In this document: positions 1-64,000 of the stretch, one piece after another
Layout of the letters: every line of letters starts with the position of its first letter
How positions within the stretch are numbered: the stretch's first letter is position 1
NCBI GenBank assembly: GCA_024654525.1
Contig: JANLHI010000031.1
Location: 18,774 to 82,773 of the forward strand
DNA from: Patescibacteria group bacterium
Lineage (GTDB): Bacteria > Patescibacteriota > Minisyncoccia > UBA6257 > 2-01-FULL-56-20
Direction: 5' to 3'
DNA: 64,000 nt
Notes under the pieces: model-generated
Databases searched by the model: none
What the model was told of the DNA's origin: nothing
Seen by the model: the letters and a program-made list of their open reading frames with translations, nothing else
Translations under genes and position numbers: made by a program

Positions 1-227
1 AAACCGGTTGTCCATGGTGTATTGAGGCACTCGCATTTTTGAATGAGAAAAAAGTTTCCTATGAAGAGAGGGAGGTACGTGGGAATGAAGTGTACTTTAA
101 AGAGTTAACCGATAAGAGTGGACAAACAAAAACACCCACGCTTGACGTGGACGGCGAGATTCTTGCAGACACCGATGCGCCCGCGATAGAGGCGTTTTTG
201 AAGAAGAAGGGAATTCTCGCCGAATAA
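1..227 (+). CDS. glutaredoxin-like thioredoxin-fold protein, 5' partial (continues upstream of the window)
   Basis: The frame of ORF 39..227 is open back to nt 3 and encodes T-G-C-P-W-C (a CxxC redox motif) at nt 3-20, followed by a glutaredoxin-like C-terminus (KTPTLDVDGEIL). No in-frame stop lies upstream, so the gene starts before the window. Confidence 0.5.
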   Translation, partial: TGCPWCIEALAFLNEKKVSYEEREVRGNEVYFKELTDKSGQTKTPTLDVDGEILADTDAPAIEAFLKKKGILAE

Positions 228-230
228 TAT

Positions 231-650
231 ATGGCGATGTATCGCATGAGAAAAATTTGGTTTCCTCGTACGCCGATCGCGGTGGATTTTGACGGTGTGA
301 TTCATGCATACCGCAAGGGATTTTTAGACGGAAGCGTGTATGACACACCGACGCCGGGCGTAGGTTCGGCGATGGCGCGGCTTCGAAAAAAATATTATGT
401 AGTTGTTTATTCGGCGCGGACGCGAAGCCGCGTGGGGTGTATTGCGGTAACGGCGTATCTCAAAAAGCATCGTATTCCTTTTGATGAAGTGGTGGGATAC
501 AAGCCGCCCGCAAAATTTTATATTGACGACCGTGCAATACGGTTCAAAAATTGGCAACAAACGCTTCAGGAACTTGAACGGTTTGAGAAGGAGCTTGGCG
601 GTCGCCCGCAAAGTGCAGCCGCGAAAGAAAGCCCCATGCCGCGGCAGTAA
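231..650 (+). CDS. small HAD-superfamily phosphatase-like protein
   Basis: DFDGVIH (HAD motif I DxDG), VVYSAR (motif II Ser/Thr), K...YIDD (motifs III/IV); 139 aa. Confidence 0.5.
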   Translation: MAMYRMRKIWFPRTPIAVDFDGVIHAYRKGFLDGSVYDTPTPGVGSAMARLRKKYYVVVYSARTRSRVGCIAVTAYLKKHRIPFDEVVGYKPPAKFYIDDRAIRFKNWQQTLQELERFEKELGGRPQSAAAKESPMPRQ

Positions 651-830
651 AAAATGCGGAAATAATAATAAGCGGTTGGAGTCCGTGGGTATGGTGAGGC
701 AATAGTGTGTTCATGGGGATAATTGTGCATTTGGATATTATATTATCCAATGGTAATTCAAGTATCTACCACAAGAATCTTGTGAAGTATTTTAAAGAGC
801 GGAGGTACGGATGTTATGTGGATGGCACTC

Positions 831-858
831 TTGACAGAGTTTTCGCGTCGCGTACAAT
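831..858 (+). promoter_or_regulatory. near-consensus sigma70-type promoter (TTGACA, 16-nt spacer, TACAAT)
   Basis: TTGACA at 831-836 and TACAAT at 853-858, read directly from the sequence. It lies in the 650-bp non-coding spacer upstream of the 23S. Confidence 0.35.
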
Positions 859-935
859 ACTACCCACGGATGAGTACTCTGTTAAACCTTTCAGGGAGAA
901 GTGGCTAAGCCACTGGTTTTTGGTGTAATTGCCAA

Positions 936-966
936 ACCGCTCCCGAAGCGGTTTTTTCTTTCTGCG
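936..966 (+). terminator. rho-independent terminator-like hairpin plus T-run
   Basis: aaaccgc-tcccgaa-gcggttt stem-loop followed by ttttttctttc. Confidence 0.45.
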
Positions 967-1194
967 CCGAATGAGATGATGGCAGATTGAAAATACATTT
1001 ACTTTGTTTTGCAGAAGCTACGAAAGTAATTTTGTAGACAACGCGAGCAAGGCGAGTGCATATCGGGTTCTTGCCTCGCGGATCGCACGCGATGGGCGAG
1101 AACATATAAGCAAGTCCACCGTTGTTCCATGGAATGGAACATGGTGAGATTAAGTCAGCATTGGGATGGGTGGTAGGCCCAGTATGTTCGGGTA

Positions 1195-1300
1195 TCGGAT
1201 TGCGGATGTCAGATTAAGGATGATACATTTCAGATTTTGGATTATTTCCTTTGTCTGATTTTTTAAATTTAATAATTTGATATCTGAAATCCGATATCCG
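1195..1300 (+). repeat. 5' flanking processing-stem segment of 23S (tcagat/atctga palindromic motif family)
   Basis: ggatgtcagat...atctgaaatccgatatccgaatttggg is complementary to the 3' flank at 4722-4802 (caaatttcggatttcggac...), the expected RNase III-type stem enclosing the 23S. Confidence 0.5.
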
Positions 1301-1571
1301 AATTTGGGCATAAGGGCGAATGGTGGATGCCTAGACATCAAAAGGCGAAGAAGGACGCAGCGTAACGGCGATACGCCTCGGGAAGGTGTGTAGCAACCGA
1401 TGATCCGAGGATTTCCGAATGGGGAAACCTTACTGCGCAAACCGCAGTAGCCGTGCCGTTTATCGGTACGGAGCATACCCGCTGAAGTGAAACATCTCAG
1501 TAAGCGGAGGAATAAAGAACAATAGTTATTCCCCAAGTAGCGGCGAGCGAAAAGGGAAGAGCCTAAACTTA

Positions 1572-1648
1572 TCAGATGTCGGACTTTGGATGTCAGATTT
1601 CAGATTTTTTTATCTGACGTTTGGTTTCTGAAGTCCGATGTCTGATGA
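1572..1648 (+). repeat. IVS-like imperfect palindromic insertion in 23S (copy 1 of the tcagat/atctga family)
   Basis: gatgtcggactttggatgtcagatttcagatttttttatctgacgtttggtttctgaagtccgatgtctga; inserted after the gtagcggcgagcgaaaaggg block (about E. coli position 270). Confidence 0.55.
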
Positions 1649-1679
1649 GGGTCATAAGGACAGAACTCTTTTCTAGTTT

Positions 1680-1745
1680 ATAACCTATAACTGATACTTT
1701 ATGACTTCGGTCATTTATTATTGGTTATTCGTTATAGGCTAGTTA
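1680..1745 (+). repeat. AT-rich hairpin insertion in 23S (ATAACC/GGTTAT family, UUCG-loop core)
   Basis: tttataacctataactgatactttatgacttcggtcatttattattggttattcgttatagg; absent from canonical 23S at this position. Confidence 0.45.
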
Positions 1746-1927
1746 GTGGAAAAGTTACAAAATCATCAGTTAGTCGAATTGTGCTGGAAAGCCAAGCCAA
1801 AGACGGTGATAGCCCCGTAGACGAAAACAGATGATCTTTTTAGTTTTGTTTCTTGAGTACTTCGAGGTCAAACAGCTCCGAAGGAAGTTGCGAGTACTAT
1901 CTCGTAAGGCTAAATACTTTTGATGAT

Positions 1928-1964
<37 letters not shown>

Positions 1965-2044
1965 TAGGCCGGTAAGGCCGTTGAAATAGAACCTGAAACC
2001 ATTCGCTTACAAGGAGCAGAAGCACTAACGTGCGTAGCACACAA

Positions 2045-2110
2045 CTTGAAATTTATAACCTATAATTCAAATAACAATAATTTGTTATTGGTTATTTGGT
2101 TTGGGTTATT
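2045..2110 (+). repeat. AT-rich hairpin insertion in 23S (ATAACC/GGTTAT family)
   Basis: aatttataacctataattcaaataacaataatttgttattggttatttggtttgggttattggtt. Confidence 0.4.
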
Positions 2111-2772
2111 GGTTGCGTGCTACGCGCGCAGTGTAACTGTGTGCCTATTGAAGAATGAGCCAACGACTTATTATATATTGCTTGTCTAACCCCGCTCAGC
2201 GGGGGGAGGCACAGGGAAACCGAGTCTGAATAGGGCGTCGTTCCGCCGCAAGGTGAGACGGTGCAGTATATAATAGACCCGAAGCCGGAAGAGCTTGCCT
2301 TGGCCAGGATGAACTTCGGTGAAAACCGAAGGGAGGTCCGAACCGGTTGGTTGTGCAAAACCTTCGGATGAGCCGAGGTAAGGAGTGAAAAGCTAATCGA
2401 TTCCGGTAATAGCTGGTTCTCTCCGAAATATATTTTCGTATAGCGGTATACGTAGTCCTGGGGGTAGAGCACTGGATGATCTGTAAAGGTCGAAAGACCG
2501 ACAGATCAATCAAACTCCGAATACCAGAGGCGCAAGTATACTAGTTAGAATGTGGGGGCTAAGCTCCATGTTCGCGAGGGAAAAAGCCCAGACCGCAAGC
2601 TAAGGTCCCAAAATGTATGCTCAGTGTTAAAGGTAGTTTTCTGCCAGAGACAGATAGTAGGTTGGCTTAGAGGTAGCCATCCTTTAAAGAGTGTGTAACA
2701 ACTCACTATTCGATGGCAGGGGGCGCCGAAAATGTACCGGGGCTTAAGCATACTACCGAAGCTGCGGATTGT

Positions 2773-2846
2773 TCAGATGTCGGACTTCGGATGTCAGATT
2801 TCAGATTTTTTATCTGACGTCTGGTTTCTGAAATCCGATATCTGAG
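2773..2846 (+). repeat. IVS-like palindromic insertion in 23S (copy 2)
   Basis: cagatgtcggacttcggatgtcagatttcagattttttatctgacgtctggtttctgaaatccgatatctga, near-identical to copy 1. Confidence 0.55.
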
Positions 2847-3471
2847 CAGTGGTAGGAGAGCATTCTCTATGCACTGAAGGTTGACCCGTGAGGGCGACTG
2901 GAGCGTAGAGAAGAGAAAATGTTGGCATGAGTAGCCACAATCCCAATGAGAAATTGGAACCCCGAAAATCCAAGGTTTCCGTGGCACTGGCAATCAACCA
3001 CGGGTTAGGCGGCCCTAAGGCAATGGTGAAAACCGCAGCCGATGGACAGCTGGTTAATATTCCAGCCCAGCCGTATGTGTTAAGTTGGGGGACGGAGGAG
3101 ATAAGATGATGTGTCTTATTGGTTTGACATCCATATCCCGTACCTGTTGCGTCTCACTGTTGTGAGGACGTAGGAGTATGAAGAAAGGAGTGTGGAGTAT
3201 AGAGCAAGAATTTCTTGGCTCCTACTCCTTATTCCCATATCCTGCGCCGTCGCAAGAGCGAGGCGTAACAGCGCGGAGTTGGGAACGTCAGGAATTTACC
3301 TGGCGAACATTATCGAATTGCCTTCCAAGAAAAGCCCAATGTATTGCATATGGCTTCCGTACCGTAAACCGACACAGGTGGGTGAGGCGAGAAGCCTAAG
3401 GGGAACGAGTGACCTGCCGCTAAGGAACTCGGCAAAAAAGCGGCCGTAAGTTAGCAATATGGCCTGCCCTG

Positions 3472-3582
3472 TTCGGATGTCGGACTTTGGAGGTCAGATT
3501 TCGGATGACGGATTTCAGATTTTTTTTCTGACATCCGATTTCTGAGATCTGATATCTGAAATCCGATGTCTGAACTGGGCCG
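3472..3582 (+). repeat. IVS-like palindromic insertion in 23S (copy 3, longest)
   Basis: ttcggatgtcggactttggaggtcagatttcggatgacggatttcagattttttttctgacatccgatttctgagatctgatatctgaaatccgatgtctga, located in the domain III/IV variable region. Confidence 0.55.
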
Positions 3583-4408
3583 CAGCGAAAGTATCTCTGG
3601 CGACTGTTTACCAAAAACACAGCTCCCTGCGAACTCGCAAGAGGATGTATAGGGGGTGACACCTGACCGATGCGAGAAGGTCAAACTTGGGGGTAGTGCG
3701 CCGCAAGGCGTATGGCTCACCGAGCGAAGCCCTCGTCAATGTCAGCGATAACTATAATCGTTCTAAGGTAGCGCAATTCCTTTTCGGGTAAGTTCCGAAG
3801 CGCACGAAAGGTGTAACGACCGGAGAACTGTCTCAGCGGCACGCTCGGCGAAAATGCGATTCCCGTGAAGACGCGGGATACCTGCAGCAAGACGAAAAGA
3901 CCCCGGAAGCTTTACTGCAGCCTGGTATTGGCGTTAGGGTCTTAATGCGTAGCGTAGTGGGGAGGATTTGAAGCTTCGATTTCGGTCGGAGTGGATCCGT
4001 CAATGAAACACCCATCTTTAAGTCTTTAACGTCTAACCTCGACGGCAAAAACGTCGCGGAACAGTGCTTGGTAGGTAGTTTAAATGGGGCGTTTTCCTCC
4101 CAAAGAGTAACGGAGGAGTTTATTAAGGTCGGCTTAGCCCGGATGGAAATCGGGCAGGACGTGTAAACGCACAAGCCGGCTTGACTGCAAGACCTACAAG
4201 TCGCGCAGACGCGAAAGCGGAAGTTAGTGAACCGACCATTCTTTATAGAAAGGTGGGAGACAACGGATAAAAGCTACTCCGGGGATAACAGGCTGGTTTC
4301 GTCCGAGCGTTCATAGCGACGACGAAGCTCGGCACCTCGATGTCGGCTCGCCCTAGCGCGGGGGTGGAGAAGCTCCCAAGCGTTTGGCTGTTCGCCAATT
4401 AAAAGGGC

Positions 4409-4453
<45 letters not shown>

Positions 4454-4571
4454 TGCTGCAGGCGTTTACACTTGAGGGGAGTTGGCCCTAGTACGAGAGG
4501 ACCGGGCTGAACGTACCTCTGGTCTACCGGCTTTGTTACCAAATGAACCGCCGGGTAGCTATGTACGGAAG

Positions 4572-4605
<34 letters not shown>

Positions 4606-4721
4606 ACCCCAAGATTAGGTGTTGTCCGTAAGGACGAGGTCCGTGGAAGACTACCACGTTGATAGGCTCTAGGTGTAAGGCCCGTAAGGGCTTAAGCCGA
4701 GGAGTACTAATGACCTAGCTC

Positions 4722-4802
4722 AAATTTCGGATTTCGGACTTTAGGTTTCGGATGTTAGATTATTTTTAATATTCGGAACCTGAAGTTTTGATATTTGATA
4801 AT
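4722..4802 (+). repeat. 3' flanking processing-stem segment of 23S
   Basis: caaatttcggatttcggactttaggtttcggatgttagat... is complementary to the 5' flank. Confidence 0.5.
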
Positions 4803-4976
4803 GCTGGATCCAACCAGCCATCCCAATGCTGATTATGCGTTACCGGAGTTCCGTATTTCGGAATAAAGGTAAGACTTGCAATGCGAGAATTCAGAAACTA
4901 TACAAAGAATCTGAATTTCTAAAATGTGTACGATGACAAGTATTGTTTTCGGATGCTCATATAAAGAGTTTTTATT

Positions 4977-5094
4977 TGCTGGTGTTTTACTCGTGTGTGC
5001 CCTACCTCTTCCCATTCCGAACAGAGAAGTAAAAGCACGCGAGCTCGATGATACTCGTCCCCTCGGGGATTGGGAAAGTAGAGTACGCCGGCAT
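4977..5094 (+). rRNA. rrf: 5S ribosomal RNA
   Basis: ccctacctcttcccattccgaacagagaagtaaaagcacgcgagc...gggaaagtagagtacgccggcat aligns along its length with the bacterial 5S consensus (CCCAUGCCGAAC loop C; helix I gctggtg pairs with cgccggc). Confidence 0.8.
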
Positions 5095-5202
5095 ATAAAA
5101 GCTCTTTTTTTATTTGTGTATTTCTCGTACTACAAAAACGGTGCCAGTATCATGAGGAAAATTGAGTTATCAGTGCAGTTTCTTCTTGTGAAAAAGTAGT
5201 TT

Positions 5203-7260
5203 TTATTTTGGAATTGTTTTGCCGTAGTAGTCGTTTTCAAGAATTTTTGCAGAATAGGTGAATTCGTTGGCAACTACATCATTGATTGTTTTTTCGTACG
5301 CAGTATCTTCACGCCCATCATCGGATGCAATCGTTGAATTATATTTTTCTTTGTCTGTGATCCAACTTCGATTTAAGAAAATGACGAGTGGAGAGGCATC
5401 AGAGAATACGTCTCTTCCCATAAGGAGTCGGGAGTCATACTCCAGCCCGAATAAGTTTGATATTGTGGGGAGAATATCCAACGTTGAGACAGGCGTATCT
5501 ATCGTGACAATATCCATTCCTTTTTTCCAAAGAATAAAAACACTTTTATACAACTCAAAGTTTTCTTCTACAGTGTGTCCTGCAAGTTCGTCGATGGATT
5601 CCTTGGGGAGGCCGTAGGGGTAGTGGTCGTTTACGAGGGCAATCACGGTATTGTCTAGGACTCCTGCTTTTTCGAGTTTTTCGATGAGTGATTGTATCGC
5701 AAACTCAAGCTCAAGATTTGCGGCAATATACGCTCGCGAAGCTTCGGAGTAGGGAAGTTGTTCCACTGCGGATTTGTTTTTTGCCGAGATATAATTGCCG
5801 TAGAAGTTGTAATTCATATGTCCACTCATTGTCATATAGTAAGTGTGAAACGGTTGCGTACTGGTGACTATATAGTCATTCGCGGTAACTTCAATCATTT
5901 CCAGGTCGGATTCAGGCCATGTTTTTCTCACACGTAAGCCATTTCCGATTCCTTTGTAGTCATATCCAAGATTGGGCATTGAAACATTTCTGCCATAATA
6001 TGTGTAGGTATGATTGTGAAACGCTTTGGTAAGATAACCGAGTTTTTTAAATTGGTTTCCAAGTGCAAAGGGAAGATAATTTTTTGCCGATTGCAACATG
6101 CTCCAGACACCTGATTTTGGAAGAAGTCCCATATCGCTTACATATTCACCGTCGGATGTGCTTACTCCCCACACCGGGTTATAAAAATTGTTGAATACGA
6201 AACCCTCGTGCGACATTGCATAGAGCGTCGGGGTTAGTGTGGGGTCCATTGCATACGGAGAAAAAGATTCGGCGACTATAAAAATCAGATTATTTCCTTC
6301 AAACATGCCGGTACGGCTGTTTTTTTTCTCCGGCACAATAGAGGAAAAATATGTATGCATATCACGAATTGTTGGATTATTTTCTTGATCAATCAATTCT
6401 TTAAAATCAATATCCAGTATGTTGTGTGTTGAAGAAGAAATAGCTTCAGCTACGGGTGGAGTTGTGGGAATTTCGATATCTGATGTGATGCCTTTCTCTT
6501 TTTTTTCTTCAAATCCAAAGGCAAGTCGCATAAGATCGAGGCGCATGGTAGTGAGGACTCCCAGCTCTCGCACCGAAAGCTCCGGCGATGCGATGTTGTA
6601 ATACACCGCATATTGAGAGAAATTTTTTTCTTGCGTAGCGTGTATCCCTAGTATGGTGGCAATATAGCTTATCACACCAATGAGTAATACTCCGAAAAAT
6701 ATTTGCGGTTTCGGACGGGAAAGTCGTAGGTGTTTCCCGAAAAACAACAAAAACAAAATCGGAAGGAAAAAGAGAAAAATTGCGGCGCTATTTTTAAGAA
6801 TTGCCGATTTGATAACATCCAAAAATTGAAGCGCACCCTCGGCGCCAATAAGAGAGTAAAGAGGAAAGGGAGTGTGGAAGGTGTAATGGTAAATCAGCTG
6901 TCCGCCGTACATCAGTATTAAGAAGAGCGTGATGAGCACGGCTACGATCTTATTTATTCTTTTCGAGAAGAGAACAGACAGAAGGAAAAAAACTGTGGCT
7001 GCGGGTAGCGAGAATAATACTGCAAAAATATAGTCGGTGTTTATATTCCCGAACGTCCATAATCCGTACACAAGTTCAAAGTAGGATATGCTTACCGCAA
7101 AAAAAATAAAAAGCCCATAATGAGAAAAAAGAGTGGGCGGTTTTAGTGGCGGGTCGGGAATCGGTGAGGAGATACTCAATGGGTTATTTTCCGTCATGTG
7201 AGAAAGAGTATCAGGGTGAATTATTGCTTTCATTCTACTGCGTATTAAGTTTATATTCAA
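5203..7260 (-). CDS. LTA-synthase-family / sulfatase-like membrane protein (polytopic N-terminus plus extracellular sulfatase domain)
   Basis: About 5 N-terminal TM helices followed by a sulfatase-type domain (IVAESFSPYAMDP..., NHTYTYYGRN..., LVNDHYPYG) typical of LtaS-like phosphoglycerol transferases; 685 aa. Confidence 0.65.
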   Translation of the reverse strand: MNINLIRSRMKAIIHPDTLSHMTENNPLSISSPIPDPPLKPPTLFSHYGLFIFFAVSISYFELVYGLWTFGNINTDYIFAVLFSLPAATVFFLLSVLFSKRINKIVAVLITLFLILMYGGQLIYHYTFHTPFPLYSLIGAEGALQFLDVIKSAILKNSAAIFLFFLPILFLLFFGKHLRLSRPKPQIFFGVLLIGVISYIATILGIHATQEKNFSQYAVYYNIASPELSVRELGVLTTMRLDLMRLAFGFEEKKEKGITSDIEIPTTPPVAEAISSSTHNILDIDFKELIDQENNPTIRDMHTYFSSIVPEKKNSRTGMFEGNNLIFIVAESFSPYAMDPTLTPTLYAMSHEGFVFNNFYNPVWGVSTSDGEYVSDMGLLPKSGVWSMLQSAKNYLPFALGNQFKKLGYLTKAFHNHTYTYYGRNVSMPNLGYDYKGIGNGLRVRKTWPESDLEMIEVTANDYIVTSTQPFHTYYMTMSGHMNYNFYGNYISAKNKSAVEQLPYSEASRAYIAANLELEFAIQSLIEKLEKAGVLDNTVIALVNDHYPYGLPKESIDELAGHTVEENFELYKSVFILWKKGMDIVTIDTPVSTLDILPTISNLFGLEYDSRLLMGRDVFSDASPLVIFLNRSWITDKEKYNSTIASDDGREDTAYEKTINDVVANEFTYSAKILENDYYGKTIPK

Positions 7261-7423
7261 AAGCGCATTCTTGTTTTTTAGATATGAAGTGCAACACCGC
7301 CAAGGGCGCGAGACATGGCGGTGTTGATGGTGAGGGGGTTCTTCTTCTCATTGATATCTAGTGGGTAATGTCGCAAATTGACTCCCTTTTCATTTTTTCA
7401 CTTCTTTCTTTACAATTAGACTA

Positions 7424-8194
7424 ATGCCCCGTTTTTTAAAACAATTTCTCTATGGGATTTTCTACCTTGCTATTTTTATCGGAATTCCCGCCGGGATATA
7501 CCTTGCGTTTTTAAAACCTGCGCCGACATGTACGGATGGAATACGAAATGGCGATGAGCAGGGGATTGATTGCGGAGGGGTGTGTGTGAAGGCGTGTATC
7601 CCCGCCGATATTCTTCCGTTGGAAGCTCCTGCGGGTATGAGAATTATTCCTCTTGATAACACGCATACTAGTTTTTTTGCGGAAGTGATTAATCCGAATG
7701 TCGGTTATGCGGCGACTCGGTTTCGTTATGCGGTTACCGTCGAGCGCAAGACGGGATCGAATATGCTATTTTCCGGAACGTCATATATTTATGGTGGTCA
7801 AGTGAGAGCGTTGGTTTTCCCTAATTTGGAGTTGAGCGACAGTGACATTACAAATGTAAAAATTGAATTCAGTGATTCAGAGTGGATTCCTTCGTCGTCA
7901 TGGATGCGTCCGCAGTTTCGTGTATTGAACATTGCTACACAGCAAGATCCTCCGGAGGGTGGGGGTACTCTTGTTGCCGAAGGAGAATTGGTTAGTGACG
8001 AGGTTATTTCGTTCCCGTCGGTTGAAATTGTCGCGGTTTTCATCGGGAGATTTGGTGAAGTGGCGGGCGTGTCTCGTACCGAAGTCTCTTCTGTTTCTCC
8101 GGCGATTCCCGTACGATTCACCGTTACGCATCCCGATATTTCCGATGTGAATGCGAGTGCGACTCGAATCATGATATCCGCGTTGCGTCCGTAA
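7424..8194 (+). CDS. hypothetical membrane-anchored protein (one N-terminal TM, Cys-rich segment CTDGIRNGDEQGIDCGGVCVKAC)
   Basis: 256-aa ORF directly upstream of, and co-oriented with, ftsW/rodA and mltG. No recognisable family. Confidence 0.4.
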   Translation: MPRFLKQFLYGIFYLAIFIGIPAGIYLAFLKPAPTCTDGIRNGDEQGIDCGGVCVKACIPADILPLEAPAGMRIIPLDNTHTSFFAEVINPNVGYAATRFRYAVTVERKTGSNMLFSGTSYIYGGQVRALVFPNLELSDSDITNVKIEFSDSEWIPSSSWMRPQFRVLNIATQQDPPEGGGTLVAEGELVSDEVISFPSVEIVAVFIGRFGEVAGVSRTEVSSVSPAIPVRFTVTHPDISDVNASATRIMISALRP

Positions 8195-8195
8195 G

Positions 8196-9245
8196 ATGAA
8201 CATGGGTCTTTTTATTCCTCTTGGCATGCTTTTTCTCGGAGGCATGCTTACTATTTCCAGCGTTTCCATGCATCTTTTTTTTCTCCAGCTTTCCTGGTTC
8301 GCAATAGGCGCGGTGGTGTTCTTGGCATTTTTCTTTTTTGATTGGCGTGCCATATTCAATAATCGGTGGTTTATTCCTTCGTTGTATGTGTTCGGAGTAA
8401 TATTGCTTGCATTCGTGACTTTTTTTGGTCCGGTGGTGCGCAATACACGAAGCTGGATTGTCATTGGCCCGTTTAATTTTCAACCGGTGGAGCTTATGAA
8501 AATCGCATTCATATTGCTTTTCGCGAGTTATTTCAGTCGGCGGCATGTCGGTGTGGCGCGGTGGAGTACTATTTTTACTTCATCAATTCTTTTTGTCATT
8601 CCGACAGGACTTGTAGCACTGCAACCTGATCTTGGTTCGGCATTCATCCTTGTGACTATTTGGTTCGGATTTCTTCTCTTTGCCGGATTACCGATGAGGA
8701 GAATTATGCTTGCGATACTTGTTTTTGCCATAGTAGGAACATACGGGTGGTCTCATATTTTCAAAGACTATCAGCGTGAGCGGATTATCAACGTATTTTA
8801 TCCTGAGCGAAATGTGTTGGGGTTGAATTACAGCACGGCGCAGTCGAAGATTGCCATTGGATCGGCGGGATTTTGGGGAAAGGGGTATGGACAGGGAACT
8901 CAAACACAGCTTGGATTTTTAACCGAGCCGGCGAGTGATTTTGCACTTGCCGCACTTATTGAAGAATGGGGTCTTATGGGTGGGCTTGCGATAATAGGTG
9001 CGTTTGTCGCATTAGAATTTTGGATTATCAGAGTAGGGAGAATCGCGGAGCGTAATTTTGAAACATTCGTATGCGTGGGGATAGCAACGATGTTCGCAAT
9101 GCAATTTTTGGTAAATGTCGGTTCTACATTGGGATTTATGCCTGTGGTAGGACTTACATTTCCTTTTTTGAGTTATGGGGGATCAAGCTTGGTTGCGGAT
9201 TTTGCGCTTATTGGTATTGTAAACTCCATACGAATACGCGTGTAA
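8196..9245 (+). CDS. SEDS-family peptidoglycan glycosyltransferase FtsW/RodA
   Basis: 10-TM profile with the PDLGSA and SYGGSS motifs; 349 aa. Confidence 0.85.
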   Translation: MNMGLFIPLGMLFLGGMLTISSVSMHLFFLQLSWFAIGAVVFLAFFFFDWRAIFNNRWFIPSLYVFGVILLAFVTFFGPVVRNTRSWIVIGPFNFQPVELMKIAFILLFASYFSRRHVGVARWSTIFTSSILFVIPTGLVALQPDLGSAFILVTIWFGFLLFAGLPMRRIMLAILVFAIVGTYGWSHIFKDYQRERIINVFYPERNVLGLNYSTAQSKIAIGSAGFWGKGYGQGTQTQLGFLTEPASDFALAALIEEWGLMGGLAIIGAFVALEFWIIRVGRIAERNFETFVCVGIATMFAMQFLVNVGSTLGFMPVVGLTFPFLSYGGSSLVADFALIGIVNSIRIRV

Positions 9246-9246
9246 T

Positions 9247-10224
9247 ATGAATCGATTTTCTGTTGTTCCGCTCAGAATAAAAATAAGTGTTGCCACGGCG
9301 ATTGTTGCCGGGCTTTTTGTATTTGGACTTATGCCGCGTGCATGGGGAGGAGCCCCTGCACAATCATTCGAGATAATGAGAGGAGAAGGGTTTCGGGAAA
9401 TAGTGGATCGCCTTCGCGATGAACGGCTTATTCGATCCTCTTTCTCTCTTAAGTTGTACAGTGTTCTTTTTGGTACTGCGTATTCGTTGAAGCCGGGGAT
9501 GTATCTCATTACTCCCTCAATGAGCGGGCCGAGAATTCTTAATGTGCTTATTGCGGGTGCGAGAAAAGAAATTCAAGTGGTGGTTCCCGAAGGGAGTTCG
9601 ATATATGACACCGATTCCATTCTTTCTACCGCGGGAGTATTGCCATCCGGAGCGTTTTCGAGTTACACACTAGAGCATCGCCTGGAAGGATATTTGTTTC
9701 CTGACACCTATAAGTTTTTTACCGGAATGTTTGTAGAAGATGTAGTGGATAAATTTCTCGACAGTTTTAATCGTAAGGCACAGCCCTTGCTTAAGGGAGA
9801 TGAGTTGCATGCTATGGAGAATTTAATTCTTGCGTCTCTTGTCGAAAAGGAGATTCCTTCATATGAAGATAGGCAGATTGTTGCGGGAATCCTCAAAAAA
9901 AGAGTTTTGGTACGTATGCCTCTTCAAGTCGATGCGACTATTTGTTATATCAAAAAACAGCGTGCCGGGAAGCCGACCGATTGTTACCCGCTTTCTCCTC
10001 TTGACTTCACAATTGATTCCCCCTACAATACGTATCTGCGCATGGGGTTCCCTCCCCAGCCCATAGGAAGTCCTGGCGTTCATGCGATTATGGCGGTACT
10101 TGCTCCAAAAGTTTCTCCATATTGGTACTACTTGAGCGATCCTTTAACAGAGAAGACCGTTTTTAGTGAGACCCTTGACGAACATGAACAAAATAGGGTT
10201 AAATATTTAAAGGTCATGCATTAA
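9247..10224 (+). CDS. mltG: endolytic murein transglycosylase MltG (YceG family)
   Basis: N-terminal TM followed by a YceG domain with the EGYLFPDTY catalytic-region motif. Confidence 0.8.
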   Translation: MNRFSVVPLRIKISVATAIVAGLFVFGLMPRAWGGAPAQSFEIMRGEGFREIVDRLRDERLIRSSFSLKLYSVLFGTAYSLKPGMYLITPSMSGPRILNVLIAGARKEIQVVVPEGSSIYDTDSILSTAGVLPSGAFSSYTLEHRLEGYLFPDTYKFFTGMFVEDVVDKFLDSFNRKAQPLLKGDELHAMENLILASLVEKEIPSYEDRQIVAGILKKRVLVRMPLQVDATICYIKKQRAGKPTDCYPLSPLDFTIDSPYNTYLRMGFPPQPIGSPGVHAIMAVLAPKVSPYWYYLSDPLTEKTVFSETLDEHEQNRVKYLKVMH

Positions 10225-10330
10225 GAGATAAAGGGAAACCCATTCGGGATTTTTCCTTTTTTGCGTCTTGGGTTTGTAAATAAATTCTTGCCTGGCGAAT
10301 GGCAGGAAATATCAACTTTTTATTTATTTT

Positions 10331-13300
10331 ATGCATCAAAAAAAGCTTCCCACGAAAGATTTCTCGAGTTCGAAGCCGTTGGTACAACCGATAAATTTAA
10401 ATGAGGTACAGCTTGATTCATATAAGTGGTTTTTAGAAAAGGGACTCGCGGAACTTTTTCGCGAGGCTTCGCCTATTTGTGATCATACCGGAAAAGAAAT
10501 AGCCCTCTCGTTTGATGGGTATCGTTTTGACGAGCCAAAGTATGATGAAACGATGGCTCGATATAAAGATGCAACATACGAAGCGGCGTTGCGGGTAAAT
10601 GTTTCCATTGAGTATCTCAAGACGAAGCACAAAGAGACTCAGGAGATATATTTTGGAGATTTCCCCATTATGACGGAAAGGGGAACATTTATTATAAACG
10701 GAGTTGAGCGCGTGGTGGTGTCTCAGCTTATTCGTTCCGCGGGAGTGTATTTCACCGCAATACCATGGAGAGGACACAATCTTTTTGGCGCCAAGATTAT
10801 TCCAAATCGCGGTGCGTGGCTTGAATTTGAAACCGACATAGACGGTGTTATTGGCGTAAAAATCGACAGGCATCGTAAAACACCCGTGTCCGATCTCCTT
10901 CGCGTACTTGGACTTTCGAATGAAGAAATGCTCAAGACATTTGAGAATGTCGATACGGGTTCGGTGCGTTATATCGAAAACACACTTAAGAAAGATGTTG
11001 CAAAAGACAAAGATGAATCGTATCTCGAAATTTACAGACGTCTTCGTCCGGGAGATCCTGCAACCGCACAGACTGCAAAGGGACTTGTCGATGGCTTGTT
11101 CCAAAGATTTGATCGATATGACTTGGGCGAAGTAGGTCGGTTTAAAATGAATCAGCGACTCCTTCTTCCCAAAGAAAATGACACTCGTCTTCTTGAGATA
11201 AATGATATTGTGGCGATTGTACGTGAGATTATTGGTCTTAACAATAATCCCGAGGCGGGGCCGGACGATATTGATCATCTTGGTAACCGTCGCTTGAAAG
11301 CGGTGGGGGAATTGTTGCAAGGTCGTCTCCGGATAGGGCTTGCACGTTTGCGCCGTATCATCCAGGACAGAATGTCAACGCAAGCAAAGGAAGATATTCT
11401 TCCCGCACAGCTTATTAATTTCCGTCCTATCGTAGCGGTGGTGAAGGAATTTTTTGCATCATCTCAATTATCCCAGTTTATGGATCAGGTAAATCCATTG
11501 GCGGAGCTTGAGCATAAGCGTCGTATTTCCGCGCTTGGTCCCGGGGGGCTTACGCGAGAACGAGCGAGTTTCGAAGTTCGTGATGTACACCGTTCTCACT
11601 ATGGACGTATTTGTCCGATTCAAACACCGGAAGGAGCGAATATTGGTCTTATCAACTATTTGGCAAGTTTTGCAAAAATAAATCAGTTTGGATTTCTTGA
11701 AGCACCCTATGTGCGTGTGGAGAAGGGTCGTGTGACGGGTGATGTGGTATGGCTTGATGCGCTTGAAGAGGAGCGCGTGAAAATTACGCATGCGGGTGTG
11801 CCTCGCGACGAAAAAGGAAACATCACCGTATCTTTTGTCGAGGCGCGCGTGAAGGGTGATCCGGGAACTGTGGCATCAAATGAAGTTGACTATATTGATG
11901 TGGCTCCTCACGAGTTTATCAGTGTTGCGACATCTCTTATTCCTTTCTTGCAACACGATGATGCAAACCGTGCGCTTATGGGTAGTAACATGCAACGGCA
12001 GGCAGTGGGATCCGTTCGACCACAGGCTCCCTACGTGGGAACAGGAGAAGAAGAACGTGTTGCACAATATTCCGGATATGTAGTACTTGCTTCCGAAGAC
12101 GGTACCGTACTTGAAGCGGATGCGACTCATGTGAAGATGGACTACAAGAAGCTTGGTATTAAAAGCTATACGCTTCAAAAGTTTAAGCGTTCGAATCAAT
12201 TCACTTGCATTTCGCAACACCCCATCGTGGTTGCGGGGGATACGGTAAAAAAAGGAGATGTGCTTGTTGATGGCCCTTCTACGGAGAATGGTGTGCTTGC
12301 GCTTGGGCAAAATCTTCTTGTTTCGTTCATGTCGTGGGAAGGTGCAAACTTTGAAGACGCGATTATTCTTTCCGAGCGAGTAGTGCAAAATGACAATTTC
12401 TCCTCTATTCATATAGAGGATTATTATTGTGATGTTCGTGATACTAAGCTTGGTCCGGAAATTACTACGCCGGATATCCCTAATATTTCTGAAGAAAAAC
12501 TTCGCAACCTTGATGAAGAAGGAATTGTGCGTGTTGGTGCGGAGGTAAAAGCGGGTGATATTCTTGTAGGGAAAATTTCTCCGAAAGGAGAAGCGGAACT
12601 TACTGCGGAAGAACGCCTTTTGAGAGCTATTTTTGGAGAGAAGGCGCGCGATGTGAAAGATACATCTCTTACGCTTCCTCATGGAAAGAGAGGGCGTATC
12701 GTGAGTATTAAGGTTTTTGATCGTGAGCAAGGAGATAAATTGGAGCCGGGTATTATCAAACGGATTCAGGTTGAAGTCGCACAACTTCGTAAAGTGCAGG
12801 CGGGAGATAAGCTCGCCGGACGTCACGGAAATAAAGGTGTTATTTCGCAAGTACGTGCAGTTGAAGATATGCCATATCTTCCCGATGGAACTCCGGTTGA
12901 TATTATTTTGAATCCTCTTGGTGTGGTGTCGCGTATGAATTTGGGACAGGTACTTGAAACGCATCTTGGTCTCGCTGCTGCGAAACTTGGTTACCGCGCG
13001 ATAACGCCGGGGTTGGATTCGGCGAGTGAAGAAGATATCAAGAACGAATTGCGTGCGGCGGGATACCCGGAAGATGGAAAAACCGTGCTTTATGACGGAC
13101 GTACCGGAAAGCCTTTTGAAAATCGCGTTTCGGTGGGCGTTATTTATATGTTGAAACTGAACCACCTTATAGAAGACAAGGCGCATGTTCGTTCTATCGG
13201 GCCTTACTCGCTTATCACGCAACAGCCTCTTGGGGGAAAGGCGCAGTTTGGTGGACAGCGTTTCGGAGAAATGGAAGTGTGGGCGCTTGAAGGATATGGC

Positions 13301-16300
13301 GCTAAACATGTATTGCAGGAAATGCTTACCATCAAATCCGATGATGTGGTGGGACGTGCTGCGGCATACGAATCCATTATTCGTGGAGAAGTTATTAAAG
13401 AGCCGAATATTCCCGCATCATTTAATGTATTGGTGAATGAATTGAAATCGCTTGGGTTTAATATTGCTCCCATATACGAAGAAGTGGAATCTGTTCATCG
13501 TGAGAACTTTTCTGCACTTAAAATCAGCGTGGCGTCTCCGGAAAATATCAGTGAATGGTCACATGGAGAAGTTACGAAGCCTGAGACAATCAATTATCGT
13601 ACGCAACGACCTGAGAAAGACGGGCTTTTCTCGGAGCGTATTTTCGGTCCTACAAAAGATTATGAATGTTATTGCGGTAAGTATCGGCGCATTCGCTATA
13701 AAGGGGTGGTGTGTGACAAATGTGGCGTTGAAGTAACTCGAGCTTCGGTGCGACGTGAACGTATTGGTCATATTTCGCTTGCGGTGCCAGTTACTCACAT
13801 TTGGTTTTTAAAGAGCGTACCATCTCGGTTGAGTTTGATGCTTGATGTATCCTCAATGAAGCTCGAGAGGGTGGTGTATTACTCGGCGTACATTGTGACT
13901 GATGTTGATGAGACTCGGAAGCATGAGGCTCTTACGGAGCTTGAGCGTGAAGTGAAGGGTAAACTGAAAATTGTAGGTAAAGATAAAGAGGCAAAGAGCG
14001 AAGTGAATTCGGCGGCCGCAGACGTACGCGAAATGCTTGAAGGACTGAGGCGTGGACAAGTCCTTTCAGAAGGGGAATATTTCAGTTTGGCGCGCAGATT
14101 TGGAGGTGTGTTTACTGCAGGTACGGGAGCGAGCGCAATACGGAAAATTCTCGAGAAGATGGATCTTCGGAAGGAAATTCAGAGAACGGAAAAAGAAATT
14201 GAACTTTCTACCGGAAAAGTAGTGGATGCAAAACATCTTCGACGACTGAAGATGTTGAAGTCGATGCTTAAGAACGGTATTCGTCCCGAATGGATGGTAC
14301 TCACCACATTGCCGGTGCTTCCGCCCGACCTTCGTCCTATGGTGGCACTTGATGGAGGGCGTTACGCGACATCGGATTTGAATGATTTGTATCGGCGCGT
14401 TATCAATCGCAATAATCGGTTGAAGAAACTTCTTGAAATTAAAGCTCCCGATGTAATCGTGCAAAACGAAAAACGTATGTTGCAGGAAGCGGTGGATGCG
14501 CTTATCGATAATTCAGCTCGTTTCGGCACGCAACAGCTTTCCGCACAGCGAAGACCACTCCGCTCGCTCGCGGATATGCTTAAGGGAAAGCAAGGACGAT
14601 TCCGGCAAAATCTTTTGGGAAAGCGTGTGGATTATTCCGGTCGTTCCGTGATTGTGGTAGGTCCCAAACTTAAACTTGACGAATGCGGACTTCCTAAGCG
14701 TATGGCGCTCGAGCTTTTCCGTCCCTTTGTTATTTCTGAAATTGTCCGGCGTGGACTTGCACATAATATTCGTGGTGCATCGCGAGTAATTGAAGAGGGA
14801 GGGGATGACGTATGGGCTATCCTTGAGGAAATTATCAAGACGCGATATGTACTCTTGAACCGTGCACCGACATTACACAGGCTTTCTGTGCAGGCATTTC
14901 GTCCTATTCTTGTAGAAGGTCTTGCTATTCAAATTCCTCCGCTTGTCTGTGTGGCGTTTAACGCCGATTTTGACGGTGATCAGATGGCGGTACATCTTCC
15001 TCTTTCCGATGTTGCTCAGAAAGAAGCGCGCGAAGTGATGTCTGCGGCACTCAATCTTTTGAAGCCTGCGACGGGTGAACTTATTGTGAGTCCTACACAA
15101 GATATGGTATTGGGTTCGTATTATCTTACCCGATCTGATCCTGATTTTACCGGTACGCCAAAATCATTCCTTGATATCCGCGAAGCGATTCTCTCATACG
15201 ATATGGGAATAATTGCATTGCATACTCCTCTTGTCGTAAACGGGCTCGAGACAACACTTGGAAGACTTATTTTTAATGAAGCGCTTATGGGGACGGTGCC
15301 GTATGTGAATGAAGGATTCAACAAGAAAAAACTTTCTCGGTTGATTGAATCCATATTGAGTGCTCATGGCGTCGAGGTTGCGCGTGATGTGCTTGACCGT
15401 GTAAAACTTCTTGGGTTTGAGATGGCGACACTATCTGGTATCACGTGGGCTATTTCCGATCTTGCGACTCCTGTTGAAAAGGCAGATGTATTGGCTCGTT
15501 CGGAGGAAGCGGTATTACGTATTCGTGAGCAGTATCAAGATGGACTTTTGACTGTGCCGGAGCGTCGCGCGCGTGTGATTAGCGTATGGGAAGCCGCAAA
15601 AGCCGACATTGCAAAACTGGTTTCGGTTACGCTTTCTCCCACCAATCCCATTTATCAAATTGTCGATTCGGGGGCTCGTGGTTCATGGGCTCAGCCTATT
15701 CAGATGATGGGTATGAAGGGTTTGGTGCAAAATCCGAAGGGTGAAATTATAGAGCTTCCTCTTCGCTCTTCTCTTAAAGAAGGTCTTTCCGTGTTGGAAT
15801 ACTTTATTTCCACTCACGGTGCGCGTAAGGGAACGACCGATACGGCGCTCAAAACCGCTCAAGCGGGGTATCTTACTCGTCGTCTCGTGGATGTATCGCA
15901 AGATATCACTATTTCAGAGGAAGATTGCAAAACAAAGGAAGGAGTTGAGATGCGGCGTACAGGAGAAAAAGATTTTAACTTACCGTTTGGCACTCGTATT
16001 TTTTCGCGTACAGTTCTTGAAGATGTTCGTGTGGGAAAGAGGGTGGTGGTGAAAGCAGGAGAAATCGTGGATCGTGCTGCTGCCGATCTTATTGAGCAGT
16101 CTGATATAGATGTGGTGAAAATTCGTTCGCCTATTGCTTGTAAAACGTTGTATGGCATATGTGCAAAATGTTACGGCTATGATTTAAGCGATAATAAGCC
16201 CGTACAGCTTGGAACTGCGGTGGGAGTGGTTGCTGCGCAATCCATCGGTGAACCGGGAACGCAGCTTACCATGCGTACATTCCACCTTGGAGGTATGGCG

Positions 16301-17131
16301 GGTGTTGACATTACCCATGGATTGCCTCGAGTCGAAGAAATTTTCGAGGCGCGTCCTCCGAAGGGACGTGCGGCGCTTGCGCCCGCAGACGGCGTAGTAA
16401 CAAAAATTGAAGATCGTGGTGCGCTCAAGATACTTACTTTGCGATTGGAAGGGAAAAAGAAAGAAGTTGAACTGTCGGTGCCTCGTTCCGCCTTGCTTTT
16501 CACGGAAACAGGCAAAGAAGTGCATCGTGGCGATCGACTTTCGGAAGGGAATATCGACCTTCGCGAGCTTCTTGAGCTCAAAGGTATTTCTGACGTGGAG
16601 CGTTATATCGCAAGCGAAGTGCAGCAGATCTATCTTTCTGAAGGTGCCTACATTAACAATAAACATATTGATGTGATTGTACGTCAGATGTTCTCGCGTG
16701 TTCGCATAAAAGATGCGGGAGATGCACCGGATTTTGTAGCGGGTGAAATCATAGAGAAGCCCAAATTCCTTGAAGTGAATCGCGCGTTGAAAAAGGAAGG
16801 GCGAGCGCTTGCGAAAGCAGATCAGATACTTATGGGTATTACGCAGATATCTCTTACTACCGAAAGTTTCTTGTCCTCCGCATCTTTCCAAGATACCGCT
16901 CGCGTATTGGTGCGTGCCGCGGTTGAAGGGCGTGTTGATAAGCTTCGTGGCTTCAAGGAAAATGTGATTATTGGAAGGTTGATTCCGATTGGTAAGAGAA
17001 AATCATCGGTACAAGATGACGTTGCTGATGAACCGGAAAATATAAAAGAAGAGGAAGAGGGGAAAGTCGAGTCTTCCTCGGATGATTCTCAAAAGGAGAA
17101 AGGAGGGGTTGTCGAGGAAATCTCGGGTTGA
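10331..17131 (+). CDS. rpoBC: fused DNA-directed RNA polymerase beta-beta' (rpoB-rpoC in one 2266-aa ORF)
   Basis: The N-terminal ~1050 aa is RpoB (GPGGLTRERA, ICPIQTPEGANIG, HLIEDKAHVRSIGPYSLITQQPLGGKAQFGGQRFGEMEVWALE). From about nt 13489 it is RpoC (ISVASPENISEWSHGEVTKPETINYRT, zinc finger CYCGKY...CDKCGVEVT, NADFDGDQM). There is no stop or frameshift at the junction PIYEEVE|SVHRENFSALKI. Confidence 0.9.
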   Translation: MHQKKLPTKDFSSSKPLVQPINLNEVQLDSYKWFLEKGLAELFREASPICDHTGKEIALSFDGYRFDEPKYDETMARYKDATYEAALRVNVSIEYLKTKHKETQEIYFGDFPIMTERGTFIINGVERVVVSQLIRSAGVYFTAIPWRGHNLFGAKIIPNRGAWLEFETDIDGVIGVKIDRHRKTPVSDLLRVLGLSNEEMLKTFENVDTGSVRYIENTLKKDVAKDKDESYLEIYRRLRPGDPATAQTAKGLVDGLFQRFDRYDLGEVGRFKMNQRLLLPKENDTRLLEINDIVAIVREIIGLNNNPEAGPDDIDHLGNRRLKAVGELLQGRLRIGLARLRRIIQDRMSTQAKEDILPAQLINFRPIVAVVKEFFASSQLSQFMDQVNPLAELEHKRRISALGPGGLTRERASFEVRDVHRSHYGRICPIQTPEGANIGLINYLASFAKINQFGFLEAPYVRVEKGRVTGDVVWLDALEEERVKITHAGVPRDEKGNITVSFVEARVKGDPGTVASNEVDYIDVAPHEFISVATSLIPFLQHDDANRALMGSNMQRQAVGSVRPQAPYVGTGEEERVAQYSGYVVLASEDGTVLEADATHVKMDYKKLGIKSYTLQKFKRSNQFTCISQHPIVVAGDTVKKGDVLVDGPSTENGVLALGQNLLVSFMSWEGANFEDAIILSERVVQNDNFSSIHIEDYYCDVRDTKLGPEITTPDIPNISEEKLRNLDEEGIVRVGAEVKAGDILVGKISPKGEAELTAEERLLRAIFGEKARDVKDTSLTLPHGKRGRIVSIKVFDREQGDKLEPGIIKRIQVEVAQLRKVQAGDKLAGRHGNKGVISQVRAVEDMPYLPDGTPVDIILNPLGVVSRMNLGQVLETHLGLAAAKLGYRAITPGLDSASEEDIKNELRAAGYPEDGKTVLYDGRTGKPFENRVSVGVIYMLKLNHLIEDKAHVRSIGPYSLITQQPLGGKAQFGGQRFGEMEVWALEGYGAKHVLQEMLTIKSDDVVGRAAAYESIIRGEVIKEPNIPASFNVLVNELKSLGFNIAPIYEEVESVHRENFSALKISVASPENISEWSHGEVTKPETINYRTQRPEKDGLFSERIFGPTKDYECYCGKYRRIRYKGVVCDKCGVEVTRASVRRERIGHISLAVPVTHIWFLKSVPSRLSLMLDVSSMKLERVVYYSAYIVTDVDETRKHEALTELEREVKGKLKIVGKDKEAKSEVNSAAADVREMLEGLRRGQVLSEGEYFSLARRFGGVFTAGTGASAIRKILEKMDLRKEIQRTEKEIELSTGKVVDAKHLRRLKMLKSMLKNGIRPEWMVLTTLPVLPPDLRPMVALDGGRYATSDLNDLYRRVINRNNRLKKLLEIKAPDVIVQNEKRMLQEAVDALIDNSARFGTQQLSAQRRPLRSLADMLKGKQGRFRQNLLGKRVDYSGRSVIVVGPKLKLDECGLPKRMALELFRPFVISEIVRRGLAHNIRGASRVIEEGGDDVWAILEEIIKTRYVLLNRAPTLHRLSVQAFRPILVEGLAIQIPPLVCVAFNADFDGDQMAVHLPLSDVAQKEAREVMSAALNLLKPATGELIVSPTQDMVLGSYYLTRSDPDFTGTPKSFLDIREAILSYDMGIIALHTPLVVNGLETTLGRLIFNEALMGTVPYVNEGFNKKKLSRLIESILSAHGVEVARDVLDRVKLLGFEMATLSGITWAISDLATPVEKADVLARSEEAVLRIREQYQDGLLTVPERRARVISVWEAAKADIAKLVSVTLSPTNPIYQIVDSGARGSWAQPIQMMGMKGLVQNPKGEIIELPLRSSLKEGLSVLEYFISTHGARKGTTDTALKTAQAGYLTRRLVDVSQDITISEEDCKTKEGVEMRRTGEKDFNLPFGTRIFSRTVLEDVRVGKRVVVKAGEIVDRAAADLIEQSDIDVVKIRSPIACKTLYGICAKCYGYDLSDNKPVQLGTAVGVVAAQSIGEPGTQLTMRTFHLGGMAGVDITHGLPRVEEIFEARPPKGRAALAPADGVVTKIEDRGALKILTLRLEGKKKEVELSVPRSALLFTETGKEVHRGDRLSEGNIDLRELLELKGISDVERYIASEVQQIYLSEGAYINNKHIDVIVRQMFSRVRIKDAGDAPDFVAGEIIEKPKFLEVNRALKKEGRALAKADQILMGITQISLTTESFLSSASFQDTARVLVRAAVEGRVDKLRGFKENVIIGRLIPIGKRKSSVQDDVADEPENIKEEEEGKVESSSDDSQKEKGGVVEEISG

Positions 17132-17164
17132 CGCAATTCCAATATTCAAGTAACCTTTTTCGAC

Positions 17165-17575
17165 ATGGATACTGTATCACGTGAATATGAAGTGGCATTT
17201 CTTGTCCGCGAGGAAGATGGGGCGAGCAAAGTGGTCGCGCTTATTGGAAAGTATGGCACCATACTTTCGCAGGGGCAGTTAAAAAGAGTTGCCTTTGCGT
17301 ACCCGATTGAAAAAACCGCTGCGGGGTATTTTGGAACCGTAAAAGTTTCCGTATTGCCGGATGCAGTGGTGCGTCTTGAAAAGGACCTTGAAACGACGTC
17401 GGAAGCACTCCGGTCTTTGGTGCTTCGTCTTCCTGTAGTGAAAGAATCAAGCGTGCAAGATGAGCAATCGAAGCCGCGACGGGCGCGATTGTCCCGCAGT
17501 GAAGTATCTCCAAAGTCTTCTGCGACGCTTACCAACGAAGCTCTTGAGAAGAAGATAGAAGAGATATTACAATAG
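17165..17575 (+). CDS. rpsF: 30S ribosomal protein S6
   Basis: YEVAFLVRE... S6 fold signature; acidic/Lys-rich C-terminus. Confidence 0.8.
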   Translation: MDTVSREYEVAFLVREEDGASKVVALIGKYGTILSQGQLKRVAFAYPIEKTAAGYFGTVKVSVLPDAVVRLEKDLETTSEALRSLVLRLPVVKESSVQDEQSKPRRARLSRSEVSPKSSATLTNEALEKKIEEILQ

Positions 17576-17680
17576 GAGTAATCGCTAATAATGCGAATTA
17601 AGGCAAATAATGCTAATATGACAGCAAGCGGATTTATTCGCATTATTTAATCAAGATTTGCATTACTAGCGATTACTCCT
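17575..17680 (+). promoter_or_regulatory. large inverted repeat (19/20-bp arms) with a nested 12-bp perfect IR between rpsF and ssb
   Basis: ggagtaatcgctaataatgc (17575-17594) pairs with gcattactagcgattactcc (17661-17680); the inner aataatgcgaat pairs with attcgcattatt. The right arm ends at the ssb ATG, and no SD is present. Confidence 0.4.
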
Positions 17681-18160
17681 ATGAATCTCAACAAAGTTTT
17701 TCTCATTGGAAGACTGACTGCCGACCCGCAATTGCGGAATACGCCGGGGGGACAATCGGTGACTAGTTTCAGCGTTGCGACCAACCGCGTGTGGAACGAT
17801 AAATTGGGTTCGAAACAGAATGAGACCGAATATCATAATGTGGTAGCATGGGGAAGGAGCGCCGAAATCGCCTCGCAGTTTTTAAAGAAAGGAAGCATGG
17901 CGTTTGTTGAGGGACGTTTGAGAACGCGAACGTGGCAGGATAAACAGGGTCAGACAAGAAAGACGACAGAAATCATGCTTGAGCGTCTCCAATTGGGACC
18001 GCGCAGCATGGGAGGGGGAGGGTCCGGAGGAGATGCTCCTTTGGGAGGAGGGTTTGCTCCTGCTCAATCCCGCGAGGAAAGTATTGCGGAAGAAGTGCCG
18101 GTGATAGATATTGACGAAGAGGGAAAGGGTGAGATTAAAGAGGAAGACTTGCCTTTTTAG
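17681..18160 (+). CDS. ssb: single-stranded DNA-binding protein
   Basis: OB-fold N-terminal (VFLIGRLTADPQLR...), Gly-rich linker, acidic tail ending in DLPF. Confidence 0.85.
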   Translation: MNLNKVFLIGRLTADPQLRNTPGGQSVTSFSVATNRVWNDKLGSKQNETEYHNVVAWGRSAEIASQFLKKGSMAFVEGRLRTRTWQDKQGQTRKTTEIMLERLQLGPRSMGGGGSGGDAPLGGGFAPAQSREESIAEEVPVIDIDEEGKGEIKEEDLPF

Positions 18161-18242
18161 TGTTTCTGCGTTAAAAATGAGAAACTGGGAGTGGGGATAT
18201 TCCTTACTCCATTCTCTTTACTACTTACTTTCTCATAAAACC

Positions 18243-18407
18243 GTGGCAAAGAAAATAAAAACAACTTTAAAGTTGCAACTTGAAGCGGGTAAGGCAAACC
18301 CCTCTCCGTCGTTGCTCCGCTCCTCCTTAAAACCCATCGGTTTTAATATTTCCGCCACGGGAAAACTTCCGTTTTCCCGACCCTTTTCCCACGTCGCCGG
18401 ATTTTAG
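18243..18407 (+). pseudogene. degenerate duplicate of the rplK 5' end (L11 N-terminal fragment)
   Basis: A GTG-initiated frame encodes VAKKIKTTLKLQLEAGKANPSPS..., about 75% nt identity to the first ~110 nt of rplK (18420-18530). It then diverges and terminates. Confidence 0.35.
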
Positions 18408-18419
18408 TTATTTAAAGCA

Positions 18420-18845
18420 ATGGCAAAAAAAATCAAGACAAAACTTAAGTTACAATTATCTGCTGGTAAAGCGAATCCGGCTCCGCCCGTGGGAACGGCG
18501 CTTGGTCCCCATGGTATTAACATTGCCGAATTTTGTAAGCAGTTTAACGACAAAACAAAAGAAATGACGGGCGATGTGGTACCTGCGGAAATCACGATTT
18601 TCGAAGACCGAAGTTTCAGTTTTATTTTAAAGACTTCTCCGGCGTCTGCGCTTTTGCGTAAAGCGGCGGGAATTGAAAAGGGTTCTGCGGATCCGCTAAA
18701 AACGAAAGTAGGGAAAGTGACTAAGGCGGATGTGCGTGCGATTGCGGAAAAGAAAATGCCTGACTTAAACGCAAACGATTTGGACGCGGCGGAAAAGATT
18801 ATTCGAGGAACAGCGCGCTCGATGGGGATTGAAGTAATCGATTAG
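18420..18845 (+). CDS. rplK: 50S ribosomal protein L11
   Basis: [43 protein letters not shown]... is the canonical L11 N-terminus. Confidence 0.9.
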
Positions 18846-19060
18846 CCATATTGTGCGAAGGAGTGGTCGGGAGGAAAACCGCGAAGCGGATGTTAGAAAC
18901 CGTGGATTTCTAAGGAGAGAGCGAAGCGAACGACGCAGTATGGGAATAGAAGTAGTGGAGTAGTTTTGAGGTTTAACTTCTTTCAAGGAGGTTAAACTTC
19001 AGCAGGTTGGATTTTTCATAATATTGAGATGTTGAATCTAAATCTTTTCCCAAAATTAAA

Positions 19061-19097
19061 ATCAGCCGGTCCTTCTGGAGCCGGCTGATTTTTTTTT
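19061..19097. terminator. bidirectional rho-independent terminator between convergent rplK and the 19120-19686 gene
   Basis: Stem atcagccggtcc-ttc-tggagccggctgat, flanked by an A-run on the left and a T9 run on the right. Confidence 0.6.
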
Positions 19098-19119
19098 GTT
19101 GTGACACTACTTGGGAAAC

Positions 19120-19686
19120 TTACGAAGCGTAAGCTTGCAGTAAGTCCTTCGGTATTTTGCCGTCCCAGACGGGTATGCCTTGAGTATATACCATAAGCTC
19201 TCCTCGTTTGTTTCCTTTTGAGAATGCTAGCATCCTACCCCTTTTAAACCGAATGCAGAGTTGTCCTAGGGACTCATCTTTCACAAATCGGACCAGTCCA
19301 ATCTCCACATGGTCCCGATTGTTTGATTCATCTCCATCTTCACTAAAGTCGAGGACGATCCAGTGGTTGGGGTTTGTGAAGTTGGAGTCGTCATCATGAG
19401 GGAGAGGGGAGTAGACATAATAGGTGCTTCCCCAAAGCCAGAGAATGATTCCATCAAGTCGAATCATGTGAAAGCTTTCCGATCTTCCCCGCCATCTTTT
19501 GAAAAGGAAAATGAGAATCGCTTGTCTCCACTGACTTCCTTTGAAGGTTTTAGCTTCGTTATTGTCCCAGCCGACAGCTCTGTTGACGACCGTAATTTCT
19601 TTAACCGGATTTTGCACTGCGCATCCTTTCTCAAGGAACGTTAGCCATGCTTCCGATATTGCCGAATCGTTCAGCAAATCTAGCAC
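19120..19686 (-). CDS. hypothetical protein (Trp-rich, no recognisable domain)
   Basis: 188-aa ORF between terminators; no family signature seen. Confidence 0.4.
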   Translation of the reverse strand: MLDLLNDSAISEAWLTFLEKGCAVQNPVKEITVVNRAVGWDNNEAKTFKGSQWRQAILIFLFKRWRGRSESFHMIRLDGIILWLWGSTYYVYSPLPHDDDSNFTNPNHWIVLDFSEDGDESNNRDHVEIGLVRFVKDESLGQLCIRFKRGRMLAFSKGNKRGELMVYTQGIPVWDGKIPKDLLQAYAS

Positions 19687-19763
19687 GGTGACTATCTTTT
19701 ACTATCATTCAAGAGAAAAGTCAATGTAATTTTAGGAGAAAAACGCTGTATACTATTGTTATC

Positions 19764-20510
19764 ATGCTCGGAAAATTTATCGTCATCGAAGGCACCGATG
19801 GTTCAGGTAAAACCGAGCAATTTAAGCTTCTCTCCTCACGACTTGAAGCCGCGGACGAATTCGCCCGCCCGCCAAAAAGGGATGAGCGGGGATTTGATGC
19901 GGGCGGTCGTTGGAAGATTCAATTGGCAAAATCTGATTTTCCCCAATACGGCAAACCCTCGGCATATTTTGCGGAGCAGTATTTGAATGGGAAGTATGGC
20001 ACCGCCGAGGCGGTAGGTCCGGAGCGTGCCTCAATGTTTTATGCGCTCGACCGGTATGAGGCGTCGTTTGAGTTGCGGAAGGCGTTAGAGGAGGGGAAGA
20101 CGGTTGTTTCAAACCGCTACGTGGGTTCCAATCTTGCGCATCAGGGAGGGAAGATTAAGGATAACGCCGCGCGGAAAATATTTTTTGAGTGGGGGTATAA
20201 GCTCGAATATGAAACGCTGGGAATTCCGAAACCGGATGTGAGCATTGTGCTCCATATGCCCGCCGCGGTGGCGCAGGAGCTGGTCTTAAAGAAAGGAGAG
20301 CGTGCGTACTTGCATGGAGCGAAGCAGGATATCCATGAGGCGGATTTGAAACACCTCGAACGTGCGGAGGAAACATATCTCGAGATGGTGCGGCTGTTTC
20401 CGAAAGACTTTATTTTGGTGGAATGTGTGGAGAACGGGAAGCTTTTGACCATTGAGGAAATACATGAGAAAGTGTGGGAGATAGTAAGTAAAGTGATAAA
20501 CGTTAAGTGA
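19764..20510 (+). CDS. tmk: thymidylate kinase (with an extended segment after the P-loop region)
   Basis: IVIEGTDGSGKTE P-loop, DRYEAS and NRYVGSNLAHQGG (DRY..S..YQGG lid region), PDVSIVLHMP. Confidence 0.7.
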   Translation: MLGKFIVIEGTDGSGKTEQFKLLSSRLEAADEFARPPKRDERGFDAGGRWKIQLAKSDFPQYGKPSAYFAEQYLNGKYGTAEAVGPERASMFYALDRYEASFELRKALEEGKTVVSNRYVGSNLAHQGGKIKDNAARKIFFEWGYKLEYETLGIPKPDVSIVLHMPAAVAQELVLKKGERAYLHGAKQDIHEADLKHLERAEETYLEMVRLFPKDFILVECVENGKLLTIEEIHEKVWEIVSKVINVK

Positions 20511-20526
20511 TAATTGGAAAACTGAT

Positions 20527-21933
20527 ATGGAATACAAACCTACAATCGGACTCGAAGTCCATGTGGAGCTCAAAACCCGAACAAAGATGTTTTGCGATTC
20601 GCTCAATGACGCGGATGAAAAGAAGCCGAATAAAAACACTTGTCCCGTGTGTTTGGGACATCCGGGGACGCTCCCTGTGCCGAATAAAGAGGCAATTAAA
20701 CATGTTATTCGTGTGGGGTTGGCGCTTGGCGGGAAAATAAATCCGGTCACGAAATTTGACCGTAAGAACTATTTCTACCCCGATCTTCCGAAAGGGTATC
20801 AAATCTCGCAATACGATCAGCCACTTGTGACCGGTGGGAATCTTCTAGGAATAAAAATACGACGCATTCATTTGGAAGAAGACACGGGAACGCTTGTTCA
20901 CGCACAAGGATCGAGTTTGGTTGATTTTAATCGTGCCGGTATGCCACTTATGGAACTTGTGACAGAGCCCGATATTACAAGCGCGGAAGAAGCTGCCGAT
21001 TTTGGAAGAGAGCTTCAACTGATTCTGCGTTATTTGGGAGTTTCGGATGCTGACATGGAAAAGGGGCACATGCGTCTTGAAGCGAACGTAAGTCTAAATA
21101 TGGGAACTAAAGTAGAGATTAAGAATATTAACTCGTTCAAGGCAGCACGGGACGCGACACTTTACGAATTAGAGCGCCAAGAAGAACTGCTTCGCGATGG
21201 GAAGGACGTGGCGCACGAAACGCGGGGGTGGGATGAAGCAAAACAAATAACAGTGAGCCAACGTTCAAAGGAAGAGGCGCATGATTATCGCTATTTTCCC
21301 GAGCCGGATATTCCGCCGTTTGAGACGGTGGCGTTTGAGCCGGATATTCTCGCAAGGGAGTTACCCGAACTTCCGGCGGCGAAACGTACGCGATTTATCC
21401 AAGAGTACAAGATAGATGAGGGTCAATCTGCGGTATTAATCAGTAGCCCGAAACTTGCCGAGTATTTCGAAGAGTCGGTGAGCGAATTAAAGGAAATGGA
21501 GCGTGATGCATCGGCATCTTTGCTTGCGAATTATCTTATTAACGATGTTCGTGCCGTTGCGGTAGAGAATGGGGTGTCGCTTGAGCAATCGCATGTAAAT
21601 CCAGAGCATCTCGCGCATCTTGTGGTTCTTATTATACGGGAGAAGATAACAAGTAGGCAGGCGAAAGATATGCTTGAGAAAATATTTCAAAGTGATGTGG
21701 ATCCTGAGGATATTTTAAAAGATGAAAGTTATTATGCGATTTCGGATTCCGGTGAACTTGATGTGATAGTACAGGATGTGTTTGCGGAAAATTCCCAAGC
21801 GGTTGCCGATTATAAAAAAGGAAAGATCCAGAGTTTGCAGTTTCTTGTCGGGAAGGCGATGGGAAAACTCAAAGGGAAGGGGAATCCCGAGGTATTGCGG
21901 GAATTGTTTATGGAATATCTTAAGAAGAAATAA
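20527..21933 (+). CDS. gatB: Asp/Glu-tRNA amidotransferase subunit B
   Basis: IGLEVHVEL, CPVCLGHPGTLP, YFYPDLPKGYQISQ, HLEEDTG. Confidence 0.9.
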   Translation: MEYKPTIGLEVHVELKTRTKMFCDSLNDADEKKPNKNTCPVCLGHPGTLPVPNKEAIKHVIRVGLALGGKINPVTKFDRKNYFYPDLPKGYQISQYDQPLVTGGNLLGIKIRRIHLEEDTGTLVHAQGSSLVDFNRAGMPLMELVTEPDITSAEEAADFGRELQLILRYLGVSDADMEKGHMRLEANVSLNMGTKVEIKNINSFKAARDATLYELERQEELLRDGKDVAHETRGWDEAKQITVSQRSKEEAHDYRYFPEPDIPPFETVAFEPDILARELPELPAAKRTRFIQEYKIDEGQSAVLISSPKLAEYFEESVSELKEMERDASASLLANYLINDVRAVAVENGVSLEQSHVNPEHLAHLVVLIIREKITSRQAKDMLEKIFQSDVDPEDILKDESYYAISDSGELDVIVQDVFAENSQAVADYKKGKIQSLQFLVGKAMGKLKGKGNPEVLRELFMEYLKKK

Positions 21934-22034
21934 TCAACATTCTTTGTTAGAATATACGCAGAACCTTTATAGCAAAATAAGGGGTCTGCGGGTTTCCGAC
22001 CGCATTTTTTCGGATCGATTCAGAAGGATCGCCT

Positions 22035-22736
22035 ATGTTTGGAAATCTGTTTAGTGCGCGCCGTTTGAAGTGGCGTGGACCGCTCGAGAGCAGAGCAGCA
22101 CAGATTCTTAGAGGGAAGAATTTTATTAGCGGAAAACAATCTTCCGGGGTGTGGAGAAGAAATGCCCCGAGCGTTGGTAAGGTTGTTCTTCGCTACGGCG
22201 AAGAAACGCTCATCAATTGCGCGTCACAAAATCGGGACAGAGCGGCGAATTGGTTTCTTGTGTGGATTTTTGGTCTCTCATTGCGAAAACAGAGAGAGTT
22301 CACCGAGGGGCACCAGTTCCCTATAATTTGTTTCGATAGCGGTAGCGATGAAGATCCGGTAGATCGCAATTGGTGGATAAGGGAATCTGAGAATTATTGG
22401 GCTGATAGGGATTATGGGGATAATGGGTATTGGCTCATGGATTTCTCGGGTAAATTCTCCGGCATGAATTGGAACGATCAAGAGCAGAAGATTAGACGGA
22501 GTGGAGAGTTGCGTGCCCCTGAGTTGCTCGTGGCGGAAGCTGCGATTTCGATTCTACAGGTACATCAGATGTCGGTAATTCTTGATTGGTTTCACTTCGG
22601 ACCAACCATTGATTCTCAAGGACGTCGCATACGAATAGGGGAATTTAATGGTCGAGGAATGGTGATTGTAGGAGAACCTAAGAATGTCGATGATGTAATG
22701 TTGCGCGTAGTAACATTATATCCGCGCGATTTTTAG
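22035..22736 (+). CDS. hypothetical protein (Trp/Asp-rich)
   Basis: 233-aa ORF; no family signature. Confidence 0.35.
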   Translation: MFGNLFSARRLKWRGPLESRAAQILRGKNFISGKQSSGVWRRNAPSVGKVVLRYGEETLINCASQNRDRAANWFLVWIFGLSLRKQREFTEGHQFPIICFDSGSDEDPVDRNWWIRESENYWADRDYGDNGYWLMDFSGKFSGMNWNDQEQKIRRSGELRAPELLVAEAAISILQVHQMSVILDWFHFGPTIDSQGRRIRIGEFNGRGMVIVGEPKNVDDVMLRVVTLYPRDF

Positions 22737-22779
22737 TGTGAAACAAAGGACTGCTCTGGCGCACAATGCTGGGGCAGTT

Positions 22780-23709
22780 TCATTTTTTTCTCCACTGAAT
22801 ATTTTTATCTTTTCGGAACCATGTCATTTGCCGGCGGGCATAGCGCCATGTGTTGAGCTTCATCTGACGTACTGCTTCGTCGAGCGATATTTTTTTCTTG
22901 AAGTATTCAATAATCTCACGGTAGCCGATTGCATCAAGCGCTTTTACGCTGTCATATTTTCTATAAAGTCCTTGAACTTCTTTGAGAAGCCCATTTTGCA
23001 TCATTATGTCTACGCGCGTGTCGATGCGATGTCGGAGTGTTGCGAGAGGAGTTTCGATGCCGATGATTTTTGCATTAAAGAGGGGAGCGCTCTTTTTTCT
23101 TTGCGCAGTGAAAGGTCTTCCTGTAACGAGCGTGACTTCAAGTGCGCGGATCACGCGTCTTGGGTTTTTGGGGTCTACAATATATGCCGCTTCCGGATCA
23201 AGTGCTACGAGTTTTTTGAATATGTATTCAGTTCCCTTATTTTTTACTTCTTCCTCTAATTTTCTCCGTAGCGTTTCATTTGCGGCAACATGTGGAATGT
23301 CCAAATTATCTACTACCGCTTTCACATAGAGCCCTGTGCCTCCTACAAGAATCGGGAATTTCCCGCGCTTGAGAATTTCTCGGACGACTTTCACTGCGTC
23401 GCATTTGTATTCCGCGACAGTATAATCCTCATTAGGATTTTTGATATCAATAAGGTGGTGGGGGATTCCTTCGGAAAAGTAGGTATTTTTTCGAAATTTT
23501 GAATTTTGAATTTTGAATTTTCCGCGAAGCGGCTTCGCGGTCCCTATATCCATTTCACGATATATTTGTCGTGAGTCTGCGGAAACAATCTCGCCACCAA
23601 GCTTCTTGGCGAGTGCTATGGAGAGTGCTGTTTTTCCGCTTGCAGTGGGACCTACGATCACAAGAATTTTGGGCTTCACGTAGTTATCCATTAAAATTAC
23701 GTTATACAA
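22780..23709 (-). CDS. miaA: tRNA dimethylallyltransferase
   Basis: GPTASGKTALS P-loop, DSRQIYREMDIGTAKP, LVGGTGLY. Carries an in-frame low-complexity insertion (see findings). Confidence 0.85.
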   Translation of the reverse strand: MYNVILMDNYVKPKILVIVGPTASGKTALSIALAKKLGGEIVSADSRQIYREMDIGTAKPLRGKFKIQNSKFRKNTYFSEGIPHHLIDIKNPNEDYTVAEYKCDAVKVVREILKRGKFPILVGGTGLYVKAVVDNLDIPHVAANETLRRKLEEEVKNKGTEYIFKKLVALDPEAAYIVDPKNPRRVIRALEVTLVTGRPFTAQRKKSAPLFNAKIIGIETPLATLRHRIDTRVDIMMQNGLLKEVQGLYRKYDSVKALDAIGYREIIEYFKKKISLDEAVRQMKLNTWRYARRQMTWFRKDKNIQWRKK

Positions 23710-23751
23710 CCTATCGGTTTTATAGCTACACTTGTATGGTATTATTTTACC

Positions 23752-24321
23752 ATGCGGGGTAGGCGATCAAAAGAGCGCTTTGGTCCTGTAATGCAGAAAA
23801 TTCTGCTCTTTTTGAAAGCTGGTGTTGCCTTGTCTCTTTCTGGAAATCCAAGTTCTTACTTTCGAGTATTATCGCAAGCGTCAAAAGAATGGCAGAAAAT
23901 TAGTCAGCGTTCGCTTCATGAGGCAATAAAGCGTCTCTACGAGTCAAAACTTGTGGATGTTAAAGAAAAGAGCGATGGAACGGCGCAGATCGAATTATTG
24001 GACGCTGGGAGAAAAAAGATTTTGGAATATAATCTCGCCACACTTAAACTTAAAAGACCAAAGCATTGGGATGGGATGTGGCGTGTGGTGATTTTTGATA
24101 TTCCCGAAGACATAAAGAAAGGAAGGCGTGCGCTTGGGAGTACACTTTTGCGGATTGGGTTTTATCCGATGCAGAAAAGCGTGTTCATTTATCCCTTTGA
24201 ATGCAAAGATGAGATTGATTTTATTGTTGAGGTTTTCGGACTGAAACCATATGTGCGTTTTTTGCTGGTAAAAGAAACCGACATAGATTTACATCTTAAA
24301 ACCGAATTTGGGATAAAATAA
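23752..24321 (+). CDS. mini-PaaX-like protein: N-terminal winged helix plus Cas2-like ferredoxin-fold module (paralog 1)
   Basis: WDGMWRVVIFDIPEDIKKGRRALGSTLLRIGFYPMQKSVFIYPFEC matches the PaaX central segment (WDGKW...) and the Cas2 core pattern (V.YDI...RR...L...G.RVQ.SVF.C). It is a paralog of 59959-60513. Confidence 0.55.
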   Translation: MRGRRSKERFGPVMQKILLFLKAGVALSLSGNPSSYFRVLSQASKEWQKISQRSLHEAIKRLYESKLVDVKEKSDGTAQIELLDAGRKKILEYNLATLKLKRPKHWDGMWRVVIFDIPEDIKKGRRALGSTLLRIGFYPMQKSVFIYPFECKDEIDFIVEVFGLKPYVRFLLVKETDIDLHLKTEFGIK

Positions 24322-24334
24322 AAGGAATAATAAA

Positions 24335-24370
24335 CTGCGGTTATAAAACCTATCGGTTTTATAACCGCAG
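24335..24370. promoter_or_regulatory. 36-bp perfect palindrome (16-bp arms, 4-bp spacer), cognate-site candidate for paralog 1; may also act as a terminator
   Basis: ctgcggttataaaacc-tatc-ggttttataaccgcag; a degenerate copy of the core (caacctatcggttttatag) lies at 23702-23724, just upstream of the gene. Confidence 0.5.
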
Positions 24371-24392
24371 TTGAAGAGGAACACTCATCGGC

Positions 24393-26207
24393 TCAAAGTG
24401 GGATTTGGTTGTTTTTTCTTTCATGGGGCTCAAGACGGATTTGTTTTCCCTCGATTTCTTTTTTAATTCCTGCCACAAATTCATTGATACTTGGTTCATT
24501 CGTTTGTTTTCCATCAGAAGTTACGAACGGGGCTATGGTATAAGGTCTCACATTCACTGTATCCGTTTTTTCTTCACGTTCTCCGATTATGACCATATAC
24601 GGAATTTTCTGCATTTCCGCTGCGCGGATGCGTTTCCCCAATGTTTCATCCGCATGTTTCATTTCCACGCGGACACCTTCTTTTTGGAGCGCATCGCGTA
24701 CTTTTGCGCCATAGTCGGCGAATTTGTCGCTCACGGGGATTATTGCCACTTGTATGGGGGAAAGCCAGAGGGGAAACGCGCCCGCGAAGTGTTCGATAAT
24801 AATGGCGAGATAGCGTTCGATAGCGCCCATAATTGCGGCGTGGAGCATCACAATGCGCTCATCCTCGCTTTTCTCATTCACGCAGGTAAGGTTGAAACGC
24901 TCCGGCATATTCATGTCGAGCTGAATGGTTGCAACCTGCCACTCCCGTCCGATGGAATCTTTTCCCATAAAATCTATTTTGGGACCATAGAAAGCGGCTT
25001 CTCCAGGAGCTTCAGGTGCGTCCACTCCTTTCTCGCGGGCGATGTCGCGAAGTATTCCCTCGGCTTTTTTCCAACTCGAGGGGTTGCCGAGATATTTCTC
25101 GGGGTGCTTAGGGTCATGGAGCGAGAGCCGTACTTTGAGTTCGAACCCGATAGCGCCGTAGAATTCATGCACGATATCCCAAATTTTCAAAAACTCTTCC
25201 TTTACTTGTGATTCGCGGCAGAACACATGCGCATCATCCTGCGTGATGCAGCGTACGCGCGCGAGTCCGGCAAGCTCGCCACTCTGCTCGTCGCGGTAGA
25301 CCATGGTGGTATTCGCATAGCGCTGGGGAAGGTCGCGATAGCTCCACTTTTTGCGGGCGTAGATTTGCGTGTGGTGGGGGCAGTTCATCGGCTTCATCGC
25401 AAACTCGTGGCCTTCCCTTGTCGTAATACGGAAGAGTTCGTCTTTAAACTTATCCCAGTGGCCACTCCGCTCGTAGAGGTCTTTCTTGGTGATATGAGGG
25501 ATTTCAACTCGCTCATACCCGCGTGCGCTGCGGAGTTCCCAGACAAAGGCGTCAAGCGTATTCCTGAGAAGCGTGCCTTTCGGAGTCCAAAGAGGGAGTC
25601 CTGCGCCCACGAGTTCGGAGAACGTAAAGAGGTCAAGTGCCGGACCTAGTTTTTTGTGGTCCCGCTTTTCCGCCTCCGCGCGCATCGCGAGGTATTCATC
25701 GAGTTCCTTCTTCGTCGCGAACGCGAGCCCATAAATGCGGGTAAGCATTTTGTTTTTCTCGTCTCCACGCCAGTATGCGCCCGCTACACGGTCGAGTTTG
25801 AAACTGTGTGGATCAATCTCGGCAAGGGGGAGTGTATGCCCTCCTTTGCAGAGATCTACAAACCCACCGCAGGTGTAGAAGGTAAGTGTTTTCTTTTCCT
25901 TGGCGAATTCATTCGCGAGTTCCATCTTATATTTATTCCAATCAAACTCTTTTTTTACTTCCTCGAGCGTGACGGTGTTGCTCGTCCACTCCGTCCAGCG
26001 CGGCAAAAGCTCCTGCATTTTCTTTTCGATTGTGAGAAGGTCGTTTTCAGAAATTTGCGCAGGTAACTCAAAATCCTGATAAAACCCGTTCTCGATTGCA
26101 GGGCCGATGGCGTTTTGCGCGCCCGGGTAAAGTTCCCGTACCGCCATAGCGAGGAGATGGGCGAGGGAGTGGCGAATGACTTCGATATTTTCGTGTGTGA
26201 TCTTCAT
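24393..26207 (-). CDS. thrS: threonyl-tRNA synthetase (lacks the N-terminal TGS domain)
   Basis: HSLAHLL (editing-domain start), class II motifs, HRAIMGAIERY-type; 604 aa. Confidence 0.9.
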   Translation of the reverse strand: MKITHENIEVIRHSLAHLLAMAVRELYPGAQNAIGPAIENGFYQDFELPAQISENDLLTIEKKMQELLPRWTEWTSNTVTLEEVKKEFDWNKYKMELANEFAKEKKTLTFYTCGGFVDLCKGGHTLPLAEIDPHSFKLDRVAGAYWRGDEKNKMLTRIYGLAFATKKELDEYLAMRAEAEKRDHKKLGPALDLFTFSELVGAGLPLWTPKGTLLRNTLDAFVWELRSARGYERVEIPHITKKDLYERSGHWDKFKDELFRITTREGHEFAMKPMNCPHHTQIYARKKWSYRDLPQRYANTTMVYRDEQSGELAGLARVRCITQDDAHVFCRESQVKEEFLKIWDIVHEFYGAIGFELKVRLSLHDPKHPEKYLGNPSSWKKAEGILRDIAREKGVDAPEAPGEAAFYGPKIDFMGKDSIGREWQVATIQLDMNMPERFNLTCVNEKSEDERIVMLHAAIMGAIERYLAIIIEHFAGAFPLWLSPIQVAIIPVSDKFADYGAKVRDALQKEGVRVEMKHADETLGKRIRAAEMQKIPYMVIIGEREEKTDTVNVRPYTIAPFVTSDGKQTNEPSINEFVAGIKKEIEGKQIRLEPHERKNNQIPL

Positions 26208-26296
26208 GCGGTCAATAATACCAGTTTTTGTGCGAGAACGGGAGGGCTTGTGTTCCCATGATTTCTATGTCAAAAATAACCCAGTTTTTTGATATT

Positions 26297-26947
26297 ATGA
26301 ATATGAACAATACATTAGAAAAAAGGTTTCAATTCCTTCTCGCACTTGGAACGGTAATCGGATGGGACGATATTCCTTCCGAACAAATGGACATTTTTCT
26401 CAGTGCATGTGCGGATGATCCGACTTTGCGCGAGCATTTCGCCATTTTTTCGAAAAACGGTTTTCGAATGAAAATGCCGAATTTTTTTCGTGACACGGAA
26501 GAGATTGCAATTCAAATTCCGCTTCCGCCGATTCCGTGTCCCACACTTCCACAACTCCGGAAAAAATTTTCTTGGATTAAGGAATCAGACGGGATAGAGT
26601 ACGACATTTCAAGCATGGAACCGACTACTCTAAAACTTGGCACAGTACTTATGCTAAACGAGACAGAAGGAATAAAGGGAGTTGAGTACGAATGGCGTCT
26701 TACCCCGAATATTCATTTGTGTCTTGGGTATCAGCATGCGGTATGGCTTGCGGAGCATCAAGACGAATTTCCTTCTCTCGTACAATTTCTTGGAAAAATA
26801 TACATTGATTTTCCGGGGATTGTAGTCGTGAGTGCTGAAGGGGATCGACGTACGTTTGCACTTAACGGACTTGAGGATAGGTGGGTGGTATATTGTCATC
26901 CGATTCGGGACGGTCTTCGTCAAACAGGGAGGATTGCATATTCTTAA
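26297..26947 (+). CDS. hypothetical protein
   Basis: The ORF is open from 26228; the ATG at 26297 (MNMNNTLEK...) is the more plausible start. No family signature. Confidence 0.4.
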   Translation: MNMNNTLEKRFQFLLALGTVIGWDDIPSEQMDIFLSACADDPTLREHFAIFSKNGFRMKMPNFFRDTEEIAIQIPLPPIPCPTLPQLRKKFSWIKESDGIEYDISSMEPTTLKLGTVLMLNETEGIKGVEYEWRLTPNIHLCLGYQHAVWLAEHQDEFPSLVQFLGKIYIDFPGIVVVSAEGDRRTFALNGLEDRWVVYCHPIRDGLRQTGRIAYS

Positions 26948-27044
26948 ATGACATTTTATCTACAAAGAGCTCCGGCATATGTGTCGGAGCTTTTTATTTT
27001 TATAAAAAAGATATGGCTTCACGGCGTATTGAAAATAGTTTAAG

Positions 27045-28331
27045 ATGAACGCAATGCTCGACATTGATCTCATCAGGAACGAACCGGAACGGGTGAAAAA
27101 GGCCATTGCATCAAAGAACACCGACTCCAAGCTGGTGGACGACTTCCTTTGGTTTGATGCGAAATGGCGCGCGATTACGAACCGGCTTGATGGGTTACGG
27201 GCGAGGCAAAAGCAGCTCTCCATGGAGCGTAAAATTGATATCGCTAAACAAAACAAAGAAGTGATAAAAGGAGTAGAGGAAGAGTTAAAGGTGGTTGAGG
27301 TGAAGCGCGATGAATTTTGGATGCGAATTCCGAATATCCCATCGGATGACACGCCTATAGGCAAAGATGAGATTGAAAATAAAGTAATCCGCGTGGTGGG
27401 AAAACCAAAGAAATTCGATTTTAAGCCAAAAGACCATCTCGAGCTGGGCGAAGCGCTGGGATTGATTGATGTGGAAACCGCGGCAAAAGTATCGGGTACT
27501 CGTTTCGCATATTTAAAAGGAGCGGCGGCACAGCTTGAATTTGCGCTTGTGCACTATGCGCTTGCAACACTCACGAATCCGAACGTAATGCGTTCCGCCG
27601 CGGAAGGAGTAAAATCGGGATATAGCGGAAAACCGTTCGTGCCGGTGGTGCCACCGGTGCTTATTCGTCCTGAGGTGATGCGGAGAATGGGACGCCTCGA
27701 GCCGAAAGAGGAGCGCTATCATATTCCCTCGGATGATTTGTACCTTGTGGGTTCCGCGGAACACACGCTGGGGCCGTTGCACATGGACCAGACAATTCTC
27801 GAAAAAGACTTGCCCATACGTTATGTAGGATTCTCGACAAGTTTTCGGCGTGAAGCGGGAAGTTACGGCAAAGACACGCGCGGGATTTTTCGTGTGCACC
27901 AATTCGACAAAGTGGAGATGGAAAGTTTCACGCTTCCGGAACACTCGATTACCGAGCAGGATTTTTTTGTGGGGGTTCAGGAATATCTCATGTGGTCGCT
28001 TGAGCTTCCCTACCGTGTGATTATTTGCTCGACGGGAGACCAGGGAGACCCCGACGCGCGGCATCTTGATCTCGAAACGTGGTTTCCGAGCGAGGGAATA
28101 TACCGCGAGACGCACTCGGCTGATTTAATGACTGACTATCAATCGCGGCGCTTGAATACGAAAGTCCGGCGTGTCGACGGAAAAACGGAATTTGCGCACA
28201 TGAACGACGGGACGGTATTCGCGGTCGGGCGCACTATTGCGGCAATCCTCGAAAATTATCAGACAAAAGAAGGAGAGGTGGAAATTCCGAAAGTACTTCA
28301 GAAATATGTCGGAAAAAAAATTATCAGCTAA
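27045..28331 (+). CDS. serS: seryl-tRNA synthetase
   Basis: N-terminal coiled coil, class II motifs (FRREAGSYGKDTRGIFRVHQFDKVE, GDPDARHLDLETWFPS...). Confidence 0.9.
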   Translation: MNAMLDIDLIRNEPERVKKAIASKNTDSKLVDDFLWFDAKWRAITNRLDGLRARQKQLSMERKIDIAKQNKEVIKGVEEELKVVEVKRDEFWMRIPNIPSDDTPIGKDEIENKVIRVVGKPKKFDFKPKDHLELGEALGLIDVETAAKVSGTRFAYLKGAAAQLEFALVHYALATLTNPNVMRSAAEGVKSGYSGKPFVPVVPPVLIRPEVMRRMGRLEPKEERYHIPSDDLYLVGSAEHTLGPLHMDQTILEKDLPIRYVGFSTSFRREAGSYGKDTRGIFRVHQFDKVEMESFTLPEHSITEQDFFVGVQEYLMWSLELPYRVIICSTGDQGDPDARHLDLETWFPSEGIYRETHSADLMTDYQSRRLNTKVRRVDGKTEFAHMNDGTVFAVGRTIAAILENYQTKEGEVEIPKVLQKYVGKKIIS

Positions 28332-29454
28332 GCTGAGTGGTTTGCGCACATGGGTTGAAATCGATAGTAATGCGGCGCATCACAACTATAAGACTTTTCG
28401 GCGCCTGATAGGGCCAAAGATAAAACTTTGGGCAGTGGTAAAATCAAATGCATATGGTCACGGTCTTGTGTTGTTTTCCAAACTTGCGGATAGTTTTGGT
28501 GCAGATGGTTTTTGTGTCGATTCTATCATTGAGGGAAATCGTTTAAGGCAAGAAGGAGTCACCAAGCCGATTCTTATTCTGGGGCCGACCCTTCCCGCGC
28601 GTTTACGGGATGCGGAGGAAAACGGGATTACCGTGAGTGTTTCGAATACCGATGCGCTTAAGGCGATTATTTGCGCCAAGCCCCATCCCGCATTTCATAT
28701 TAAAGTAGATACGGGGTTTCATCGTCAGGGTTTTTATGTGGAAGATATTCCGAAAGCTATCGCGTTAATTCAAAACTCAAAATCCAAAATTAAAAATTCA
28801 TTTAAGGGTGTGTTTACTCATTTTGCGGCCGCAAAAGACGTGACGTATCCGACATATACCGAGATGCAATTTGGGAAGTTTGAATTGGCGTTGCGAATGT
28901 TTCGGGATGCGGGATTCGACAGTCTTACGGTTCATGCGGCGGCTACGGGAGCTACCACGCTCAATGCGAAATATCATATGGATGCCGTTCGAGTAGGTAT
29001 GGGGCTTTATGGATTTCACGCATCTCCCGAGCTTGAGATGCAACTTCCTTATAGTGCATTGAAGCCGGTACTACACTGGAAGACCGTGGTGAGCGAAGTG
29101 AAAAAATTTAATGTAGGAGATTATGTGGGATACGATATCACCGAGCGAATGAGACATTCGGGAATGATGGCTGTTCTTCCTATCGGGTATTGGCATGGAT
29201 TTCCTCGGGCGTTTTCAAGTATCGGAGAGGTGCTTATAGGGGGAAGCGTTGCGCGTGTCATCGGACGTGTTTCTATGGATCTGACCGTGGTTGATGTAAC
29301 CGGAATCAAATGCAAGCCCGGAATGGCAGTGGTAGTTATCGGAAAGAGCGGCAAGGAGGAAATTCGCGCGCAAGAGACGGCGAGGATAATAGGTACTACT
29401 CAATATGAGCTTCTTACGCGATTGAATCCTCTTATGGAAAGAATAATCGTTTAA
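28306..29454 (+). CDS. alr: alanine racemase
   Basis: AVVKSNAYGHGL PLP-lysine motif. The ORF is open from 28237, and the ATG at 28306 follows a GGAGAGG SD. It overlaps the serS end. Confidence 0.85.
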   Translation: MSEKKLSAKLSGLRTWVEIDSNAAHHNYKTFRRLIGPKIKLWAVVKSNAYGHGLVLFSKLADSFGADGFCVDSIIEGNRLRQEGVTKPILILGPTLPARLRDAEENGITVSVSNTDALKAIICAKPHPAFHIKVDTGFHRQGFYVEDIPKAIALIQNSKSKIKNSFKGVFTHFAAAKDVTYPTYTEMQFGKFELALRMFRDAGFDSLTVHAAATGATTLNAKYHMDAVRVGMGLYGFHASPELEMQLPYSALKPVLHWKTVVSEVKKFNVGDYVGYDITERMRHSGMMAVLPIGYWHGFPRAFSSIGEVLIGGSVARVIGRVSMDLTVVDVTGIKCKPGMAVVVIGKSGKEEIRAQETARIIGTTQYELLTRLNPLMERIIV

Positions 29455-29486
29455 ATTTTTGGTGTATTGTTTCTTATTATTCCTGT

Positions 29487-30368
29487 ATGAAAATTGATTC
29501 TTTTTTTTCGAAGTCTGACCGAGCGCGAAAGATGCGGCGTCGGCGTATTGTTATGATCTGTATCGCGGGGTCTGTGGGAATGGGAATGATTGGCGTGATA
29601 TGGATAGTGAGATATGCGCCGATATTTCAATTGAAGAATATTGTGATACGTGGCAATGTGCACGAACAGTCTTCTGATGTGCATGACGCAGTACTCAGTA
29701 CTCTTTTCGAAGGAAGTATATTCCGAAATGTTTTTGGCACGGATCATATGTTTTCATGGTCAAACAAAGAATTTCGAAATCTCGCGTTTCTTCCGGAAGT
29801 TTTGCGTGTCCAAGTTTCAAAAAATTATTTTGCGCGTACGGTGTATATTGATGTGACCGAACGGGTACGAGAGGGGATTTGGTGTCGTATGGCGTTTACT
29901 GACGATGATAATGAGGCGTTATCAGACATTGATGAAACGCCGACTCGCATTCTTTCTCAAGCTTTCTCTCGTGGATGCTGGTGGTTTGATAAGGGAGGAG
30001 TTCTTTTTGCTCGCGCACCTGGAGGAGAGGGGGGGTTACTCCGTACTCTCAAGGATTATTCAGATCGATCACTTGGCGTTGGAGATTCTATATTACCATC
30101 GCCACTCATGGAAAATATTTTTTCCGTTTTTGTTGCGCTCGAAAAGAACGGTATTATTGCGCGAGAAGTGCGTCTTGACGACCTTACGAGTGAGGATATA
30201 CAAGTCGTTACCGCACAGGGTCCTCTTCTCTATTTCAGTCTAAGATTTTCCACAGAAAACATTACGAGCGTATTACGGGATGCATTTCTCGGCTTGGGGA
30301 AATTTCCTCCCGTTTCAAAATTGCACTATCTGGATTTCAGAGTGGAAAACAGGGTGTACTACAAGTAA
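29487..30368 (+). CDS. FtsQ/DivIB-like cell-division protein (TM plus POTRA-like)
   Basis: Basic N-terminus, one TM, FQLKNIVIRGN POTRA-like start. Confidence 0.5.
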   Translation: MKIDSFFSKSDRARKMRRRRIVMICIAGSVGMGMIGVIWIVRYAPIFQLKNIVIRGNVHEQSSDVHDAVLSTLFEGSIFRNVFGTDHMFSWSNKEFRNLAFLPEVLRVQVSKNYFARTVYIDVTERVREGIWCRMAFTDDDNEALSDIDETPTRILSQAFSRGCWWFDKGGVLFARAPGGEGGLLRTLKDYSDRSLGVGDSILPSPLMENIFSVFVALEKNGIIAREVRLDDLTSEDIQVVTAQGPLLYFSLRFSTENITSVLRDAFLGLGKFPPVSKLHYLDFRVENRVYYK

Positions 30369-30453
30369 ACTTTCAAACGTATAACTTATGACCAATAACC
30401 AACAATGCACCACGAGGGTTTTTCTATGTGTGGTAGGTTGCTGGTTAAACGCG

Positions 30454-32361
30454 TTAGAGTTTGTAGATGAAGATTGATGTCCCTGCGCGTGCATCGGGTT
30501 TCGGAATTATGCCGATACCAGACGGAGAGGAGTGAGTGTCAGTGAGTTTCTCGGCACGGCTCGAGATAAGCCATTGATATTCGTCTTCCGGTTTACGTTC
30601 GAATCCTTTCTCTTTCGGTTGTACCGCGTTTTGAAGCGTATTGATTGACACCGCGAGCCAGTGAATGTCGTGCAAAGCAGGGTTTCCTTTTGAGGAGTTC
30701 CAATCAACTGCAGTGTCGCCAAGATAATAATGAGGATTTCCTCCCCCGAAATAATCTACTGCAATCGTGTGTATTTCCGGGTGGGATCGTGTAAATGATT
30801 GAAGTGCGAGAAGATCTTGTCCCCAGTCGTAATTCGAATCGGTGGCGTAGCGGTAACCGTTCCACGTGCCTCCTCCGATTTCATTGAAGTAAGAGAGGAA
30901 ATGGGGAGTGGCAAATGCAACTTCCGTGAAGAACCAGAAACCGAGGAATATTATGATCGTCCAGTGTATGGTTGCATACGTCATGCGCGCGAGTGACAAA
31001 AAACGTTCGCGGATTCGGGCAAGTTGTATCATGAGTTTTGTTTTCCATGCGTGCGTGGCGAGTATGTATATAAGAGGAAGAGTGGGAATGATATGACGAA
31101 TACCAATATTCAAATTACTTTTTATACTCCATCCCCAATAGAGCGCGATGAAAATGCCGAGCGCCCATGCATCAAAGTTTTTCCCTATTTTTTCGGGTAT
31201 TTTCTTTATGGAGCGGAGTGATTTCGAGAGAGCGATTAGTCCTGTGATTATCGCAACAAGAACAAAGATGAGGGAGGGAAGTGGTTCTTTTAATGCGTAC
31301 ATTATCGGGAAGTACCATGAAGATCCGGTTGCTGACACATTACCGAGAAAATATCCCGTATTGCCTCCATGCGCGCGCTGGATGACCATAAGAACTCCCA
31401 ATGCATATTCTGCAAGTGGGCGTGTAAGGGGGTTGTGTGTCGCCGCGATAGTGGCATCTGCAACGCAACGAAGGGGCGTACACAGTGTGTGTGGTGAGGT
31501 ACGCCCCCCTTCAAACGACGAGAGTATGAATTCTGTGTCGGCGCTTTGGCGTGCAGGAGGATATTGAAGTGTAAAAAGTGAATAGACGGGATATACCACA
31601 AATGCATATGCCGCAAATACGATGAGTGATGTTTTGATAATCATGTCGCGTGCATTGCGCACAAGCGAGTCGCGCGATGTTCGGGGCATAGTCCATACTT
31701 TAAGTAGTGCCAGAATAAAAAAATAAGGAATGAGCAATACTGCGGAAAATTTCATAAGTTGCGCAACGCCGAGTGCTATGCCCGCATAAAAGAGAGAGTG
31801 TTGCGAGGGTGTGCGTAGAAAGCGTAGCATTGCCCATAGTGCAATTACGATGCCGAATGTCGCGGCAACATCCGTAGTCACATAGTGGCCGTGAGCAAGT
31901 ATTGTGGGGTTGAGAGCGAAAAGTGTCGTAGGGACAAGACTCCACCATGACCCGAACCATTCCCGCGACCAAAAGTACACTACTATAATAGTGAGTAGAG
32001 TAATGAATATGGGGCCTATGCGTGCGATACGAATCAAGGTGTCTGCATTATTGCCGGATTCATAAAGAAATGCGGTTCCCATATCCCACTGACCGTTTAT
32101 ATCCGATTGCCACGCACTATGTGTTTCGGGGAATGTGGGGTTTATCGCGAGAAGAGGAAATCCCGCAAGTGCTTTAAGGAGTGGAGGGTGTTCGGGGTTC
32201 AAGCGATAGTCGAATGTATGTACGTAAGAATATCCTGCGGGAATGTGCGCAAGCTCGTCCATGATTGCCGAGTCGGTGAAAGTTCCCCACGTGAGAAGTG
32301 CGGTTGTGATGATGAGCAGTATGCCAAGGCATAACAAGGGGGCATAGTGACGGATGCGCAT
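30454..32361 (-). CDS. glycosyltransferase family 39 (PMT/ArnT-like) polytopic membrane protein
   Basis: DELAHIPAGYSY...NPEHPPLLK first-loop signature; more than 10 TM helices and a C-terminal periplasmic domain. Confidence 0.6.
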   Translation of the reverse strand: MRIRHYAPLLCLGILLIITTALLTWGTFTDSAIMDELAHIPAGYSYVHTFDYRLNPEHPPLLKALAGFPLLAINPTFPETHSAWQSDINGQWDMGTAFLYESGNNADTLIRIARIGPIFITLLTIIVVYFWSREWFGSWWSLVPTTLFALNPTILAHGHYVTTDVAATFGIVIALWAMLRFLRTPSQHSLFYAGIALGVAQLMKFSAVLLIPYFFILALLKVWTMPRTSRDSLVRNARDMIIKTSLIVFAAYAFVVYPVYSLFTLQYPPARQSADTEFILSSFEGGRTSPHTLCTPLRCVADATIAATHNPLTRPLAEYALGVLMVIQRAHGGNTGYFLGNVSATGSSWYFPIMYALKEPLPSLIFVLVAIITGLIALSKSLRSIKKIPEKIGKNFDAWALGIFIALYWGWSIKSNLNIGIRHIIPTLPLIYILATHAWKTKLMIQLARIRERFLSLARMTYATIHWTIIIFLGFWFFTEVAFATPHFLSYFNEIGGGTWNGYRYATDSNYDWGQDLLALQSFTRSHPEIHTIAVDYFGGGNPHYYLGDTAVDWNSSKGNPALHDIHWLAVSINTLQNAVQPKEKGFERKPEDEYQWLISSRAEKLTDTHSSPSGIGIIPKPDARAGTSIFIYKL

Positions 32362-32405
32362 GTGGTTATTTGTGATTATTATAGAATGAGTTCACAATAG
32401 CAACG

Positions 32406-34424
32406 ATGGATGACTTTTCAAAGCGCAGGCAATCATTGTCGGATATCCGTATACCACGGGCATCCGTATCTCACGAAGCGCGCGTGCGTGATAATGGGAA
32501 TGCACCAAAAAGAACATTGCATGATGGTCCTCCTCGCCATGGAGTACCCGGGGTGTTTCGTATTGGAATATTGTTTTTCAGTGTGGCGGTCATGGTATAT
32601 ATCATTATAACCGCCGTGGTGGCGGCGCGAGTGCCTCAATCGGTTTCCATAAGCACGGAACATATCAACGAAGGAGTGAAAAATCTTTGGGATCTTGATG
32701 CGGAAGGAGCCATGGAAAATTTTGGGAAAGTAAAAAAAGAAATTTCTTTGTTTTCTCCCGGCGAGTTGAGCATCTTACAGCCCTTCTTTTCAAGTGCAAC
32801 CGGAATTCTTTCCGGTATCTCGGGAATTGCAGGATCGGGGATCGCGGTTGCAGAGGACATTGACTATATTCAGACTCATGCAGTTGATATTTTGACGGGG
32901 TATGATGATAACGATGTGGTGGTCAGGCTTGAACGTGTTCGCGATGTACTCGCTGACATTCGGGGTGATACGCAGGCAGTTACGTCTCATGCTTCGACAT
33001 TAGGAGAGAAAACATCAATTTTTTCTGAGCTTATAACCCCTTATTCTTTTGACATCGCCACATTCGAACAATTTTTAGACACGATAATTGTGTGGTTGCG
33101 CAATCCCTCGGGAAGGAAAATAATCGTTGCGTTTCAAAATCCCGCCGAAATGCGTCCTGCAGGAGGTTTTTTTGGAAGTTTTGCCGAGGTTGAATTACGT
33201 GATGGTATTCTTACGTCGTCGACCGTACGCGATATTGTCGAGGCGGATCGTGAATTTGATGATAATGTGATTCCTCCCGCGCCATTACAGTCGCTTGTCC
33301 GTCGATGGAAGGCTGCGGATTCCAATTGGTTTTTTGATTTCCCGTTGTCCGCCGATCATATGATTTCGTTTCTCGAACATTCGAATTTATATCAAAATAC
33401 ATCCACTACGTTTGATGGGCTTGTCGCAATTTCGCCGAAAATAGCGAAAGATATTCTTTCGATTACGGGACCGGTTGAGGTGGAAGGTCTTGGAATTCTT
33501 ACCGCAGATACTTTTCTCGAAGAACTTCAGAAAAGCGTACAAACCGAGCAAGCGGCCGGCAGTGACATCCCCAAACAATCACTCGCTATTTTTTTTGAGC
33601 GCATACGTACGCATGTACATGAGTTTAATGATGTTCAAAAAAAACAATTATTTGACATGATTGGCACGTGGTTGCGTGCGCGCGAGGTGATGATATTTGT
33701 TAAAGACGCGCCTCTTGAAGGGATGATAAAGTATTATGGTGCGGGCGGAGAGGTGTATAATCCTCCCGACGATTTTGAAGGAGATTACCTCGCGGTAGTG
33801 GACGCGAATGTAGGAGGAGGAAAAACAGATCGTTTTATTGCACAAAAAGTGGTATTTGAGAGTCAGCTTGACGAGCAGGGTATTGTAAACAATCACCTTG
33901 TTATCGAGCGAACTCACCAAGGCGATAAGAGTCCATATTGGTGGAATCGTCTTGCGAACGATAACTATGTGCAGATATTCGTTCCCGAGCGTGCGCGTCT
34001 TGTTAATATTTCCGGAGGGTCGAAGGTGAGTGCGTCCCCCAGGCGTTACGGAGGCGATTTTCAGGACGATCCTCTTGTTGCGGAGATAGAGCGTGGCACT
34101 AATGTTGATATTGCATTTCCGCAGATTACTTCTCATGTCGAATCGGGTAAGCGAGTGTTTGCGACTCGTATGGTAACTCCGCTGAAGAGCTCGTCTAAAG
34201 TAGTAGTGGATTATTCTCATCGTCTTTTTGTCGCGCCAAGCGAGGGAACGCGCTATCAATTTGTATTTGAAAAACAGGCGGGGTCGCTACGGGAATATCA
34301 TTTTTCTATCAGTGCACCTGTTGGGTTTTTCTTTCGTGAGAATCAGCTTCCTGTATGGAGTTATATCTCCTTTGACCCTCCGGGGAGATTTATGGTAAGT
34401 CTCACACTTCAAAAGTTGCAATAA
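32406..34424 (+). CDS. DUF4012-like membrane-anchored protein
   Basis: One TM; FQNPAEMRPAGGFFGSFAEV motif characteristic of the DUF4012 family; 672 aa. Confidence 0.55.
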   Translation: MDDFSKRRQSLSDIRIPRASVSHEARVRDNGNAPKRTLHDGPPRHGVPGVFRIGILFFSVAVMVYIIITAVVAARVPQSVSISTEHINEGVKNLWDLDAEGAMENFGKVKKEISLFSPGELSILQPFFSSATGILSGISGIAGSGIAVAEDIDYIQTHAVDILTGYDDNDVVVRLERVRDVLADIRGDTQAVTSHASTLGEKTSIFSELITPYSFDIATFEQFLDTIIVWLRNPSGRKIIVAFQNPAEMRPAGGFFGSFAEVELRDGILTSSTVRDIVEADREFDDNVIPPAPLQSLVRRWKAADSNWFFDFPLSADHMISFLEHSNLYQNTSTTFDGLVAISPKIAKDILSITGPVEVEGLGILTADTFLEELQKSVQTEQAAGSDIPKQSLAIFFERIRTHVHEFNDVQKKQLFDMIGTWLRAREVMIFVKDAPLEGMIKYYGAGGEVYNPPDDFEGDYLAVVDANVGGGKTDRFIAQKVVFESQLDEQGIVNNHLVIERTHQGDKSPYWWNRLANDNYVQIFVPERARLVNISGGSKVSASPRRYGGDFQDDPLVAEIERGTNVDIAFPQITSHVESGKRVFATRMVTPLKSSSKVVVDYSHRLFVAPSEGTRYQFVFEKQAGSLREYHFSISAPVGFFFRENQLPVWSYISFDPPGRFMVSLTLQKLQ

Positions 34425-34431
34425 TTTTCGA

Positions 34432-36348
34432 TTGTCGTATAAGTTCTCTATGAATAACATTAGAAATTTTGTAATTATTGCCCATATTGACTCTGGGAAG
34501 TCGACTCTTGCAGATCGACTTCTTGAAACTACAGGGACGGTTGCTATGCGGACCATGCGCCCTCAATATCTCGACCAGCTCGATCTTGAGAGGGAGCGGG
34601 GAATCACGATTAAAATGGCGCCTGTGCGAATGAATTATCGGCTGGGAATATTGAATAAGAAATCTGGAATAGAGAATAGTGTTATAGAGGGTTCCTCGTC
34701 ACATGCCACATTTGACATGCCCCATTCTTCAAATTCAGAATATATTCTCAATTTAATCGATACTCCCGGGCATTCCGATTTTTCATACGAAGTGTCGCGT
34801 GCGCTTGAGGCGGTGGAGGGGGCGGTATTGCTTGTGGATGGAACAAAAGGAATTCAAGCACAGACCCTTGCAAATCTCCGCGCCGCACGGCGATCAAAGC
34901 TTACTATCATTGGTGCAGTCAATAAAATAGATGTTGCATCCGTTGCGGTGGAATCGGTAGTATCGTCCGTTGCGGAATTGCTTGGCGTGGCGCATGAGGA
35001 CATATTAAAGATTTCCGCAAAAACCGGAGAAGGGGTGGAAGAACTTCTCCAAAAAGTGACCACGCATATTCCTCCGCCGCGAACAGACGTCCATCTTGGT
35101 GGGATTGGTGTGTCTCGCGCGCTTATTTTTGATTCTTTTTATGACGATCATAAAGGAGTGGTGGCGTTCGTTCGCGTATTCGGAGGCGCATTGCGTGCGG
35201 GAGAGGAGATTACGTGTGCTGCAACACATGGCAAAATACGTATAAAGGAAGTGGGTCGTTTTGCTCCGAAACTTACACCTTGCGAGATTCTTGAAGAGGG
35301 AGAAATAGGATATGTTGCCACAGGATTGAAAGAGCCAACGCTTGTGAAAATAGGGGATACTATCATCGGGTCTCAAAGTGCCGACGGTACGCGCCGGACA
35401 GTCGATGCCAAGAGTCTTGCGTTACCGGGATACCGCGAACCGCAGCCGGTAGTATTTATTTCTTTCTACCCTGATGGAGACTCAAAGTTCGAAGATTTAG
35501 AGAGAGCGCTCGCACGTTTGAAGCTGAATGACGCAGCTCTTTACTTTGAACCGGATTCCAACGAAGCGCTTGGGCGCGGTTTCAAAGTGGGATTTTTGGG
35601 ACAGCTCCACTTTGAAATTGCGGCGAGCCGTCTTACCAGAGAATTTAATTTGTCGTTTCTCACCAGCTTTCCGTCTATAGCGTACAAGGTAAAGGAGGGT
35701 TTGACGACGCGCATTATCACGCAACCTCAAGATTTTCCTTTAAAGCCGGATAAGGTCTGGGAGCCGGTAATTAAACTGGAAATTGTGATGCCTCCCGCAT
35801 ATCTCAATCAAGTGCTTGGATTACAACATGTATTCGAGTTTTCCGTGGATGAGATACAAAATCTCGGAGTGCATCTTGCGTTGACGGCTCACATGCCATT
35901 GCGGGAATTAATACGGGACTTTGATGATCGTCTCAAGTCCGCTTCGGCAGGGTTTGCATCTTTCAGTTACGAGCTTGCAGGAGAAGTGGAGAGTGATGTT
36001 GAGAAGCTGGAGATTCTTCTTGCGGGGGAAATGATTCCTGCGCTTACTCGTATAGTGATCAGGGCAAGCGCCGAGCATGAAGCACGTCAAACCGTGGAGC
36101 GGTTGAAAAATGTATTGCCACAACAACAGTTTACTCAAGCGATTCAAGCGCGTGTCGAAGGAAGGATTCTTGCGCGCGAGACGGTTCCTGCCATGAAGAA
36201 GAGTCTTGGTAATTTTGGGAAGAATGGAGGAGATAGAACAAGAAAAATGAAACTTTGGAAGAAGCAACAGGAAGGAAAGAAGAAGTTGCTTAGTATGGCG
36301 CGGGTGAATCTTTCCCCCGAAGTGTTTCGGGAAATACTTAAAAAATAG
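34432..36348 (+). CDS. lepA: elongation factor 4 (LepA)
   Basis: IIAHIDSGKST, LIDTPGHSDFSYEVSRALEAVEGAVLLVDGTKGIQAQTLAN. The LepA-specific C-terminal domain is present, and an ~25-aa insertion follows the G2 region. Confidence 0.9.
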   Translation: MSYKFSMNNIRNFVIIAHIDSGKSTLADRLLETTGTVAMRTMRPQYLDQLDLERERGITIKMAPVRMNYRLGILNKKSGIENSVIEGSSSHATFDMPHSSNSEYILNLIDTPGHSDFSYEVSRALEAVEGAVLLVDGTKGIQAQTLANLRAARRSKLTIIGAVNKIDVASVAVESVVSSVAELLGVAHEDILKISAKTGEGVEELLQKVTTHIPPPRTDVHLGGIGVSRALIFDSFYDDHKGVVAFVRVFGGALRAGEEITCAATHGKIRIKEVGRFAPKLTPCEILEEGEIGYVATGLKEPTLVKIGDTIIGSQSADGTRRTVDAKSLALPGYREPQPVVFISFYPDGDSKFEDLERALARLKLNDAALYFEPDSNEALGRGFKVGFLGQLHFEIAASRLTREFNLSFLTSFPSIAYKVKEGLTTRIITQPQDFPLKPDKVWEPVIKLEIVMPPAYLNQVLGLQHVFEFSVDEIQNLGVHLALTAHMPLRELIRDFDDRLKSASAGFASFSYELAGEVESDVEKLEILLAGEMIPALTRIVIRASAEHEARQTVERLKNVLPQQQFTQAIQARVEGRILARETVPAMKKSLGNFGKNGGDRTRKMKLWKKQQEGKKKLLSMARVNLSPEVFREILKK

Positions 36349-36435
36349 TCAACATTCTATGGATTATGACGGAATTCTTGGCTAATCCGGTCTGTGTAAT
36401 TAGTTATCAGTTACAAGTTGTTGTAAGCTTTATAC

Positions 36436-36732
36436 ATGCGTATTGCGGCAATTTTTGCGTTGGGGCTTGTTATCGTGGTGATTGGGGTTGAGTCTTATCA
36501 ATTTTTCCAAGAGGGGAATGTGCTTCAACGGGATTTTTTAAAGCAACGCGAAATGGTGGAGCGTACCACGCGTGAAACTGTTTCACTTCAATCGAATCTT
36601 GATTACTTTGCAAAACCGGAAAATTTGGAAAAAGAAATTCGTGCGCGATTCAACTATCGCGATGCGGATGAAAAAATGTATATTATTGTTCCACCACATA
36701 CTGTATCTTCGTCCGTTGAAACACCCGAATAA
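36436..36732 (+). CDS. FtsB/DivIC-like septum-formation protein (TM plus coiled coil)
   Basis: 98 aa with an N-terminal TM and a coiled-coil segment. Confidence 0.4.
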   Translation: MRIAAIFALGLVIVVIGVESYQFFQEGNVLQRDFLKQREMVERTTRETVSLQSNLDYFAKPENLEKEIRARFNYRDADEKMYIIVPPHTVSSSVETPE

Positions 36733-36740
36733 TTATCGGT

Positions 36741-37307
36741 ATGAAGCAATATTTATTTTTTCTTATAATTGTGGGAGTAGTAGGGCTCATCGCTATTGTG
36801 ATACGTGGAGGTTACTATCCTATTGCGTTGGTGGGGAATACGGTACTTTTTGCGAAGGAATTTAAGACGCATTATCGTGTTGCCGAGACATATTACCGTA
36901 ATGCGGCTGCATCGTACGGAGTAACGAGCACGGTGCCGTTTGCGCAGCTGGAGCGGATGGCGATGGCATCCCTCATTGAAGGGGCGCTTATTCACACCGA
37001 AATACAAGAGGAAATTGAAAACAATGTCGATGTGTTAGTGAAGGATCGTATTGATAAATTCATGTCCGATACCGAATTGTTACAAGCGGCAAAAGTGCTC
37101 TATGGCACATCTGCCGAAGAGCTTCGCGATGTAATTCTTGTGCCACAGGCGGAACGCGAAATTCTTACGGGAAATCTGTTTTTGCGTGGAGAACGTTTGG
37201 ATGATTGGCTTGTGTCGGCGAAGAAAGAAAAGCGCATTGTTATTTTTGTTGGAGGATTTGGTGATGTCGAAATTCACGAAGAAGGTGCGGGTGTTCCGGT
37301 GCAATAA
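36741..37307 (+). CDS. hypothetical membrane-anchored protein
   Basis: N-terminal TM; no family signature. Confidence 0.35.
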   Translation: MKQYLFFLIIVGVVGLIAIVIRGGYYPIALVGNTVLFAKEFKTHYRVAETYYRNAAASYGVTSTVPFAQLERMAMASLIEGALIHTEIQEEIENNVDVLVKDRIDKFMSDTELLQAAKVLYGTSAEELRDVILVPQAEREILTGNLFLRGERLDDWLVSAKKEKRIVIFVGGFGDVEIHEEGAGVPVQ

Positions 37308-37333
37308 CGCGAGATATTTGAGAATTTTAGTCT

Positions 37334-38047
37334 TTGTGGTATCAAAAAAGGAAGGGGTTTTATATTTATAGTATGACGCGAGAGGATTTGATTGCAGAAC
37401 TTATTGAACAAGGGTGTCTCCATACACCGGCACTTATCCGTGCGTTTCAAAACGTCGATAGGGGTGATTTTGTGCCTGATTACTTGCAGAAAGAAGCATA
37501 TGAAAATTATCCTTTACCGATAGGGCTTGGACAGACGATGTCACAACCGCTCACCGTGGCGTTTATGTTCGAGCTTTTGATGCCGCAGATTGGAAATACT
37601 ATTCTTGAGATAGGAGCGGGGTCTGGTTGGCAAACCACACTACTGGGATATGTAGTGAGCGAAGGTACCCCCCCTGATTTATTGCAACATGTTCCTAATA
37701 TCATTGCGGTGGAACGTCTTTCGGAAATTAAAAAAATGGCGGAGAGAAATATAGCAAAATACGGCATGATAGAACGGGGAATCGTAAAGATTGCGCTTGG
37801 AGACGGATCCAAGGGGAACGCATCACACGTGTCTTACGATCGAATTATTTCCGCCGCATCGGCACATAGAGTTCCCGTTGCATGGAAAGAACAATTGCGT
37901 ATTGGTGGGCGTATTGTGGCGCCGGTTGACGATACTATCGAAGTGCATGAGAAGATTACCTCGAGCGACTTTAATATTCGAATTTATCACGGATTTAGTT
38001 TTGTGCCGCTTGTGGAAGATGACGGAGGAGATGGGTATAGCGGTTAA
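37334..38047 (+). CDS. pcm: protein-L-isoaspartate O-methyltransferase
   Basis: GQTMSQP, ILEIGAGSGWQT SAM-binding motif. The start is more likely the ATG at 37373 (MTREDL). Confidence 0.85.
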   Translation: MWYQKRKGFYIYSMTREDLIAELIEQGCLHTPALIRAFQNVDRGDFVPDYLQKEAYENYPLPIGLGQTMSQPLTVAFMFELLMPQIGNTILEIGAGSGWQTTLLGYVVSEGTPPDLLQHVPNIIAVERLSEIKKMAERNIAKYGMIERGIVKIALGDGSKGNASHVSYDRIISAASAHRVPVAWKEQLRIGGRIVAPVDDTIEVHEKITSSDFNIRIYHGFSFVPLVEDDGGDGYSG

Positions 38048-38056
38048 GCTTTTTTG

Positions 38057-38127
38057 AGCGGGATAAGGGAATCGAACCCTCGTTTCAACCTTGGGAAGGT
38101 CGTGTACTGCCACTGTACTAATCCCGC
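38057..38127 (-). tRNA. tRNA-Gly (anticodon CCC)
   Basis: Reverse complement folds as GCGGGAT acceptor, GTAC/GTAC D-stem, CGACC-TTCCCAA-GGTTG anticodon arm, GAGGG-TTCGATT-CCCTT T-arm, ATCCCGC-T 3' end. Confidence 0.8.
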
Positions 38128-38313
38128 TTTCGTTGCGCACCTTTCTATTTGCAGAACATTATGGATTGTACCTAGTGTGGGAGCGGTCTTCAAGGAGGCG
38201 AGTATTATAGTAATACCTTACCCTCGCAATAAAGATATTATCGGGCTGGAGCTGACATACTATTTGATAATCTCATCCTATAAGATACGCGATTGTTGAG
38301 CGTCTTGGTTTTT

Positions 38314-39084
38314 CTATTTCGTTTTTCTTGCAAGTGACAATATAAAAAATACTGCCGCAACCATTACTATCGTGGGGCCGGTTGAGAGGGAGTATATGGA
38401 AGCGACGGCAAAACCAATTCCTACCGAGAGTACCGCGATAAGCATAGAAAGAGAAAGAAACATTCCAAGTGTATGTGAAAATTGACGTGCGGCGGATGCG
38501 GGGATGATAATGAGTGATCCTGCAAGAAGCGCGCCAAGAAATCGTAGTCCCAAAAGAACCGTGAGCGCGAAGACAAGGAGAAACACGAGGTGGAGTATTC
38601 TTGTATTTATTTTTGTGGCGACTGCGAGGTCTTCCGAGAAGAGTCCGATGATAAGTTTATGGCGGAGTATCAAAAGCGTTGCGATAACAAACATGCTTGC
38701 AACGATTCCGAATGTGAATTCTCCGTACGAGAGTATTCCGAATCCTCCGAAAAGCGCATCAATCAACTCCTCATTCGAATTGATAAGAAGTGCTCCAAGT
38801 GCCACAGAGCTTGAGAATATAACTCCAATTGCGGCTTCCGACGACAACGATGTTTTCTTTTCAAGTTGCCAAATGATTATTGTCCCGATGAGAAGAGTTG
38901 TTGCGCCTCCTACAAGGGGATTTATATTCCAGATAAGTGCCAGGCCAAGTCCCGGGATTGCGATGTGAGAGATTACATCTCCCGCAAGCACGGTTCGTTT
39001 CATAAGTGCAAAAGATCCCACAAGCCCTGCTGCGGCAGCGGCGAAGATGGCAAGCGTTATCGCATAGAAAGAAGGAGGTATCAT
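38314..39084 (-). CDS. metal (Zn/Mn) ABC transporter permease
   Basis: ABC-3 family polytopic permease (8 TM). Confidence 0.8.
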   Translation of the reverse strand: MIPPSFYAITLAIFAAAAAGLVGSFALMKRTVLAGDVISHIAIPGLGLALIWNINPLVGGATTLLIGTIIIWQLEKKTSLSSEAAIGVIFSSSVALGALLINSNEELIDALFGGFGILSYGEFTFGIVASMFVIATLLILRHKLIIGLFSEDLAVATKINTRILHLVFLLVFALTVLLGLRFLGALLAGSLIIIPASAARQFSHTLGMFLSLSMLIAVLSVGIGFAVASIYSLSTGPTIVMVAAVFFILSLARKTK

Positions 39085-39803
39085 GAATGGTGAGTATGAT
39101 CGTGAAGATGGTGGAAATATTTATGCGGTCCGCCGTAGAGTGTTTCAAGCATATGTATATCAAGTGCTTCTTTCGGGGTTCCGAAACAGACATTTACTTT
39201 ATTAAGGCAGAGTACTTTTGTGGCATGGCGGTATACGAAACTTAAATCATGAGAAATGACAATCGCAGTAAGACGATACTCGTCTTGTAGTCGGTGAAGA
39301 AGTTCGTAAATTTGTTCTTCTCCGGGTTTGTCGATGCTTGCCGTGGGTTCATCGAAAAGAAGAATAGTGGGCTTCCCCAAGAGTGCAAACGCGATGAGTG
39401 CTCTTTGGAATTCTCCTCCCGATAAATGTCCTACGGGAATTTGTGCAATCCGAGTAGTAAGTCCTACGCTATGCAGTGCATGTAAAATATCAGAATCAGG
39501 AAATTTTAATATTTTCGCTTTCGCACGAAGAAGATTAATGGTGGAAATGGGGAGGTGTCGATCCGCTTCTATTTTTTGTGGCACATAGCCGATTCTTGCT
39601 GAAGGATTCCATTCAATTTTCCCCGTTGAGGGAAGCATGCCAAGGAGCGTGCGCAAGAGTACGGTTTTTCCCGAGCCGTTTGGTCCGATGATGACAAGTG
39701 TTTCGCCCTCTTCTATCCCGAAGCTGACATTGGAGAGCGCATGGTGTCCACCAAGAGCTACCGAAAGATTTTGCACGTCGAGTACGAGGGGCATATGCCG
39801 CAT
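39081..39803 (-). CDS. metal ABC transporter ATP-binding protein
   Basis: GPNGSGKT Walker A, LSGGEFQR signature, LLFDEPTASID Walker B. Confidence 0.85.
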   Translation of the reverse strand: MRHMPLVLDVQNLSVALGGHHALSNVSFGIEEGETLVIIGPNGSGKTVLLRTLLGMLPSTGKIEWNPSARIGYVPQKIEADRHLPISTINLLRAKAKILKFPDSDILHALHSVGLTTRIAQIPVGHLSGGEFQRALIAFALLGKPTILLFDEPTASIDKPGEEQIYELLHRLQDEYRLTAIVISHDLSFVYRHATKVLCLNKVNVCFGTPKEALDIHMLETLYGGPHKYFHHLHDHTHHS

Positions 39804-39850
39804 TTTACCTTTATTTTTATGCCTTATACAATAGCAACCTTCCCAATTCC

Positions 39851-41695
39851 TTGGTTGCCATTTTTCTGTTATCTGGCATAGAATGGGAGTACTTATGGGC
39901 GAAGCGCACTACTAAAATGAGTTCTACACCTGTCGAGTTAATTAAAGAAAAGCTTGATATCGTCGAGTTTCTCAAGGGATACCTCCAACTCCAACCCGCA
40001 GGGAAGAATTTCAAGGCACGATGCCCGTTTCACAAGGAAAAAACTCCTTCGTTTATGGTGTCTCCCGATCGGCAATCGTGGCATTGTTTCGGATGTGCAT
40101 TAGGGGGTGATGCATTCTCGTTTATTATGCGCTATGAGAATGTGGAGTTTGGCGAAGCGTTGCGTGTGCTTGCGGAAAAAGCAGGAGTCGAGTTGAAGCG
40201 TGTGAATCCTTCAGAATATAAAATGACAGGTTCTCTTTATGATATTAATGCGCACGCGCGTGATTTTTATCGTACACAACTTGCCGCAACAGAGGTTGCG
40301 CGAAAATATCTTGAGGAGCGCGGGCTTTTACCGGAGACTGTCGAAGCGTTTGAGATAGGATGGGCTCCTCTTGGTCCCGAGGCGCTTACCCTTCACCTTA
40401 TCAATGTGGGGCGTTACAGTCCCGATGAAATCATTCAGGCGGGGCTTGCAATGAGAACCGAGCGCGGACTTGTCATAGACCGTTTTCGCGGGCGGATAAT
40501 GTTCCCGATTCACAATCATTTCGGGAAAGTGGCTGGTTTTACGGGGAGAGTGTTGCCTCGCCCCGAGTCTTCCGTGGGGACGGATATGGCGTCTTCGAGT
40601 GGTGCGGAAATTGCAAAATATGTGAATACGCCGGAGACGCCGGTATTTCAAAAATCAAAATTATTGTATGGATTTTGGCGCGCGAAAAATGCGATTCGCG
40701 AAGTGAAAAGTGTATTTATTGTTGAGGGACAGATGGATTGTATTATGAGTGCGCAGGCGGGAATCCCGAATGTAGTGGCAAGTTCGGGAACGGCGTTTAC
40801 CGGTGATCATTTAAAAACGTTGCGCCGTGTGGCGGATGAGATTGTATTTTCTTTTGACAATGATGATGCGGGTCTTGCCGCGGGTGAGCGTGCGATAGAC
40901 TTGGCGCAAGCTGAAGATTTTCATGTGAAAGTGGCGATGCTGAAGGGAGTAAAAGATCCGGCGGAGTTCGCGGTCGCCGACCCCGAAGGGCTGAAGAGTG
41001 CGGTGGTGAACGCAACACCCGCGCCATTGTTTTACTTTGAAAAATATTTAGGCGGCATAAGTGACATTGCCTCGCCGGAGCAGGATTTCGCGCAGGCGGG
41101 TTTTTCAACCCGCGAAGGGCTCTCGCGGCTCCGTTCGGTGCTTGGGAAAATCCGCGCGATTACGAGTCCCGTGCTTCGTGATTTTTGGTTTAAAGAACTT
41201 TCACGCCGTACGGCGTTGGGCGAAGCGGTGCTTCGCGAAGAAGCGGATCGTAGTGGTGGGGATGCGGTGCTTTCCAAAGAGACTTCCTCCGTAACTGCGG
41301 AAGTCGCGGTAGTACGGCGGACCCGCAGCGATTTGTTGAGTGAAAAAATTCTTTCGTATAGTGTTGCGTGCGCGGATTTTTCGCTTGCGGAAACATGCAG
41401 TGCGTATTTTTCTCCGCTTTATCGTCGCGCATTCGAACTTCTTCGTGAGGGGAAAAAATCAAGTGATGATCCTGAAATGGATGGAGTGTTTAATACGGTT
41501 TTTCTTCGCGAAGACGTGTTGAGTGATGAAGATGCTCGTATGGTAAAAGCAGAAATCATAAAAGAGTATTCGCGCAAAAGAAAAGACGAACTTGTAAAGG
41601 CGGTGCGTTTTTCGGAAGCCAAAGGAGATGAGAAAGCGACGGAAGCGGCGCTTAATGAATTGCGTGAGATTTCGCGGAATGCGGAAGAGGTGTGA
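39851..41695 (+). CDS. dnaG: DNA primase
   Basis: CPFHKEKTPSF...WHCFGC zinc ribbon, TOPRIM (IVEGQMD...FDNDDAG). Probable start at the ATG near 39917. Confidence 0.85.
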   Translation: MVAIFLLSGIEWEYLWAKRTTKMSSTPVELIKEKLDIVEFLKGYLQLQPAGKNFKARCPFHKEKTPSFMVSPDRQSWHCFGCALGGDAFSFIMRYENVEFGEALRVLAEKAGVELKRVNPSEYKMTGSLYDINAHARDFYRTQLAATEVARKYLEERGLLPETVEAFEIGWAPLGPEALTLHLINVGRYSPDEIIQAGLAMRTERGLVIDRFRGRIMFPIHNHFGKVAGFTGRVLPRPESSVGTDMASSSGAEIAKYVNTPETPVFQKSKLLYGFWRAKNAIREVKSVFIVEGQMDCIMSAQAGIPNVVASSGTAFTGDHLKTLRRVADEIVFSFDNDDAGLAAGERAIDLAQAEDFHVKVAMLKGVKDPAEFAVADPEGLKSAVVNATPAPLFYFEKYLGGISDIASPEQDFAQAGFSTREGLSRLRSVLGKIRAITSPVLRDFWFKELSRRTALGEAVLREEADRSGGDAVLSKETSSVTAEVAVVRRTRSDLLSEKILSYSVACADFSLAETCSAYFSPLYRRAFELLREGKKSSDDPEMDGVFNTVFLREDVLSDEDARMVKAEIIKEYSRKRKDELVKAVRFSEAKGDEKATEAALNELREISRNAEEV

Positions 41696-41727
41696 TATGG
41701 ATGTCTTCTTTGTAAAACGACGTATTC

Positions 41728-43098
41728 GTGGCGGATATCGCGCAAGAGTTGATTTTTTTCTTTAAAAAACGCATACTGTTCTCATATTTCAGCTCTTGTC
41801 TTATGGCATTAAAAAAGAAAAAGAAGAAAGGGATAAAGCGTGCGCCCAAAAAGCGTACGGTAGAAAAGCGGGGTACTGCGAAAAAGAATAAAAACAAGAA
41901 TAAGAATAAGAATAAGAAGGCAAAACATCCGGTGGCAATGCATCGGGAGAAACTTTCTTTGGCGGCACGTGCGAAGAGAAAGGCGGTTCGCGCAAAAGAG
42001 AAAGACGAGAAACAGCGAAAATTGAATGAGCAGACATTACAAGATCTTGTGGATCGCGGGCGTCCGAGGGGATTTGTGACTGATAACGAAATTCTCTACC
42101 ACTTTCCGAACATAGAAGGAAATGTAACGTTTCTTGAAGAAATCTATGACCGACTCGAGAAGGCTGGTGTAAAAGTGGTGGAAACGGGTGGGCTCATTGA
42201 TGCCGCGAAAGGCGAGGTGACTAAAGAAGAGCTTGAGAAGGCTACGAGTTTTGAGGGGGAAGTGCCGGATGCGGTGCAGATGTATTTAAAAGAAATCGGA
42301 AAAACTCCTTTACTTACGAAAGATGAAGAGCGCGAACTTGCAAAGCGTGTCGAGCGGGGGGATGAGGAAGCACGCCAGCGACTTATGAAAGCGAATCTTC
42401 GACTGGTGGTTTCGATTGCGAAGCGGTACATCAACCGTACCCCACATCTTTCGATTCTTGACTTGGTGCAAGAGGGGAACATTGGTTTGTCACGCGCGGT
42501 AGAGAAATTCGATTACCGTAAAGGATTTAAGTTTTCAACATATGCCACATGGTGGATTCGGCAGGCGATTACGCGTGCGCTTGCGGATCAATCCCGCACG
42601 GTACGTATTCCCGTGCATATGGTGGAGACAATTTCAAAATATACCCAGATGCGCCGTCAGTTGATTCAGGAATTGGGACGTGAACCGCTTGCGGAGGAGA
42701 TTGCCGCAGAGATGAGTATGGACGTCGAGAAGATTCGACATATTCAAAAAATTTCGCAGGAGGTGCTTTCGATTGAAACACCTATCGGTGATGAAGAGGA
42801 TTCAACGCTTTCCGATTTTATTCCTGATGACAAAAATCCGACCCCCGCCCAGCTCACTGCGCGTGCACTGCTTCGCGATCTTATTAAGGATATTCTTGTG
42901 GATCTCACCGAACGCGAACAGAAAATTTTAAAAATGCGATTTGGACTCGAAGACGGAGTTACTCACACGCTTGAAGAAGTGGGGAAAGCATTCGGTGTTA
43001 CCCGCGAGCGCATCCGGCAAATCGAGGCGAAGGCGCTTGAAAAAATCCGCGATCACGACAAAGCGAAGGCACTCGAAGGGTTTAAGGATATTACGTAA
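41728..43098 (+). CDS. rpoD: RNA polymerase sigma factor RpoD (sigma-70)
   Basis: Regions 2-4 ([50 protein letters not shown], region 4 HTH). The Lys-rich N-terminus is encoded by aag/aat repeats. Confidence 0.9.
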
Positions 43099-43136
43099 TA
43101 GTTTATAAGTTTTGAAGTGAAAAGTTCATAAACTAC

Positions 43137-43170
43137 AACATTCCAACATTCTCCAGAATGTTGGAATGTT
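43137..43170. terminator. 34-bp perfect palindrome (16-bp arms) downstream of rpoD, no U-tract
   Basis: aacattccaacattct-cc-agaatgttggaatgtt; preceded by a second hairpin at 43101-43136. Confidence 0.4.
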
Positions 43171-43176
43171 GTTAAC

Positions 43177-43839
43177 GTGCAAGAACTCAAATATGCGCGG
43201 TGGCTTGCATTTTATCCTTTTTATGCTATAAATTACCCACTCGAAAAATTACCAAAAAACAACCGTCAAGTCGCTGCTCATATCAGATTAGGAAAGAAAT
43301 ATATGGACCCGATTCTTTGGTTTCTCGAAACTATTCTCCGAGGTTTCACCAAGGCCAGGCTTGAGAAAGAGGAAGCAGCTTTTATTCAAGACAACATACA
43401 GAAGCACCGTATTGCGCTTTGGATAAACGTCACGGCAATGGTTTTTATCTTTCTCGGTTTACTGCACACAAAAACGGACGCGATTGGGACAGTTGTGAGT
43501 TCGCTTATTGCACCGGTGATGGTTTTGGGTGGTGCCTGGTTCTCAGTAAGTTTTGGGGGCGTACCCAAAAAACTCATTAGTGTTGCCATGTCGACGACAT
43601 TGTGGATGTTTGCAGCATTTGTTGTTTCGTTCTCAACCATGCTTGTCGCGGTGGCGTTTGTCACTTCGCCCTACCTCTGGCCAGTGCTCGCGTTTGTGTA
43701 TTTGGCTGTGCTCGTAGGGTGTATCCAATATGACACCGCCGACGGGCTCAAGGCGGGGTTGGACGAAACAATGTTGCGTCACTCGAGAGCCGCCCTTCAG
43801 TACTATCACAAAGAGGGAATCGAACCGGAAGAGAAATGA
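43177..43839 (+). CDS. hypothetical integral membrane protein (4-5 TM)
   Basis: Hydrophobic helices; no family signature. Confidence 0.4.
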   Translation: MQELKYARWLAFYPFYAINYPLEKLPKNNRQVAAHIRLGKKYMDPILWFLETILRGFTKARLEKEEAAFIQDNIQKHRIALWINVTAMVFIFLGLLHTKTDAIGTVVSSLIAPVMVLGGAWFSVSFGGVPKKLISVAMSTTLWMFAAFVVSFSTMLVAVAFVTSPYLWPVLAFVYLAVLVGCIQYDTADGLKAGLDETMLRHSRAALQYYHKEGIEPEEK

Positions 43840-43915
43840 GAGTTTGAAACATTCATCGGCGCCGCTTTCACGAGTGGCGCCTTTGATTTTTTTGGGGTGC
43901 GTGTAGTATAAAAAC

Positions 43916-44191
43916 ATGGTGAAAATCAGTAAAAAACAAATTGTGGAAATCAACCGCTTGCGCGGGCTTTTCCCGAAGTCCATTCGCGTGAGAGTGGAGC
44001 GTTCGGCGGACGGCGGATTTTGTGCGGAGGTAAAAACATTCCCTGGCTGTGTTACCGAAGCGAACACATTCTCCGAACTTATTGAGATGGTAAATGACGC
44101 GGTGCGGACGTACTTTGAAGTGCCCGAACGGTTGGTGTCATATATGCCGATATATCCTCTTCGCGCTATTCCAATGTCCTTGAGAGCATGA
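43916..44191 (+). CDS. HicB/UPF0150-like antitoxin-fold protein (orphan)
   Basis: VERSADGGFCAEVKTFPGCVTEANTFSELIEMVNDAVRTYFE matches the HicB N-domain pattern (GGY.A.vP.lPGC.T.G.T.EEa..n..eAi). Confidence 0.45.
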   Translation: MVKISKKQIVEINRLRGLFPKSIRVRVERSADGGFCAEVKTFPGCVTEANTFSELIEMVNDAVRTYFEVPERLVSYMPIYPLRAIPMSLRA

Positions 44192-44322
44192 GAATAAAAA
44201 CGAGGTACTAATTTGTTGGTTTTGGCTGTCTCGATGTAAATAGACAGCCGCTTTTTATTTTGGTTTTTGCGTGTTAAATTTGCTGTACGTAGTTATTTGC
44301 GTTATTCGCGATTACTCCATAT

Positions 44323-46218
44323 ATGACTTCCAGCGAAATTCGGCAAAAGTTTTTGGAGTTTTTTGCGTCGCGCGGGCATGCGATTATTCCTTCGGCGTCG
44401 CTGATACCCGAGAATGACCCCACTACGCTTTTTACGGGAAGCGGGATGCAGCCGATGGTGCCGTATCTTTTGGGTGCGAATCATCCTGAAGGAGTGCGGA
44501 TTGCGGACTCGCAAAAATCGTTTCGTACGGTTGATATTGATGAGGTGGGGGACAATCGCCATACCACGTTTTTCGAAATGCTTGGGAACTGGTCACTCGG
44601 TGATTATTTTAAAAGAGAGCAATTGCCGTGGGTGTTTGAATTTTTAACGAGCGAGATAGGACTTGACCCGAAACGGCTCTATGTAACCGCTTTTTTTGGT
44701 GATGAAAAAAACAACCTCCCGCGCGATACGGAATCGGCGGAGATATGGAAGCGGCTTTTTGAAGAAAAGGGCATTGATGCCGGAGTGGCGCTTATTGGTT
44801 CGGAAGATGATGGGTATATGTGTGGTATGAAGAACGGCGAGCGCATCTTTTTTTACAATGCGGAAAAGAATTGGTGGAGTCGTGCGGGGTTGCCGGAAAA
44901 TATGCCCGCAGGGGAGCCGGGAGGGCCGGACTCGGAGATTTTTTATGATTTCGGTTTAGAGCATAATCCGCAATTCGGTGAGCAATGCCACCCGAATTGC
45001 GACTGTGGAAGATTTTTGGAAATCGGGAACAGCGTGTTTATGGAATATGTAAAGAAATCGGATGGTTCGTTTGCCCCGCTTCCGAAAAAAAATGTGGATT
45101 TCGGCGGAGGACTGGAGCGTATTGCGATGGCGGCGGCGAATATTCCCGATATTATTGCGATCTGCCACCGCTCCATCCTTGATGCGCTTGAGGCAATGTC
45201 CGGAAAAAAATATGATGCCGGTTCTCCGAACGCGGCGGCGTTTCGAATTGTGGCGGACCACGTGAAAGCCACGGCATTTTTAATCGGTGACGGCGTATTA
45301 CCCTCAAACACCGAGCGTGGCTACTTTGTGCGTCGTCTCCTACGCCGGGCAATCCGGCACGCGGATACACTGGGTATAAAAGAGTCGGGATTCGCCACGC
45401 TTGTCGATGCGGCCCTTTTGCCGTACGCGACAGCGTATCCCGAGACATATAACGCGCGTGAAGCCATAAAGAAAGAAGTGACAAAAGAGGAGGAAAAATT
45501 TCGAAAGACGTTGAAAGAAGGTCTTCGTGAATTCGAAAAGATTTCGAAGAACGGAGTTGTTTCGGGGAAAGATGCTTTTATACTCTTTTCGACATACGGA
45601 TTTCCGTTTGAGGTTACGCTCGAGTTGACGAAGGAGAGAAAAATCGCAGTGAAAGAAGATGAGTTTAAAGTGGAGATGAAAAAACATCAAAACCTTTCTC
45701 GTACATCGTCCGCGGGAACGTTCAAGGGCGGTCTCGCCGATTCATCCGAGAAGACAATTCGGTTGCATACTGCGCATCACTTGTTACTTAAGGCATTGCA
45801 GATTGTGTTGGGTGATGGCGTGAAACAGCGGGGGAGTAATATTACACAAGAACGATTGCGTATGGATTTTACGTACGAGGGTAAAATGACCGACGTACAG
45901 AAGAAAGAAGTGGAGCGAATTGTGAATGAAAAGATTGCGGAGGATTTGCCGGTGATTCGGAGTGAGATGGTGCTTGAAGATGCGGAGAAGCTTCATGCAG
46001 AACATGAGTTTGGAGCAAAATATCCTTCTCGTGTGTCGGTGTATTCGGTTGGTCCAAAGTCAGCTACGCTTGAAAATCCGCAGTTTGACAAGGCATTTTC
46101 GATAGAATTTTGCGGAGGTCCTCATGTGATGCATACCGGAGAGATTGGGGAATTCACCATTAAAAAAGAGGAGGCGGTGGCCGCTGGAATAAGAAGAATT
46201 CGCGGAGTGATTGAGTAG
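44323..46218 (+). CDS. alaS: alanyl-tRNA synthetase (catalytic, tRNA-recognition and editing domains; lacks C-Ala domain)
   Basis: FFASRGHAIIPSASLIP, FTGSGMQPMVPY, HTAHHLL...CGGPHV editing-domain zinc motifs; 631 aa. Confidence 0.9.
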   Translation: MTSSEIRQKFLEFFASRGHAIIPSASLIPENDPTTLFTGSGMQPMVPYLLGANHPEGVRIADSQKSFRTVDIDEVGDNRHTTFFEMLGNWSLGDYFKREQLPWVFEFLTSEIGLDPKRLYVTAFFGDEKNNLPRDTESAEIWKRLFEEKGIDAGVALIGSEDDGYMCGMKNGERIFFYNAEKNWWSRAGLPENMPAGEPGGPDSEIFYDFGLEHNPQFGEQCHPNCDCGRFLEIGNSVFMEYVKKSDGSFAPLPKKNVDFGGGLERIAMAAANIPDIIAICHRSILDALEAMSGKKYDAGSPNAAAFRIVADHVKATAFLIGDGVLPSNTERGYFVRRLLRRAIRHADTLGIKESGFATLVDAALLPYATAYPETYNAREAIKKEVTKEEEKFRKTLKEGLREFEKISKNGVVSGKDAFILFSTYGFPFEVTLELTKERKIAVKEDEFKVEMKKHQNLSRTSSAGTFKGGLADSSEKTIRLHTAHHLLLKALQIVLGDGVKQRGSNITQERLRMDFTYEGKMTDVQKKEVERIVNEKIAEDLPVIRSEMVLEDAEKLHAEHEFGAKYPSRVSVYSVGPKSATLENPQFDKAFSIEFCGGPHVMHTGEIGEFTIKKEEAVAAGIRRIRGVIE

Positions 46219-46340
46219 GCGTATTGTTAAAGAGAGATGTCGGGAAGACGACAATGGAGTTTTGTGTCTTATACACAGTTTTTTGTTGTTTCTTTCATAG
46301 CGGTTTAGCCTTACAATATACATAGGAAGGATTTTCTATT

Positions 46341-48041
46341 TTGCACAGGTATGGTGTGTACACTTTATTACGAATGAAAAAAATTATTGTTGAAAAAAAT
46401 GAAGTTACATCGGCGGTTGCTCACCGTCTTTTATCCACTCTTGATCGAGAGGTCACATTGGTGATACCCAAACAGTCGCGCATAGGTAGTTCTCTCAACA
46501 ATTTCCATCTCTTATTAAGAGAAGCGGAAACCGCGGAGAAAAAACTTACGATTGAGTCAGTGGATGATGAAGTGCTCGCACTTGCAAAATCCGCGGGTAT
46601 TGTGGCGGTGCATCCATTTTTGGGACACAAACATGCATTGCAGGATATTGTTCCCCGCAATACGGAAGATGATGATGGGGATTTTGTAGAGGAAGAGTCC
46701 TTAAAGAAAAAGAAGGTAAAAGTTTCTTCGCGCGGAAGTGTGCATGTGAGGCGTATTTCGAAAGGACGCGGGAAAGAGGATATTATCCCGGAAGAAAAGA
46801 ATACCTATGAAGAGTCGGAAGAGAATGAGAGTGAAGAAGTGAAACAGGAGGAATCTTATTCTCGCAATGAGCGTCCTCCCCGAGCATGGAATATCAAGGC
46901 GATTGCGTGGGTATCGGGAATTGGCGTGGCGGTTGTGTTGTTGGGGTATGGTGGTATATGGGTGACGGGATCGTTTTTTGGAAGCGCGACGGTGATGGTG
47001 AGGTTTGATCAGACACCTTGGAATTATAACGGCACTATTATTGCGGATGCGTCAGTATCCAAAATGGATTCCACGAAGCAAGTTCTTCCGGCGGAGATTT
47101 TTAGCATAGACAGGAATGTTACGCAGTTATTTATTGCTACAGGAAGCAAGGATGTTAAAGATTTTGCGGAGGGAAAACTTACGATCTATAACGCGTACAG
47201 CTCAAGTCCTCAAATTCTTGTGGCGACTACGCGATTTGCAACTCAAGATGGAAAAATATTCCGACTCGTGGAACGTACCGAGGTTCCCGGTGCCGTGGTG
47301 CGAGGCGGTATTATTACTCCCGCGAGTATTACGGTAAACGTGGTGGCGGATCAGCCGGGTGAGAGTTATAATGTGAGTCCTACTTCAAAACTTACCATTC
47401 CCGCATTTAAGGGAACTCCGCGGTACGAAGGTTTTTACGGAGAACTTCCCGAAGGGGCGAAAGGGGGATTTGTGGGATTGAAAAAAGTTCCTACTGTTGC
47501 GGATGTCGCTTCCGCGAAAACGAAAACCTCGGAAATACTTAGAGCGAGTCTCGAGAGTTTGTTTGCTACGACGATACCCCAGGGATTTATGGTTCCGAGC
47601 GGGAGTAATTCGTTTACGGTGAAAAAACTTACGGTAAATGAGAAGACGGATACAAACGGTCAGTTCACGGTGTTCGGAGAGGCTACGTTGTCGGCGGCGG
47701 GGTTTCGTAGCGCCGATTTAGAAGCATTATTGCTTGGATATGCGCGCGAAAATAAGAAAGATTTTCTTGTGGTATTCAAATCGTTTTCACCCCAGTTTAG
47801 CGATGTCTCATTTAGTAGCGAGAACCGTCGAGTTACATTCACTGTAGATACCACCACGGTACTCACACCCCCGTTTTCTCCAGAAGAGTTTCGCGCTTCA
47901 ATTCTGGGTCTCGATGTGACGCGCGCACAATCGTCGGTGTCTCGTATCCCTGGGTTGAAAGAGGGTAAACTTTCTCTGTGGCCATTTTGGCTCCACCAAG
48001 TTCCTGCTGACGCCACAAAGATTATTATTAATATAGAATAG
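46341..48041 (+). CDS. hypothetical single-pass membrane protein with large extracytoplasmic domain
   Basis: Acidic/Lys-rich cytoplasmic segment, one TM (AIAWVSGIGVAVVLLGYGGIWV) and an ~360-aa C-terminal domain. Confidence 0.4.
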   Translation: MHRYGVYTLLRMKKIIVEKNEVTSAVAHRLLSTLDREVTLVIPKQSRIGSSLNNFHLLLREAETAEKKLTIESVDDEVLALAKSAGIVAVHPFLGHKHALQDIVPRNTEDDDGDFVEEESLKKKKVKVSSRGSVHVRRISKGRGKEDIIPEEKNTYEESEENESEEVKQEESYSRNERPPRAWNIKAIAWVSGIGVAVVLLGYGGIWVTGSFFGSATVMVRFDQTPWNYNGTIIADASVSKMDSTKQVLPAEIFSIDRNVTQLFIATGSKDVKDFAEGKLTIYNAYSSSPQILVATTRFATQDGKIFRLVERTEVPGAVVRGGIITPASITVNVVADQPGESYNVSPTSKLTIPAFKGTPRYEGFYGELPEGAKGGFVGLKKVPTVADVASAKTKTSEILRASLESLFATTIPQGFMVPSGSNSFTVKKLTVNEKTDTNGQFTVFGEATLSAAGFRSADLEALLLGYARENKKDFLVVFKSFSPQFSDVSFSSENRRVTFTVDTTTVLTPPFSPEEFRASILGLDVTRAQSSVSRIPGLKEGKLSLWPFWLHQVPADATKIIINIE

Positions 48042-48079
48042 GGTGATTTCCCCTTATTTCTTGCGGAAAATACCGCATT

Positions 48080-48108
48080 TTGACTTCTCTTGCATTCTCC
48101 TTTATAAT
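48080..48108 (+). promoter_or_regulatory. consensus sigma70-type promoter (TTGACT, 17-nt spacer, TATAAT) for the infA-rpmJ-rpsM-rpsK-rpsD-rpoA-rplQ-rplM-rpsI operon
   Basis: TTGACT at 48080-48085 and TATAAT at 48103-48108, about 60 nt upstream of infA. Confidence 0.55.
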
Positions 48109-48165
48109 ACCCTACAATATTCGGTGCTGCGCAAGCGGCCTTTTTCTTCTTAATAATATTACGCG

Positions 48166-48420
48166 ATGGATATGCAAGCGATTGAAGGAATAGTGAAGGA
48201 GGCGTTGCCTGGCCTTACATTCCGTGTGGCACTCAAACGCGCGAAGGCGAGCGAGGATGTTTCGCACGTGGCGACATCATCTCCGGTAAGCTCAAAGGAC
48301 ATACTGGCCCATCTTGCGGGAAAGATGAAGTTGCATCGTATCCGAGTATTACCGGGAGACAAAGTTCTTATAGAAGTCGGCCCCGATGGGAGGAGGGGGA
48401 GAATAGTGAGAAGGTTGTAG
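48166..48420 (+). CDS. infA: translation initiation factor IF-1 (with an ~13-aa internal insertion)
   Basis: [17 protein letters not shown]...[20 protein letters not shown]...GRIVRR S1-like OB fold. Confidence 0.75.
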
Positions 48421-48437
48421 GGTATATAACTATCAAA

Positions 48438-48551
48438 ATGAAAGTACGAAGTTCGGTTAAAAAAATATGTAAGAGTTGTAAAAACGTGAAACGTCGCGGT
48501 GTTATTCATGTGGTGTGTAAAAATCCGAAACATAAACAAAGACAAGGATAA
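48438..48551 (+). CDS. rpmJ: 50S ribosomal protein L36 (37 aa; below the ORF-track cutoff)
   Basis: Translates to [37 protein letters not shown], the canonical L36 zinc ribbon. Confidence 0.8.
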
Positions 48552-48560
48552 TAATTATCT

Positions 48561-48944
48561 ATGCGTATCATTGGTGTAAATATTCCTGACAATAAGCGCA
48601 TTGAAGTCGCGCTCACGTATTTGTACGGCGTGGGACGTTTTGCAAGTCGTCGCATTCTTTCTGAAGTGGGCATCGATATCAATAAGCGGGCGAAGGATTT
48701 AACTCCTGAAGAAATAAACAAAATTCAATCTTTCGCGGAAAAGAATTATTCACTCGAAGGGGAATTGAGGCAGGTAATACGGCGCAATATCGAACGGCTT
48801 AAAAATATTAAGGTGTATCGTGGTACTCGCCACGCGCGTCGTCTTCCTGCGCGAGGTCAGCGCACCAAAACGAATTCGCGTACCGTACGTGGTAATGTGC
48901 GTAAAACGGCGGGAAGCGGTAAGAGAAAAGTAGCGTTGAAATAG
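48561..48944 (+). CDS. rpsM: 30S ribosomal protein S13
   Basis: MRIIGVNIPDNKRIEVALTYLYGVG. Confidence 0.9.
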   Translation: MRIIGVNIPDNKRIEVALTYLYGVGRFASRRILSEVGIDINKRAKDLTPEEINKIQSFAEKNYSLEGELRQVIRRNIERLKNIKVYRGTRHARRLPARGQRTKTNSRTVRGNVRKTAGSGKRKVALK

Positions 48945-48955
48945 TCTATATTACT

Positions 48956-49417
48956 ATGGGACGAACAAAAATAACCACGCAGTCTGCCGATGAGGCGGCG
49001 AAAAAAGGAGTTGTGGTCGCTAAAAACGAAGGTGATGCGGGTGTGGCGAAAATCGAAAAGAAAGTAAAAGGAATTGAGCGCGGTCGCGTGTATATCAGTG
49101 CTTCATATAACAACACCACTATCACCGTGACCAATGCAGGGGGGGATGTTATCGCATGGGCATCTGCGGGATCTCTCGGATTTTCGGGACCGAAGAAAGC
49201 GACTCCGTTTGCGTCATCAAAGGTAATCGCGGCTTTAGGAGAAAAACTCCGGTCTGCATGGCCCTCGGCGATCGAGGTTATCGTGAAGGGTGTGGGAGGA
49301 GGAAGGGATTCGGCGGTGCGCTCTCTTATTAACCACGGTTGCAATATTGTTTCTATAAAGGATGTTACTCCGATTCCGCACAATGGTCCGCGTCCCAAAA
49401 AAGTTCGAAGAGTATAA
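48956..49417 (+). CDS. rpsK: 30S ribosomal protein S11
   Basis: GRVYISASYNNTTITVTNAGGDVIAWASAGSLGFSGPKKATPFAS...VKGVGGGRDSAVRSL. Confidence 0.9.
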   Translation: MGRTKITTQSADEAAKKGVVVAKNEGDAGVAKIEKKVKGIERGRVYISASYNNTTITVTNAGGDVIAWASAGSLGFSGPKKATPFASSKVIAALGEKLRSAWPSAIEVIVKGVGGGRDSAVRSLINHGCNIVSIKDVTPIPHNGPRPKKVRRV

Positions 49418-49438
49418 CAAGGAAATTATTAATTATTA

Positions 49439-50058
49439 TGTTTGTTCCTAAAGAAAAAAGAGAACGTTCATTGGGTGAACATCTGCAACTCAAGGCGCAT
49501 CGTTGTGCGACTCCGAAGTGTGCGTTTGTACGAAAACCCCATCGTCCCGGAATGCACGGGCTTTCTCGCCGTTTTCCCAAAGCGCTTTCCGAATTCGGAT
49601 TACAGCTTCGTGAGAAGCAGAAGTTTAAAGTAAGCTATGGAATCGACGAGCGCGGGCTTCGCGTACTTTTTGAAGAGGCGCGACAGGCGCGGGGTTCGAC
49701 TGCGCAAAAGTTGATTGAACTTCTTGAACGTCGCCTTGATAACACATTGTTCCGACTTGGATTGGGGCAGTCGCGTGCGGCGAGCAGGCAGGCGGTGGTG
49801 CATGGACATGTGATGGTGAACGGGGTTATTACTCGGTCGCCGGGATTTGTGGTGAAGGTGGGGGATATCATCGCTATTAAGGAAGCGTCGCATTCCCGAG
49901 GGGCGTTTCTTCACGTAAAGGATCCACAGTGGAAATATGACGAACCCGCATGGCTCACTCTTGATAAATCGAAATTTGAGGGTCGCGTTGTTGCACTGCC
50001 GGTCGATGTAGAATCTCCGTTTGAGGTAAAATTAGTAGTCGAGGCGTTCAGTAAATAG
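49439..50058 (+). CDS. rpsD: 30S ribosomal protein S4
   Basis: Start at MFVPKEKRE (ATG 49439), Cys-containing N-terminus, RLDNTLFRLGLGQSRAASRQAVVHGHVMVNG S4 domain. The longer ORF from 49339 overlaps rpsK and is not used. Confidence 0.85.
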
Positions 50059-50135
50059 ACATCCAAGAGCTTTCTTGAAAAGATGACAGCTAGGGAAAGC
50101 TATGGTATAAGTTATCAATCAATAGTATCTAAAGG

Positions 50136-50960
50136 TTGCGAGGAATATTAAGAAGAATAATTTCTATGACAAACGATGAATTACAATTGAGTTCGACAGT
50201 CGTGGCAAAGACCGTTTCCGAAGATGCGAAACGGGGTGTTTTTGAAATAGAGGGTTTGTTTGCGGGGTACGGGCTTACGGTGGGGAATGCGCTCCGCCGG
50301 ACGCTTCTTTCTTCGCTTAAGGGAGCTGCGATTACGGAGTTTAAAGTAAAGAATGCGCCTCATGAGTTTTCCACGCTTCCCGGTGTTAAAGAGGATCTTG
50401 TGGAGCTTTTATTGAATCTTAAGAGTCTTCGTTTTCGGATGCATACCGACGAGCCTCATGTGTTGTTGCTCAAAGTGAAAGGAGAAAAGGCGGTAACTGC
50501 TGGAGATATAAAAGCCGATGCGGAAGTGGAGTTGATGAACCCTGAAGAGGTAATTGCGCATCTTACTGCAAAGGATGCCGAGCTTGATATTGAATTGAAA
50601 GTGGAACGGGGTCTTGGATATTCTCCCGTTGAAGCGCGGAAAGCGGAAGGACGGTTGCCGATTGGTATGATTGCGGTTGATGCTATTTTTACTCCGGTGT
50701 TGCGCGTCAATTATACCGTGGACAATATGCGGGTGGGGGAACGCACCGATTATAATCGGTTACACCTTGAAATCGAGACCGACGGTTCCATAGCTCCCTC
50801 AAAGGCGCTTGCCGATGCAGTGGGGATTATGAAAGATCATTTTGAGAAGATCGGCAGTATTCTTACTCCTCAATCTTTCGAAACAACCGAAGTGGTAGAG
50901 GTAGCCGATGAGAAAGTCGTAAAAAAGAAATCGAAGAAGTCAAAAGAAGGAGAAGAATAA
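50136..50960 (+). CDS. rpoA: RNA polymerase alpha subunit, N-terminal domain only (no alpha-CTD); likely start at 50166
   Basis: The alpha-NTD dimerisation/assembly fold (GYGLTVGNALRRTLLSS...) ends in a Lys/Glu tail (KKKSKKSKEGEE). The next gene, rplQ, starts 60 nt later. Confidence 0.8.
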   Translation: MRGILRRIISMTNDELQLSSTVVAKTVSEDAKRGVFEIEGLFAGYGLTVGNALRRTLLSSLKGAAITEFKVKNAPHEFSTLPGVKEDLVELLLNLKSLRFRMHTDEPHVLLLKVKGEKAVTAGDIKADAEVELMNPEEVIAHLTAKDAELDIELKVERGLGYSPVEARKAEGRLPIGMIAVDAIFTPVLRVNYTVDNMRVGERTDYNRLHLEIETDGSIAPSKALADAVGIMKDHFEKIGSILTPQSFETTEVVEVADEKVVKKKSKKSKEGEE

Positions 50961-51021
50961 TGAGTATATACACTACGACGAAAGGCTGTCGTAGTTGTTG
51001 CTATAGGAAGCGTTTATCATC

Positions 51022-51375
51022 ATGCGTCATTTAAAGAAAGGGAAAAAATTTAATAGAATTCGCGGGCGACGTCAGTCGTTTCTTCGTAATCTCGCGAGCG
51101 ATCTTATTCGCTCCGGAAAAATAGAGACGACCGAAGCGCGCGCGAAGGCAATTCGCCCGATTGTGGAGCGCTTGGTGACTATCGCAAAAGCGGGAGATCT
51201 TGCATCGCGTCGTTTGCTTTTGCAACGCGTTCATAATAAACGTGTGGTTGAAAAATTATGCAGTGATTTTGGTGTAAAGTATCAAGAGCGAAAAGGGGGA
51301 TATTTGCGTATTATAAAATTAGGAAAATCACGCAAGCGTGACGGTGCGCCAACTGCGGTGATTGAATTTGTTTAA
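51022..51375 (+). CDS. rplQ: 50S ribosomal protein L17
   Basis: MRHLKKGKKFNR...LRNLASDLIRSGKIETT. Confidence 0.9.
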   Translation: MRHLKKGKKFNRIRGRRQSFLRNLASDLIRSGKIETTEARAKAIRPIVERLVTIAKAGDLASRRLLLQRVHNKRVVEKLCSDFGVKYQERKGGYLRIIKLGKSRKRDGAPTAVIEFV

Positions 51376-51384
51376 TCGCCAATT

Positions 51385-51738
51385 TTGATTATTGCCATGG
51401 ATTACACAATTGATGCACATAATAAAAGATTGGGCCATCTCGCATCGAAGATTGCGGTTATTTTGCAGGGAAAAGATTCCGCAGCATACGAACCGAATAA
51501 AGTAGGGGATAATCGGGTATTACTTACGAATTACAAGGATATTTCTTTTTCTACGAAGAAGGCGATACAGAAGGTGTATTATCACCACACGGGATACATG
51601 GGACATTTAAGGAAAAAAACGCTTCAGCAAGAGTGGGATCGTGATCCAAAACATGTGGTGCGTGAAGCGGTGCGTAAAATGTTACCGAAGAATCTCTTGA
51701 GTCCCCGAAGGATCAAAAATCTCGTATTTGTCGATTAA
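51385..51738 (+). CDS. rplM: 50S ribosomal protein L13
   Basis: GHLASKIAVILQGK...YYHHTGYMGHL. Confidence 0.85.
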   Translation: MIIAMDYTIDAHNKRLGHLASKIAVILQGKDSAAYEPNKVGDNRVLLTNYKDISFSTKKAIQKVYYHHTGYMGHLRKKTLQQEWDRDPKHVVREAVRKMLPKNLLSPRRIKNLVFVD

Positions 51739-51744
51739 TTATCT

Positions 51745-52173
51745 ATGACTGATCAGAAACAACAGAAAACCGGCGAGAGCGTCAAGGGGCGTTATGTGGA
51801 ATCCGTAGGGCGCAGAAAGACTGCTGTTGCCCGTATTCGTCTTATGAAAGGAAAGGGGAGTATTGTAGTGAATGAAAAGAAAGCGAACGATTATTTTCCG
51901 ATTGAACGTTTACAGGCGATTCTCCGGTCTCCTTTGAGTAAGCTGAACATTCAGGATCAAGTGGATGTGAGTGCAAAAGTTTTGGGAGGGGGAACTTCGG
52001 CTCAAGCGGAAGCGATACGGCATGGTATTGCTCGTGCGTTGGTGATGTATAATCCGGAGACAAAAATACAGCTTCATGCGTTTGGATTTCTTACTCGGGA
52101 TTCAAGAATGGTAGAGAGAAAGAAATATGGGTTGAAGAAAGCGCGAAGAGCTCCGCAGTGGGCAAAACGATAG
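51745..52173 (+). CDS. rpsI: 30S ribosomal protein S9
   Basis: GRRKTAVARIRL...GGGTSAQAEAIRHGIARAL...KKARRAPQWAKR. Confidence 0.9.
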   Translation: MTDQKQQKTGESVKGRYVESVGRRKTAVARIRLMKGKGSIVVNEKKANDYFPIERLQAILRSPLSKLNIQDQVDVSAKVLGGGTSAQAEAIRHGIARALVMYNPETKIQLHAFGFLTRDSRMVERKKYGLKKARRAPQWAKR

Positions 52174-52176
52174 TGA

Positions 52177-52208
52177 CAAAACTTCCGGCATGTGCCGGAA
52201 GTTTTTTT
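52177..52208. terminator. bidirectional rho-independent terminator after rpsI
   Basis: aaaacttccggca-tg-tgccggaagttttttt. Confidence 0.6.
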
Positions 52209-52245
52209 GTCCATTGTGGAGAGGATAGAGGTTAGGGAAGGAGTG

Positions 52246-53235
52246 TTATCGAGGGAATTGAAGTACGTGTGTAGCCCCTCCTTCTTCGTAATATAGGATA
52301 TTTTCCTCGGGTTCGTATGTTACTTGATCTGTTTTTGCGACAATGGGGATGTTTTCGAGATTAGAGTCGTCAAGTCCGAGAAACATTGTTTCTCCCGGAT
52401 AGACAATAAAAATATGCAAATTATCGCGATACCATACTATTTTCTTGATTTGCTTAACGCGAGGGAGATTAAAACGATGATATCCTTCGCGTTGGTGTAT
52501 GATGTCGAATATCTCGAGCGATCGGTTTTCCATCGCAGCAATTTTAGTACTTTCCGCATTCCATGAAAAATTTACCACGTCATCCGCAATTTTTTCGAGT
52601 ATTTGCGTGGTTGGATTATAGGTACTAAGAATACCGTTTGTCTCAAGAATAGTAAGAATATCCTTGTTGTTCCATGCGAGGTGCAGTGGCGTGCTTTCGG
52701 GAGATAATGTAAATGATGAAGTGGTGTGCGTGCCGGTTAAGGAGGAAATAGATATGGTCGAAGTAGTATTTGTCCCTTGCGCGCGCCAACGCGAGGAGCT
52801 TGCAACAAGAGTGGGAAAGGGAGATATTTCGTTGGAAATTAATTTTTTTGTAGATGAGGAGTCGTCGAGTATCGGTGTGGTTGGTACTAGCACTACATTT
52901 GACAGTTCTGTTACGAATGAAGGAGCTACCACCACATGACGACTCCAAAGGGAAAAACCGTTTTTTTCAAGCGTGAGGAGATATGTTTTTGGAAAAAGGT
53001 TATTAATAAAAGTTCCGTTTTGCAGGAGCCATGAAGTATTAGTGACGGATTCCCCATCAAGCGTTATGGTTATGTCGCGGGGTTGGCTTTTTATGAAGAT
53101 GCCGCCCACCTTACCGATACTCCATGGATTCGTGTTTACGCGCCATCCTTGCGCGTAGAGCACCGCTATGGTACCTATTATTGCGAATGCGGCGCAGAAT
53201 CCGTAAAACAGGAGTGTGCGAGTTCTAAATGTCAT
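52246..53235 (-). CDS. hypothetical membrane-anchored protein with PEGA-like domain and Ser/Thr-rich region
   Basis: N-terminal TM; ITITLDGESV...KTYLLTLEKNGF resembles a PEGA domain. Confidence 0.4.
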   Translation of the reverse strand: MTFRTRTLLFYGFCAAFAIIGTIAVLYAQGWRVNTNPWSIGKVGGIFIKSQPRDITITLDGESVTNTSWLLQNGTFINNLFPKTYLLTLEKNGFSLWSRHVVVAPSFVTELSNVVLVPTTPILDDSSSTKKLISNEISPFPTLVASSSRWRAQGTNTTSTISISSLTGTHTTSSFTLSPESTPLHLAWNNKDILTILETNGILSTYNPTTQILEKIADDVVNFSWNAESTKIAAMENRSLEIFDIIHQREGYHRFNLPRVKQIKKIVWYRDNLHIFIVYPGETMFLGLDDSNLENIPIVAKTDQVTYEPEENILYYEEGGATHVLQFPR

Positions 53236-53487
53236 TATGTGTTATACGTTAAATATGGTGATGTTATACCACGAAAGCGAATAAGGATAAAATAGTTTTT
53301 TTCCTGTGGAGAGCGCAGGTTGCAAGAATTATGTCCGGGGGTACACTGAAAATAGATTTCGTTCGATACTGGATCAAATAATTTTATTTGGGAGACTGTG
53401 TCATGGGATATCCTTGGATATTTCTGCAGGTCACCCACTTGGTATAATGCTGGGTCTATCGGACGGGACTCAAAAGAATCCAAGCAT

Positions 53488-54216
53488 TCAGCTTGGTTTT
53501 TTTGTGTGTCGCGTCATATGGGCGCGTCGTCGGATAATTTCTTGTGCGGTGTGTTCCACATAGAGACGCTCGGGAAGGAGCTCTTCGGGAGCTCCCGTTC
53601 CTTCGAGTATAATGGGGACTGAAAAATCTTGTATAAGATTGATAATGGTGTCCTGCTTGGTTTGAAAAAGAGGCTCATGGAGTCCCGCAAATCCGCTCAA
53701 ATGAATTTCCGTAAGGCGCGAACCGAGCGCATCATAAAATTTTTTGCCGAGCGCGAGCGTGTCGTCGTTGGTATGCACGTGATTCAGGTCGAGTACGAAC
53801 TTGAATCGTGAATCATAATCCATGAGGCGTTGCATATCTTCGACGGTGCGGTGCGTCGCTTTCCGCCAGTCCATGTTTTCAAAAGCGACCGGGAAGGTGG
53901 CGTGGAGGAATATGGAGAGGTCCCGTACTGTGTCGGGGTGGAATACCACGCAGTCAAGTGGCCGGATGTCATGAATCTTCTCTATCCTTTGAAGCAATTC
54001 GCGCGAGGCGGGGTCGTTGGCGTAGGGGAATGTCGGTGCGTGAAAGCTTACATACTCGAAATCTTTGATGTCCGCATAGGTAAGCACAAGCGGGGCGTTT
54101 TCGTTTTTGTCCGAGAGTTCCACCGCGCGAAACCCCGCCTCGCGTACGAAGCGAAGCGCGTCGCGGGGATTGTGTGTTTTACAAATTCCGCCGATGGCGG
54201 TGCCAAGAGTAAGCAT
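53488..54216 (-). CDS. xylose-isomerase-like TIM-barrel protein (sugar phosphate isomerase/epimerase family)
   Basis: LRFVREAGFRAVEL...VVFHP...IHLSGF pattern of the AP-endonuclease-2 / TIM-barrel family. Confidence 0.55.
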   Translation of the reverse strand: MLTLGTAIGGICKTHNPRDALRFVREAGFRAVELSDKNENAPLVLTYADIKDFEYVSFHAPTFPYANDPASRELLQRIEKIHDIRPLDCVVFHPDTVRDLSIFLHATFPVAFENMDWRKATHRTVEDMQRLMDYDSRFKFVLDLNHVHTNDDTLALGKKFYDALGSRLTEIHLSGFAGLHEPLFQTKQDTIINLIQDFSVPIILEGTGAPEELLPERLYVEHTAQEIIRRRAHMTRHTKKPS

Positions 54217-54220
54217 TGTG

Positions 54221-54291
54221 TCGGGCCGCCGGGAATCGAACCCGGTCTAAACGCACCCCATGCGCTCGTACTGCCGGTATACTACGGCCCG
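54221..54291 (-). tRNA. tRNA-Pro (anticodon GGG)
   Basis: Reverse complement CGGGCCG-TA-GTAT..GTAC-AGCGC-ATGGGGT-GCGTT-TAGA-CCGGG-TTCGATT-CCCGG-CGGCCCG-A; C1-G72 is typical of tRNA-Pro. Confidence 0.75.
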
Positions 54292-54381
54292 CCGTTGCGC
54301 TCGCTGGAGAGAGCTATGGCGGGCAATGCCCGCTTAGTTCGCGAAGGCGAGTTCAGCGTTTCGATTCTACCACTGCTTAGA

Positions 54382-54409
54382 CAAAAAAAGAAACCCCCAT
54401 AGGTGGGGG
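54382..54409 (-). terminator. rho-independent terminator downstream of rpmB
   Basis: On the minus strand: cccccacctatggggg followed by tttctttttttg. Confidence 0.5.
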
Positions 54410-54440
54410 TGAGAGAGGGAGAAGTATCGCGATACTAGTC

Positions 54441-54656
54441 TTATTTCGATTTCGCAGTTTTTGGTTTCTTTGTGTGAACTTTGCGATGCATTGTTTTCAT
54501 ACATGCAACACATATTTTTTTCCGAACCCCATTCACTATTGCCCATTGGAGATTCGGATATTTTCGTTCTTGCCCTACGGGGTTATAATGCCCTCTCAAA
54601 AGGCGTCTTTTACCGCGAATCACAGATCCTTTGTTGCATTTTTCACACTGTCGCAT
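54441..54656 (-). CDS. rpmB: 50S ribosomal protein L28
   Basis: CEKCNKGSVIRGKRR...PNLQWAIV...; small basic Zn-ribbon r-protein pattern of bL28. Confidence 0.65.
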   Translation of the reverse strand: MRQCEKCNKGSVIRGKRRLLRGHYNPVGQERKYPNLQWAIVNGVRKKICVACMKTMHRKVHTKKPKTAKSK

Positions 54657-54745
54657 AAAAGTAAGTAATAATATATGACTGATAACTTATAACCGATAAT
54701 GGGCAATTTCGCAAGTCCATGGGTACTGCGGTGAGTGATTTGGCG

Positions 54746-55222
54746 TTATTCCATTTTCACCTTCAGTTTTTTCGATTTTTTCCGCACCAATTTCGGGAGT
54801 CGTATCGAAAGAATTCCATTTTTAAACTTCACATCCGCTTCTTCGGGGTTTATCTCTTGCGGAAGTATCACTGATCGGGAAAAACGTCCCCAATAGCATT
54901 CTCGGTAGAAATAATCCTCGTCGAGCACTTGTTGTTCTCGTTGTCGTGCTCCGCGGATGGTAACCGAGTCGTTGGTAACGTCAATATCAATATCATCCGG
55001 ATTAACGCCTGCGATGGTAGACTCGATGACTATTTCAGAGGGTGTTTGATATACATCAACAGTCAGCTGTCCTTCGGGTTCTTCGTCCTGAGAGGTTTTG
55101 GTTTTTATCGAACGAGATGTTGTTGTTCCTCCCGCTTTAGTGAGCTCCGCACTTATCTCCGGTGCCTGGACTATCTCCATATCGGCACGCTCTTCCCCGT
55201 TGTGTTTTATGTCGTCGGTCAT
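54746..55222 (-). CDS. Hsp20/alpha-crystallin family small heat-shock protein
   Basis: LTVDVYQTPSEIVIESTIAGVNPDDIDIDV...GILSIRLPK alpha-crystallin domain. Confidence 0.85.
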   Translation of the reverse strand: MTDDIKHNGEERADMEIVQAPEISAELTKAGGTTTSRSIKTKTSQDEEPEGQLTVDVYQTPSEIVIESTIAGVNPDDIDIDVTNDSVTIRGARQREQQVLDEDYFYRECYWGRFSRSVILPQEINPEEADVKFKNGILSIRLPKLVRKKSKKLKVKME

Positions 55223-55254
55223 GGTTATGATAATATTTTTTTTCGTAAGGATTA

Positions 55255-55968
55255 TTACACCGCTTTTTTATTAAGACTTTCAAAGTCATTAAGCACAAAA
55301 AATCCTACAATGAGTACTAAGAGTACCGGATATGCAAACTCATCATGTATCAGTATAAGGTAATTGAAACATGCGTGCAATACGGTTGCAATCACCAACC
55401 CTCCCACAATAAAGCGTTTTGCATTGAATTCACGGATACTGATTGCCCAAAAATATCCCACTATTCCCGAGGTGAGCGTGTGAAGCAAGGTAGCTCCTAT
55501 AAAACGAAGGGAAAGAGTTTCAAATACATTCCCGAAAAAATTTATGTGGTAAGGAGAGATACCGTTCAGAACTCCTATGTTTTCGACAGTGGCGAATCCA
55601 AGTGCGGCAACCACAGTATAAATCATGGCATCTACGGGTTCGTCGAATGCGGGATTTTTATGTACGGACACGTATGCGGCGGTGAATTTTATGATTTCTT
55701 CTATTCCTGCGAAGATAATCAGTCCGATTGCGATGGTGATGAATGAAAAAATCTGCGGTGAGGAAGCGGGGGATAGTGTCTCAATAGGGATGAAAAGGGC
55801 ATTTACCAAGAGTTGTAATCCCAGCGCGATTATCGAGAACGCCGCGCCTACGATAAACGTCCAAAGTATTACTCGGCGAGGTTCGGGGTGTAAATCTTCG
55901 TGGAGATAAAACATTAACCATGCGAACGCGGGGATCATTCCGAAAAACAAAATGAGAAACGTTACCAT
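55255..55968 (-). CDS. PrsW-family intramembrane metalloprotease-like protein
   Basis: Polytopic; IEEIIKF (EExxK), GFATVENIG (FxxxEN) and HTLTSGIVG (H-box) motifs. Confidence 0.55.
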   Translation of the reverse strand: MVTFLILFFGMIPAFAWLMFYLHEDLHPEPRRVILWTFIVGAAFSIIALGLQLLVNALFIPIETLSPASSPQIFSFITIAIGLIIFAGIEEIIKFTAAYVSVHKNPAFDEPVDAMIYTVVAALGFATVENIGVLNGISPYHINFFGNVFETLSLRFIGATLLHTLTSGIVGYFWAISIREFNAKRFIVGGLVIATVLHACFNYLILIHDEFAYPVLLVLIVGFFVLNDFESLNKKAV

Positions 55969-58892
55969 GGTTTTGTCATGAGAAGGTTTTTAGGGTCTAT
56001 TTTCTCATAGATTGATTCGGTGATAAAAGGCATAAAAGGATGCAATATGATAAGTGAGTCCATAAGGATGGAGTTGAGTATATGGCGTGCAACTTCTGCC
56101 TTTTCTCGTGTGGTTTTGTTGGGAATCTTGTGGGGTTTTGCGGGTGTACCATCTTCGGCAAGCGGGGGGGTTACTTTCTGGAGTTTGGGTTTATAATGTT
56201 CGATGATCGTGTCTGCAAACGTGTGCCAGACATAGTGATATGCCTTTTCGGCGGCGAGGTGAACTTCAAACTTTTCGATATGTTTTCCGACTTCTGTTTT
56301 TATTTTCTTCGCTTCCGCAAGAAATTTTTTATCTGTTGCGGTGAATTTATATTTTTTTGGAATTTGATACGCGGGTGGGTGAGTGGAATCATGAATTTCC
56401 GTTTTATTTTGATACATCAAAATAAAACGCGCTATATTCCACAACTTTGTGGCAAAATTACGATAACCTCGAATTTTATCCTCGGAGATGAGTATATCGT
56501 TTCCGGCAGTGTTTCCCATGACGAGTGCCATGCGCACCGCGTCGGTGCCATATTCTTCGGCGACACCAAGCGGGTCGATTACGTTGCCTTTTGACTTTGA
56601 CATTTTTTGACGATCTTTATCACGTACAAGACCGTGGAGATATACGGTACGAAAGGGGACTTCTCCCGTGCGATAGAGTCCGAACATTATCATGCGTGCC
56701 ACCCAGAAGAAAAGAATGTCGTGTCCCGTTTCCATCACGCTTGTCGGATAAAATGTTTTGAGGTCTTTGCTTGTAGTAGGAATCCTTACTCCTTGTTCCT
56801 TATTCTTTGTTTCTTGAGACGCTAAAAGTGTTGCGAATGGCCATTGTCCTGAAGAAAACCATGTGTCGAATACGTCCGGGTCTTGTTCGTAAAGATCATT
56901 CTTGCATTTCAGGCAGGGATCAAGAATATCGAATTCGGTAAATCCTGACTTCTCGCTTTGACGAGCAATCATTTGCTCCATACTCCATTTTTTAGTGCGC
57001 TTGAGAATGGCGTGAATGGTTTCGATGTGCGTCACTATCACGATATTTTTATGTCGGTGCGTGGTACGGTGTTCGCGAAACGCACTCCATGTACGTTCCT
57101 CGAAATCTTTAAAACTTTCGCCTCCCGGCGGGGCTTTTTCGTATGACTGAAATATGTCTCCGTAGAGCGCGCGTCTTTCGGTGTGGTACATGCCCTGTGC
57201 GATTCCCACATTTCTTCCGCGGAGTTCTTGTGCGGGAATAATACGTGCGTTGGTGCCGTGCGCGATGATTTCCGCGGTGTGCCGTGCGCGGTGAAGATCG
57301 GAAGTGATAATTGCCTCAATTTTCCATGCGCGGAGTCGTGTGGCGAGGGTTCCTGCATAAGCAATGCCCGCGTTGTTTAAGGGGGGATTTGCATGTCCAT
57401 GCCCGCGTTCTTCCTTGTTCCAGTCCGTTTCGCCATGACGCACTAAAAACAATTTCGCTTTCGGAGTAGCGTTTACTTTTATTTCGCCACAAGAGGCGCA
57501 GAACCATGCAGGAATACGGATTCCCCACACGATTTGGCGTGAGATGTTCCAGTCGCGGATATTTTCCATCCAGTGAAGAAGTATCTTTTTTGCATGTGTC
57601 GGATGAAATTTCATTTTCCCCGATGTTGCCGCTTTGACCGCCATGTCACGGAGTGACACTCCGTGATGGTGGATTTTGTTCGCGGGCAGGCGGTTCGTTT
57701 TTTGAGCCTGTGTTTTTAGGGCGCGTGTCATTCGCACGAACCATTGTTTTTTGATTTGCGGTTCAATGAGTGTATTGCACTTATAGCATGCGCGAACTGT
57801 ATGGCGGTACGCTTCATCGGTACGCGCAAGAAGTCCTTTAAGTCGCAGTTTTTCCACAATCTTCGGGCGCGCCTCAAGTATTTTCATTCCTGCGAACTCG
57901 CCGGCAATAGGAAGGAGCCGTCCGCGTTCATCAATAACCTGTTCTTTATCGAGTCCGTGGCGCATGGCAATGTCAAAGTCTACGGTACTGTGCCATGGAG
58001 TGATAGTCATCACACCGCTCCCGAACTCCATATCCATTGCTTCATCCTTAATGATGGTTGCGGTAAGAGGACCGTTAATCCACTCAAGATGAAGTTGTTC
58101 GCCGTTTTTGTATTCTTTATATCGCGTATCATCCGGGTGCATTACCACGTACTTATCGCCGAATTTTGTTTCGGGACGCGCGGTGCCGATGGTGAAGGGT
58201 CCATAACGGAAATAATAGAACGAATCGGTGCGTTCTATGTCTTTAATCTCCAAATCGGAGAGGGAGGTTTGATGTTTCGGACACCAACTGATAATGCCGG
58301 CATCTCGTTCCACAAGCCCATCGCGATACATTTTTTCGAATGTGTCGTACACGATTCTTACAATATCGGGATCAAGAGTGAACTTTTCCCGTGACCAGTC
58401 GCATGAAGCGCCGAGTTTGCGAAGCTGGGATTCCATAACTTTCTTGTTCTGTTGGGTAAAGTCCCAGATTTCTTTCCAGAGCGTTTCCCTGTCCATCGCA
58501 AATCGGTTGCGCCCTTCTTTCTCGAGTTTCTTATCGAATACCACCTGGGTTTCGAAACCCGCGTGATCCGCACCCGGAAGCCAGAGCGTTTTCTTGCCTT
58601 TCATACGCGCATAGCGCGTCATAATGTCCTGAAGTGTCACAAACACCGCGTGCCCCAAATGAAGCGAGCCATTCGCGTTCGGAGGGGGCATGATAATCGT
58701 AAAAGGATCTTCTCTTTTTGCGGAAGAGGTAAGCTTGGAATTTTTAGTGAGGGATTTGCTTTTTTTTACTCCTCGCTCCTTATTCTTTGTCGCTAAGTTG
58801 TCCGGATTAAAATATCCCGATGACTCCCATTTTTTATAAATAGCGTCTTCAATCGCTTTATGATTATAGCGAGGGTCGAGTGGTTCGTGCAT
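55962..58892 (-). CDS. valS: valyl-tRNA synthetase carrying an inserted histidine-phosphatase domain
   Basis: PPPNANGSLHLGHA (HIGH), CP1 editing region, WGIRIPAWF, DTWFSSGQWPF, KMSKSKGNVIDP, anticodon-binding domain; 976 aa including an ~200-aa insert. Confidence 0.9.
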   Translation of the reverse strand: MHEPLDPRYNHKAIEDAIYKKWESSGYFNPDNLATKNKERGVKKSKSLTKNSKLTSSAKREDPFTIIMPPPNANGSLHLGHAVFVTLQDIMTRYARMKGKKTLWLPGADHAGFETQVVFDKKLEKEGRNRFAMDRETLWKEIWDFTQQNKKVMESQLRKLGASCDWSREKFTLDPDIVRIVYDTFEKMYRDGLVERDAGIISWCPKHQTSLSDLEIKDIERTDSFYYFRYGPFTIGTARPETKFGDKYVVMHPDDTRYKEYKNGEQLHLEWINGPLTATIIKDEAMDMEFGSGVMTITPWHSTVDFDIAMRHGLDKEQVIDERGRLLPIAGEFAGMKILEARPKIVEKLRLKGLLARTDEAYRHTVRACYKCNTLIEPQIKKQWFVRMTRALKTQAQKTNRLPANKIHHHGVSLRDMAVKAATSGKMKFHPTHAKKILLHWMENIRDWNISRQIVWGIRIPAWFCASCGEIKVNATPKAKLFLVRHGETDWNKEERGHGHANPPLNNAGIAYAGTLATRLRAWKIEAIITSDLHRARHTAEIIAHGTNARIIPAQELRGRNVGIAQGMYHTERRALYGDIFQSYEKAPPGGESFKDFEERTWSAFREHRTTHRHKNIVIVTHIETIHAILKRTKKWSMEQMIARQSEKSGFTEFDILDPCLKCKNDLYEQDPDVFDTWFSSGQWPFATLLASQETKNKEQGVRIPTTSKDLKTFYPTSVMETGHDILFFWVARMIMFGLYRTGEVPFRTVYLHGLVRDKDRQKMSKSKGNVIDPLGVAEEYGTDAVRMALVMGNTAGNDILISEDKIRGYRNFATKLWNIARFILMYQNKTEIHDSTHPPAYQIPKKYKFTATDKKFLAEAKKIKTEVGKHIEKFEVHLAAEKAYHYVWHTFADTIIEHYKPKLQKVTPPLAEDGTPAKPHKIPNKTTREKAEVARHILNSILMDSLIILHPFMPFITESIYEKIDPKNLLMTKPW
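56922..57458 (-). other. histidine-phosphatase (phosphoglycerate-mutase family) domain inserted in-frame within valS
   Basis: LFLVRHGETDWN (RHG catalytic His), ITSDLHRARHTA, GGESFKDFEER, IVIVTHIETIHAIL (second catalytic His). Bounded by CASCGEI and CLKCKND. Confidence 0.65.
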
Positions 58893-58987
58893 ATTGCATA
58901 AATTTTACCATATAGAAGTGAGAAATTTGTGGTTATTTATATATCATGGAACATTTCTTAGAGTAAATTTCACACTATGCGCAGAAT

Positions 58988-59016
58988 TTGACAAGCTATA
59001 GTTTTGCTTGTATGAT
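58988..59016 (+). promoter_or_regulatory. sigma70-type promoter (TTGACA, 17-nt spacer, TATGAT) divergent from valS
   Basis: TTGACA at 58988-58993 and TATGAT at 59011-59016. Confidence 0.45.
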
Positions 59017-59188
59017 TTGCGCTAATGAATTTGCGTGCATCACGCGGATTTATGAAGCAGTTCGTTTACAATTGAAGGCGACTGTTTTGAAATAAATGTT
59101 TCTGTTGCAAGAATACACATCGGACATTGTGTAATGTTTTGGTGGGAGATTGTGTTTTTGCGATGGAACAAATTGGAGGAAAGTATTA

Positions 59189-59779
59189 ATGAAAGTGTTT
59201 AAATTGGATTCTTCGGGCGCGCAATTTGCGATTCCCGAAGTAATGGCGCGTGAGCGCCGTTACGCATTCTTTCATGGAGGAAGTCTTGAATGTGGGAAAT
59301 ATTGCTTGCGCTTGAGCAAGACAGACTTCCCCATCACTCAAAAGAACGGGTGGTACAAAGAGGAGTTCGCGCTCCTTCCTTCAAAACCACCTCAATGGGA
59401 TGAGGTGGGGAATGAACTTCGCGTGATGAAGAGAAGTAAACTTCCCCCTACGGGGGAATGCATTGTGTTGCTCAACACCACGAGCGTACAACACAGCAGA
59501 GGAGGAATGCTCCATTCATGGAACGCTGGCGTGAAGGTGTTGGGTAAGGGAGTAGATGTGAAGCCGATGCACGAAGGAAATAAGGCTGCACGAAAATCGG
59601 TGGAAATCGAATACCCAATCCTTGCGTGTTCTCATGGCGCAGAGTTTGCATGGGAGTGCGAGGGACGAGATTACCATGCACAATGGGATGGTGCCATATG
59701 GCAGGTAACGGAAGAAATACCGATGTTACCGATGCATGGCGAAAGCCACCTTGCAACACGGGGATTTCTCCGTTTCTAG
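59189..59779 (+). CDS. hypothetical protein (Trp/His/Cys-rich, soluble)
   Basis: ATG 59189 preceded by a GGAGGA SD; the ORF is open from 59150; no family signature. Confidence 0.4.
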   Translation: MKVFKLDSSGAQFAIPEVMARERRYAFFHGGSLECGKYCLRLSKTDFPITQKNGWYKEEFALLPSKPPQWDEVGNELRVMKRSKLPPTGECIVLLNTTSVQHSRGGMLHSWNAGVKVLGKGVDVKPMHEGNKAARKSVEIEYPILACSHGAEFAWECEGRDYHAQWDGAIWQVTEEIPMLPMHGESHLATRGFLRF

Positions 59780-59843
59780 GTCTGTGGTTTTCGGGGGTAC
59801 GGCTCCTTATGAGTCAAAAGGGAAAACAGCAAAATCTAAACTA

Positions 59844-59884
59844 CGGCTCGGAACAACAATGTTCCGAGCCGTGTTACTTTTTTA
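59844..59884 (+). terminator. rho-independent terminator
   Basis: cggctcggaacaacaatgttccgagccg followed by tgttacttttttacc. Confidence 0.6.
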
Positions 59885-59899
59885 CCTCAAATCTCCAAT

Positions 59900-59935
59900 T
59901 GTCATAAATAAACGCCATGGCGTTTATTTATGACA
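59900..59935. promoter_or_regulatory. 36-bp perfect palindrome (16-bp arms, 4-bp spacer), upstream copy
   Basis: tgtcataaataaacgc-catg-gcgtttatttatgaca; identical to the copy at 60544-60579. Confidence 0.6.
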
Positions 59936-59958
59936 ATATGATATGTTATCTTGTGTAT

Positions 59959-60513
59959 ATGCCGAGGGGTATCGGGAAGATTCAGAAAAAAGTATTGCTG
60001 TTGTTGCAAGGGGGTTTTGCGCTTGGACTTGCGAGTTCTCCTCAAAAACAACTCAAGGTTCTCAAAGGTATTAAGAAAGAATGGGATGCGATTGATAGAA
60101 GATCGCTCTATCAAACAATTCGGAGTCTCTATCGCAGTGAGTTGATTGATTTTCGAGATAGAGGAAAAGGAAGAGTGGACATGGTACTTACGAAGCAGGG
60201 AGCGCGTAGGGCATTGAGTTTTAACCTTGATACGCTCTCTATAAAGCGACCGATACGGTGGGATAAAAAGTGGAGAATTGTTTGTTTCGATATACCAAAA
60301 GAACAAAAAAGAGCACGGGACGCTTTGCGATCTCACTTGTTGCGTCTTGGATTTTATCCTTTCCAAAAAAGCATTTTCATATTTCCTTATTCTTGCAACG
60401 ACGAACTTGATTTTTTGATTGAGATTTACGAAGTGAGGGCGTATGTGCGGCAAATCGTTGCAGAAGAGATAGATAACGCACTACATCTCAAAACTATATT
60501 TCATATCTCCTAA
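59959..60513 (+). CDS. mini-PaaX-like protein: winged helix plus Cas2-like module (paralog 2)
   Basis: WDKKWRIVCFDIPKEQKRARDALRSHLLRLGFYPFQKSIFIFPYSC and the C-terminal ...LHLKTIF are both shared with paralog 1. The track ORF from 59917 begins inside the palindrome (MAFIYD...); the ATG at 59959 (MPRGIGKIQKKVLLLLQGG) aligns with paralog 1. Confidence 0.55.
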   Translation: MPRGIGKIQKKVLLLLQGGFALGLASSPQKQLKVLKGIKKEWDAIDRRSLYQTIRSLYRSELIDFRDRGKGRVDMVLTKQGARRALSFNLDTLSIKRPIRWDKKWRIVCFDIPKEQKRARDALRSHLLRLGFYPFQKSIFIFPYSCNDELDFLIEIYEVRAYVRQIVAEEIDNALHLKTIFHIS

Positions 60514-60543
60514 TATTTGCGTTGAAGATGTGGTGTGTATACC

Positions 60544-60579
60544 TGTCATAAATAAACGCCATGGCGTTTATTTATGACA
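60544..60579. promoter_or_regulatory. 36-bp perfect palindrome, downstream copy (40 bp including cc/gg flanks)
   Basis: Identical sequence to 59900-59935; sits between the convergent stops of the paralog-2 gene and tsaD. Confidence 0.6.
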
Positions 60580-60595
60580 GGGAGGTAGGATGGGT

Positions 60596-61732
60596 TTATA
60601 TATTCAGGTTTCCTTGCGCTTCCAGCCTATATTTCTTTCTGGGGGTTTTGCGGAGGATGGACATATATCCCGCAACGGCAATCATCGCGGCGTTGTCGGT
60701 GTTATATTCTTTTTCGGGAGCAATAAATTGCGTTCCGATTTTTTTTGCCTCGCGCTGAAGCATCTTACGAAGTGTTTTGTTCGAGGCGACGCCTCCGGAG
60801 AGCATTATGGATTTTGCGCCGAATTCCCTTGCGGCACGGATAGTTTTTTTGACAAGGACGTCAAGTGCGGCGGATTGGAAGGAAGCAGCGACATCGCGAA
60901 TTTTGAATGTGGGTTTATTCGATATTCCATATTCGATATTCCCTATTCCATTTTTTTTCTCCCGCAAAAAATAAAGCACTGCAGTTTTCAATCCCGAAAA
61001 GCTGAAGTCGTAGTTTTTTTGGTCGATCATGGGACGGGGAAATTCGATTGCACAGGGATTTCCTTGTGCGGAATGTTTTTCGATTTCCGGTCCGCCGGGG
61101 TAAGAAAATCCCAATATTCGCGCAACTTTATCGAACGCTTCTCCTACGGCATCATCGCGTGTTTCGCCGATCTTTTTCCAATGATACAAGTCTTTCACAA
61201 GGAGAAGAATGGTGTGTCCGCCGCTTACCAATAGCGAAATTGCGGGGAACATATCCGAATTACGAACAACGAATTTCGAATTCTGCTTTGGCAGAAGGAA
61301 ACTGTATACGTGTCCTTCTAAATGATTTGCTCCCACGAGCGGAACTTTCTTCCCACTCATTTCTTCGTACTCCTTTTGAAGTTTTTGCGCGAAGGTGATT
61401 CCCGTCCATAATGCCGGTTCGAGTCCGGGGCCCACGGTTACGGTGATAAGATTGATTGCGGGGAGTGGGAAATAAGGAGTAGGAACTAAAGTCTTCTTCT
61501 CCTTTTTTCCCGCTCCTTTTTCCTTAATCCTTTTCCACAGGAGCGGAAGGTTTTTGAGGTGTTCTCGCTTTGCCAGATTTGGTACCACACCGCCGAAGGG
61601 CGCGTGGATTTTGATTTGAGAGGAAACGATATTTTTGATGACACGAAAGTGGGGATTGTGGGGTGTCCCTTTCGCTTCTATCAATGCAAGCGATGTTTCA
61701 TCACAACTGGTTTCTATTCCGAGGATACGCAT
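60596..61732 (-). CDS. tsaD: tRNA N6-adenosine threonylcarbamoyltransferase
   Basis: MRILGIETSCDETSLAL, HLEGH, Kae1/TsaD fold; carries a small tandem-repeat insertion. Confidence 0.85.
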   Translation of the reverse strand: MRILGIETSCDETSLALIEAKGTPHNPHFRVIKNIVSSQIKIHAPFGGVVPNLAKREHLKNLPLLWKRIKEKGAGKKEKKTLVPTPYFPLPAINLITVTVGPGLEPALWTGITFAQKLQKEYEEMSGKKVPLVGANHLEGHVYSFLLPKQNSKFVVRNSDMFPAISLLVSGGHTILLLVKDLYHWKKIGETRDDAVGEAFDKVARILGFSYPGGPEIEKHSAQGNPCAIEFPRPMIDQKNYDFSFSGLKTAVLYFLREKKNGIGNIEYGISNKPTFKIRDVAASFQSAALDVLVKKTIRAAREFGAKSIMLSGGVASNKTLRKMLQREAKKIGTQFIAPEKEYNTDNAAMIAVAGYMSILRKTPRKKYRLEAQGNLNI

Positions 61733-61871
61733 GTTATTTGATAAAACGATTCAAAATATCCAAAACCGGAAATTATCACTCTTACCCCGTAGTTCCGCCG
61801 AAGTGGAGCGTTACGAGGTTTCTGTTCCGAAAATATGCATGAAACCTATAACCGATGTAAGTTATAAGTCA

Positions 61872-62135
61872 TCAGTTATTGGTTACTTGCGGTGTTTCAT
61901 CCGCCAATATTCGCGTGGTGTTTTCCGCAGTTACTTCAATAAATCCTTTTCCTGTCGGAATATAGTGGTCATTATGTTCAGTGTCAATAATTTTTAGGAT
62001 GCCGGGTTTAAAGGTCGCAATAAGCGGTTCATGTTGGTCGAGGACGGTAATTTCACCGCCATCAGTCGCACATGTTACCGATAAGGCATCACCTTCAAAA
62101 AGAATTTCTTTAAGAGAATATACAGAAAGTTTCAT
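61872..62135 (-). CDS. atpC: ATP synthase F1 epsilon subunit (beta-sandwich domain only)
   Basis: LEGDALSVTCATDGGEITVLDQHEPLIATFKPGILKI. Confidence 0.8.
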   Translation of the reverse strand: MKLSVYSLKEILFEGDALSVTCATDGGEITVLDQHEPLIATFKPGILKIIDTEHNDHYIPTGKGFIEVTAENTTRILADETPQVTNN

Positions 62136-62151
62136 GCTGTTTTCTATAGTG

Positions 62152-64000
<1,849 letters not shown>

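Follow-up and report, generated by a model that had tools for sequence, protein, structure and literature searches.

The window, by which we mean the whole 64,000-nucleotide stretch of Patescibacteria DNA analysed here, carries at positions 7424–18845 the genes for FtsW/RodA and YceG, a gene in which rpoB and rpoC are joined (designated here as rpoBC), and the genes for S6, SSB, and L11, in this order; a thymidylate kinase gene comes after them. The rpoBC gene of the window lies outside the classical rplKAJL–rpoBC arrangement. The related contig L081 (JGI, 79.5 kb) shares the order FtsW–YceG–rpoBC–S6–...–SSB–L11; its full order is FtsW/RodA, YceG, rpoBC, S6, peptide deformylase, SSB, L11, and thymidylate kinase. 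The positions of rpoBC and its parts are given in Table 1.

Table 1. Positions of the rpoBC gene and of its parts in the window
Feature	Position	Strand	Basis
Fused rpoB-rpoC (beta-beta') ORF	10331..17131	+	RpoB and RpoC domains all in one frame
beta (RpoB) module, aa 1-1046	10331..13468	+	NF001616; Pfam Rpb2 domains 1, 2, 3, 45, 6, and 7
Junction/linker, aa 1047-1062 (PIYEEVESVHRENFSA)	13469..13516	+	Outside both family models
beta' (RpoC) module, aa 1063-2266	13517..17128	+	TIGR02386; Pfam Rpb1 domains 1-5; NADFDGD
beta' N-terminal zinc-binding motif CYCGKY...CDKCGVEVT, aa 1113-1136	13667..13738	+	Translation

An earlier note on this DNA had described rpoB and rpoC as fused in frame into a single 2266-aa ORF, and the ORF listing, the translation, Pfam, and NCBIfam all agree with that description. 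One open frame of 2266 codons plus a stop codon begins with ATG, and its translation (...SFNVLVNELKSLGFNIAPIYEEVESVHRENFSALKISVASPENISEWSHGEVTKPETINYRT...DYECYCGKYRRIRYKGVVCDKCGVEVT) continues to the first stop at 17129–17131. At the junction, the raw sequence and its translation read ...NELKSLGFNIAPIYEEVESVHRENFSALKISVASPENISEWSHGEVTKPETINYRT... and then on into DYECYCGKYRRIRYKGVVCDKCGVEVT, which bears out the note's claim that neither a stop codon nor a frameshift separates the two parts. Pfam placed all Rpb2 domains at aa 23–1046 and then all Rpb1 domains at aa 1058–2146. The beta part is a full-length member of the RpoB family NF001616 (aa 9–1046 against model positions 4–1093 of 1096; 1504.5 bits vs a cut-off of 896) and also scored above the cut-off of a second RpoB model, TIGR02013 (1486 vs 801 bits). 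Likewise, the beta' part is a full-length member of the RpoC family TIGR02386 (aa 1063–2222 against model positions 2–1140 of 1147; 1531.7 bits vs a cut-off of 963.5). The catalytic NADFDGD of the beta' module was read in the translation, within AFNADFDGDQMAVH. The zinc-binding motif that the note had ascribed to the beta' part is present as well, and its cysteines (C214, C216, C229, and C232 in the numbering of alignment A2) are invariant or almost so. An open frame of 2266 codons cannot have arisen by chance. These results confirmed a natural beta-beta' fusion architecture, with both modules complete and in the same frame, without a stop or a frameshift. An alternative genetic code or stop-codon readthrough was considered and is unneeded, as the ORF contains no stop under the standard code. 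The C-terminal tail of the beta' part (aa 2223–2266, ~44 aa) is low in complexity, acidic and lysine-rich (..KRKSSVQDDVADEPENIKEEEEGKVESSSDDSQKEKGGVVEEISG), and lies outside the RpoC model.

The junction had also been called linkerless. This is not strictly so: ~16 residues (aa 1047–1062) fit neither family model; leftovers of the beta tail and of the beta' N-terminus act as a short linker. The boundary proposed earlier, between EEVE and SVHREN, corresponds to nt 13489/13490 and lies within the region 13440–13560 to which the fusion had been assigned. When delimited by the conserved elements on either side, ..LGFNI of beta and FSALKI.. of beta', the linker is 13–14 aa long and poorly conserved. 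The linker and the next residues read APIYEEVESVHREN in the window (between the anchors ..SLGFNI and F-S-A-L-K-I), RPVFDSENDRRED in L001, QPLYETDTDRKDN in L002, QLLYENEGDRKDA in L081, and NSVMDETQAVVVDRLKALQIGIASP in L003, the fused relatives described below; the linkers of this clade begin with a conserved P-x-aromatic. In unfused relatives, RpoB ends in an acidic tail of 9–26 aa past ..LG(L/M)NV, followed by the stop codon and a short spacer, and 2–11 residues precede the conserved F/L-x-S/A-I/L motif of RpoC. For example, RpoB of L073 ends in ...EEIDKEEKK*, after which comes MNFNALKLKIASP, and RpoC of L074 starts with M-ENFDSIRLKIASP. The last residues of the fused linker (..REN-F, ..KDN-F) align with the native RpoC N-terminus lacking its Met, and the linker is near the lower limit of the 11–35 aa that the two free tails of the unfused relatives add up to.

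An AlphaFold2 model of the fragment aa 900–1250, built from a 53-sequence junction-spanning alignment and of mediocre quality (mean pLDDT 69.8, pTM 0.34), placed a strand at aa 1043–1048, a coil, and a strand at aa 1062–1067, with a linker pLDDT of ~66. The predicted fold is consistent with the linker being a short loop between two strands. No solved chain longer than ~1600 aa was found among the best 60 PDB matches to the full protein or to the junction segment. Any fused chain should have headed these matches, and so they provide no natural fused beta-beta' structure for comparison.

To learn whether the fusion is inherited, species-representative genomes were scanned with a 550-aa junction-spanning query. 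At each of the 80 resulting loci, the matches to the end of RpoB and to the beginning of RpoC were located, and the rpoB frame was followed to its first stop. The two genes were fused at three of these loci: L001 (a Candidatus Paceibacterota MAG, MEGAHIT), L002 (MAG BP6.bin90, SPAdes), and L003. They were split at the other 77, which include six Patescibacteria (L072–L074 and L076–L078), the nearest unfused relatives. In these six genomes, rpoC is read in another frame than rpoB, and the aligned ends are 34–179 nt apart. None of the ~66 non-Patescibacteria genomes in the scan was fused. The best match in an exhaustive search of representatives was P0121 (2246 aa, 77% identity), which is encoded on L081. 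The comparison with rpoB and rpoC of close relatives that the earlier note had proposed thus returned the same fused junction in L001, L002, L003, and L081. The in-frame junction also occurs in seven metagenomic fragments (P0001, P0002, P0007, P0016, P0020, P0023, and P0028), and the fused clade, with the window included, comprises 12 distinct sequences. The fusion is heritable, being present in 11 further sequences from independent assemblies. The separate rpoB and rpoC genes of Paceibacterota (L072–L078, L004, and L005) are the nearest sequences to the two halves of the window gene and have the same compact domain content, but they differ from it in the stop after the acidic beta tail, the spacer, and an rpoC start in another frame.

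A neighbour-joining (NJ) tree was calculated from 2203 well-aligned columns of concatenated or fused RpoB and RpoC. The five full-length fused genes formed a single clade in 100 of 100 bootstraps, and this clade was embedded among unfused Paceibacterota. Members of this clade are 70–75% identical to the window protein, vs 59–66% overall for the closest unfused relatives. A second tree, for the junction region with the linker columns dropped and the fragments included, again recovered the window clade in 100/100 bootstraps. Because the fused clade was monophyletic with this support in both trees, the fusion has a single origin in an ancestor of the clade and has been kept, down to ~70% identity, while a protein that evolves very slowly diverged substantially. 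We consider it highly probable, at roughly 0.85, that the window carries a genuine, vertically inherited rpoB–rpoC fusion of a Paceibacterota (Patescibacteria/CPR) clade.

The earlier note had added that such fusions are rare. We examined this with a survey in which a 1200-aa junction-centred query was compared with the representatives of 50%-identity clusters and the best 150 matches were considered. At least 24 diverged clusters among these 150 are fused: a single chain of 1948–2859 aa contains the C-terminal end of RpoB as well as the N-terminal end of RpoC, with linkers of 5–95 aa. Fusions are thus uncommon, as the scan of the ~66 non-Patescibacteria genomes illustrates, but recurrent, having arisen many times. 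Named examples are those of Mycoplasma wenyonii (WP_014849752.1; P0126, 2648 aa), an Anaerolineaceae MAG (P0278), and a Deltaproteobacteria MAG (P0307). The M. wenyonii fusion is a cultured-genome case, from a haemotropic mycoplasma. The P0131, P0135, and P0136 clusters are also fused; P0135 and P0136 are metagenomic and well populated, with 12–21 members. The other natural fusions (P0126, P0278, P0307, P0003–P0006, P0015, and P0077) are, like that of the window, single beta-beta' polypeptides, but they are only 37–57% identical to the window protein and belong to other 50%-identity clusters.

Several of these other fusions come from Patescibacteria. In the tree with the fragments included, P0005 and P0006 grouped with L004 and L005, P0003 grouped with P0004, P0077 lay near L073, and P0015 lay near L078, while a single group of all CPR fusions received a bootstrap support of 0/100. 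These fusions branch with different unfused genomes, and Patescibacteria hold several separate fused lineages. Some of the fusions represented by a single fragment could be assembly errors, and those found in at least two sequences are more credible. Proteins of this kind are already present, and partly named, in public databases: NCBI labels P0005 'DNA-directed RNA polymerase subunit beta/beta', partial [Patescibacteria group bacterium]', and JGI labels P0121 'beta' subunit' only.

The most likely course of events can be drawn from the living unfused relatives. The ancestor would have had rpoB and rpoC adjacent, co-oriented, and closely spaced, and a small deletion or mutation would have eliminated the stop codon of rpoB together with the spacer and the start codon of rpoC. 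The remnants of the two protein ends, the C-terminal tail of beta and the N-terminus of beta', 13–14 aa in all, would then have become the tether. The gene product is expected to be a single beta-beta' chain of ~250 kDa whose two modules fold as beta and beta' normally do, within a core enzyme that is otherwise ordinary. The tether would fix a 1:1 stoichiometry and make the beta/beta' assembly step intramolecular. In bacterial RNA polymerase, the C-terminus of beta and the N-terminus of beta' sit together in the clamp, and it is because the two ends adjoin that the tethered design is workable.

Tethering is probably near neutral, and its repeated appearance across lineages would fit the compaction of intergenic DNA by deletions and not a new function. 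The occurrence of fusions in several independent Patescibacteria lineages, Wolbachia, Helicobacter, and M. wenyonii nevertheless raises another reading, in which beta-beta' tethering is a recurrent, selected adaptation of ultra-small bacteria with reduced genomes and not a by-product of neutral deletion. If so, tethering could, for example, secure both the stoichiometry and the assembly of RNA polymerase in cells that have very few copies or that lack helpers such as the omega subunit, and the conserved P-x-aromatic at the start of the linker would reflect a structural role. We regard this adaptive origin as unlikely.

It is also conceivable that the genes are fused at the DNA level while the cell contains separate subunits, produced either by internal initiation of beta' near the junction or by proteolysis of the linker. 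The window linker does contain an in-frame GTG (V1052), and the start of rpoBC itself has no obvious Shine–Dalgarno sequence, so that the lack of one in the linker is uninformative. The poorly conserved linker, modelled as a coil of intermediate confidence, could be accessible to proteases, and the beta-beta' chain may be cleaved after translation. However, the linker has no conserved in-frame ATG, GTG, or TTG, and such codons are absent altogether between the anchors of L002 and L081; because of this, beta' can be obtained in those two organisms only as part of the fusion. The natural fusion of gastric helicobacters, studied by Zakharova et al. in 1998, reportedly remains one tethered polypeptide when the enzyme is purified, which likewise counts against separate subunits. 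Engineered beta-beta' fusions are used intact: the synthetic E. coli rpoB–rpoC fusion is functional, as cited in a bioRxiv preprint (10.1101/2021.11.05.467461), and a fused M. tuberculosis rpoBC serves for polymerase purification (10.64898/2026.04.06.716786). These constructs (the tethered E. coli beta-beta' and M. tuberculosis pMP61) show that a core enzyme can be active with beta covalently tethered to beta'; both were made in the laboratory with designed linkers, whereas the linker of the window is natural and 13–14 aa long. Separate subunits in the cell are accordingly improbable in our estimation, and a single chain remains the preferred reading.

A further alternative is a sequencing or assembly artefact, in which a spurious indel or a chimeric join removed the rpoB stop and set rpoC in frame. 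The exact window protein has no identical entry, and hence no replicate, in the public protein collection, and MAG-type assemblies do carry errors. In L003, for instance, a 10-N scaffold gap at 6957–6966 inside rpoB shifts the frame and shortens the apparent ORF to 1452 aa. This gap is ~700 nt upstream of the L003 junction, which itself lies in contiguous sequence; scaffold gaps of the same type probably explain many of the 300–900-aa database matches on long contigs. Against an artefact, the same in-frame junction recurs in 11 other diverged sequences that come from different projects and assemblers. In the DNA alignment of the junction, mean column identity is 71% and the reading frame is never broken; the relatives are set apart by numerous third-position and synonymous changes and by a single clean 3-nt indel. 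In addition, the fused sequences form one clade with 100/100 support, and artefacts are not inherited. An artefact is effectively refuted by the inheritance of the junction in one clade of diverged sequences, and we consider it very improbable.

Natural fusions were said in the earlier note to be known from Helicobacter and Wolbachia, and the literature supports this: those of Helicobacteraceae/Wolinella and Wolbachia are documented in PMC7483510, which refers to Lane & Darst 2010 and Zakharova et al. 1999, and in PMC9696931. The Helicobacter/Wolinella type (NF007172/PRK09603) resembles the window gene in being a single ORF with beta followed by beta', joined C-terminus to N-terminus, and inherited within a clade. 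It differs in its independent origin and in its length, the NF007172 model having 2890 positions vs 2266 aa for the window protein. The Wolbachia type (NF011417/PRK14844) has the same architecture but belongs to another phylum and has another linker, and the window protein is far shorter. That the fused gene was gained horizontally from one of these lineages (Campylobacterota/Helicobacter or Wolbachia type) can be dismissed, because its position in the phylogeny, nested with unfused Paceibacterota RpoB and RpoC at 59–66% identity, points to an independent origin: the two fused models gave the top raw NCBIfam bits only through covering both halves, and their scores are far below the family cut-offs (NF007172, 2176.3 bits vs 5372; NF011417, 2085.9 bits vs 4632), the protein lacks the extra length of the 2.8–2.9 kb-class fused proteins, and the flanking genes are syntenic with those of its relative L081.

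The fusion in the window is therefore an independently evolved, clade-conserved case of a known architecture and reveals no new mechanism. Full-text literature searches found no paper describing a beta-beta' fusion in Patescibacteria/CPR, and the present case adds a clade-wide CPR fusion to the textbook examples of Helicobacter and Wolbachia. Annotation and marker-gene pipelines, in which rpoB and rpoC each count as a single-copy marker, may miscount or misname the fused gene. The junction provides a clean shared derived character with which to define its Paceibacterota clade. At 2266 aa, the protein is a minimal large-subunit module that occurs naturally as a single chain, and it could ease the recombinant expression of a CPR polymerase.

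Two other regions of the window have unusual features. The 23S rRNA gene (1300–4729, forward strand) matches the whole 2925-position model over 3430 nt, which corresponds to ~500 nt of insertions, and is followed downstream by a 5S rRNA gene (4977–5094, forward strand). A 16S rRNA gene was not found in any part of the window, and hence not in the 1300 nt upstream of the 23S rRNA gene, where a 139-aa ORF has no Pfam match. On the reverse strand, 55962–58892 encodes a valine–tRNA ligase of 976 aa (NF004349, 763.6 bits vs a cut-off of 704) with an inserted domain of ~175 aa that belongs to the histidine phosphatase superfamily (Pfam His_Phos_1, aa 481–652, E = 2e-41). The best NCBIfam likeness of this insert is to alpha-ribazole phosphatase and phosphoglycerate mutase-like enzymes, all below their cut-offs. 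The insert splits the class I synthetase body, in that the valine–tRNA ligase match ends at approximately aa 477 and matches to synthetase families restart at approximately aa 653. A phosphatase domain inside a valine–tRNA ligase is an unusual insertion.

Follow-up and report, generated by a model that had tools for sequence, protein, structure and literature searches.

Two related genes lie in the window, by which we mean the whole 64-kb stretch of DNA that was analyzed (Table 1). Gene A has miaA and thrS as neighbors, and tsaD and valS also occur in the neighborhoods of the two genes. The gene A ORF is present as the preliminary description gave it. Its claimed paralogy with gene B held as well, with 46% identity over 178 residues (BLASTP E = 1e-62). 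No further paralogs were found in the 64-kb window. There are no paa catabolic genes adjoining either gene. A conserved operon partner was sought among 295 flanking ORFs and rejected; the largest neighbor cluster was miaA, with 8 of the 295.

Table 1. Positions of the genes, domains, codons, and sites discussed in the text, numbered within the window
Feature	Position	Strand	Remarks
Upstream site of protein A	23694-23733		Degenerate copy; dyad between 23713 and 23714; core 23703-23724
Candidate extended -10 element TGgTATTAT	23737-23745	+	Read from sequence; 6 nt before ATG
Gene A	23752-24321	+	189-aa protein, two domains
Gene A N-terminal winged-helix-type domain			Residues ~1-100
Gene A codon E57	23920-23922		
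Gene A Cas2-fold domain	24061-24318		Residues ~104-189
Gene A codon D116	24097-24099		Invariant
Gene A codon K122	24115-24117		
Gene A codon R125	24124-24126		Invariant
Gene A codon R126	24127-24129		Specificity residue
Downstream site of protein A	24333-24372		Perfect 18+4+18 palindrome; dyad between 24352 and 24353
Upstream site of paralog B	59898-59937		Perfect palindrome; core 59900-59935; dyad between 59917 and 59918; 42 nt before ATG
Gene B	59959-60513	+	184-aa paralog; D at alignment position 126, Q at position 57
Downstream site of paralog B	60542-60581		Core 60544-60579, identical to upstream copy; between convergent gene B and tsaD

The domain folds were established by computation. 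Both proteins match Pfam PaaX_M (PF20803, "central Cas2-like domain") with E values of 8.5e-20 and 4.4e-21. No Pfam match to the PaaX_C effector (phenylacetyl-CoA) domain was found in protein A or B; protein A ends at residue 189, and family members are 176 to 213 aa long. The Pfam model for the PaaX N terminus gave no match at E values up to 1. TIGR02277 aligned to residues 50 to 172 (model positions 32 to 150; E = 6.4e-5), and its scores of 22.6 and 23.9 bits did not reach the equivalog level (cutoff, 264.55). Scores against Pfam Cas2 (PF09827) lie around the threshold of 23.8 bits, with A below it (21.8 bits) and B above it (24.4 bits). Those against TIGR01573 were 21.9 and 24.4 bits (cutoff, 24.5). 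An AF2 model of the N-terminal domain has helices followed by a beta-hairpin, with moderate confidence (pLDDT 55 to 77). The C-terminal domain has the Cas2 ferredoxin-like fold with strand 1 ending in an Asp, and PaaX is the closest solved structure. The family profile matches Cas2 SSO8090 over beta1-alpha1-beta2. Among 162 family sequences, residues D107, D116, E119, E154, and E160 show little or no variation. A PDB sequence search with the single protein returned only spurious matches to designed proteins.

Each gene is bracketed by two palindromes. The downstream site of gene A, ctgcggttataaaacc-tatc-ggttttataaccgcag, lies where gene A and thrS converge, between their 3' ends. It was described at 24335 to 24370, and this held; perfect symmetry reaches even further, to the limits in Table 1. 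The upstream site lies in the divergent control region of miaA and gene A. It includes caacctatcggttttatag at 23707 to 23725, and its 22-nt core, TATACAACCTATCGGTTTTATA, has 1 mismatch to the downstream core, where 100 dinucleotide-preserving shuffles gave an expectation of 0 matches. Over 43 nt, positions 23692 to 23734 are 79% identical to positions 24331 to 24373. The upstream copy is degenerate, with 9 of 15 arm pairs symmetric, and differs from the downstream copy at -14, -15, -16, and -18, counting outward from the dyad. It retains in both halves the T at -17, the G at -13, the A/T tract from -11 to -9, and C-C-K-A from -4 to -1.

The preliminary description was right that a degenerate upstream copy exists, and its coordinates (23702 to 23724) were slightly off. 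The 42-bp divergent region that it gave between miaA and gene A is true only if miaA starts at TTG 23709; with ATG 23691 the gap is 60 bp. It did not mention that gene B, too, has a 36-bp palindrome on each side, the two copies being identical. The unit is site-gene-site rather than a gene with a single palindrome. The two sites of a pair are 639 bp (gene A) and 644 bp (gene B) apart, start to start. A scan of the 64-kb window found only four family-type palindromes, two per gene, and each site occurs just twice.

Gene-site association and residue-base covariation across the family

The association of gene and site is a trait of the whole family, as shown by computation. We surveyed 160 loci from Patescibacteria (CPR) genomes and metagenomes. 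At least one site lies within 300 bp of the gene in about 94% of these relatives, and about 65% have one per side. Sites are 74-fold denser beside the gene than elsewhere in the same loci. There were 120 long palindromes in 466 kb from 80 genome loci. Among them, 85 were within 200 bp of the gene, and 84 of these 85 have a center of the C-K-A-T-M-G type. A permissive detector found at least one site at 77 of 82 genes and sites on both sides at 55 of 82, with densities of 2.6 per kb near the gene versus 0.035 per kb elsewhere. The result was replicated in 70 metagenome loci (downstream site in 60, upstream in 49, both in 44, and none in 5). In 54 of 82 loci, the two flanks share a word of at least 13 nt; of 400 mismatched pairs, only 9 did so. 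Downstream sites accompany convergent next genes (31 of 36) as often as tandem ones (34 of 42). Homologs in other CPR genomes were thus checked for accompanying palindromes, and flanking sites of the same geometry were almost always present. Solo sites do exist. The family contains about 380 clusters at 50% identity (E values up to 1e-30). Genomes of roughly 1 Mb carry several paralogs, two of which lie inside the present window.

The anatomy of the sites is likewise shown by computation. All sites have the center C-K-A-T-M-G, with the dyad between A and T, an A/T tract at 8 to 11 on either side of the dyad, and variable arms. Among 168 half-sites, the C at -3 is invariant, 162 have A at -1, and 74% have T at -17; only A or T occurs from -11 to -8. 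The center is the most conserved part of the site. The preliminary description had called four of these bases a spacer, and that reading failed. Within any one locus, positions -4, -9 to -13, and -15 to -17 are constant and symmetric, although they vary across the family. The stretch from -5 to -8 is loose (22 to 38% asymmetric).

Across about 140 relatives, residue 126 of the protein predicts base -4 of the site. This residue is in helix 1 of the Cas2-fold domain, beside the invariant R125. Asp or Glu goes with G, Lys or Arg with C, and Asn with A. In the training set, the rule was met in 34 of 39 proteins with Asp or Glu, 9 of 10 with Lys or Arg, and 9 of 20 with Asn. In an independent test set with less than 90% identity to any training protein, the counts were 14 of 15, 20 of 20, and 9 of 9, or 43 of 44 unambiguous cases. 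Overall, the prediction is right in about 90% of cases. On the tree, base -4 changed at least 26 times and the class of residue 126 at least 36 times. The top two APC-corrected pairs are the covariation of residue 126 with base -4 (z = 13.6 and 10.7). The next-ranked pairs join winged-helix residues 57, 54, and 53 to positions -12 to -16. The covariation is itself a computed result. An indirect cause cannot be fully excluded, for example through a neighboring residue such as K122.

Proteins A and B differ at both positions. Protein A has R126 and E57, and its sites have C at -4 and G at -13. Protein B has D126 and Q57, and its sites have G at -4 and T at -13. Among coresident paralogs, the specificity positions differ in 19 of 20 pairs. 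The claim that dimeric paralogs had diverged together with their sites is therefore supported by comparative evidence, with no binding experiment. The rule for residue 126 holds separately in upstream and downstream sites, and that for residue 57 and base -13 is as strict downstream as upstream. Since downstream sites obey the rules as well as upstream ones do, they are not only terminators. This is a computational check.

Proposed mechanism and known systems

The best overall reading is likely that of a coevolving repressor-operator pair, in which a symmetric dimer binds both sites and represses its own gene. All of the evidence is computational. Dimer binding, repression, and looping or a roadblock are inferred; there are no experimental binding, transcription, or structural data for any member of the family.

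In this reading, the gene A product would be a sequence-specific DNA-binding protein with counterparts of PaaX domains one and two but not of the third, which binds the ligand. It may bind a roughly 36-bp palindrome as a symmetric dimer joined through the Cas2-fold domain. The recognition helix of the winged helix (residues about 53 to 57) would contact the outer arm at 12 to 16 on either side of the dyad. Helix 1 of the Cas2 fold, with K122, the invariant R125, and the variable residue 126, would contact the conserved center. The A/T tract would separate the two contact zones. Residue 126 is predicted to dictate the base 4 nt on either side of the dyad. It is likely that the C-K-A-T-M-G center is read by the Cas2-fold domain. 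Paralog B would work in the same mode on a different palindrome that does not cross-react.

The upstream site of gene A ends 3 nt ahead of the candidate extended -10 element. The position of this element implies a leaderless or nearly leaderless mRNA; this is inferred from the sequence, and the start site is unmapped. Across the family, a TATAAT-like hexamer (at least 5 of 6) lies 6 to 9 nt before the in-frame ATG in 42% of genes versus 25% of control genes, only a moderate enrichment. A dimer bound 3 nt ahead of the -10 element, which itself precedes the ATG by 6 nt, would block RNA polymerase. Gene A would be repressed, and probably the divergent miaA promoter too.

The downstream site would be a second true binding site. 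It is most likely to serve as an auxiliary operator, with a loop over about 640 bp, or as an insulating protein roadblock. At locus A it may also be a hairpin terminator for thrS. No helical phasing was seen in the site-to-site spacing, which speaks neither for nor against a loop of 650 bp. Regulation of the neighboring gene was rejected as the reason for the downstream site, since its presence is independent of the neighbor's orientation. It is not obvious what use a regulator would have if the ends of its own gene are the only targets that can be detected, and this leaves open a nonregulatory function.

The closest comparison is PaaX (Escherichia coli W structure 8A39), which represses the paa operons in response to phenylacetyl-CoA. 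The E. coli PaaX operator is TGATTC-N27-GAATCA, with a span of 39 bp, and steric hindrance is the means by which the protein represses its own promoter (PMC9493321). The family shares the widely spaced inverted repeats and the overlap with its own promoter, although binding by the family is inferred. Its outer contact positions, 12 to 17 on either side of the dyad in a palindrome of roughly 36 bp, match the PaaX operator geometry, and the inferred regulatory logic agrees as well. Unlike PaaX, the family lacks a C-terminal effector domain, and its genes are not found near paa genes. It keeps the Cas2-type motifs FDIPE and QKSVF, and by profile it is nearer to real Cas2 than to the solved PaaX. 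The center of its operator is conserved and covaries with the Cas2-fold domain. Two sites bracket the gene, and each genome has several orthogonal paralogs.

The family also matches motifs of Cas2 (VapD/Cas2 ferredoxin-fold superfamily), namely, the D that closes strand 1 and the Q-x-S of strand 3. In Cas1-Cas2 complexes, the helix-1 face of the Cas2 dimer lies on duplex DNA, and R16 of E. coli Cas2 clamps the protospacer duplex (PMC10491678). We take R16 to be at the start of helix 1, aligned to residues 122 to 126, from a hand alignment. The family differs in its fusion to a winged helix and in contacts that are apparently, by inference, base specific and not limited to the backbone. No cas1 gene or CRISPR array was a conserved neighbor in the flanks of 82 loci, and no repeat array was found in the 64-kb window.

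In autoregulated repressor systems with DNA loops, such as lac (O1/O2), gal (OE/OI), and deo, a main operator at the promoter is paired with a second site hundreds of base pairs away. The family is similar in its second cognate site, here about 640 bp downstream; looping or tetramerization is hypothetical. It differs in that the second site is past the stop codon, so that a loop would enclose the whole gene of the regulator, and in that no other target genes are evident. REP sequences that flank RAYT genes and dif-like module boundaries are further cases of a small gene bracketed by palindrome copies. The family has no HUH or Tyr transposase or Xer motif. Its palindromes are not dispersed like REP sequences, with two copies of each in 64 kb, and the copies covary with the DNA-reading residues of the protein they enclose.

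Literature searches on PaaX combined with Cas2-like, CPR, or palindrome turned up no account of the family or of its sites. CPR bacteria have very few recognizable regulators, and their gene control is almost unknown. The family is common in CPR and is predicted to supply several orthogonal copies per genome with binding sites attached; because the sites come with the genes, specificity can be read from sequence alone. The recognition rule for residue 126 and the base 4 nt on either side of the dyad can be tested directly. The pairs would be natural orthogonal repressor-operator pairs and potentially useful parts. The results suggest that, in the wider PaaX family, the Cas2-like "dimerization" domain contacts the long PaaX operator at its middle. 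According to a 2022 review, no structure of a PaaX-operator complex had been solved (PMC9493321). The known DNA-facing surface of Cas2 would, by inference, extend from backbone clamping to base reading. It remains a puzzle that a regulator brackets its own gene and apparently binds nowhere else.

Alternative explanations

The downstream palindrome of gene A could be a mere intrinsic, bidirectional terminator between gene A and thrS, its likeness to an operator being meaningless. It is placed between two 3' ends, and a transcript of either strand would fold into a hairpin of -28 kcal/mol (z = -8 to -9). On the minus strand, an 18-bp stem is followed by TTATTATTCCT, which passes a simple terminator scan in the thrS direction. 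We consider this reading very unlikely. There is no T run after the palindrome on the plus strand, the direction of gene A. Across the family, downstream sites keep the 126/-4 and 57/-13 rules as strictly as upstream sites, and they are equally common with convergent and tandem next genes. T content beyond the arm is alike for downstream and upstream sites (0.43 to 0.47). The innermost stem (-5 to -8), which matters most for a hairpin, is the least symmetric part, whereas the outer, protein-specific positions are kept. A dual role as binding site and thrS terminator is not excluded. An RNA or DNA hairpin as the main constraint was also rejected, given the asymmetry of the inner stem, and the data could be explained without G-T tolerance. 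The two copies do show differences that look compensatory (36 double versus 22 single), but these fall at protein-read or tolerated positions; this count is biased because both copies were picked as palindromes. An Rfam scan of 23300 to 24800 gave nothing near gathering scores for a known RNA family.

A bolder reading makes site-gene-site a mobile or recombining cassette with the palindromes as its ends or recombination sites. Helix 1, with the invariant R125 and the "code" residue 126, would lie on the dyad, and the Asp pair of the Cas2 fold, over the invariant center, would nick, cut, or recombine the palindrome. The position of the Cas2 catalytic Asp is kept (D116, invariant), as are the other acidic residues listed above, and some Cas2 proteins are double-stranded DNA nucleases (PDB 4es2 is among the Foldseek matches). 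The high conservation of the center fits cutting there. Neighbors are very diverse (295 flanking ORFs in 230 clusters), and in the gatB/miaA/thrS neighborhood the gene varies both in its orientation and in the side of miaA on which it lies. At some loci, asymmetric centers (GATA versus TATC) have opposite orientations in the two copies, and the solo sites are a further point for a cassette. If true, the catalytic version would be a free-living relative of the Cas2-repeat interaction, in which two 36-bp palindromic repeats enclose a 600-bp "spacer," the protein's own gene.

Both the cassette and its catalytic form appear very improbable. Near-identical gene copies were not found; paralogs in the same genome are about 45 to 60% identical, and their sites differ. 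Each site is present only twice in 64 kb. The order miaA-X-thrS is retained down to about 54% protein identity (loci L001, L081, L137, and L084), which suggests long vertical inheritance. A phage or mobile origin was rejected; a search of 2.9 million viral contigs returned no relatives, PHROGs gave no match, and PADLOC gave only weak Cas2 matches. Insertion at the dyad predicts that the inner pair and the outer pair of half-sites are most alike. The opposite was observed, with 3.55 (inner-inner) and 3.25 (outer-outer) mismatches versus 2.4 to 2.95 within a site. A simple inversion of the cassette between locus L036 and the window was not clean, as extra ORFs differ between the loci. The weaker form, in which the Cas2 fold reads bases without catalysis, is part of the repressor-operator reading that we prefer.

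The protein-site pairs might instead have a nontranscriptional role in the chromosome, as a boundary or insulator, a barrier to replication forks or transcription, or bridging marks, with autoregulation as a by-product. A genome of roughly 1 Mb has several orthogonal paralogs, and this 64-kb window has two. There are almost no sites away from the genes, the downstream site is present whatever the orientation of the neighbor, and the protein has no sensor domain. This role is unlikely. It has no positive evidence, and the sites are symmetric, unlike known polar fork barriers, which are asymmetric. That the upstream site abuts the -10 element is consistent with ordinary repression.

Two site-gene-site units in the window

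Genes A and B are the only members of the family in the whole 64-kb window. The presence of gene A was confirmed. The claim of the preliminary description that genes A and B are paralogs held, with 46% identity over 178 residues (E = 1e-62). Both proteins match the Pfam model PaaX_M ("PaaX central Cas2-like domain") at ~1e-20 each and score close to the threshold of the Cas2 models. The Pfam PaaX_C domain is absent from both.

Both genes are bracketed by two palindromes, the predicted cognate sites, and the unit at both loci is therefore site-gene-site. The spacing within the pairs is 639 bp at locus A and 644 bp at locus B. These four are the only family-type palindromes in the entire window. 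The upstream core match of gene A had an expectation of 0 in shuffles. The preliminary description had reported a perfect palindrome 3' of gene A, which held exactly, and the symmetry runs further. Its degenerate upstream copy is real, but its coordinates were off by a few bases. The preliminary description had taken the gene and one palindrome as the unit, which is corrected to two sites per gene, and it missed the double flanking of gene B. Its "4-bp spacer" failed; those bases belong to the most conserved segment of the site.

Coordinates of genes, sites and other features in the window
Feature	Position	Description
Repeat blocks (1185-3580)	1185-1310, 1576-1651, 2770-2851, 3470-3579	Four related blocks of GATGTCGGA / TCAGATTT / ATCTGA units, 7/14-nt periodicity
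gatB / miaA / thrS neighbourhood	20527-26207
ORFs adjoining the A and B modules	22035-22736, 26228-26947, 59150-59779	~210-240 aa
GAATTTT repeat	23501-23521	Three tandem copies within the miaA coding region (minus strand)
Upstream site of A	23703-23724	22-nt core, 1 mismatch to downstream core; site end ~23733
Promoter-like element of A	23737-23745	TGgTATTAT; ATG (23752) 6 nt further on
Gene A	23752-24321 (+)	189-aa ORF
Downstream site of A	24333-24372	Perfect 18+4+18 nt palindrome
Other palindrome	43135-43172	Perfect 18-2-18 palindrome ACAACATTCCAACATTCT-CC-AGAATGTTGGAATGTTGT, between plus-strand ORFs 41728-43098 and 43177-43839
Terminator	59843-59872	13-bp stem, 4-nt loop, then T run; typical terminator 3' of ORF 59150-59779, shortly before the gene B operator
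Sites of B	59900-59935 and 60544-60579	Identical 36-bp palindromes, one on each side of the gene
Gene B	59959-60513 (+)	Paralog of A

Distribution and anatomy of the sites

More than 750 homologues of 176-213 aa were found at 90% clustering, and every named one was from Patescibacteria/CPR. Among 1.84 billion cluster representatives, a profile search retrieved 380 clusters with E no higher than 1e-30. We sampled 80 loci from species-representative genomes and 80 from metagenomes. Of the 120 long palindromes in the genome set, 85 were located within 200 bp of a family gene, a zone that makes up 7% of the DNA. The centre C-K-A-T-M-G was present in 84 of these 85. Centres of the gene-proximal palindromes were CGATCG (37), CTATAG (25), two mixed forms (14), CGGTCG/CGACCG (6), CCATGG (1) and CCATAG (1). 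Distant palindromes in this set were ordinary G+C-stem terminators with different centres.

With a permissive detector, the genome set contained at least one site at 77 of 82 genes and a site on each side at 55 of them. Site density was 2.6 per kb near the gene versus 0.035 per kb elsewhere. The 70 metagenome loci used for replication contained a downstream site at 60, an upstream site at 49, both at 44 and neither at 5. The preliminary description had asked whether homologs elsewhere carry flanking palindromes, and they do so family-wide (77/82 genes and 65/70 metagenome loci). The median distance from the upstream dyad to the approximate start is 49 bp, and the downstream dyad lies 41 bp past the stop. 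Dyad-to-dyad spacing is 593-828 bp across the family. Both sites occur regardless of the orientation of the adjacent gene.

Position numbers count outward from the dyad in each half-site. At the centre, -3 is always C, -2 is G or T and -1 is A. Position -4 is G, A or C, never T. Positions -11 to -8 are exclusively A/T, positions -16 to -12 and -7 to -5 are variable across the family, and position -17 is T in 74% of half-sites. The two site copies were compared within each of 96 loci. Positions -4, -9 to -13, and -15 to -17 differ freely between family members, yet any one locus keeps them constant and symmetric. Constraint is weak at -5 to -8 and -14, where the two halves often disagree. The pattern is consistent with two protein-contact zones per half, about one helical turn apart. 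It does not match a hairpin, for which the inner stem would matter most.

Some loci of relatives depart from the paired layout. L084 (1350/1434) and L121 (339/421) each carry a tandem pair of upstream sites, 82-84 bp apart, and L022, L025, L068 and L074 have a third or fourth cognate site locally. Solo family-type palindromes away from any family gene were found at L033:3642 and L038:663. The other palindrome of the window has a near-identical motif in L001 (~1257-1294), close to the miaA 3' end. These two may represent a second conserved palindrome family with another centre.

Residue-base covariation and the Cas2 fold

APC-corrected mutual information was calculated for alignment columns of the protein against positions of the half-site. 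Residues 126 and 122 stood out, both against base -4 (corrected z = 13.6 and 10.7, respectively), followed by residues 57, 54 and 53 with positions -12 to -16. A rule for residue 126 was derived on the genome loci and tested on 62 metagenome loci with <90% identity to any training protein. Asp/Glu goes with G at -4 (partner strand C) in 34/39 training and 14/15 test cases. Lys/Arg goes with C (partner strand G) in 9/10 and 20/20, and Asn goes with A in 9/20 and 9/9 unambiguous cases. These pairings are the textbook residue-base rule. The rule is valid for upstream and downstream sites taken separately. On an average-linkage tree, a minimum of 26 changes was counted for base -4 and of 36 for the residue-126 class, and joint switches were seen in pairs as close as 76-85% identity. 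The association is therefore not explained by shared ancestry.

Both proteins of the window match their own sites. For protein A (R126, E57), -4 is C and -13 is G; for protein B (D126, Q57), -4 is G and -13 is T. Specificity positions differ in 19 of 20 pairs of co-resident paralogs. Comparative evidence alone supports the earlier proposal of paralogous dimeric binders that diverged together with their sites.

The AlphaFold2 model has a mean pLDDT of 77, with 86-92 in the C-terminal half, and its top Foldseek matches are Cas2 proteins. The family profile aligned with SSO8090 from strand 1 through helix 1 to strand 2, a match that takes in the Asp ending strand 1 and the helix-1 Arg. Residues 122-126 are located where helix 1 begins, in its first turns. 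Cas2 R16 clamps the DNA duplex in the E. coli Cas1-Cas2-protospacer complex (PMC10491678), and we place it in the same helix-1 region only through a hand alignment with the E. coli Cas2 sequence. There is thus precedent for a helix 1 that faces DNA. Base-specific reading by this helix is likely and apparently new, although it is inferred without binding data.

The E. coli PaaX operator, TGATTC-N27-GAATCA, spans 39 bp, and PaaX blocks its own promoter through steric hindrance; no PaaX-DNA complex had been solved as of a 2022 review (PMC9493321). The site span and autoregulatory logic of the family therefore match PaaX. The family protein falls outside PaaX proper because the effector domain is missing, its equivalog score is too low and its gene is unlinked to paa genes. 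Nor is it a CRISPR Cas2, because its gene is unlinked to cas1 or an array. Comparative evidence favours a two-domain "mini-PaaX" of the PaaX/Cas2-fold kind, whose operators flank its own gene and whose recognition rule can be read from sequence.

Regulation and rival explanations

TATAAT-like hexamers lie 6-7 nt before the ATG in many relatives. A match of at least 5/6 was present in 42% of family genes versus 25% of control genes, and a perfect match in 15% versus 4%. The spacing is exactly 6-7 nt in L001, L019, L022, L033, L065, L066, L072, L074, L078 and at 23737-23754 of the window. The hexamer position suggests leaderless mRNAs in these CPR bacteria, inferred from sequence alone. The operator would cover the -35 and spacer region of the gene's own promoter, from which autorepression is inferred. 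At locus A, occupancy of the upstream site would probably repress the divergent miaA too.

By the residue-base rule, the downstream site is likely a genuine cognate site, though without binding data. Downstream sites have no special T flanking and occur irrespective of what follows them. The locus A downstream hairpin has a value of -28 kcal/mol, and its stem is followed on the minus strand by TTATTATT; it might additionally terminate thrS. Looping over ~650 bp, a roadblock or an insulator are ordinary options that remain possible. No helical phasing was found in site-to-site spacing, which carries little information at such distance.

One rival explanation is an active mobile element, with site-gene-site as the moving cassette. 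The neighbours of family genes are highly diverse, and in the gatB/miaA/thrS neighbourhood the family gene occurs on either side of miaA in either orientation. Asymmetric centres are at times flipped between the two site copies, and a few solo or extra local sites are known. Against this, paralogs A and B are old (46% identity), each site sequence is present as two copies, and the miaA-X-thrS order is retained in L001, L081, L137 and L084. No viral or PHROG relatives of the family were found, and similarity among the half-sites runs counter to insertion at the dyad. Mobility is very unlikely, with the question partly open. Another rival is nuclease or recombination activity of the protein. Several Cas2-fold acidic residues are invariant, including the Cas2 catalytic-Asp position. 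Because they are predicted to adjoin the invariant site centre, such activity is not excluded, but it has no positive support and is very improbable. The self-flanking mini-PaaX reading carries a puzzle of its own. The protein has no sensor domain and its sole detectable targets bracket its own gene, yet several orthogonal copies occur per ~1-Mb CPR genome.

The gatB/miaA/thrS neighbourhood of the window recurs in L001, L031, L033, L036, L044, L047, L081, L084, L137 and L154, with the family gene beside miaA in four arrangements. The GAATTTT copies in the window encode part of the miaA insertion KFKIQNSKF.

What the first reader, a model, noticed from the sequence alone, without database searches (positions are those of the whole stretch)
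56865..57500. Complete histidine-phosphatase (PGAM-family) domain inserted inside valyl-tRNA synthetase, within its zinc knuckle
The insert sits in valS between the conserved WGIRIPAWF and DTWFSS blocks, in a loop of roughly 35 aa in canonical ValRS. About 200 aa are inserted in-frame, carrying all hallmark motifs of the histidine phosphatase superfamily (LVRHGETDWN, SDLHRARHTA, GGESF, VTHIETIHAIL). The insert is bracketed by CASCGEI and CLKCKND, so it sits inside the four-cysteine knuckle. There are no stop codons and no intein splicing motifs (no C/S...HN-C junction), so it is predicted to be a stable catalytic domain fused into the synthetase. A phosphatase embedded in an aaRS is unusual. 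Candidate roles are hydrolysis of a nucleotide or 2',3'-cyclic phosphate, or a moonlighting regulatory function.
Basis: partly seen in the sequence, partly recalled or inferred. Interest (0 to 1): 0.8.

Follow-up and report, generated by a model that had tools for sequence, protein, structure and literature searches.

The report
Phosphatase domain built into valyl-tRNA synthetase
An essential translation enzyme (valyl-tRNA synthetase) of an uncultivated Patescibacteria bacterium carries a complete, apparently active histidine-phosphatase domain grafted into one of its zinc-binding loops; more than a hundred relatives share this layout, no paper I could search describes it, and its purpose is unknown.

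Summary
Window 55962-58892 (-) is one uninterrupted 976-aa valS gene that passes NCBI's ValRS equivalog cut-offs. About 190 aa (aa 470-659) sit at the tip of the CP3 zinc hairpin, between CASC and CLKC. They form a full His_Phos_1 domain (E 1e-43) with every catalytic residue (R485, H486, R535, E592, H622). AlphaFold2 confidence (pLDDT) over the domain is 93-98.

It is not an assembly artefact, intein or recent transfer. The protein is identical to NCBI MCR4328697.1. Of the 119 closest 90%-identity cluster representatives, 112 carry the domain at the same site. They come from Liptonbacteria, Wolfebacteria, Colwellbacteria and Paceibacterota, and their catalytic residues are 98-100% conserved.

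The pattern is wider than this gene:
- Other Patescibacteria ValRS and IleRS carry 1-4 such domains at four or more sites.
- Free-standing copies still carry the ValRS knuckle halves. They lie next to valS or in ribosomal-protein operons.

Most likely this is a bifunctional ValRS with a PhoE/CobC-like phosphomonoesterase tied to aminoacylation. The substrate is unknown. The main rival is an independent phosphatase that merely resides in the gene, as in mycobacterial RnhC. I found no published description, so I rate it a new variant of a known kind (aaRS domain accretion).

The parts
55962..58892 (-). valS: 976-aa valine--tRNA ligase with an internal His_Phos_1 domain (identical to NCBI MCR4328697.1)
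   Evidence: ORF. NCBIfam valS equivalogs NF004349 score 763.6 against cut-off 704, and TIGR00422 698 against 612.1. The AF2 model best matches T. thermophilus ValRS 1gax_A, TM 0.74. 100% identical to P0396 = MCR4328697.1.
56916..57485 (-). Inserted segment, aa 470-659, lying between the two CxxC halves of the CP3 zinc knuckle
   Evidence: Alignment with insert-free orthologues P0496, P0501, P0513 and P0464. Backbone identity is 61-64% on both sides of the insert. Translation checked.
56937..57452 (-). His_Phos_1 (PF00300) domain, aa 481-652
   Evidence: Pfam E 2.2e-41, profile positions 1-177 of 194. pLDDT 93-98. Nearest solved sequences are PhoE 1ebb/1h2e (1.2e-17), S. pombe PGAM, CobC and PspA.
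57489..57500 (-). N-terminal half of the zinc knuckle, C465-A-S-C468
   Evidence: The module alignment A1 has C468 and both Cys of the C-terminal half in at least 90% of 19 sequences. The same CxxC is present in canonical ValRS.
56904..56915 (-). C-terminal half of the zinc knuckle, C660-L-K-C663
   Evidence: C660 and C663 are each conserved in 98% of 112 fused ValRS.
57435..57440 (-). R485-H486 of the RHG motif (H486 is the predicted phospho-accepting nucleophile)
   Evidence: Invariant in alignment A1. H486 is conserved in 98% of 112 fused ValRS. The nucleophile role follows from established knowledge of the histidine phosphatase superfamily.
57288..57290 (-). R535, the second phosphate-binding arginine
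   Evidence: 100% conserved in 112 sequences.
57117..57119 (-). E592, the predicted general acid
   Evidence: 100% conserved in 112 sequences.
57027..57029 (-). H622, the second catalytic histidine
   Evidence: 100% conserved in 112 sequences.
57501..57545 (-). End of the CP2-3 linker and the beta strand 'ISRQIVWGIRIPAWF', immediately upstream of the knuckle
   Evidence: In yeast IleRS the homologous linker 'ARDWNVSRNRYWG' lines the tRNA 3'-end / reveromycin pocket (PMC7955072, read).
58650..58661 (-). HIGH signature (HLGH, aa 78-81) of the synthetase active site
56592..56606 (-). KMSKS signature (aa 763-767)
54746..55968 (-). Context only: PrsW-like protease (55255-55968) and HSP20 (54746-55222) downstream of valS. 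These serve as synteny markers of the orthologous locus.
   Evidence: The same valS-PrsW-HSP20 order is seen in fused relatives L001, L002 and L089, and in the insert-free Ryanbacteria orthologue L094-L096.

Best explanation
SHOWN.
- The gene is the housekeeping valS orthologue of a Patescibacteria (Paceibacteria/Liptonbacteria-like) genome.
- An intact, independently folding, PhoE/CobC-like branch-1 histidine-phosphatase domain has been grafted onto the tip of the CP3 zinc-ribbon hairpin. The two CxxC halves clamp the domain's N- and C-termini together.
- The synthetase part keeps HIGH, KMSKS, the CP1 editing domain and the anticodon-binding domain.
- The phosphatase part keeps the whole catalytic set (R485, H486, G487, N492, R535, E592, H622).
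- The architecture is old and maintained by selection across a large clade.

INFERRED.
- The protein is bifunctional. It charges tRNA-Val in the normal way. The extra lobe hydrolyses a phosphomonoester through a phospho-His486 intermediate, with E592 as the general acid.
- The lobe is attached by the face opposite its active site. This follows from the fold topology: RHG lies at the C-terminal end of strand beta1. The active site should therefore point away from the ValRS body and be open to outside substrates, rather than channel to the aminoacylation site.
- The phosphatase activity is functionally tied to class-Ia aminoacylation or translation, not just any cellular chore. The reason is that the same kind of domain has entered ValRS and IleRS repeatedly, at several sites and in up to four copies, and that free-standing derivatives lie directly upstream of valS or inside ribosomal-protein operons.
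- The conserved part is essentially only the phosphate-binding core, and the substrate 'cap' is variable. This suggests that specificity comes from tethering rather than from a tailored pocket.
- My leading candidate substrate is a nucleotide-type phosphate ester met at the synthetase, such as a 3'-(2'-)phosphorylated tRNA or nucleotide end. This last step is a guess.

CONFIDENCE. About 0.95 for the anatomy, about 0.85 for a catalytically active phosphatase, about 0.5 for a functional tie to aminoacylation, and at most 0.15 for any particular substrate.
For: - ValRS identity and integrity.
- Orthology: valS-PrsW-HSP20 synteny is shared with the insert-free Ryanbacteria gene, with 61-64% backbone identity on both sides of the insert.
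- Domain identity and fold.
- Catalytic residues are invariant in 19 modules and 98-100% conserved in 112 fused ValRS whose modules share only a median 49% identity, minimum 31%.
- Of 60 complete embedded or free copies, including those in multi-copy proteins, 55 keep the full catalytic signature RHG-N-R-E-H.
- Clade-wide retention: 112 of 119 nearest cluster representatives are fused. Source names include Liptonbacteria, Wolfebacteria, Colwellbacteria, Pacebacteria and Paceibacterota. GTDB MAGs of Liptonbacteria, Moraniibacteriota and Sungiibacteriota carry it too.
- Recurrence: in my sample 42 ValRS and 19 IleRS sequences (the IleRS count includes cluster members) host 1, 2 or 4 copies at four or more sites.
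- Embedded domains fall into several separate groups on a rough tree.
- Free modules keep the knuckle halves and a 'DLYE(Q)D' vestige of ValRS and nest among the ValRS inserts.
- One free module lies 3 nt upstream of a valS that is itself fused. One lies between rpsJ and rplC. One lies just past the S13-S11-S4-rpoA-L17-L13-S9 cluster.
- The cap region aa 563-591 is poorly conserved.
Against:
- The nearest characterised relatives (PhoE, CobC, PspA) act on small metabolites.
- The domain is not basic: its pI is about 7.0 against 9.2 for the ValRS body. That gives no sign of RNA binding.
- The domain evolves faster (median 41% identity to the window) than the Rossmann fold (75%), CP1 (63%) or the anticodon-binding domain (53%).
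- Two other free modules sit in unrelated or only loosely related contexts: glycosyl/methyl-transferases, and a HIT protein plus a HisRS-like gene.
- The best-studied analogue, mycobacterial RnhC (RNase HI plus a CobC-like acid phosphatase), shows functional dissociation of its two domains (PMC7466739; bioRxiv 10.1101/2022.11.09.515703).
- Other possible hosts (LeuRS, MetRS, non-aaRS proteins) were not surveyed systematically. The apparent restriction to ValRS and IleRS could partly reflect my query.
Confidence: 0.5

Rival explanations
1. Independent housekeeping phosphatase that merely resides in valS. A broad-specificity PhoE/CobC-type metabolic phosphatase was captured in a tolerant surface loop of an essential, constitutively expressed gene. 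It was then fixed by drift or co-expression in small-genome, small-population Patescibacteria. The two activities have no mechanistic connection.
For: - The closest characterised relatives are small-molecule phosphatases.
- The domain evolves faster than the rest of ValRS and is not basic.
- Some free copies lie in non-translation contexts.
- There is a direct precedent. The RNase HI and CobC-like phosphatase domains of MSMEG_4305/RnhC are functionally dissociated and were proposed to have been fixed by drift (PMC7466739). The phosphatase phenotypes there are independent of RNase H activity.
Against: - Drift does not readily explain repeated insertion at four or more sites in two paralogous synthetases.
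- It does not readily explain tandem amplification to as many as four catalytically intact copies.
- It does not readily explain a free copy retained immediately upstream of an already fused valS, or a free copy placed between rpsJ and rplC.
Confidence: 0.33
2. Non-catalytic structural role. The domain would serve as an oligomerisation, scaffolding or ligand-sensing module that binds a phosphorylated ligand and regulates ValRS, and hydrolysis would be irrelevant.
For: - Many branch-1 histidine phosphatases are dimers or tetramers (general knowledge).
- The domain is rigidly clamped, with short linkers and high junction pLDDT.
- In a few two-copy proteins one copy has lost a catalytic residue: P0156_1 E>Q, P0137_2 H>N, P0241_1 E>P, and P0159_2 RHS with an Arg>Ser change.
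Against: The complete catalytic set is 98-100% conserved across 112 sequences, while the rest of the domain drifts to 31-49% identity. That is the signature of selection on catalysis.
Confidence: 0.07
3. Selfish in-frame mobile insertion: an intein-like or other mobile element that targets conserved essential genes.
For: The occurrence is reminiscent of intein distribution. There are multiple sites, multiple copies, essential host genes, and presence/absence differences among relatives.
Against: - No Hint, intein or endonuclease domain, no C/S...HN-C junctions, and no terminal direct or inverted repeats beyond chance.
- GC3 of the insert (0.495) equals that of the rest of the gene (0.48).
- The domain tree roughly tracks the host tree in the window's clade, e.g. 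the window groups with P0123 in both.
- Phosphatase catalytic residues would not be maintained by a parasite.
Confidence: 0.04
4. Assembly or annotation artefact: a chimeric join of a phosphatase gene and valS.
For: None beyond the MAG origin of the sequence. One relative (L001) has a frameshift in the domain at an A-run in a Flye-style long-read contig.
Against: - The same in-frame architecture appears in 112 independent 90%-identity clusters from NCBI, JGI, ENA and Logan.
- It appears in six GTDB species representatives.
- Backbone homology is continuous on both sides of the insert.
Confidence: 0.01

Closest known systems
Canonical bacterial valyl-tRNA synthetase (e.g. Thermus thermophilus ValRS, PDB 1GAX)
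   Same: Same enzyme family and overall fold: Foldseek E 4e-48, TM 0.74 normalised to the target. It shares HIGH/KMSKS, the CP1 editing domain, the anticodon-binding domain and the CxxC...CxxC zinc hairpin after the WGxxIP strand.
   Different: A roughly 190-aa second catalytic domain sits at the hairpin tip. The C-terminal coiled-coil arm is absent, as it also is in the insert-free orthologue P0464. The CP1 motif is altered to 'VMTITPWHS'.
PhoE / CobC-type broad-specificity histidine phosphatases (Geobacillus PhoE 1EBB/1H2E; alpha-ribazole-5'-phosphate phosphatase)
   Same: These are the best solved-structure sequence matches, at 1e-17 to 1e-12. The size is similar (about 180 aa), as are the RHG...R...E...H core and the short cap. 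The best NCBIfam match is ribazole_cobC.
   Different: It scores below every equivalog cut-off, e.g. 102 against 162.9 for CobC. It is embedded in a synthetase and bracketed by a zinc knuckle. The cap residues are not conserved.
Mycobacterial RnhC / Rv2228c / MSMEG_4305 (RNase HI fused to a CobC-like acid phosphatase)
   Same: A PhoE/CobC-like histidine phosphatase is covalently joined to a nucleic-acid-handling enzyme. NCBIfam NF005567 is the second-best phosphatase hit at 87 bits.
   Different: RnhC is an end-to-end fusion with a variable linker, not an internal insertion. It is restricted to Actinomycetales, and its two domains are functionally dissociated (PMC7466739; bioRxiv 10.1101/2022.11.09.515703).
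IleRS with an internal GNAT acetyltransferase domain (NCBIfam NF040702 'ileS_w_GNAT')
   Same: It is a precedent for a class-Ia synthetase carrying an extra catalytic domain and being recognised as its own annotation class. The model appears.
   Different: The guest domain is different (GNAT rather than histidine phosphatase). The window protein scores 130 against a cut-off of 1999, so it is not a member.
Inteins in essential genes
   Same: An in-frame insertion of an autonomous domain into a conserved region of an essential protein, sometimes at several sites.
   Different: No Hint fold, no splicing junction residues and no homing endonuclease. The insert is predicted to remain in the mature protein.

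Membership tests
Valine--tRNA ligase (ValRS) | Scores above the curated equivalog cut-offs | tested here: met
   NF004349 scores 763.6 against 704, and TIGR00422 698 against 612.1, despite the insertion.
Valine--tRNA ligase (ValRS) | Class-I signatures HIGH and KMSKS, CP1 editing domain, anticodon-binding domain | tested here: met
   HLGH at aa 78, KMSKS at aa 763, Anticodon_1 at aa 854-976. CP1 is present but with a variant motif 'GSGVMTITPWHSTVD'; the distal Asp is kept.
Valine--tRNA ligase (ValRS) | Orthologous position (the housekeeping copy, not an extra paralogue) | tested here: met
   The valS-PrsW-HSP20 synteny is shared with the insert-free Ryanbacteria valS. Backbone identity is 61-64%. 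Only 64 kb of this genome was seen, so a second valS elsewhere cannot be excluded.
Valine--tRNA ligase (ValRS) | Aminoacylates tRNA-Val | not testable with these tools
   Requires biochemistry.
Histidine phosphatase superfamily, branch 1 (PF00300) | Profile match above the gathering score over the whole domain | tested here: met
   146.5 bits against 21.7, profile positions 1-179 of 194.
Histidine phosphatase superfamily, branch 1 (PF00300) | Catalytic RHG histidine, two arginines, acid Glu and second His | tested here: met
   R485, H486, R535, E592 and H622 are present and 98-100% conserved in 112 relatives.
Histidine phosphatase superfamily, branch 1 (PF00300) | Alpha/beta fold of the family | tested here: met
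   The AF2 model is confident (pLDDT 93-98) with alternating strand/helix elements. Sequence matches solved PhoE, PGAM and CobC chains. No separate fold search was run on the excised domain.
Histidine phosphatase superfamily, branch 1 (PF00300) | Phosphatase activity | not testable with these tools
   Requires an enzyme assay.
Cofactor-dependent phosphoglycerate mutase (dPGM) | Scores above the dPGM equivalog cut-offs | tested here: not met
   The best dPGM-type models score 50-74 bits against cut-offs of 225-421. The module consensus from the LRERxxG motif to GGES contains no WRRS-type motif. That such a motif forms the second phosphate/carboxylate site of dPGM is from my own knowledge.
Alpha-ribazole phosphatase CobC | TIGR03162 equivalog cut-off | tested here: not met
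   102.1 bits against 162.9.
Phosphohistidine phosphatase SixA | TIGR00249 cut-off | tested here: not met
   25 bits against 74.5.
Intein | Hint domain; N-terminal Cys/Ser and C-terminal His-Asn followed by Cys/Ser/Thr | tested here: not met
   No Hint or intein Pfam family. No HN[CST] anywhere in the protein.
Known anti-phage defence components (PADLOC) | Match to any PADLOC model | tested here: not met
   No families matched the insert or two free modules.

The most novel reading that the evidence does not exclude
The embedded phosphatase could be a built-in repair or immunity activity for the translation apparatus. Held on ValRS (and IleRS), it would remove blocking phosphates from macromolecular substrates. 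One candidate is 3'-phosphate, 2',3'-cyclic-derived or pyrophosphate groups on tRNA CCA ends, of the kind installed by toxSAS toxins (bioRxiv 10.1101/2021.04.30.441581; PMC11245113) or left by tRNases. Another is a phosphoserine placed on the synthetase's own KMSKS region by HipA-type kinases. Specificity would come from tethering to the tRNA-binding enzyme rather than from the phosphatase pocket. That would explain the variable cap, the multiple sites and copies around the catalytic body, and the free copies in ribosomal-protein operons.
Probability: 0.12. Interest if true: 0.9.

Novelty: new variant of a known kind. Interest (0 to 1): 0.66.

Why it matters
- It would add a second, conserved catalytic centre to an essential translation enzyme across a major branch of the uncultivated Patescibacteria. 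It would also point to an unrecognised link between phosphate-ester hydrolysis and the charging of the branched-chain tRNAs (Val, Ile).
- If the substrate turns out to be tRNA or the synthetase itself, this would be a new kind of translation repair or immunity.
- There is a practical consequence. NCBI names these proteins only 'class I tRNA ligase family protein', which could make ValRS look absent in name-based CPR metabolic reconstructions.
- It shows that the CP3 zinc-hairpin tip of class-Ia synthetases tolerates a 20-kDa guest domain, and in relatives three in tandem. That is useful for protein engineering.

Tried and rejected
- Intein or mobile element. No Hint domain, no HN-C junction, no flanking repeats, and GC3 equal to the host gene. 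Rejected.
- Recent horizontal acquisition, suggested by a GC bump (0.53-0.55). The bump is explained by an Arg/His/Ala/Gly-rich, Lys-poor composition, and GC3 is unchanged. Rejected.
- Assembly chimera. Rejected on the strength of 112 independent clusters.
- 'All homologues are partial or split genes'. This turned out to be a property of the search tool. Hits were never longer than about 1.75 times the query: at most 536 aa for a 306-aa query and 629 aa for a 360-aa query. The full-length query returned full-length fused proteins. The one real split (L001) is a single frameshift at an A-run in a long-read-style contig.
- dPGM, CobC, PspA or SixA identity. All score below cut-off.
- RNA-binding charge signature on the domain. 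Not found; pI is about 7.
- Link between the insert and the unusual CP1 editing motif. The variant occurs with and without the insert. Rejected.
- Defence-system membership. No PADLOC hit. The only PHROG hit is a family of unknown function.
- Literature. Five searches pairing synthetase terms with histidine phosphatase, phosphoglycerate mutase, CPR or Patescibacteria found no description. Subscription-only papers are not covered.
- AFDB fold search. The library was unavailable.
- Geometry of the phosphatase active site relative to the tRNA path. This could not be computed because model coordinates are not exposed.


Full report
1. THE OBSERVATION

The minus-strand ORF 55962..58892 encodes 976 aa without interruption. 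Pfam finds tRNA-synt_1 (E 1.6e-112) split into two stretches, Anticodon_1, and between the stretches a full-length His_Phos_1 match (aa 481-652, profile 1-177 of 194, E 2.2e-41). The excised segment alone scores 9.6e-43.

NCBIfam still recognises the whole protein as ValRS above the curated equivalog cut-offs: 763.6 against 704, and 698 against 612.1.

In insert-free ValRS the WGxxIP strand and the DxxDTWFSS motif are about 38-40 aa apart and enclose a CxxC...CxxC zinc hairpin, e.g. 'WFCAKCGEAAVSEKTPDRCSKCDGSILEQDPDV'. Here they are 217 aa apart, and the extra residues lie between 'CASCGEIKV' and 'DPCLKC'. The net insertion is about 180-190 aa.

2. REAL, NOT AN ARTEFACT, INTEIN OR RECENT TRANSFER

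- The protein is 100% identical to NCBI MCR4328697.1, 'class I tRNA ligase family protein [Patescibacteria group bacterium]'.
- With the full-length protein as query, 112 of the 119 best 90%-identity cluster representatives other than the window's own sequence (48-73% identical, drawn from NCBI, JGI, ENA and Logan) carry His_Phos_1 at the same position. Source names include Candidatus Liptonbacteria, Wolfebacteria, Colwellbacteria, Pacebacteria, Paceibacterota and Parcubacteria.
- A scan of GTDB species representatives found full-length fused valS in MAGs of Liptonbacteria, Moraniibacteriota and Sungiibacteriota, among others.
- The insert-free Ryanbacteria orthologue lies in the same valS-PrsW-HSP20 synteny and is 61-64% identical on both sides of the insertion point. 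The fused gene is therefore the orthologous housekeeping valS.
- There is no Hint/intein domain, no HN-C junction and no terminal repeat beyond chance. GC3 of the insert (0.495) matches the rest of the gene (0.48). The local GC bump reflects amino-acid composition.
- My first homologue search returned only fragments. That was a length filter in the tool: hits never exceeded about 1.75 times the query length. The single split gene I inspected (L001) has one frameshift at an A-run.

3. ANATOMY

The insertion site is the zinc motif of the CP3 subdomain. It directly follows the CP2-3 linker 'DWNISRQIVWG'. In yeast IleRS the homologous linker lines the tRNA 3'-end / reveromycin pocket, and T. thermophilus IleRS CP3 carries a zinc motif (PMC7955072 and PMC7191050).

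AlphaFold2 gives mean pLDDT 86.4 and pTM 0.84. The insert scores pLDDT 93-98 and the junctions are confident. The backbone matches T. thermophilus ValRS 1GAX with TM 0.74.

The domain's first strand (LFLVRHG) starts about 10 residues after CxxCG. Its last strand (FTEFDI) runs into the second CxxC after 3 residues. The knuckle therefore clamps both termini. Because RHG lies at the C-terminal end of strand beta1, the active site should lie on the face distal to the attachment. This is inferred from the fold topology and was not measured.

4. IS THE PHOSPHATASE ALIVE?

- In 19 modules, R30, H31, G32, N37, R80, E137 and H167 (module numbering) are invariant.
- In 112 fused ValRS, H486 is 98% conserved and R535, E592 and H622 are each 100% conserved, while the modules share only a median 49% identity, minimum 31%.
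- The domain evolves faster (median 41% identity to the window) than the Rossmann fold (75%), CP1 (63%) or the anticodon-binding domain (53%).
- Its substrate-cap region (aa 563-591) is poorly conserved.

Selection is therefore focused on the catalytic core.

The nearest solved sequences are PhoE (1e-17), S. pombe PGAM, CobC / alpha-ribazole phosphatase and PspA. Every specific NCBIfam equivalog (CobC, dPGM, PspA, SixA, GpmB) is below its cut-off. It is a generic PhoE/CobC-like phosphomonoesterase, not a mutase.

5. THE WIDER PATTERN

An exhaustive profile search of 1.84 billion representatives, followed by Pfam and NCBIfam scans and local domain mapping, gave the following.

- In my sample, 42 ValRS and 19 IleRS sequences host such domains (the IleRS count includes cluster members).
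- ValRS hosts carry one (37), two (4) or four (1) copies.
- Every IleRS host carries two copies.
- The sites are: (a) the CP3 hairpin tip, as here; (b) after the QWF motif upstream of the CP2-3 linker (P0150, P0137, P0121); (c) after the WF(S/E)SG helix (ValRS P0057, IleRS P0274); (d) the start of the anticodon-binding domain in IleRS (P0274).
- Of 60 complete copies, 55 keep the full catalytic signature.
- IleRS hosts that carry a source name are from Patescibacteria or Nomurabacteria, apart from one MAG protein labelled Candidatus Methylomirabilis sp..
- A rough neighbour-joining tree splits the embedded domains into several groups interleaved with free phosphatases. This suggests more than one capture plus intragenic duplication. 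Deep branches of that tree are not reliable.

Free-standing proteins of about 210-235 aa keep both CxxC halves and a 'CGxDLYE(Q)D' vestige of the ValRS sequence that follows the knuckle. They nest among the ValRS inserts. I read them as fission or duplication products of the fused gene.

Their genomic contexts vary:
- between rpsJ and rplC, downstream of tuf;
- just beyond the S13-S11-S4-rpoA-L17-L13-S9 cluster;
- 3 nt upstream of a valS that is itself fused, with the two copies 46% identical;
- next to a HIT protein and a HisRS-like gene;
- among glycosyl- and methyl-transferases.

6. HOW IT MOST LIKELY WORKS

Shown: a functional-looking ValRS plus a catalytically intact phosphatase lobe, conserved across a clade.

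Inferred: a bifunctional enzyme whose phosphatase hydrolyses a phosphomonoester through phospho-His486. I think a functional tie to class-Ia aminoacylation is more likely than not (about 0.5), for these reasons:
- the recurrence at several sites and in several copies in two paralogous synthetases;
- the free copies beside valS and in ribosomal-protein operons;
- the pattern of a conserved core with a variable cap, which fits specificity by tethering.

The substrate is unknown. A nucleotide-type ester or a tRNA 3'-end phosphate is my leading guess, and it is only a guess. The domain is not basic (pI about 7.0 against 9.2 for the body). It matches no known defence component.

The main rival (about 0.33) is an unrelated housekeeping phosphatase fixed inside a tolerant loop. 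This is what was concluded for the RNase HI-CobC fusion RnhC/MSMEG_4305 (PMC7466739; bioRxiv 10.1101/2022.11.09.515703). A purely structural role, a selfish element and an artefact are all unlikely for the reasons given above.

7. COMPARISON WITH KNOWN SYSTEMS, AND NOVELTY

The protein is a member of ValRS and of histidine-phosphatase branch 1. All testable defining features were met. It is not a member of dPGM, CobC, SixA or the inteins. Domain accretion by synthetases is well known, and NCBIfam even has an 'ileS_w_GNAT' class.

I found no paper describing a histidine phosphatase inside ValRS or IleRS. The sequences are public but generically named. I therefore rate the finding a new variant of a known kind, of real interest to aaRS and CPR specialists. 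Its importance depends on the still unknown substrate.

Noticed in passing
window 1300-4729 (+): The 23S rRNA gene spans 3430 nt against a 2925-nt Rfam model with full model coverage. It therefore contains about 500 nt of insertion(s); rRNA insertions and introns are common in CPR bacteria (my own knowledge). A 5S rRNA follows at 4977-5094.
   Followed up: no
window 10331-17131 (+): A single 2266-aa ORF encodes both RNA polymerase beta (Rpb2-type domains, aa 23-1046) and beta' (Rpb1-type domains, aa 1058-2146). This is an rpoB-rpoC fusion.
   Followed up: no
window about 57950-58020 (-), ValRS aa 291-306: The CP1 editing-site motif reads 'GSGVMTITPWHSTVD' instead of the canonical 'GTGVVKITPAHDxxD' (conserved Lys lost, Ala>Trp, first Asp>Ser). 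The 'VMT..PWH' variant occurs in about half of the relatives, both with and without the phosphatase insert, so it is unrelated to the insert. It may mean altered editing.
   Followed up: partly
window 55962-58892 (-), ValRS aa 33-60, 394-412 and 690-710: There are additional short lineage-specific segments with low model confidence, including a Lys/Ser-rich N-terminal stretch (pLDDT below 50). The protein also lacks the C-terminal coiled-coil tRNA-binding arm (no PF10458).
   Followed up: no
window 24393-26207 (-) and 44323-46218 (+): ThrRS and a short (631-aa) AlaRS in the same window carry no phosphatase insertion.
   Followed up: partly
L088 703-5319 (protein P0150, aa about 620-860): A 1538-aa ValRS with two His_Phos domains has a further segment of about 240 aa with no Pfam assignment, lying between the first phosphatase and the CP2-3 linker. 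A PemK toxin gene lies just upstream.
   Followed up: no
L089 7001-10413: A free zinc-knuckle phosphatase gene ends 3 nt before the start of a valS that itself contains the insert. The two phosphatase copies are 46% identical.
   Followed up: yes
P0005 (534 aa, on a 5.3-kb contig): This protein begins with about 60 non-ValRS residues, followed by the phosphatase domain and the C-terminal half of ValRS. It may be a valS split at the insertion point.
   Followed up: no
L005 10265-10954: Two bAvd genes (accessory proteins of diversity-generating retroelements) lie about 2 kb from the free phosphatase module P0073.
   Followed up: no
L087 (1.06-Mb contig, ENA ERZ25074184 contig_3): An IleRS with two phosphatase domains sits on what may be a near-complete small genome that also encodes a 1476-aa SLH-domain protein, POR and DAHP synthase. 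Its taxonomy was not established.
   Followed up: no
tool behaviour: the search for homologous proteins returned no hit longer than about 1.75 times the query length. Searching with a fragment therefore hides full-length multi-domain relatives.
   Followed up: yes

Follow-up and report, generated by a model that had tools for sequence, protein, structure and literature searches.

The 64-kb stretch of DNA analysed here (the window) comes from an ultra-small bacterium of the Patescibacteria and contains two genes of a family that we call mini-PaaX (Table 1). The gene starting at 59959 has valS, a conserved hypothetical gene, tsaD and the atp operon as neighbours, and there are no paa genes nearby. 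The original prediction held that identical 36-bp perfect palindromes stand on both sides of this gene, and both their sequence, TGTCATAAATAAACGCCATGGCGTTTATTTATGACA, and their exact positions were confirmed. When up to three mismatches were allowed, a search for the 36-nt core returned these two matches only in the window, where none was expected; the core was matched in 0 of 100 shuffled sequences, and no half-site copies were found elsewhere in the 64 kb. At their full length of 40 nt, the two copies are the longest perfect palindromes of the window, and their outer base pairs differ (AT..AT upstream, CC..GG downstream) while remaining self-complementary in both. Folded as single-stranded DNA, they reach -17.6 kcal/mol (upstream; z = -8.5) and -19.2 kcal/mol (downstream; z = -9.6). 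Each consists of outer boxes TGTCAT and ATGACA, with 24 bp between them, and a central core GCCA|TGGC. The upstream centre (59917|59918) lies 41.5 nt 5′ of the ATG, and the downstream centre lies 48.5 nt past the stop codon, 644 bp from the upstream centre. The downstream copy occupies the gap between the convergent stops of the mini-PaaX gene (60513) and tsaD (60596), ends 15 nt short of the tsaD stop and has no T-tract. The palindrome had no match in JGI metagenome contigs, in either an exact or a degenerate search. An Rfam search of positions 59000-61000 matched the hairpin to miRNA precursors only, and these sub-threshold chance matches were rejected.

Table 1. Features of the two mini-PaaX units, in window positions
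Feature	Position	Strand	Description
Paralog upstream site	23692..23734	.	degenerate; 79% identical to the paralog's own palindrome
Paralog putative extended -10	23737..23745	+	TGGTATTAT; 6 nt 5′ of ATG
Paralog mini-PaaX gene	23752..24321	+	189 aa
Paralog downstream site	24333..24372	.	perfect 18+4+18 palindrome, AACTGCGGTTATAAAACC-TATC-GGTTTTATAACCGCAGTT
Intrinsic terminator of the upstream conserved hypothetical gene (59189-59779)	59843..59872	+	13-bp GC-rich stem and T-run
Upstream palindrome	59898..59937	.	36-nt core 59900-59935; all 40 nt self-complementary
Putative extended -10	59944..59952	+	TGTTATCTT; ends 6 nt before ATG; inferred
Mini-PaaX gene	59959..60513	+	184 aa; without the PaaX C-terminal domain
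Downstream palindrome	60542..60581	.	36-nt core 60544-60579; 40 nt self-complementary

Homologs start with MPRG or MPKG, which speaks for an ATG at 59959 and against initiation at 59917 or 59938, where the ORF would be longer. A generic sigma-70 scan did not detect a canonical promoter upstream of this gene. The promoter is therefore assigned from where the -10 element lies across the family: TAnnnT lies exactly 6 nt 5′ of the ATG in 33 of 81 family genes, and the family consensus to the right of the upstream sites is TGnTAnAAT. Shine-Dalgarno-like motifs were found in 1% of the family genes. A leaderless mRNA is implied for the 59959 gene, and the right arm of the palindrome would contain the -35 region; the upstream copy and the promoter overlap. 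A site centred at -41.5 could in principle activate the gene instead of repressing it. Because the preceding conserved hypothetical gene has an intrinsic terminator of its own, the upstream palindrome is presumably not on the transcript of that gene.

The product had been described as a winged helix joined to a module resembling both the central segment of PaaX and Cas2, and this architecture is borne out by profile, structure-prediction and fold searches. PF20803 (PaaX_M) matches residues 100-172 with 75.2 bits (cut-off 24; E = 4e-21) and is present in all 72 of the 72 homologs. The Cas2 profile PF09827 scores just above its cut-off (24.4 versus 23.8 bits) and TIGR01573 just below (24.4 versus 24.5 bits). 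There was no match to Pfam PaaX_N or to PF08223 (PaaX_C), and the protein stops after the Cas2-like domain. In the AlphaFold model, residues 7-77 form three helices and a beta-hairpin wing with moderate confidence (pLDDT 47-78), and MarR, SlyA and HxlR profiles match weakly over residues 10-94. A Foldseek search of the PDB ranked full-length E. coli PaaX (8a39) first, followed by Cas2 structures, Rv0674 and VapD. A sequence search of the PDB yielded weak MarR and Cas2 matches and a spurious match to a designed repeat. Residue D111, at the end of beta1, aligns with Asp8 of the Cas2 structure 6jhz and is invariant in 47 sequences. With this counterpart of the catalytic Cas2 Asp8 retained throughout the family, the domain may have functions beyond dimerisation, among them a nuclease or recombination role.

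PaaX of E. coli W (8A39; TIGR02277), which represses the paa operon and responds to phenylacetyl-CoA, is thus the best structural match of mini-PaaX and shares with it the winged helix, a WDxxW motif and the Cas2-like central domain, with PF20803 well above threshold. The two differ in that mini-PaaX has 184 aa versus 316 aa, lacks the C-terminal effector (PA-CoA) domain and retains Cas2 motifs, the Asp of FDIP and QKSVF, that are missing from E. coli PaaX. With 23.9 bits against the TIGR02277 equivalog cut-off of 264.55, no PaaX_C domain and no linkage to paa genes, mini-PaaX is not PaaX proper, the repressor of the phenylacetate regulon.

The second mini-PaaX protein of the window is 46% identical to the 59959 protein over 178 residues. 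Its palindrome differs from that of the 59959 gene, yet likewise brackets its gene, and within the 64 kb each palindrome was found at its own gene only. The upstream site of this paralog does not fold. Its centre is at 23713|23714, where the paralog gene and miaA (minus strand, start 23691) point away from each other across a gap of 60 nt. At the other end, the paralog and thrS run towards each other, and the downstream site stands between their stop codons, at a distance of 639 bp from the upstream site.

How general is this arrangement? We compared 77 family genes from 80 Patescibacteria loci with 235 control genes. A segment common to the upstream and downstream flanks (score of 14 or more) was found for 84% of the family genes versus 0.9% of the controls, and the flank-sharing scores of the two sets differed with a Mann-Whitney p of 1e-38. 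Palindrome density at the ends of family genes was 28-fold that elsewhere in the loci, and a generic site scan placed 92 sites beside family genes and 8 elsewhere, with 0.3 expected by chance. Family members with identities down to 30-39% are still bracketed. About half of the family sites are imperfect palindromes, and many of these are still conserved in sequence between both flanks. Several MAGs carry two or three copies, as does the window with its two; the paralogs within a genome are diverged, lie in unrelated contexts and have different arms. Self-bracketing, which recurs in the window paralog and in about 85-90% of the 77 homologous genes, is the rule for a large mini-PaaX family in which each gene has its private palindrome. 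The family comprises at least 915 clusters at 50% identity (E ≤ 1e-30) and is apparently confined to Patescibacteria. Database entries for some of its members already carry the name 'Cas2'. In the literature (PaaX together with Cas2-like, Patescibacteria or Parcubacteria), we found no description of the family.

The sites have a common centre, RCGA|TCGY, of which the clade of the 59959 gene has the version GCCA|TGGC. Within this core, C at -3 is conserved in 100% and A at -1 in 86% of cases, with G or T at -2 and R at -4. The arms are complementary to about 17 nt from the centre and are clade-specific, and conservation between the upstream and downstream copies peaks in the core and at positions about 9-14 from the centre (9 and 13). 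Mutual information between protein columns and site positions mainly reflected columns of high entropy, and we used a table of helix-3 motifs and a partial Mantel test instead. The outer box AGCA goes with the helix-3 motif xQxLxRAI, and ACAaaaa goes with ELxKEI. The arms correlate with the winged helix when the C-terminal domain is controlled for (r = 0.14, p = 0.0005), a small effect that is in part confounded by common descent; the correlation with the C-terminal domain given the winged helix was r = 0.04 (p = 0.15). An 8-bp core that is strictly conserved, together with arms that are clade-specific and vary with the winged helix, bears the signature of recognition by a protein. In sequence, the geometry also fits that of a PaaX operator. 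The E. coli PaaX operator is TGATTC(N27)GAATCA (PMC9493321), and the predicted operator here is TGTCAT N24 ATGACA; both have two inverted 6-bp boxes about 2.5 helical turns apart. Unlike in PaaX, the whole spacer of the mini-PaaX site is palindromic, its core is family-wide, and a second copy lies past the stop codon.

Differences between the upstream and downstream copies that are compensated, so that each copy stays a perfect palindrome, number 75 versus 13.5 expected, and one locus (L082) has three adjacent compensated positions. Such changes are not predicted by protein read-out alone; they suggest that hairpins or cruciforms form, or that quasi-palindromes are corrected by template switching. 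Solo sites of the family type also occur at other promoters or between genes (L053 2340, L031 4811, L011 5749), which suggests a few further targets.

What could the downstream site do? Such sites precede co-directional neighbours in 38 cases and convergent neighbours in 18, and in 53 of 64 loci the 220 nt past the stop codon contain no further terminator-like hairpin. A plain intrinsic terminator was rejected, as the terminator scan called neither palindrome of the 59959 gene and T-tracts are not enriched (across the family, the 8 nt that follow the downstream arm contain a mean of 2.6 T, versus 2.6 expected); only 9 of 64 downstream sites are terminator-like. Among arm mismatches, G.T exceeds A.C at downstream sites (40 versus 15, p = 0.001), a bias of the sense-strand, G·U type, whereas upstream sites have 29 and 28.

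The palindromes are of the size class of CRISPR repeats (36 bp), and mini-PaaX resembles Cas2 in the Asp at the end of beta1 that aligns with Asp8 and in its borderline profile matches. Unlike Cas2 and VapD, however, the domain comes joined to a winged helix, and its gene is accompanied neither by cas1, a CRISPR array or a leader nor by an antitoxin; there are only two repeats, and they enclose a 608-bp gene, in contrast to the 30-40-bp spacers of CRISPR arrays. It had been stated at the outset that no cas1, CRISPR array, transposase or integrase is present, and this held: the 64-kb window contains no tandem or CRISPR-like array, Cas1 is missing from the 25 most frequent Pfam families of 139 neighbour genes, and no transposase or integrase occurs among the recurrent neighbour families. 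Nor is any antitoxin-type partner ORF conserved, the neighbours being diverse housekeeping genes. A CRISPR mini-array was rejected. REP/RAYT and IS200/IS605 systems likewise have a small gene with a ferredoxin-like, nuclease-type fold between hairpin-forming palindromes. In mini-PaaX, by contrast, the palindromes are not dispersed, the paralogs are ancient with private palindromes, and synteny is conserved. A REP/RAYT element and an IS200-like element were rejected because no HUH/Y1 motif or profile was matched, only the PaaX_M and Cas2 profiles, and an integron attC cassette was rejected because there is no integrase and the sites are identical.

We propose, with a probability of roughly 60%, that the gene encodes a dimeric PaaX-type autorepressor with two cognate operators and forms a self-contained, insulated unit. 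A dimeric helix-turn-helix regulator with its operator on both sides was one of the two readings offered originally, and it is the one best supported by the comparative data, namely the bracketing, the arm co-variation, the promoter overlap and the PaaX-like geometry. The evidence that the original prediction had named as speaking against itself did not appear: profile and fold matches were obtained, and in the 64 kb the palindrome is not dispersed. We infer that the winged helix is the DNA-binding domain, that the Cas2-like domain makes the dimer, as in PaaX, and that the 36-40-bp palindrome is the cognate operator. The two winged helices would read the outer boxes, and the conserved dimer core would lie over the centre. 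On the -35/spacer region of a leaderless extended -10 promoter, the upstream operator would confer self-repression; PaaX autoregulates its own promoter via steric hindrance of RNA polymerase. The downstream operator would be kept just past the stop codon whichever gene follows, and would most likely serve in looping over about 640 bp and/or in blocking polymerases that enter or leave the gene. Because the downstream copy is transcribed, in a genome with few intrinsic terminators, it probably also acts as a 3′ stem-loop that ends or stabilises the mRNA. Since the paralogs of one genome have the same core and different arms, no cross-talk between them is expected. With each palindrome confined to its own gene in the 64 kb and with neighbours that are not conserved, the gene itself is the only target in evidence, an odd situation for a regulator.

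Repressor genes flanked by looping operators are known from lambda CI (OL/OR), coliphage 186 CI (FL/FR) and TP901-1 CI (OR/OL/OD), and auxiliary operators that act by looping are known from lac, gal and deo. As here, the cognate palindromes of these systems lie a few hundred base pairs apart, one on the promoter and the other auxiliary, a layout that would permit cooperative looping and tight autoregulation. However, each of these is a single system whose repressor acts on neighbouring lytic or metabolic genes, whereas mini-PaaX is a chromosomal family without conserved neighbours, and its second site lies in the 3′ untranslated region.

Might the palindromes act mainly as hairpins, that is, as bidirectional terminators or insulators, or as RNA stem-loops that an RRM-like Cas2 domain binds to autoregulate the gene post-transcriptionally, with the likeness of the two copies arising from duplication and gene conversion over 640 bp? 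The great stability of the hairpins, the lack of another terminator at most family genes, the excess of G·U-compatible mismatches downstream and the pairing preserved by compensated changes would all fit, and several Cas2 and VapD proteins are called ribonucleases (PDB titles; PMC10491678). However, the upstream copy lies 5′ of the -10 element and past the preceding terminator, so that it is probably not transcribed with the gene, and upstream sites have no G·U bias. The unenriched T-tracts, the strict 8-bp core, the arms that co-vary with the winged helix and the many imperfect sites conserved in sequence across the flanks argue in the same direction, as do the zero-loop perfect palindromes, which are unlike the loop-containing, GC-rich terminators elsewhere in the same loci. 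We therefore regard this explanation as unlikely. Still less favoured is the view that the repeat arose by chance duplication or belongs to a generic REP-like element spread over the genome, unrelated to the gene. As the search covered 64 kb of the genome, dispersed copies elsewhere are conceivable, but two copies where none was expected, the lack of half-sites, and the recurrence of the same layout with other sequences in the paralog and most homologs, against about 1% of controls, make it extremely improbable.

Alternatively, the palindrome-gene-palindrome unit could be a selfish or mobile cassette, intact or in relic form, in which the bracketing sites are the ends of the element and not operators, the winged helix brings the protein to the palindromes, and the Cas2-like domain nicks, cleaves or helps to recombine DNA at the core, maybe on hairpins or cruciforms. 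The unit is self-contained, and its surroundings vary: the 139 neighbour genes match 156 Pfam families, none of them more than six times, the diverged copies of a genome lie in unrelated contexts, and the closest homolog (P0002, 66% identity) has a different context. In a relative with PrsW-valS-hyp-tsaD synteny, the gene and both palindromes are cleanly absent. The invariant Asp at the Cas2 catalytic position, the retained QKSVF motif and the perfect palindromy upheld by compensated changes also suit a cassette, and the solo sites could be its empty targets or scars. In contrast, orthologs with 57-61% identity have the same PrsW-valS-hyp-X-tsaD-atp context, place and orientation; the within-genome paralogs are old (46% identity), with different arms, and near-identical copies were not seen. 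Target-site duplications are absent, as is any partner recombinase or transposase, and 2.9 million viral contigs gave a single weak, truncated match (L086), which provides no evidence for phage association. Integration by a central crossover between unlike sites was rejected because the flanking sites are each self-symmetric and not hybrids. Moreover, the upstream site has the position on the promoter that is expected of an operator, imperfect palindromes make up about half of the sites, and the paralog's upstream site does not fold. The discrete cassette, the other reading offered originally, is weakened by the conserved synteny, and we consider a mobile unit distinctly unlikely. The narrower proposal of Cas2-derived, sequence-specific modules that act on palindromes of about 36 bp beyond binding them, with a pair of invariant Asp residues on the dyad of the CGATCG-type core nicking or resolving hairpins or cruciforms, seems to us very unlikely. 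If it were true, mini-PaaX would be a new kind of self-bracketed genetic element and a living Cas2-like protein coupled to CRISPR-sized palindromes without Cas1, which would bear on how Cas2 and repeats first met.

A large part of bacterial diversity belongs to the Patescibacteria (CPR), whose gene regulation is almost unknown. The mini-PaaX proteins may be one of the main CPR transcription-factor families. A second site in the 3′ region, a strict core and compensated palindromy are atypical for operators and suggest a compact form of insulation in terminator-poor genomes. With its intact Cas2 motifs, the family bridges PaaX and Cas2 and is a place to ask whether a PaaX-type domain contacts or cuts DNA. 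Because the site stands on both flanks of the gene, protein-site pairs can be read directly from sequence, giving dozens of predicted orthogonal repressor-operator pairs. These predicted pairs form a natural resource from which the recognition code of PaaX-type winged helices could be worked out and CPR regulons predicted.

The original prediction that a single palindrome, TGTCATAAATAAACGCCATGGCGTTTATTTATGACA, stands at both flanks of the mini-PaaX gene was borne out. Each copy grows to a 40-nt perfect palindrome through two further self-complementary base pairs, which differ between the copies. The 64 kb contain no longer perfect palindromes, and as single strands the two copies are predicted to form 18-bp hairpins (z = -8.5 and -9.6). 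The window has no third copy, even at three mismatches, and shuffled sequences yielded no match. Because homologs begin with MPRG or MPKG, we took 59959 as the real start of the gene, in preference to the longer ORF starts, which extend into the palindrome. The window holds a second such unit, built around a 189-aa paralog (46% identity), and the centre-to-centre spacing of the sites is 644 bp in the first unit and 639 bp in the paralog unit. The paralog's upstream site sits in a 60-nt divergent gap toward miaA (23691-23752), and because this gap is shared, the site could control both genes; the downstream neighbour, thrS, is convergent. Both mini-PaaX genes lie among tRNA-related genes (miaA, thrS, valS, tsaD and gatB), surroundings that may simply mirror CPR gene content.

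Features of the two mini-PaaX units, solo sites in homologous loci (L numbers) and other observations; positions refer to the window unless a locus is named
Feature	Position	Remarks
First unit, upstream palindrome	59900-59935	TGTCATAAATAAACGCCATGGCGTTTATTTATGACA
First unit, putative -10 element	59944-59952	TGTTATCTT; 6 nt from ATG
First unit, mini-PaaX gene	59959-60513 (+)	184 aa
First unit, downstream palindrome	60544-60579	TGTCATAAATAAACGCCATGGCGTTTATTTATGACA
Paralog unit, upstream site	23692-23734	degenerate copy, 79% identical to the paralog's downstream palindrome
Paralog unit, putative -10 element	23737-23745	TGGTATTAT; 6 nt from ATG
Paralog unit, gene	23752-24321 (+)	189 aa
Paralog unit, downstream site	24333-24372	perfect 40-nt palindrome, sequence unlike the first unit's
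Solo site	L053 2340-2371	54 nt before TPM-domain gene, promoter region of TPM/NUDIX cluster
Solo site	L031 4811-4852	away from any family gene
Solo site	L011 5749-5780	away from any family gene
Solo site	L036 586-621	inside miaA
Distant member P0071	L093/L094 3181-5244	identical 36-nt flanking palindromes; directly upstream of five tandem T4SS-pilin-like genes
Valyl-tRNA synthetase	55962-58892 (-)	His_Phos_1 (histidine-phosphatase) domain inserted mid catalytic domain
Conserved hypothetical	59189-59779 (+)	~196 aa, directly upstream of first unit; no Pfam match
Hairpin-like repeat cluster	1150-3600	long, imperfect; 7/14-nt units (GATGTCGGACTTCGGATGTCAGATTTCAGA...); families D1-D3
TRF arrays of the repeat cluster	3472-3574	
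27-nt inverted repeat	17572-17682	93% complementary, arms 57 nt apart
Perfect palindrome, 38 nt	43135-43172	ACAACATTCCAACATTCTCCAGAATGTTGGAATGTTGT; between ORFs 41728-43098 and 43177-43839
Very large ORF	10331-17131 (+)	2266 aa

Several other features of the window were noted. Two related MAGs (L081 and L082) have the His_Phos_1 insertion in their syntenic ValRS too. The ~196-aa hypothetical has counterparts in Liptonbacteria (L082), at 43-46% identity, and in metagenome relatives (L088-L091), at 44%, and lies between valS and tsaD with or without the mini-PaaX gene. The D1-D3 repeats recur in several intergenic gaps, and similar GAAGTCCGACTTC hairpins are found in the Giovannonibacteria loci L049 and L051. 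The 27-nt inverted repeat, which may be a regulatory or terminator structure, fills the gap between an ORF ending at 17575 and an ssb-like ORF starting at 17681, and the 38-nt palindrome is unrelated to the mini-PaaX sites in sequence and core.

The mini-PaaX family is large and essentially patescibacterial, with 72 close clusters, at least 579 matches in one-genome-per-species GTDB contigs and at least 915 proteins (E ≤ 1e-30) in a library of 50%-identity representatives; several MAGs carry two or three paralogs each. Across the 80 fetched loci from which the bracketing statistics were drawn, palindromes (score ≥11) were 28-fold denser within 150 nt of family-gene ends than elsewhere, and the two flanks shared a segment (score ≥14) in 84% of 77 family genes versus 0.9% of 235 control genes (p = 1e-38). 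A generic scan for this type of site returned 92 sites beside family genes and 8 elsewhere, against 0.3 by chance. Bracketing persists in members only 30-39% identical; among distant members, that of L093 has an identical 36-mer on both flanks and that of L092 has ACGATCGT cores on both. An AbiEii-like gene lies near P0071 in L093/L094.

What kind of protein is bracketed in this way? Pfam assigned residues 100-172 to PaaX_M ('PaaX central Cas2-like domain', 75 bits) and gave a borderline match to Cas2; in NCBIfam, Cas2 fell slightly under its cut-off and PaaX far under its equivalog cut-off, and PADLOC returned weak Cas2 matches only. The top Foldseek match in the PDB was E. coli PaaX (8a39), followed by many Cas2 structures, Rv0674 and VapD. 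D111, which aligns with Asp8 of Cas2, is invariant across the family, as are W101, D102, W105, R120, S138, P143 and C146. The mini-PaaX protein lacks the C-terminal effector domain of E. coli PaaX, and it keeps the Cas2 motifs FDIP and QKSVF that E. coli PaaX has lost. It belongs to the broad PaaX_M-containing family. PaaX proper was rejected on the missing effector domain, the score far under the equivalog level and the absence of paa genes nearby; CRISPR Cas2, which it resembles in fold and motifs, was rejected because the window showed no array and the recurrent neighbour families included no cas1. A REP/RAYT element, an IS200 element and an intrinsic terminator were also rejected as identities of the unit.

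Alignment of the sites on their dyads revealed a common core, with C at -3 (100%), A at -1 (86%), G or T at -2 and a purine at -4, as in ACGA/TCGT, GCTA/TAGC and GCGA/TCGC (slash, dyad); the window's cores in the same register are GCCA/TGGC and CCTA/TCGG. Outward from the core, positions 5-8 are poorly conserved and are followed by an A/T-rich part and by clade-specific outer boxes at ~13-17; arm complementarity reaches ~17 nt, and conservation between the two copies of a locus is maximal at the core and at positions 9 and 13. The outer boxes co-occur with particular helix-3 motifs, and arm similarity correlated with winged-helix identity when the C-terminal domain was controlled for (partial r = 0.14, p = 0.0005), the reverse showing no correlation. 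Within one genome, the paralogs' sites differ in their arms and share the core. We infer from these sequence patterns that the winged helices read the arms and that the protein's own conserved portion, a Cas2-like dimer bearing the WDxxW motif, would face the conserved core. The unusual long-spaced geometry of the E. coli PaaX operator, which a review states as TGATTC(N27)GAATCA (PMC9493321), matches TGTCAT(N24)ATGACA of the first unit.

To the right of the upstream sites, the consensus is TGnTAnAAT. Of 81 family genes, 33 have a TAnnnT hexamer whose end falls exactly 6 nt short of the ATG, and hardly any (1%) show a Shine-Dalgarno-like motif, so the family mRNAs are probably leaderless. Among control ORFs of at least 200 aa in loci L001-L080 (n = 269), 15% have TAnnnT at exactly this distance and 11% an SD-like motif, a hint that leaderless mRNAs are common in these Patescibacteria. 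The upstream site is centred either 26.5 nt before the ATG, over both -10 and -35, or ~38-48 nt before it, over -35, as in the window's genes. Judged from sequence, this is where an autorepressor's operator would lie, and in E. coli PaaX uses steric hindrance to repress its own promoter (PMC9493321); it is possible that mini-PaaX would instead activate from -41.5.

The downstream copy lies 6-108 nt past the stop codon; 38 loci have a co-directional next gene and 18 a convergent one. Because both orientations occur, we assign this copy to the 3' end of the family gene rather than to the neighbour's promoter; about eight loci are arranged such that it could serve the following gene as well. The lack of T-tract enrichment rules out an intrinsic terminator, and in 53 of 64 loci the family gene is followed by no other terminator-like hairpin. 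Arm mismatches were biased in downstream sites (G.T 40 vs A.C 15, p = 0.001) and balanced in upstream ones (29 vs 28; Fisher p = 0.02 for the contrast), as would be predicted for a downstream copy that is transcribed and whose hairpin in the sense-strand RNA matters; transcription-linked mutation bias is an alternative source. We read the downstream copy as a probable second operator that would also make a 3' stem-loop; both copies together would insulate and tighten the autoregulated unit, by looping over ~640 bp and/or by a roadblock.

Might the unit instead be a nuclease, a recombination system or a selfish cassette? The following features, which a plain operator does not explain, keep this reading alive. 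Compensated double changes frequently separate the two copies of one locus and leave each a perfect palindrome (75 observed vs 13.5 expected; for example, AAAAGCCATGGCTTTT vs TCCGCCATGGCGGA in L082), which requires either selection for pairing, in a hairpin or cruciform, or quasi-palindromes that are frequently corrected by template switching. A window scan found each palindrome at its own gene only, the adjacent genes are unrelated housekeeping genes among which no partner recurs, and the Asp at the catalytic position does not vary. Other findings speak against mobility. The flanking sites are self-symmetric, not hybrid, and neither near-identical copies nor target duplications nor recombinases are present. 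There is some turnover, in that the closest homolog (66% identity) has a different genomic location and a same-synteny relative has a 76-nt gap between the hypothetical gene and tsaD with neither gene nor palindrome; yet orthologs at 57-61% identity keep the context PrsW-valS-hypothetical-mini-PaaX-tsaD-atp and its orientation, the paralogs are old, and viral contigs gave a single weak match.

We favour, at a probability of roughly 60%, the reading that the protein binds the palindromes as its cognate sites and autoregulates through the upstream copy; we are less sure of what the downstream copy is proposed to do. In full-text literature searches, no paper connected PaaX-like proteins with either Patescibacteria or palindromes of this kind. 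Elsewhere in the loci, four or five solo sites resemble those of the family, with CGATCG or CCATGG cores and 16-21-nt arms, that of L053 having the GCCATGGC core of the window's own clade; these may be additional targets of other paralogs, or scars, and suggest that some family members have a few further targets. The mini-PaaX protein would be a minimal form of PaaX-type repressor, bracketed throughout its family by its own pair of co-evolving predicted operators.
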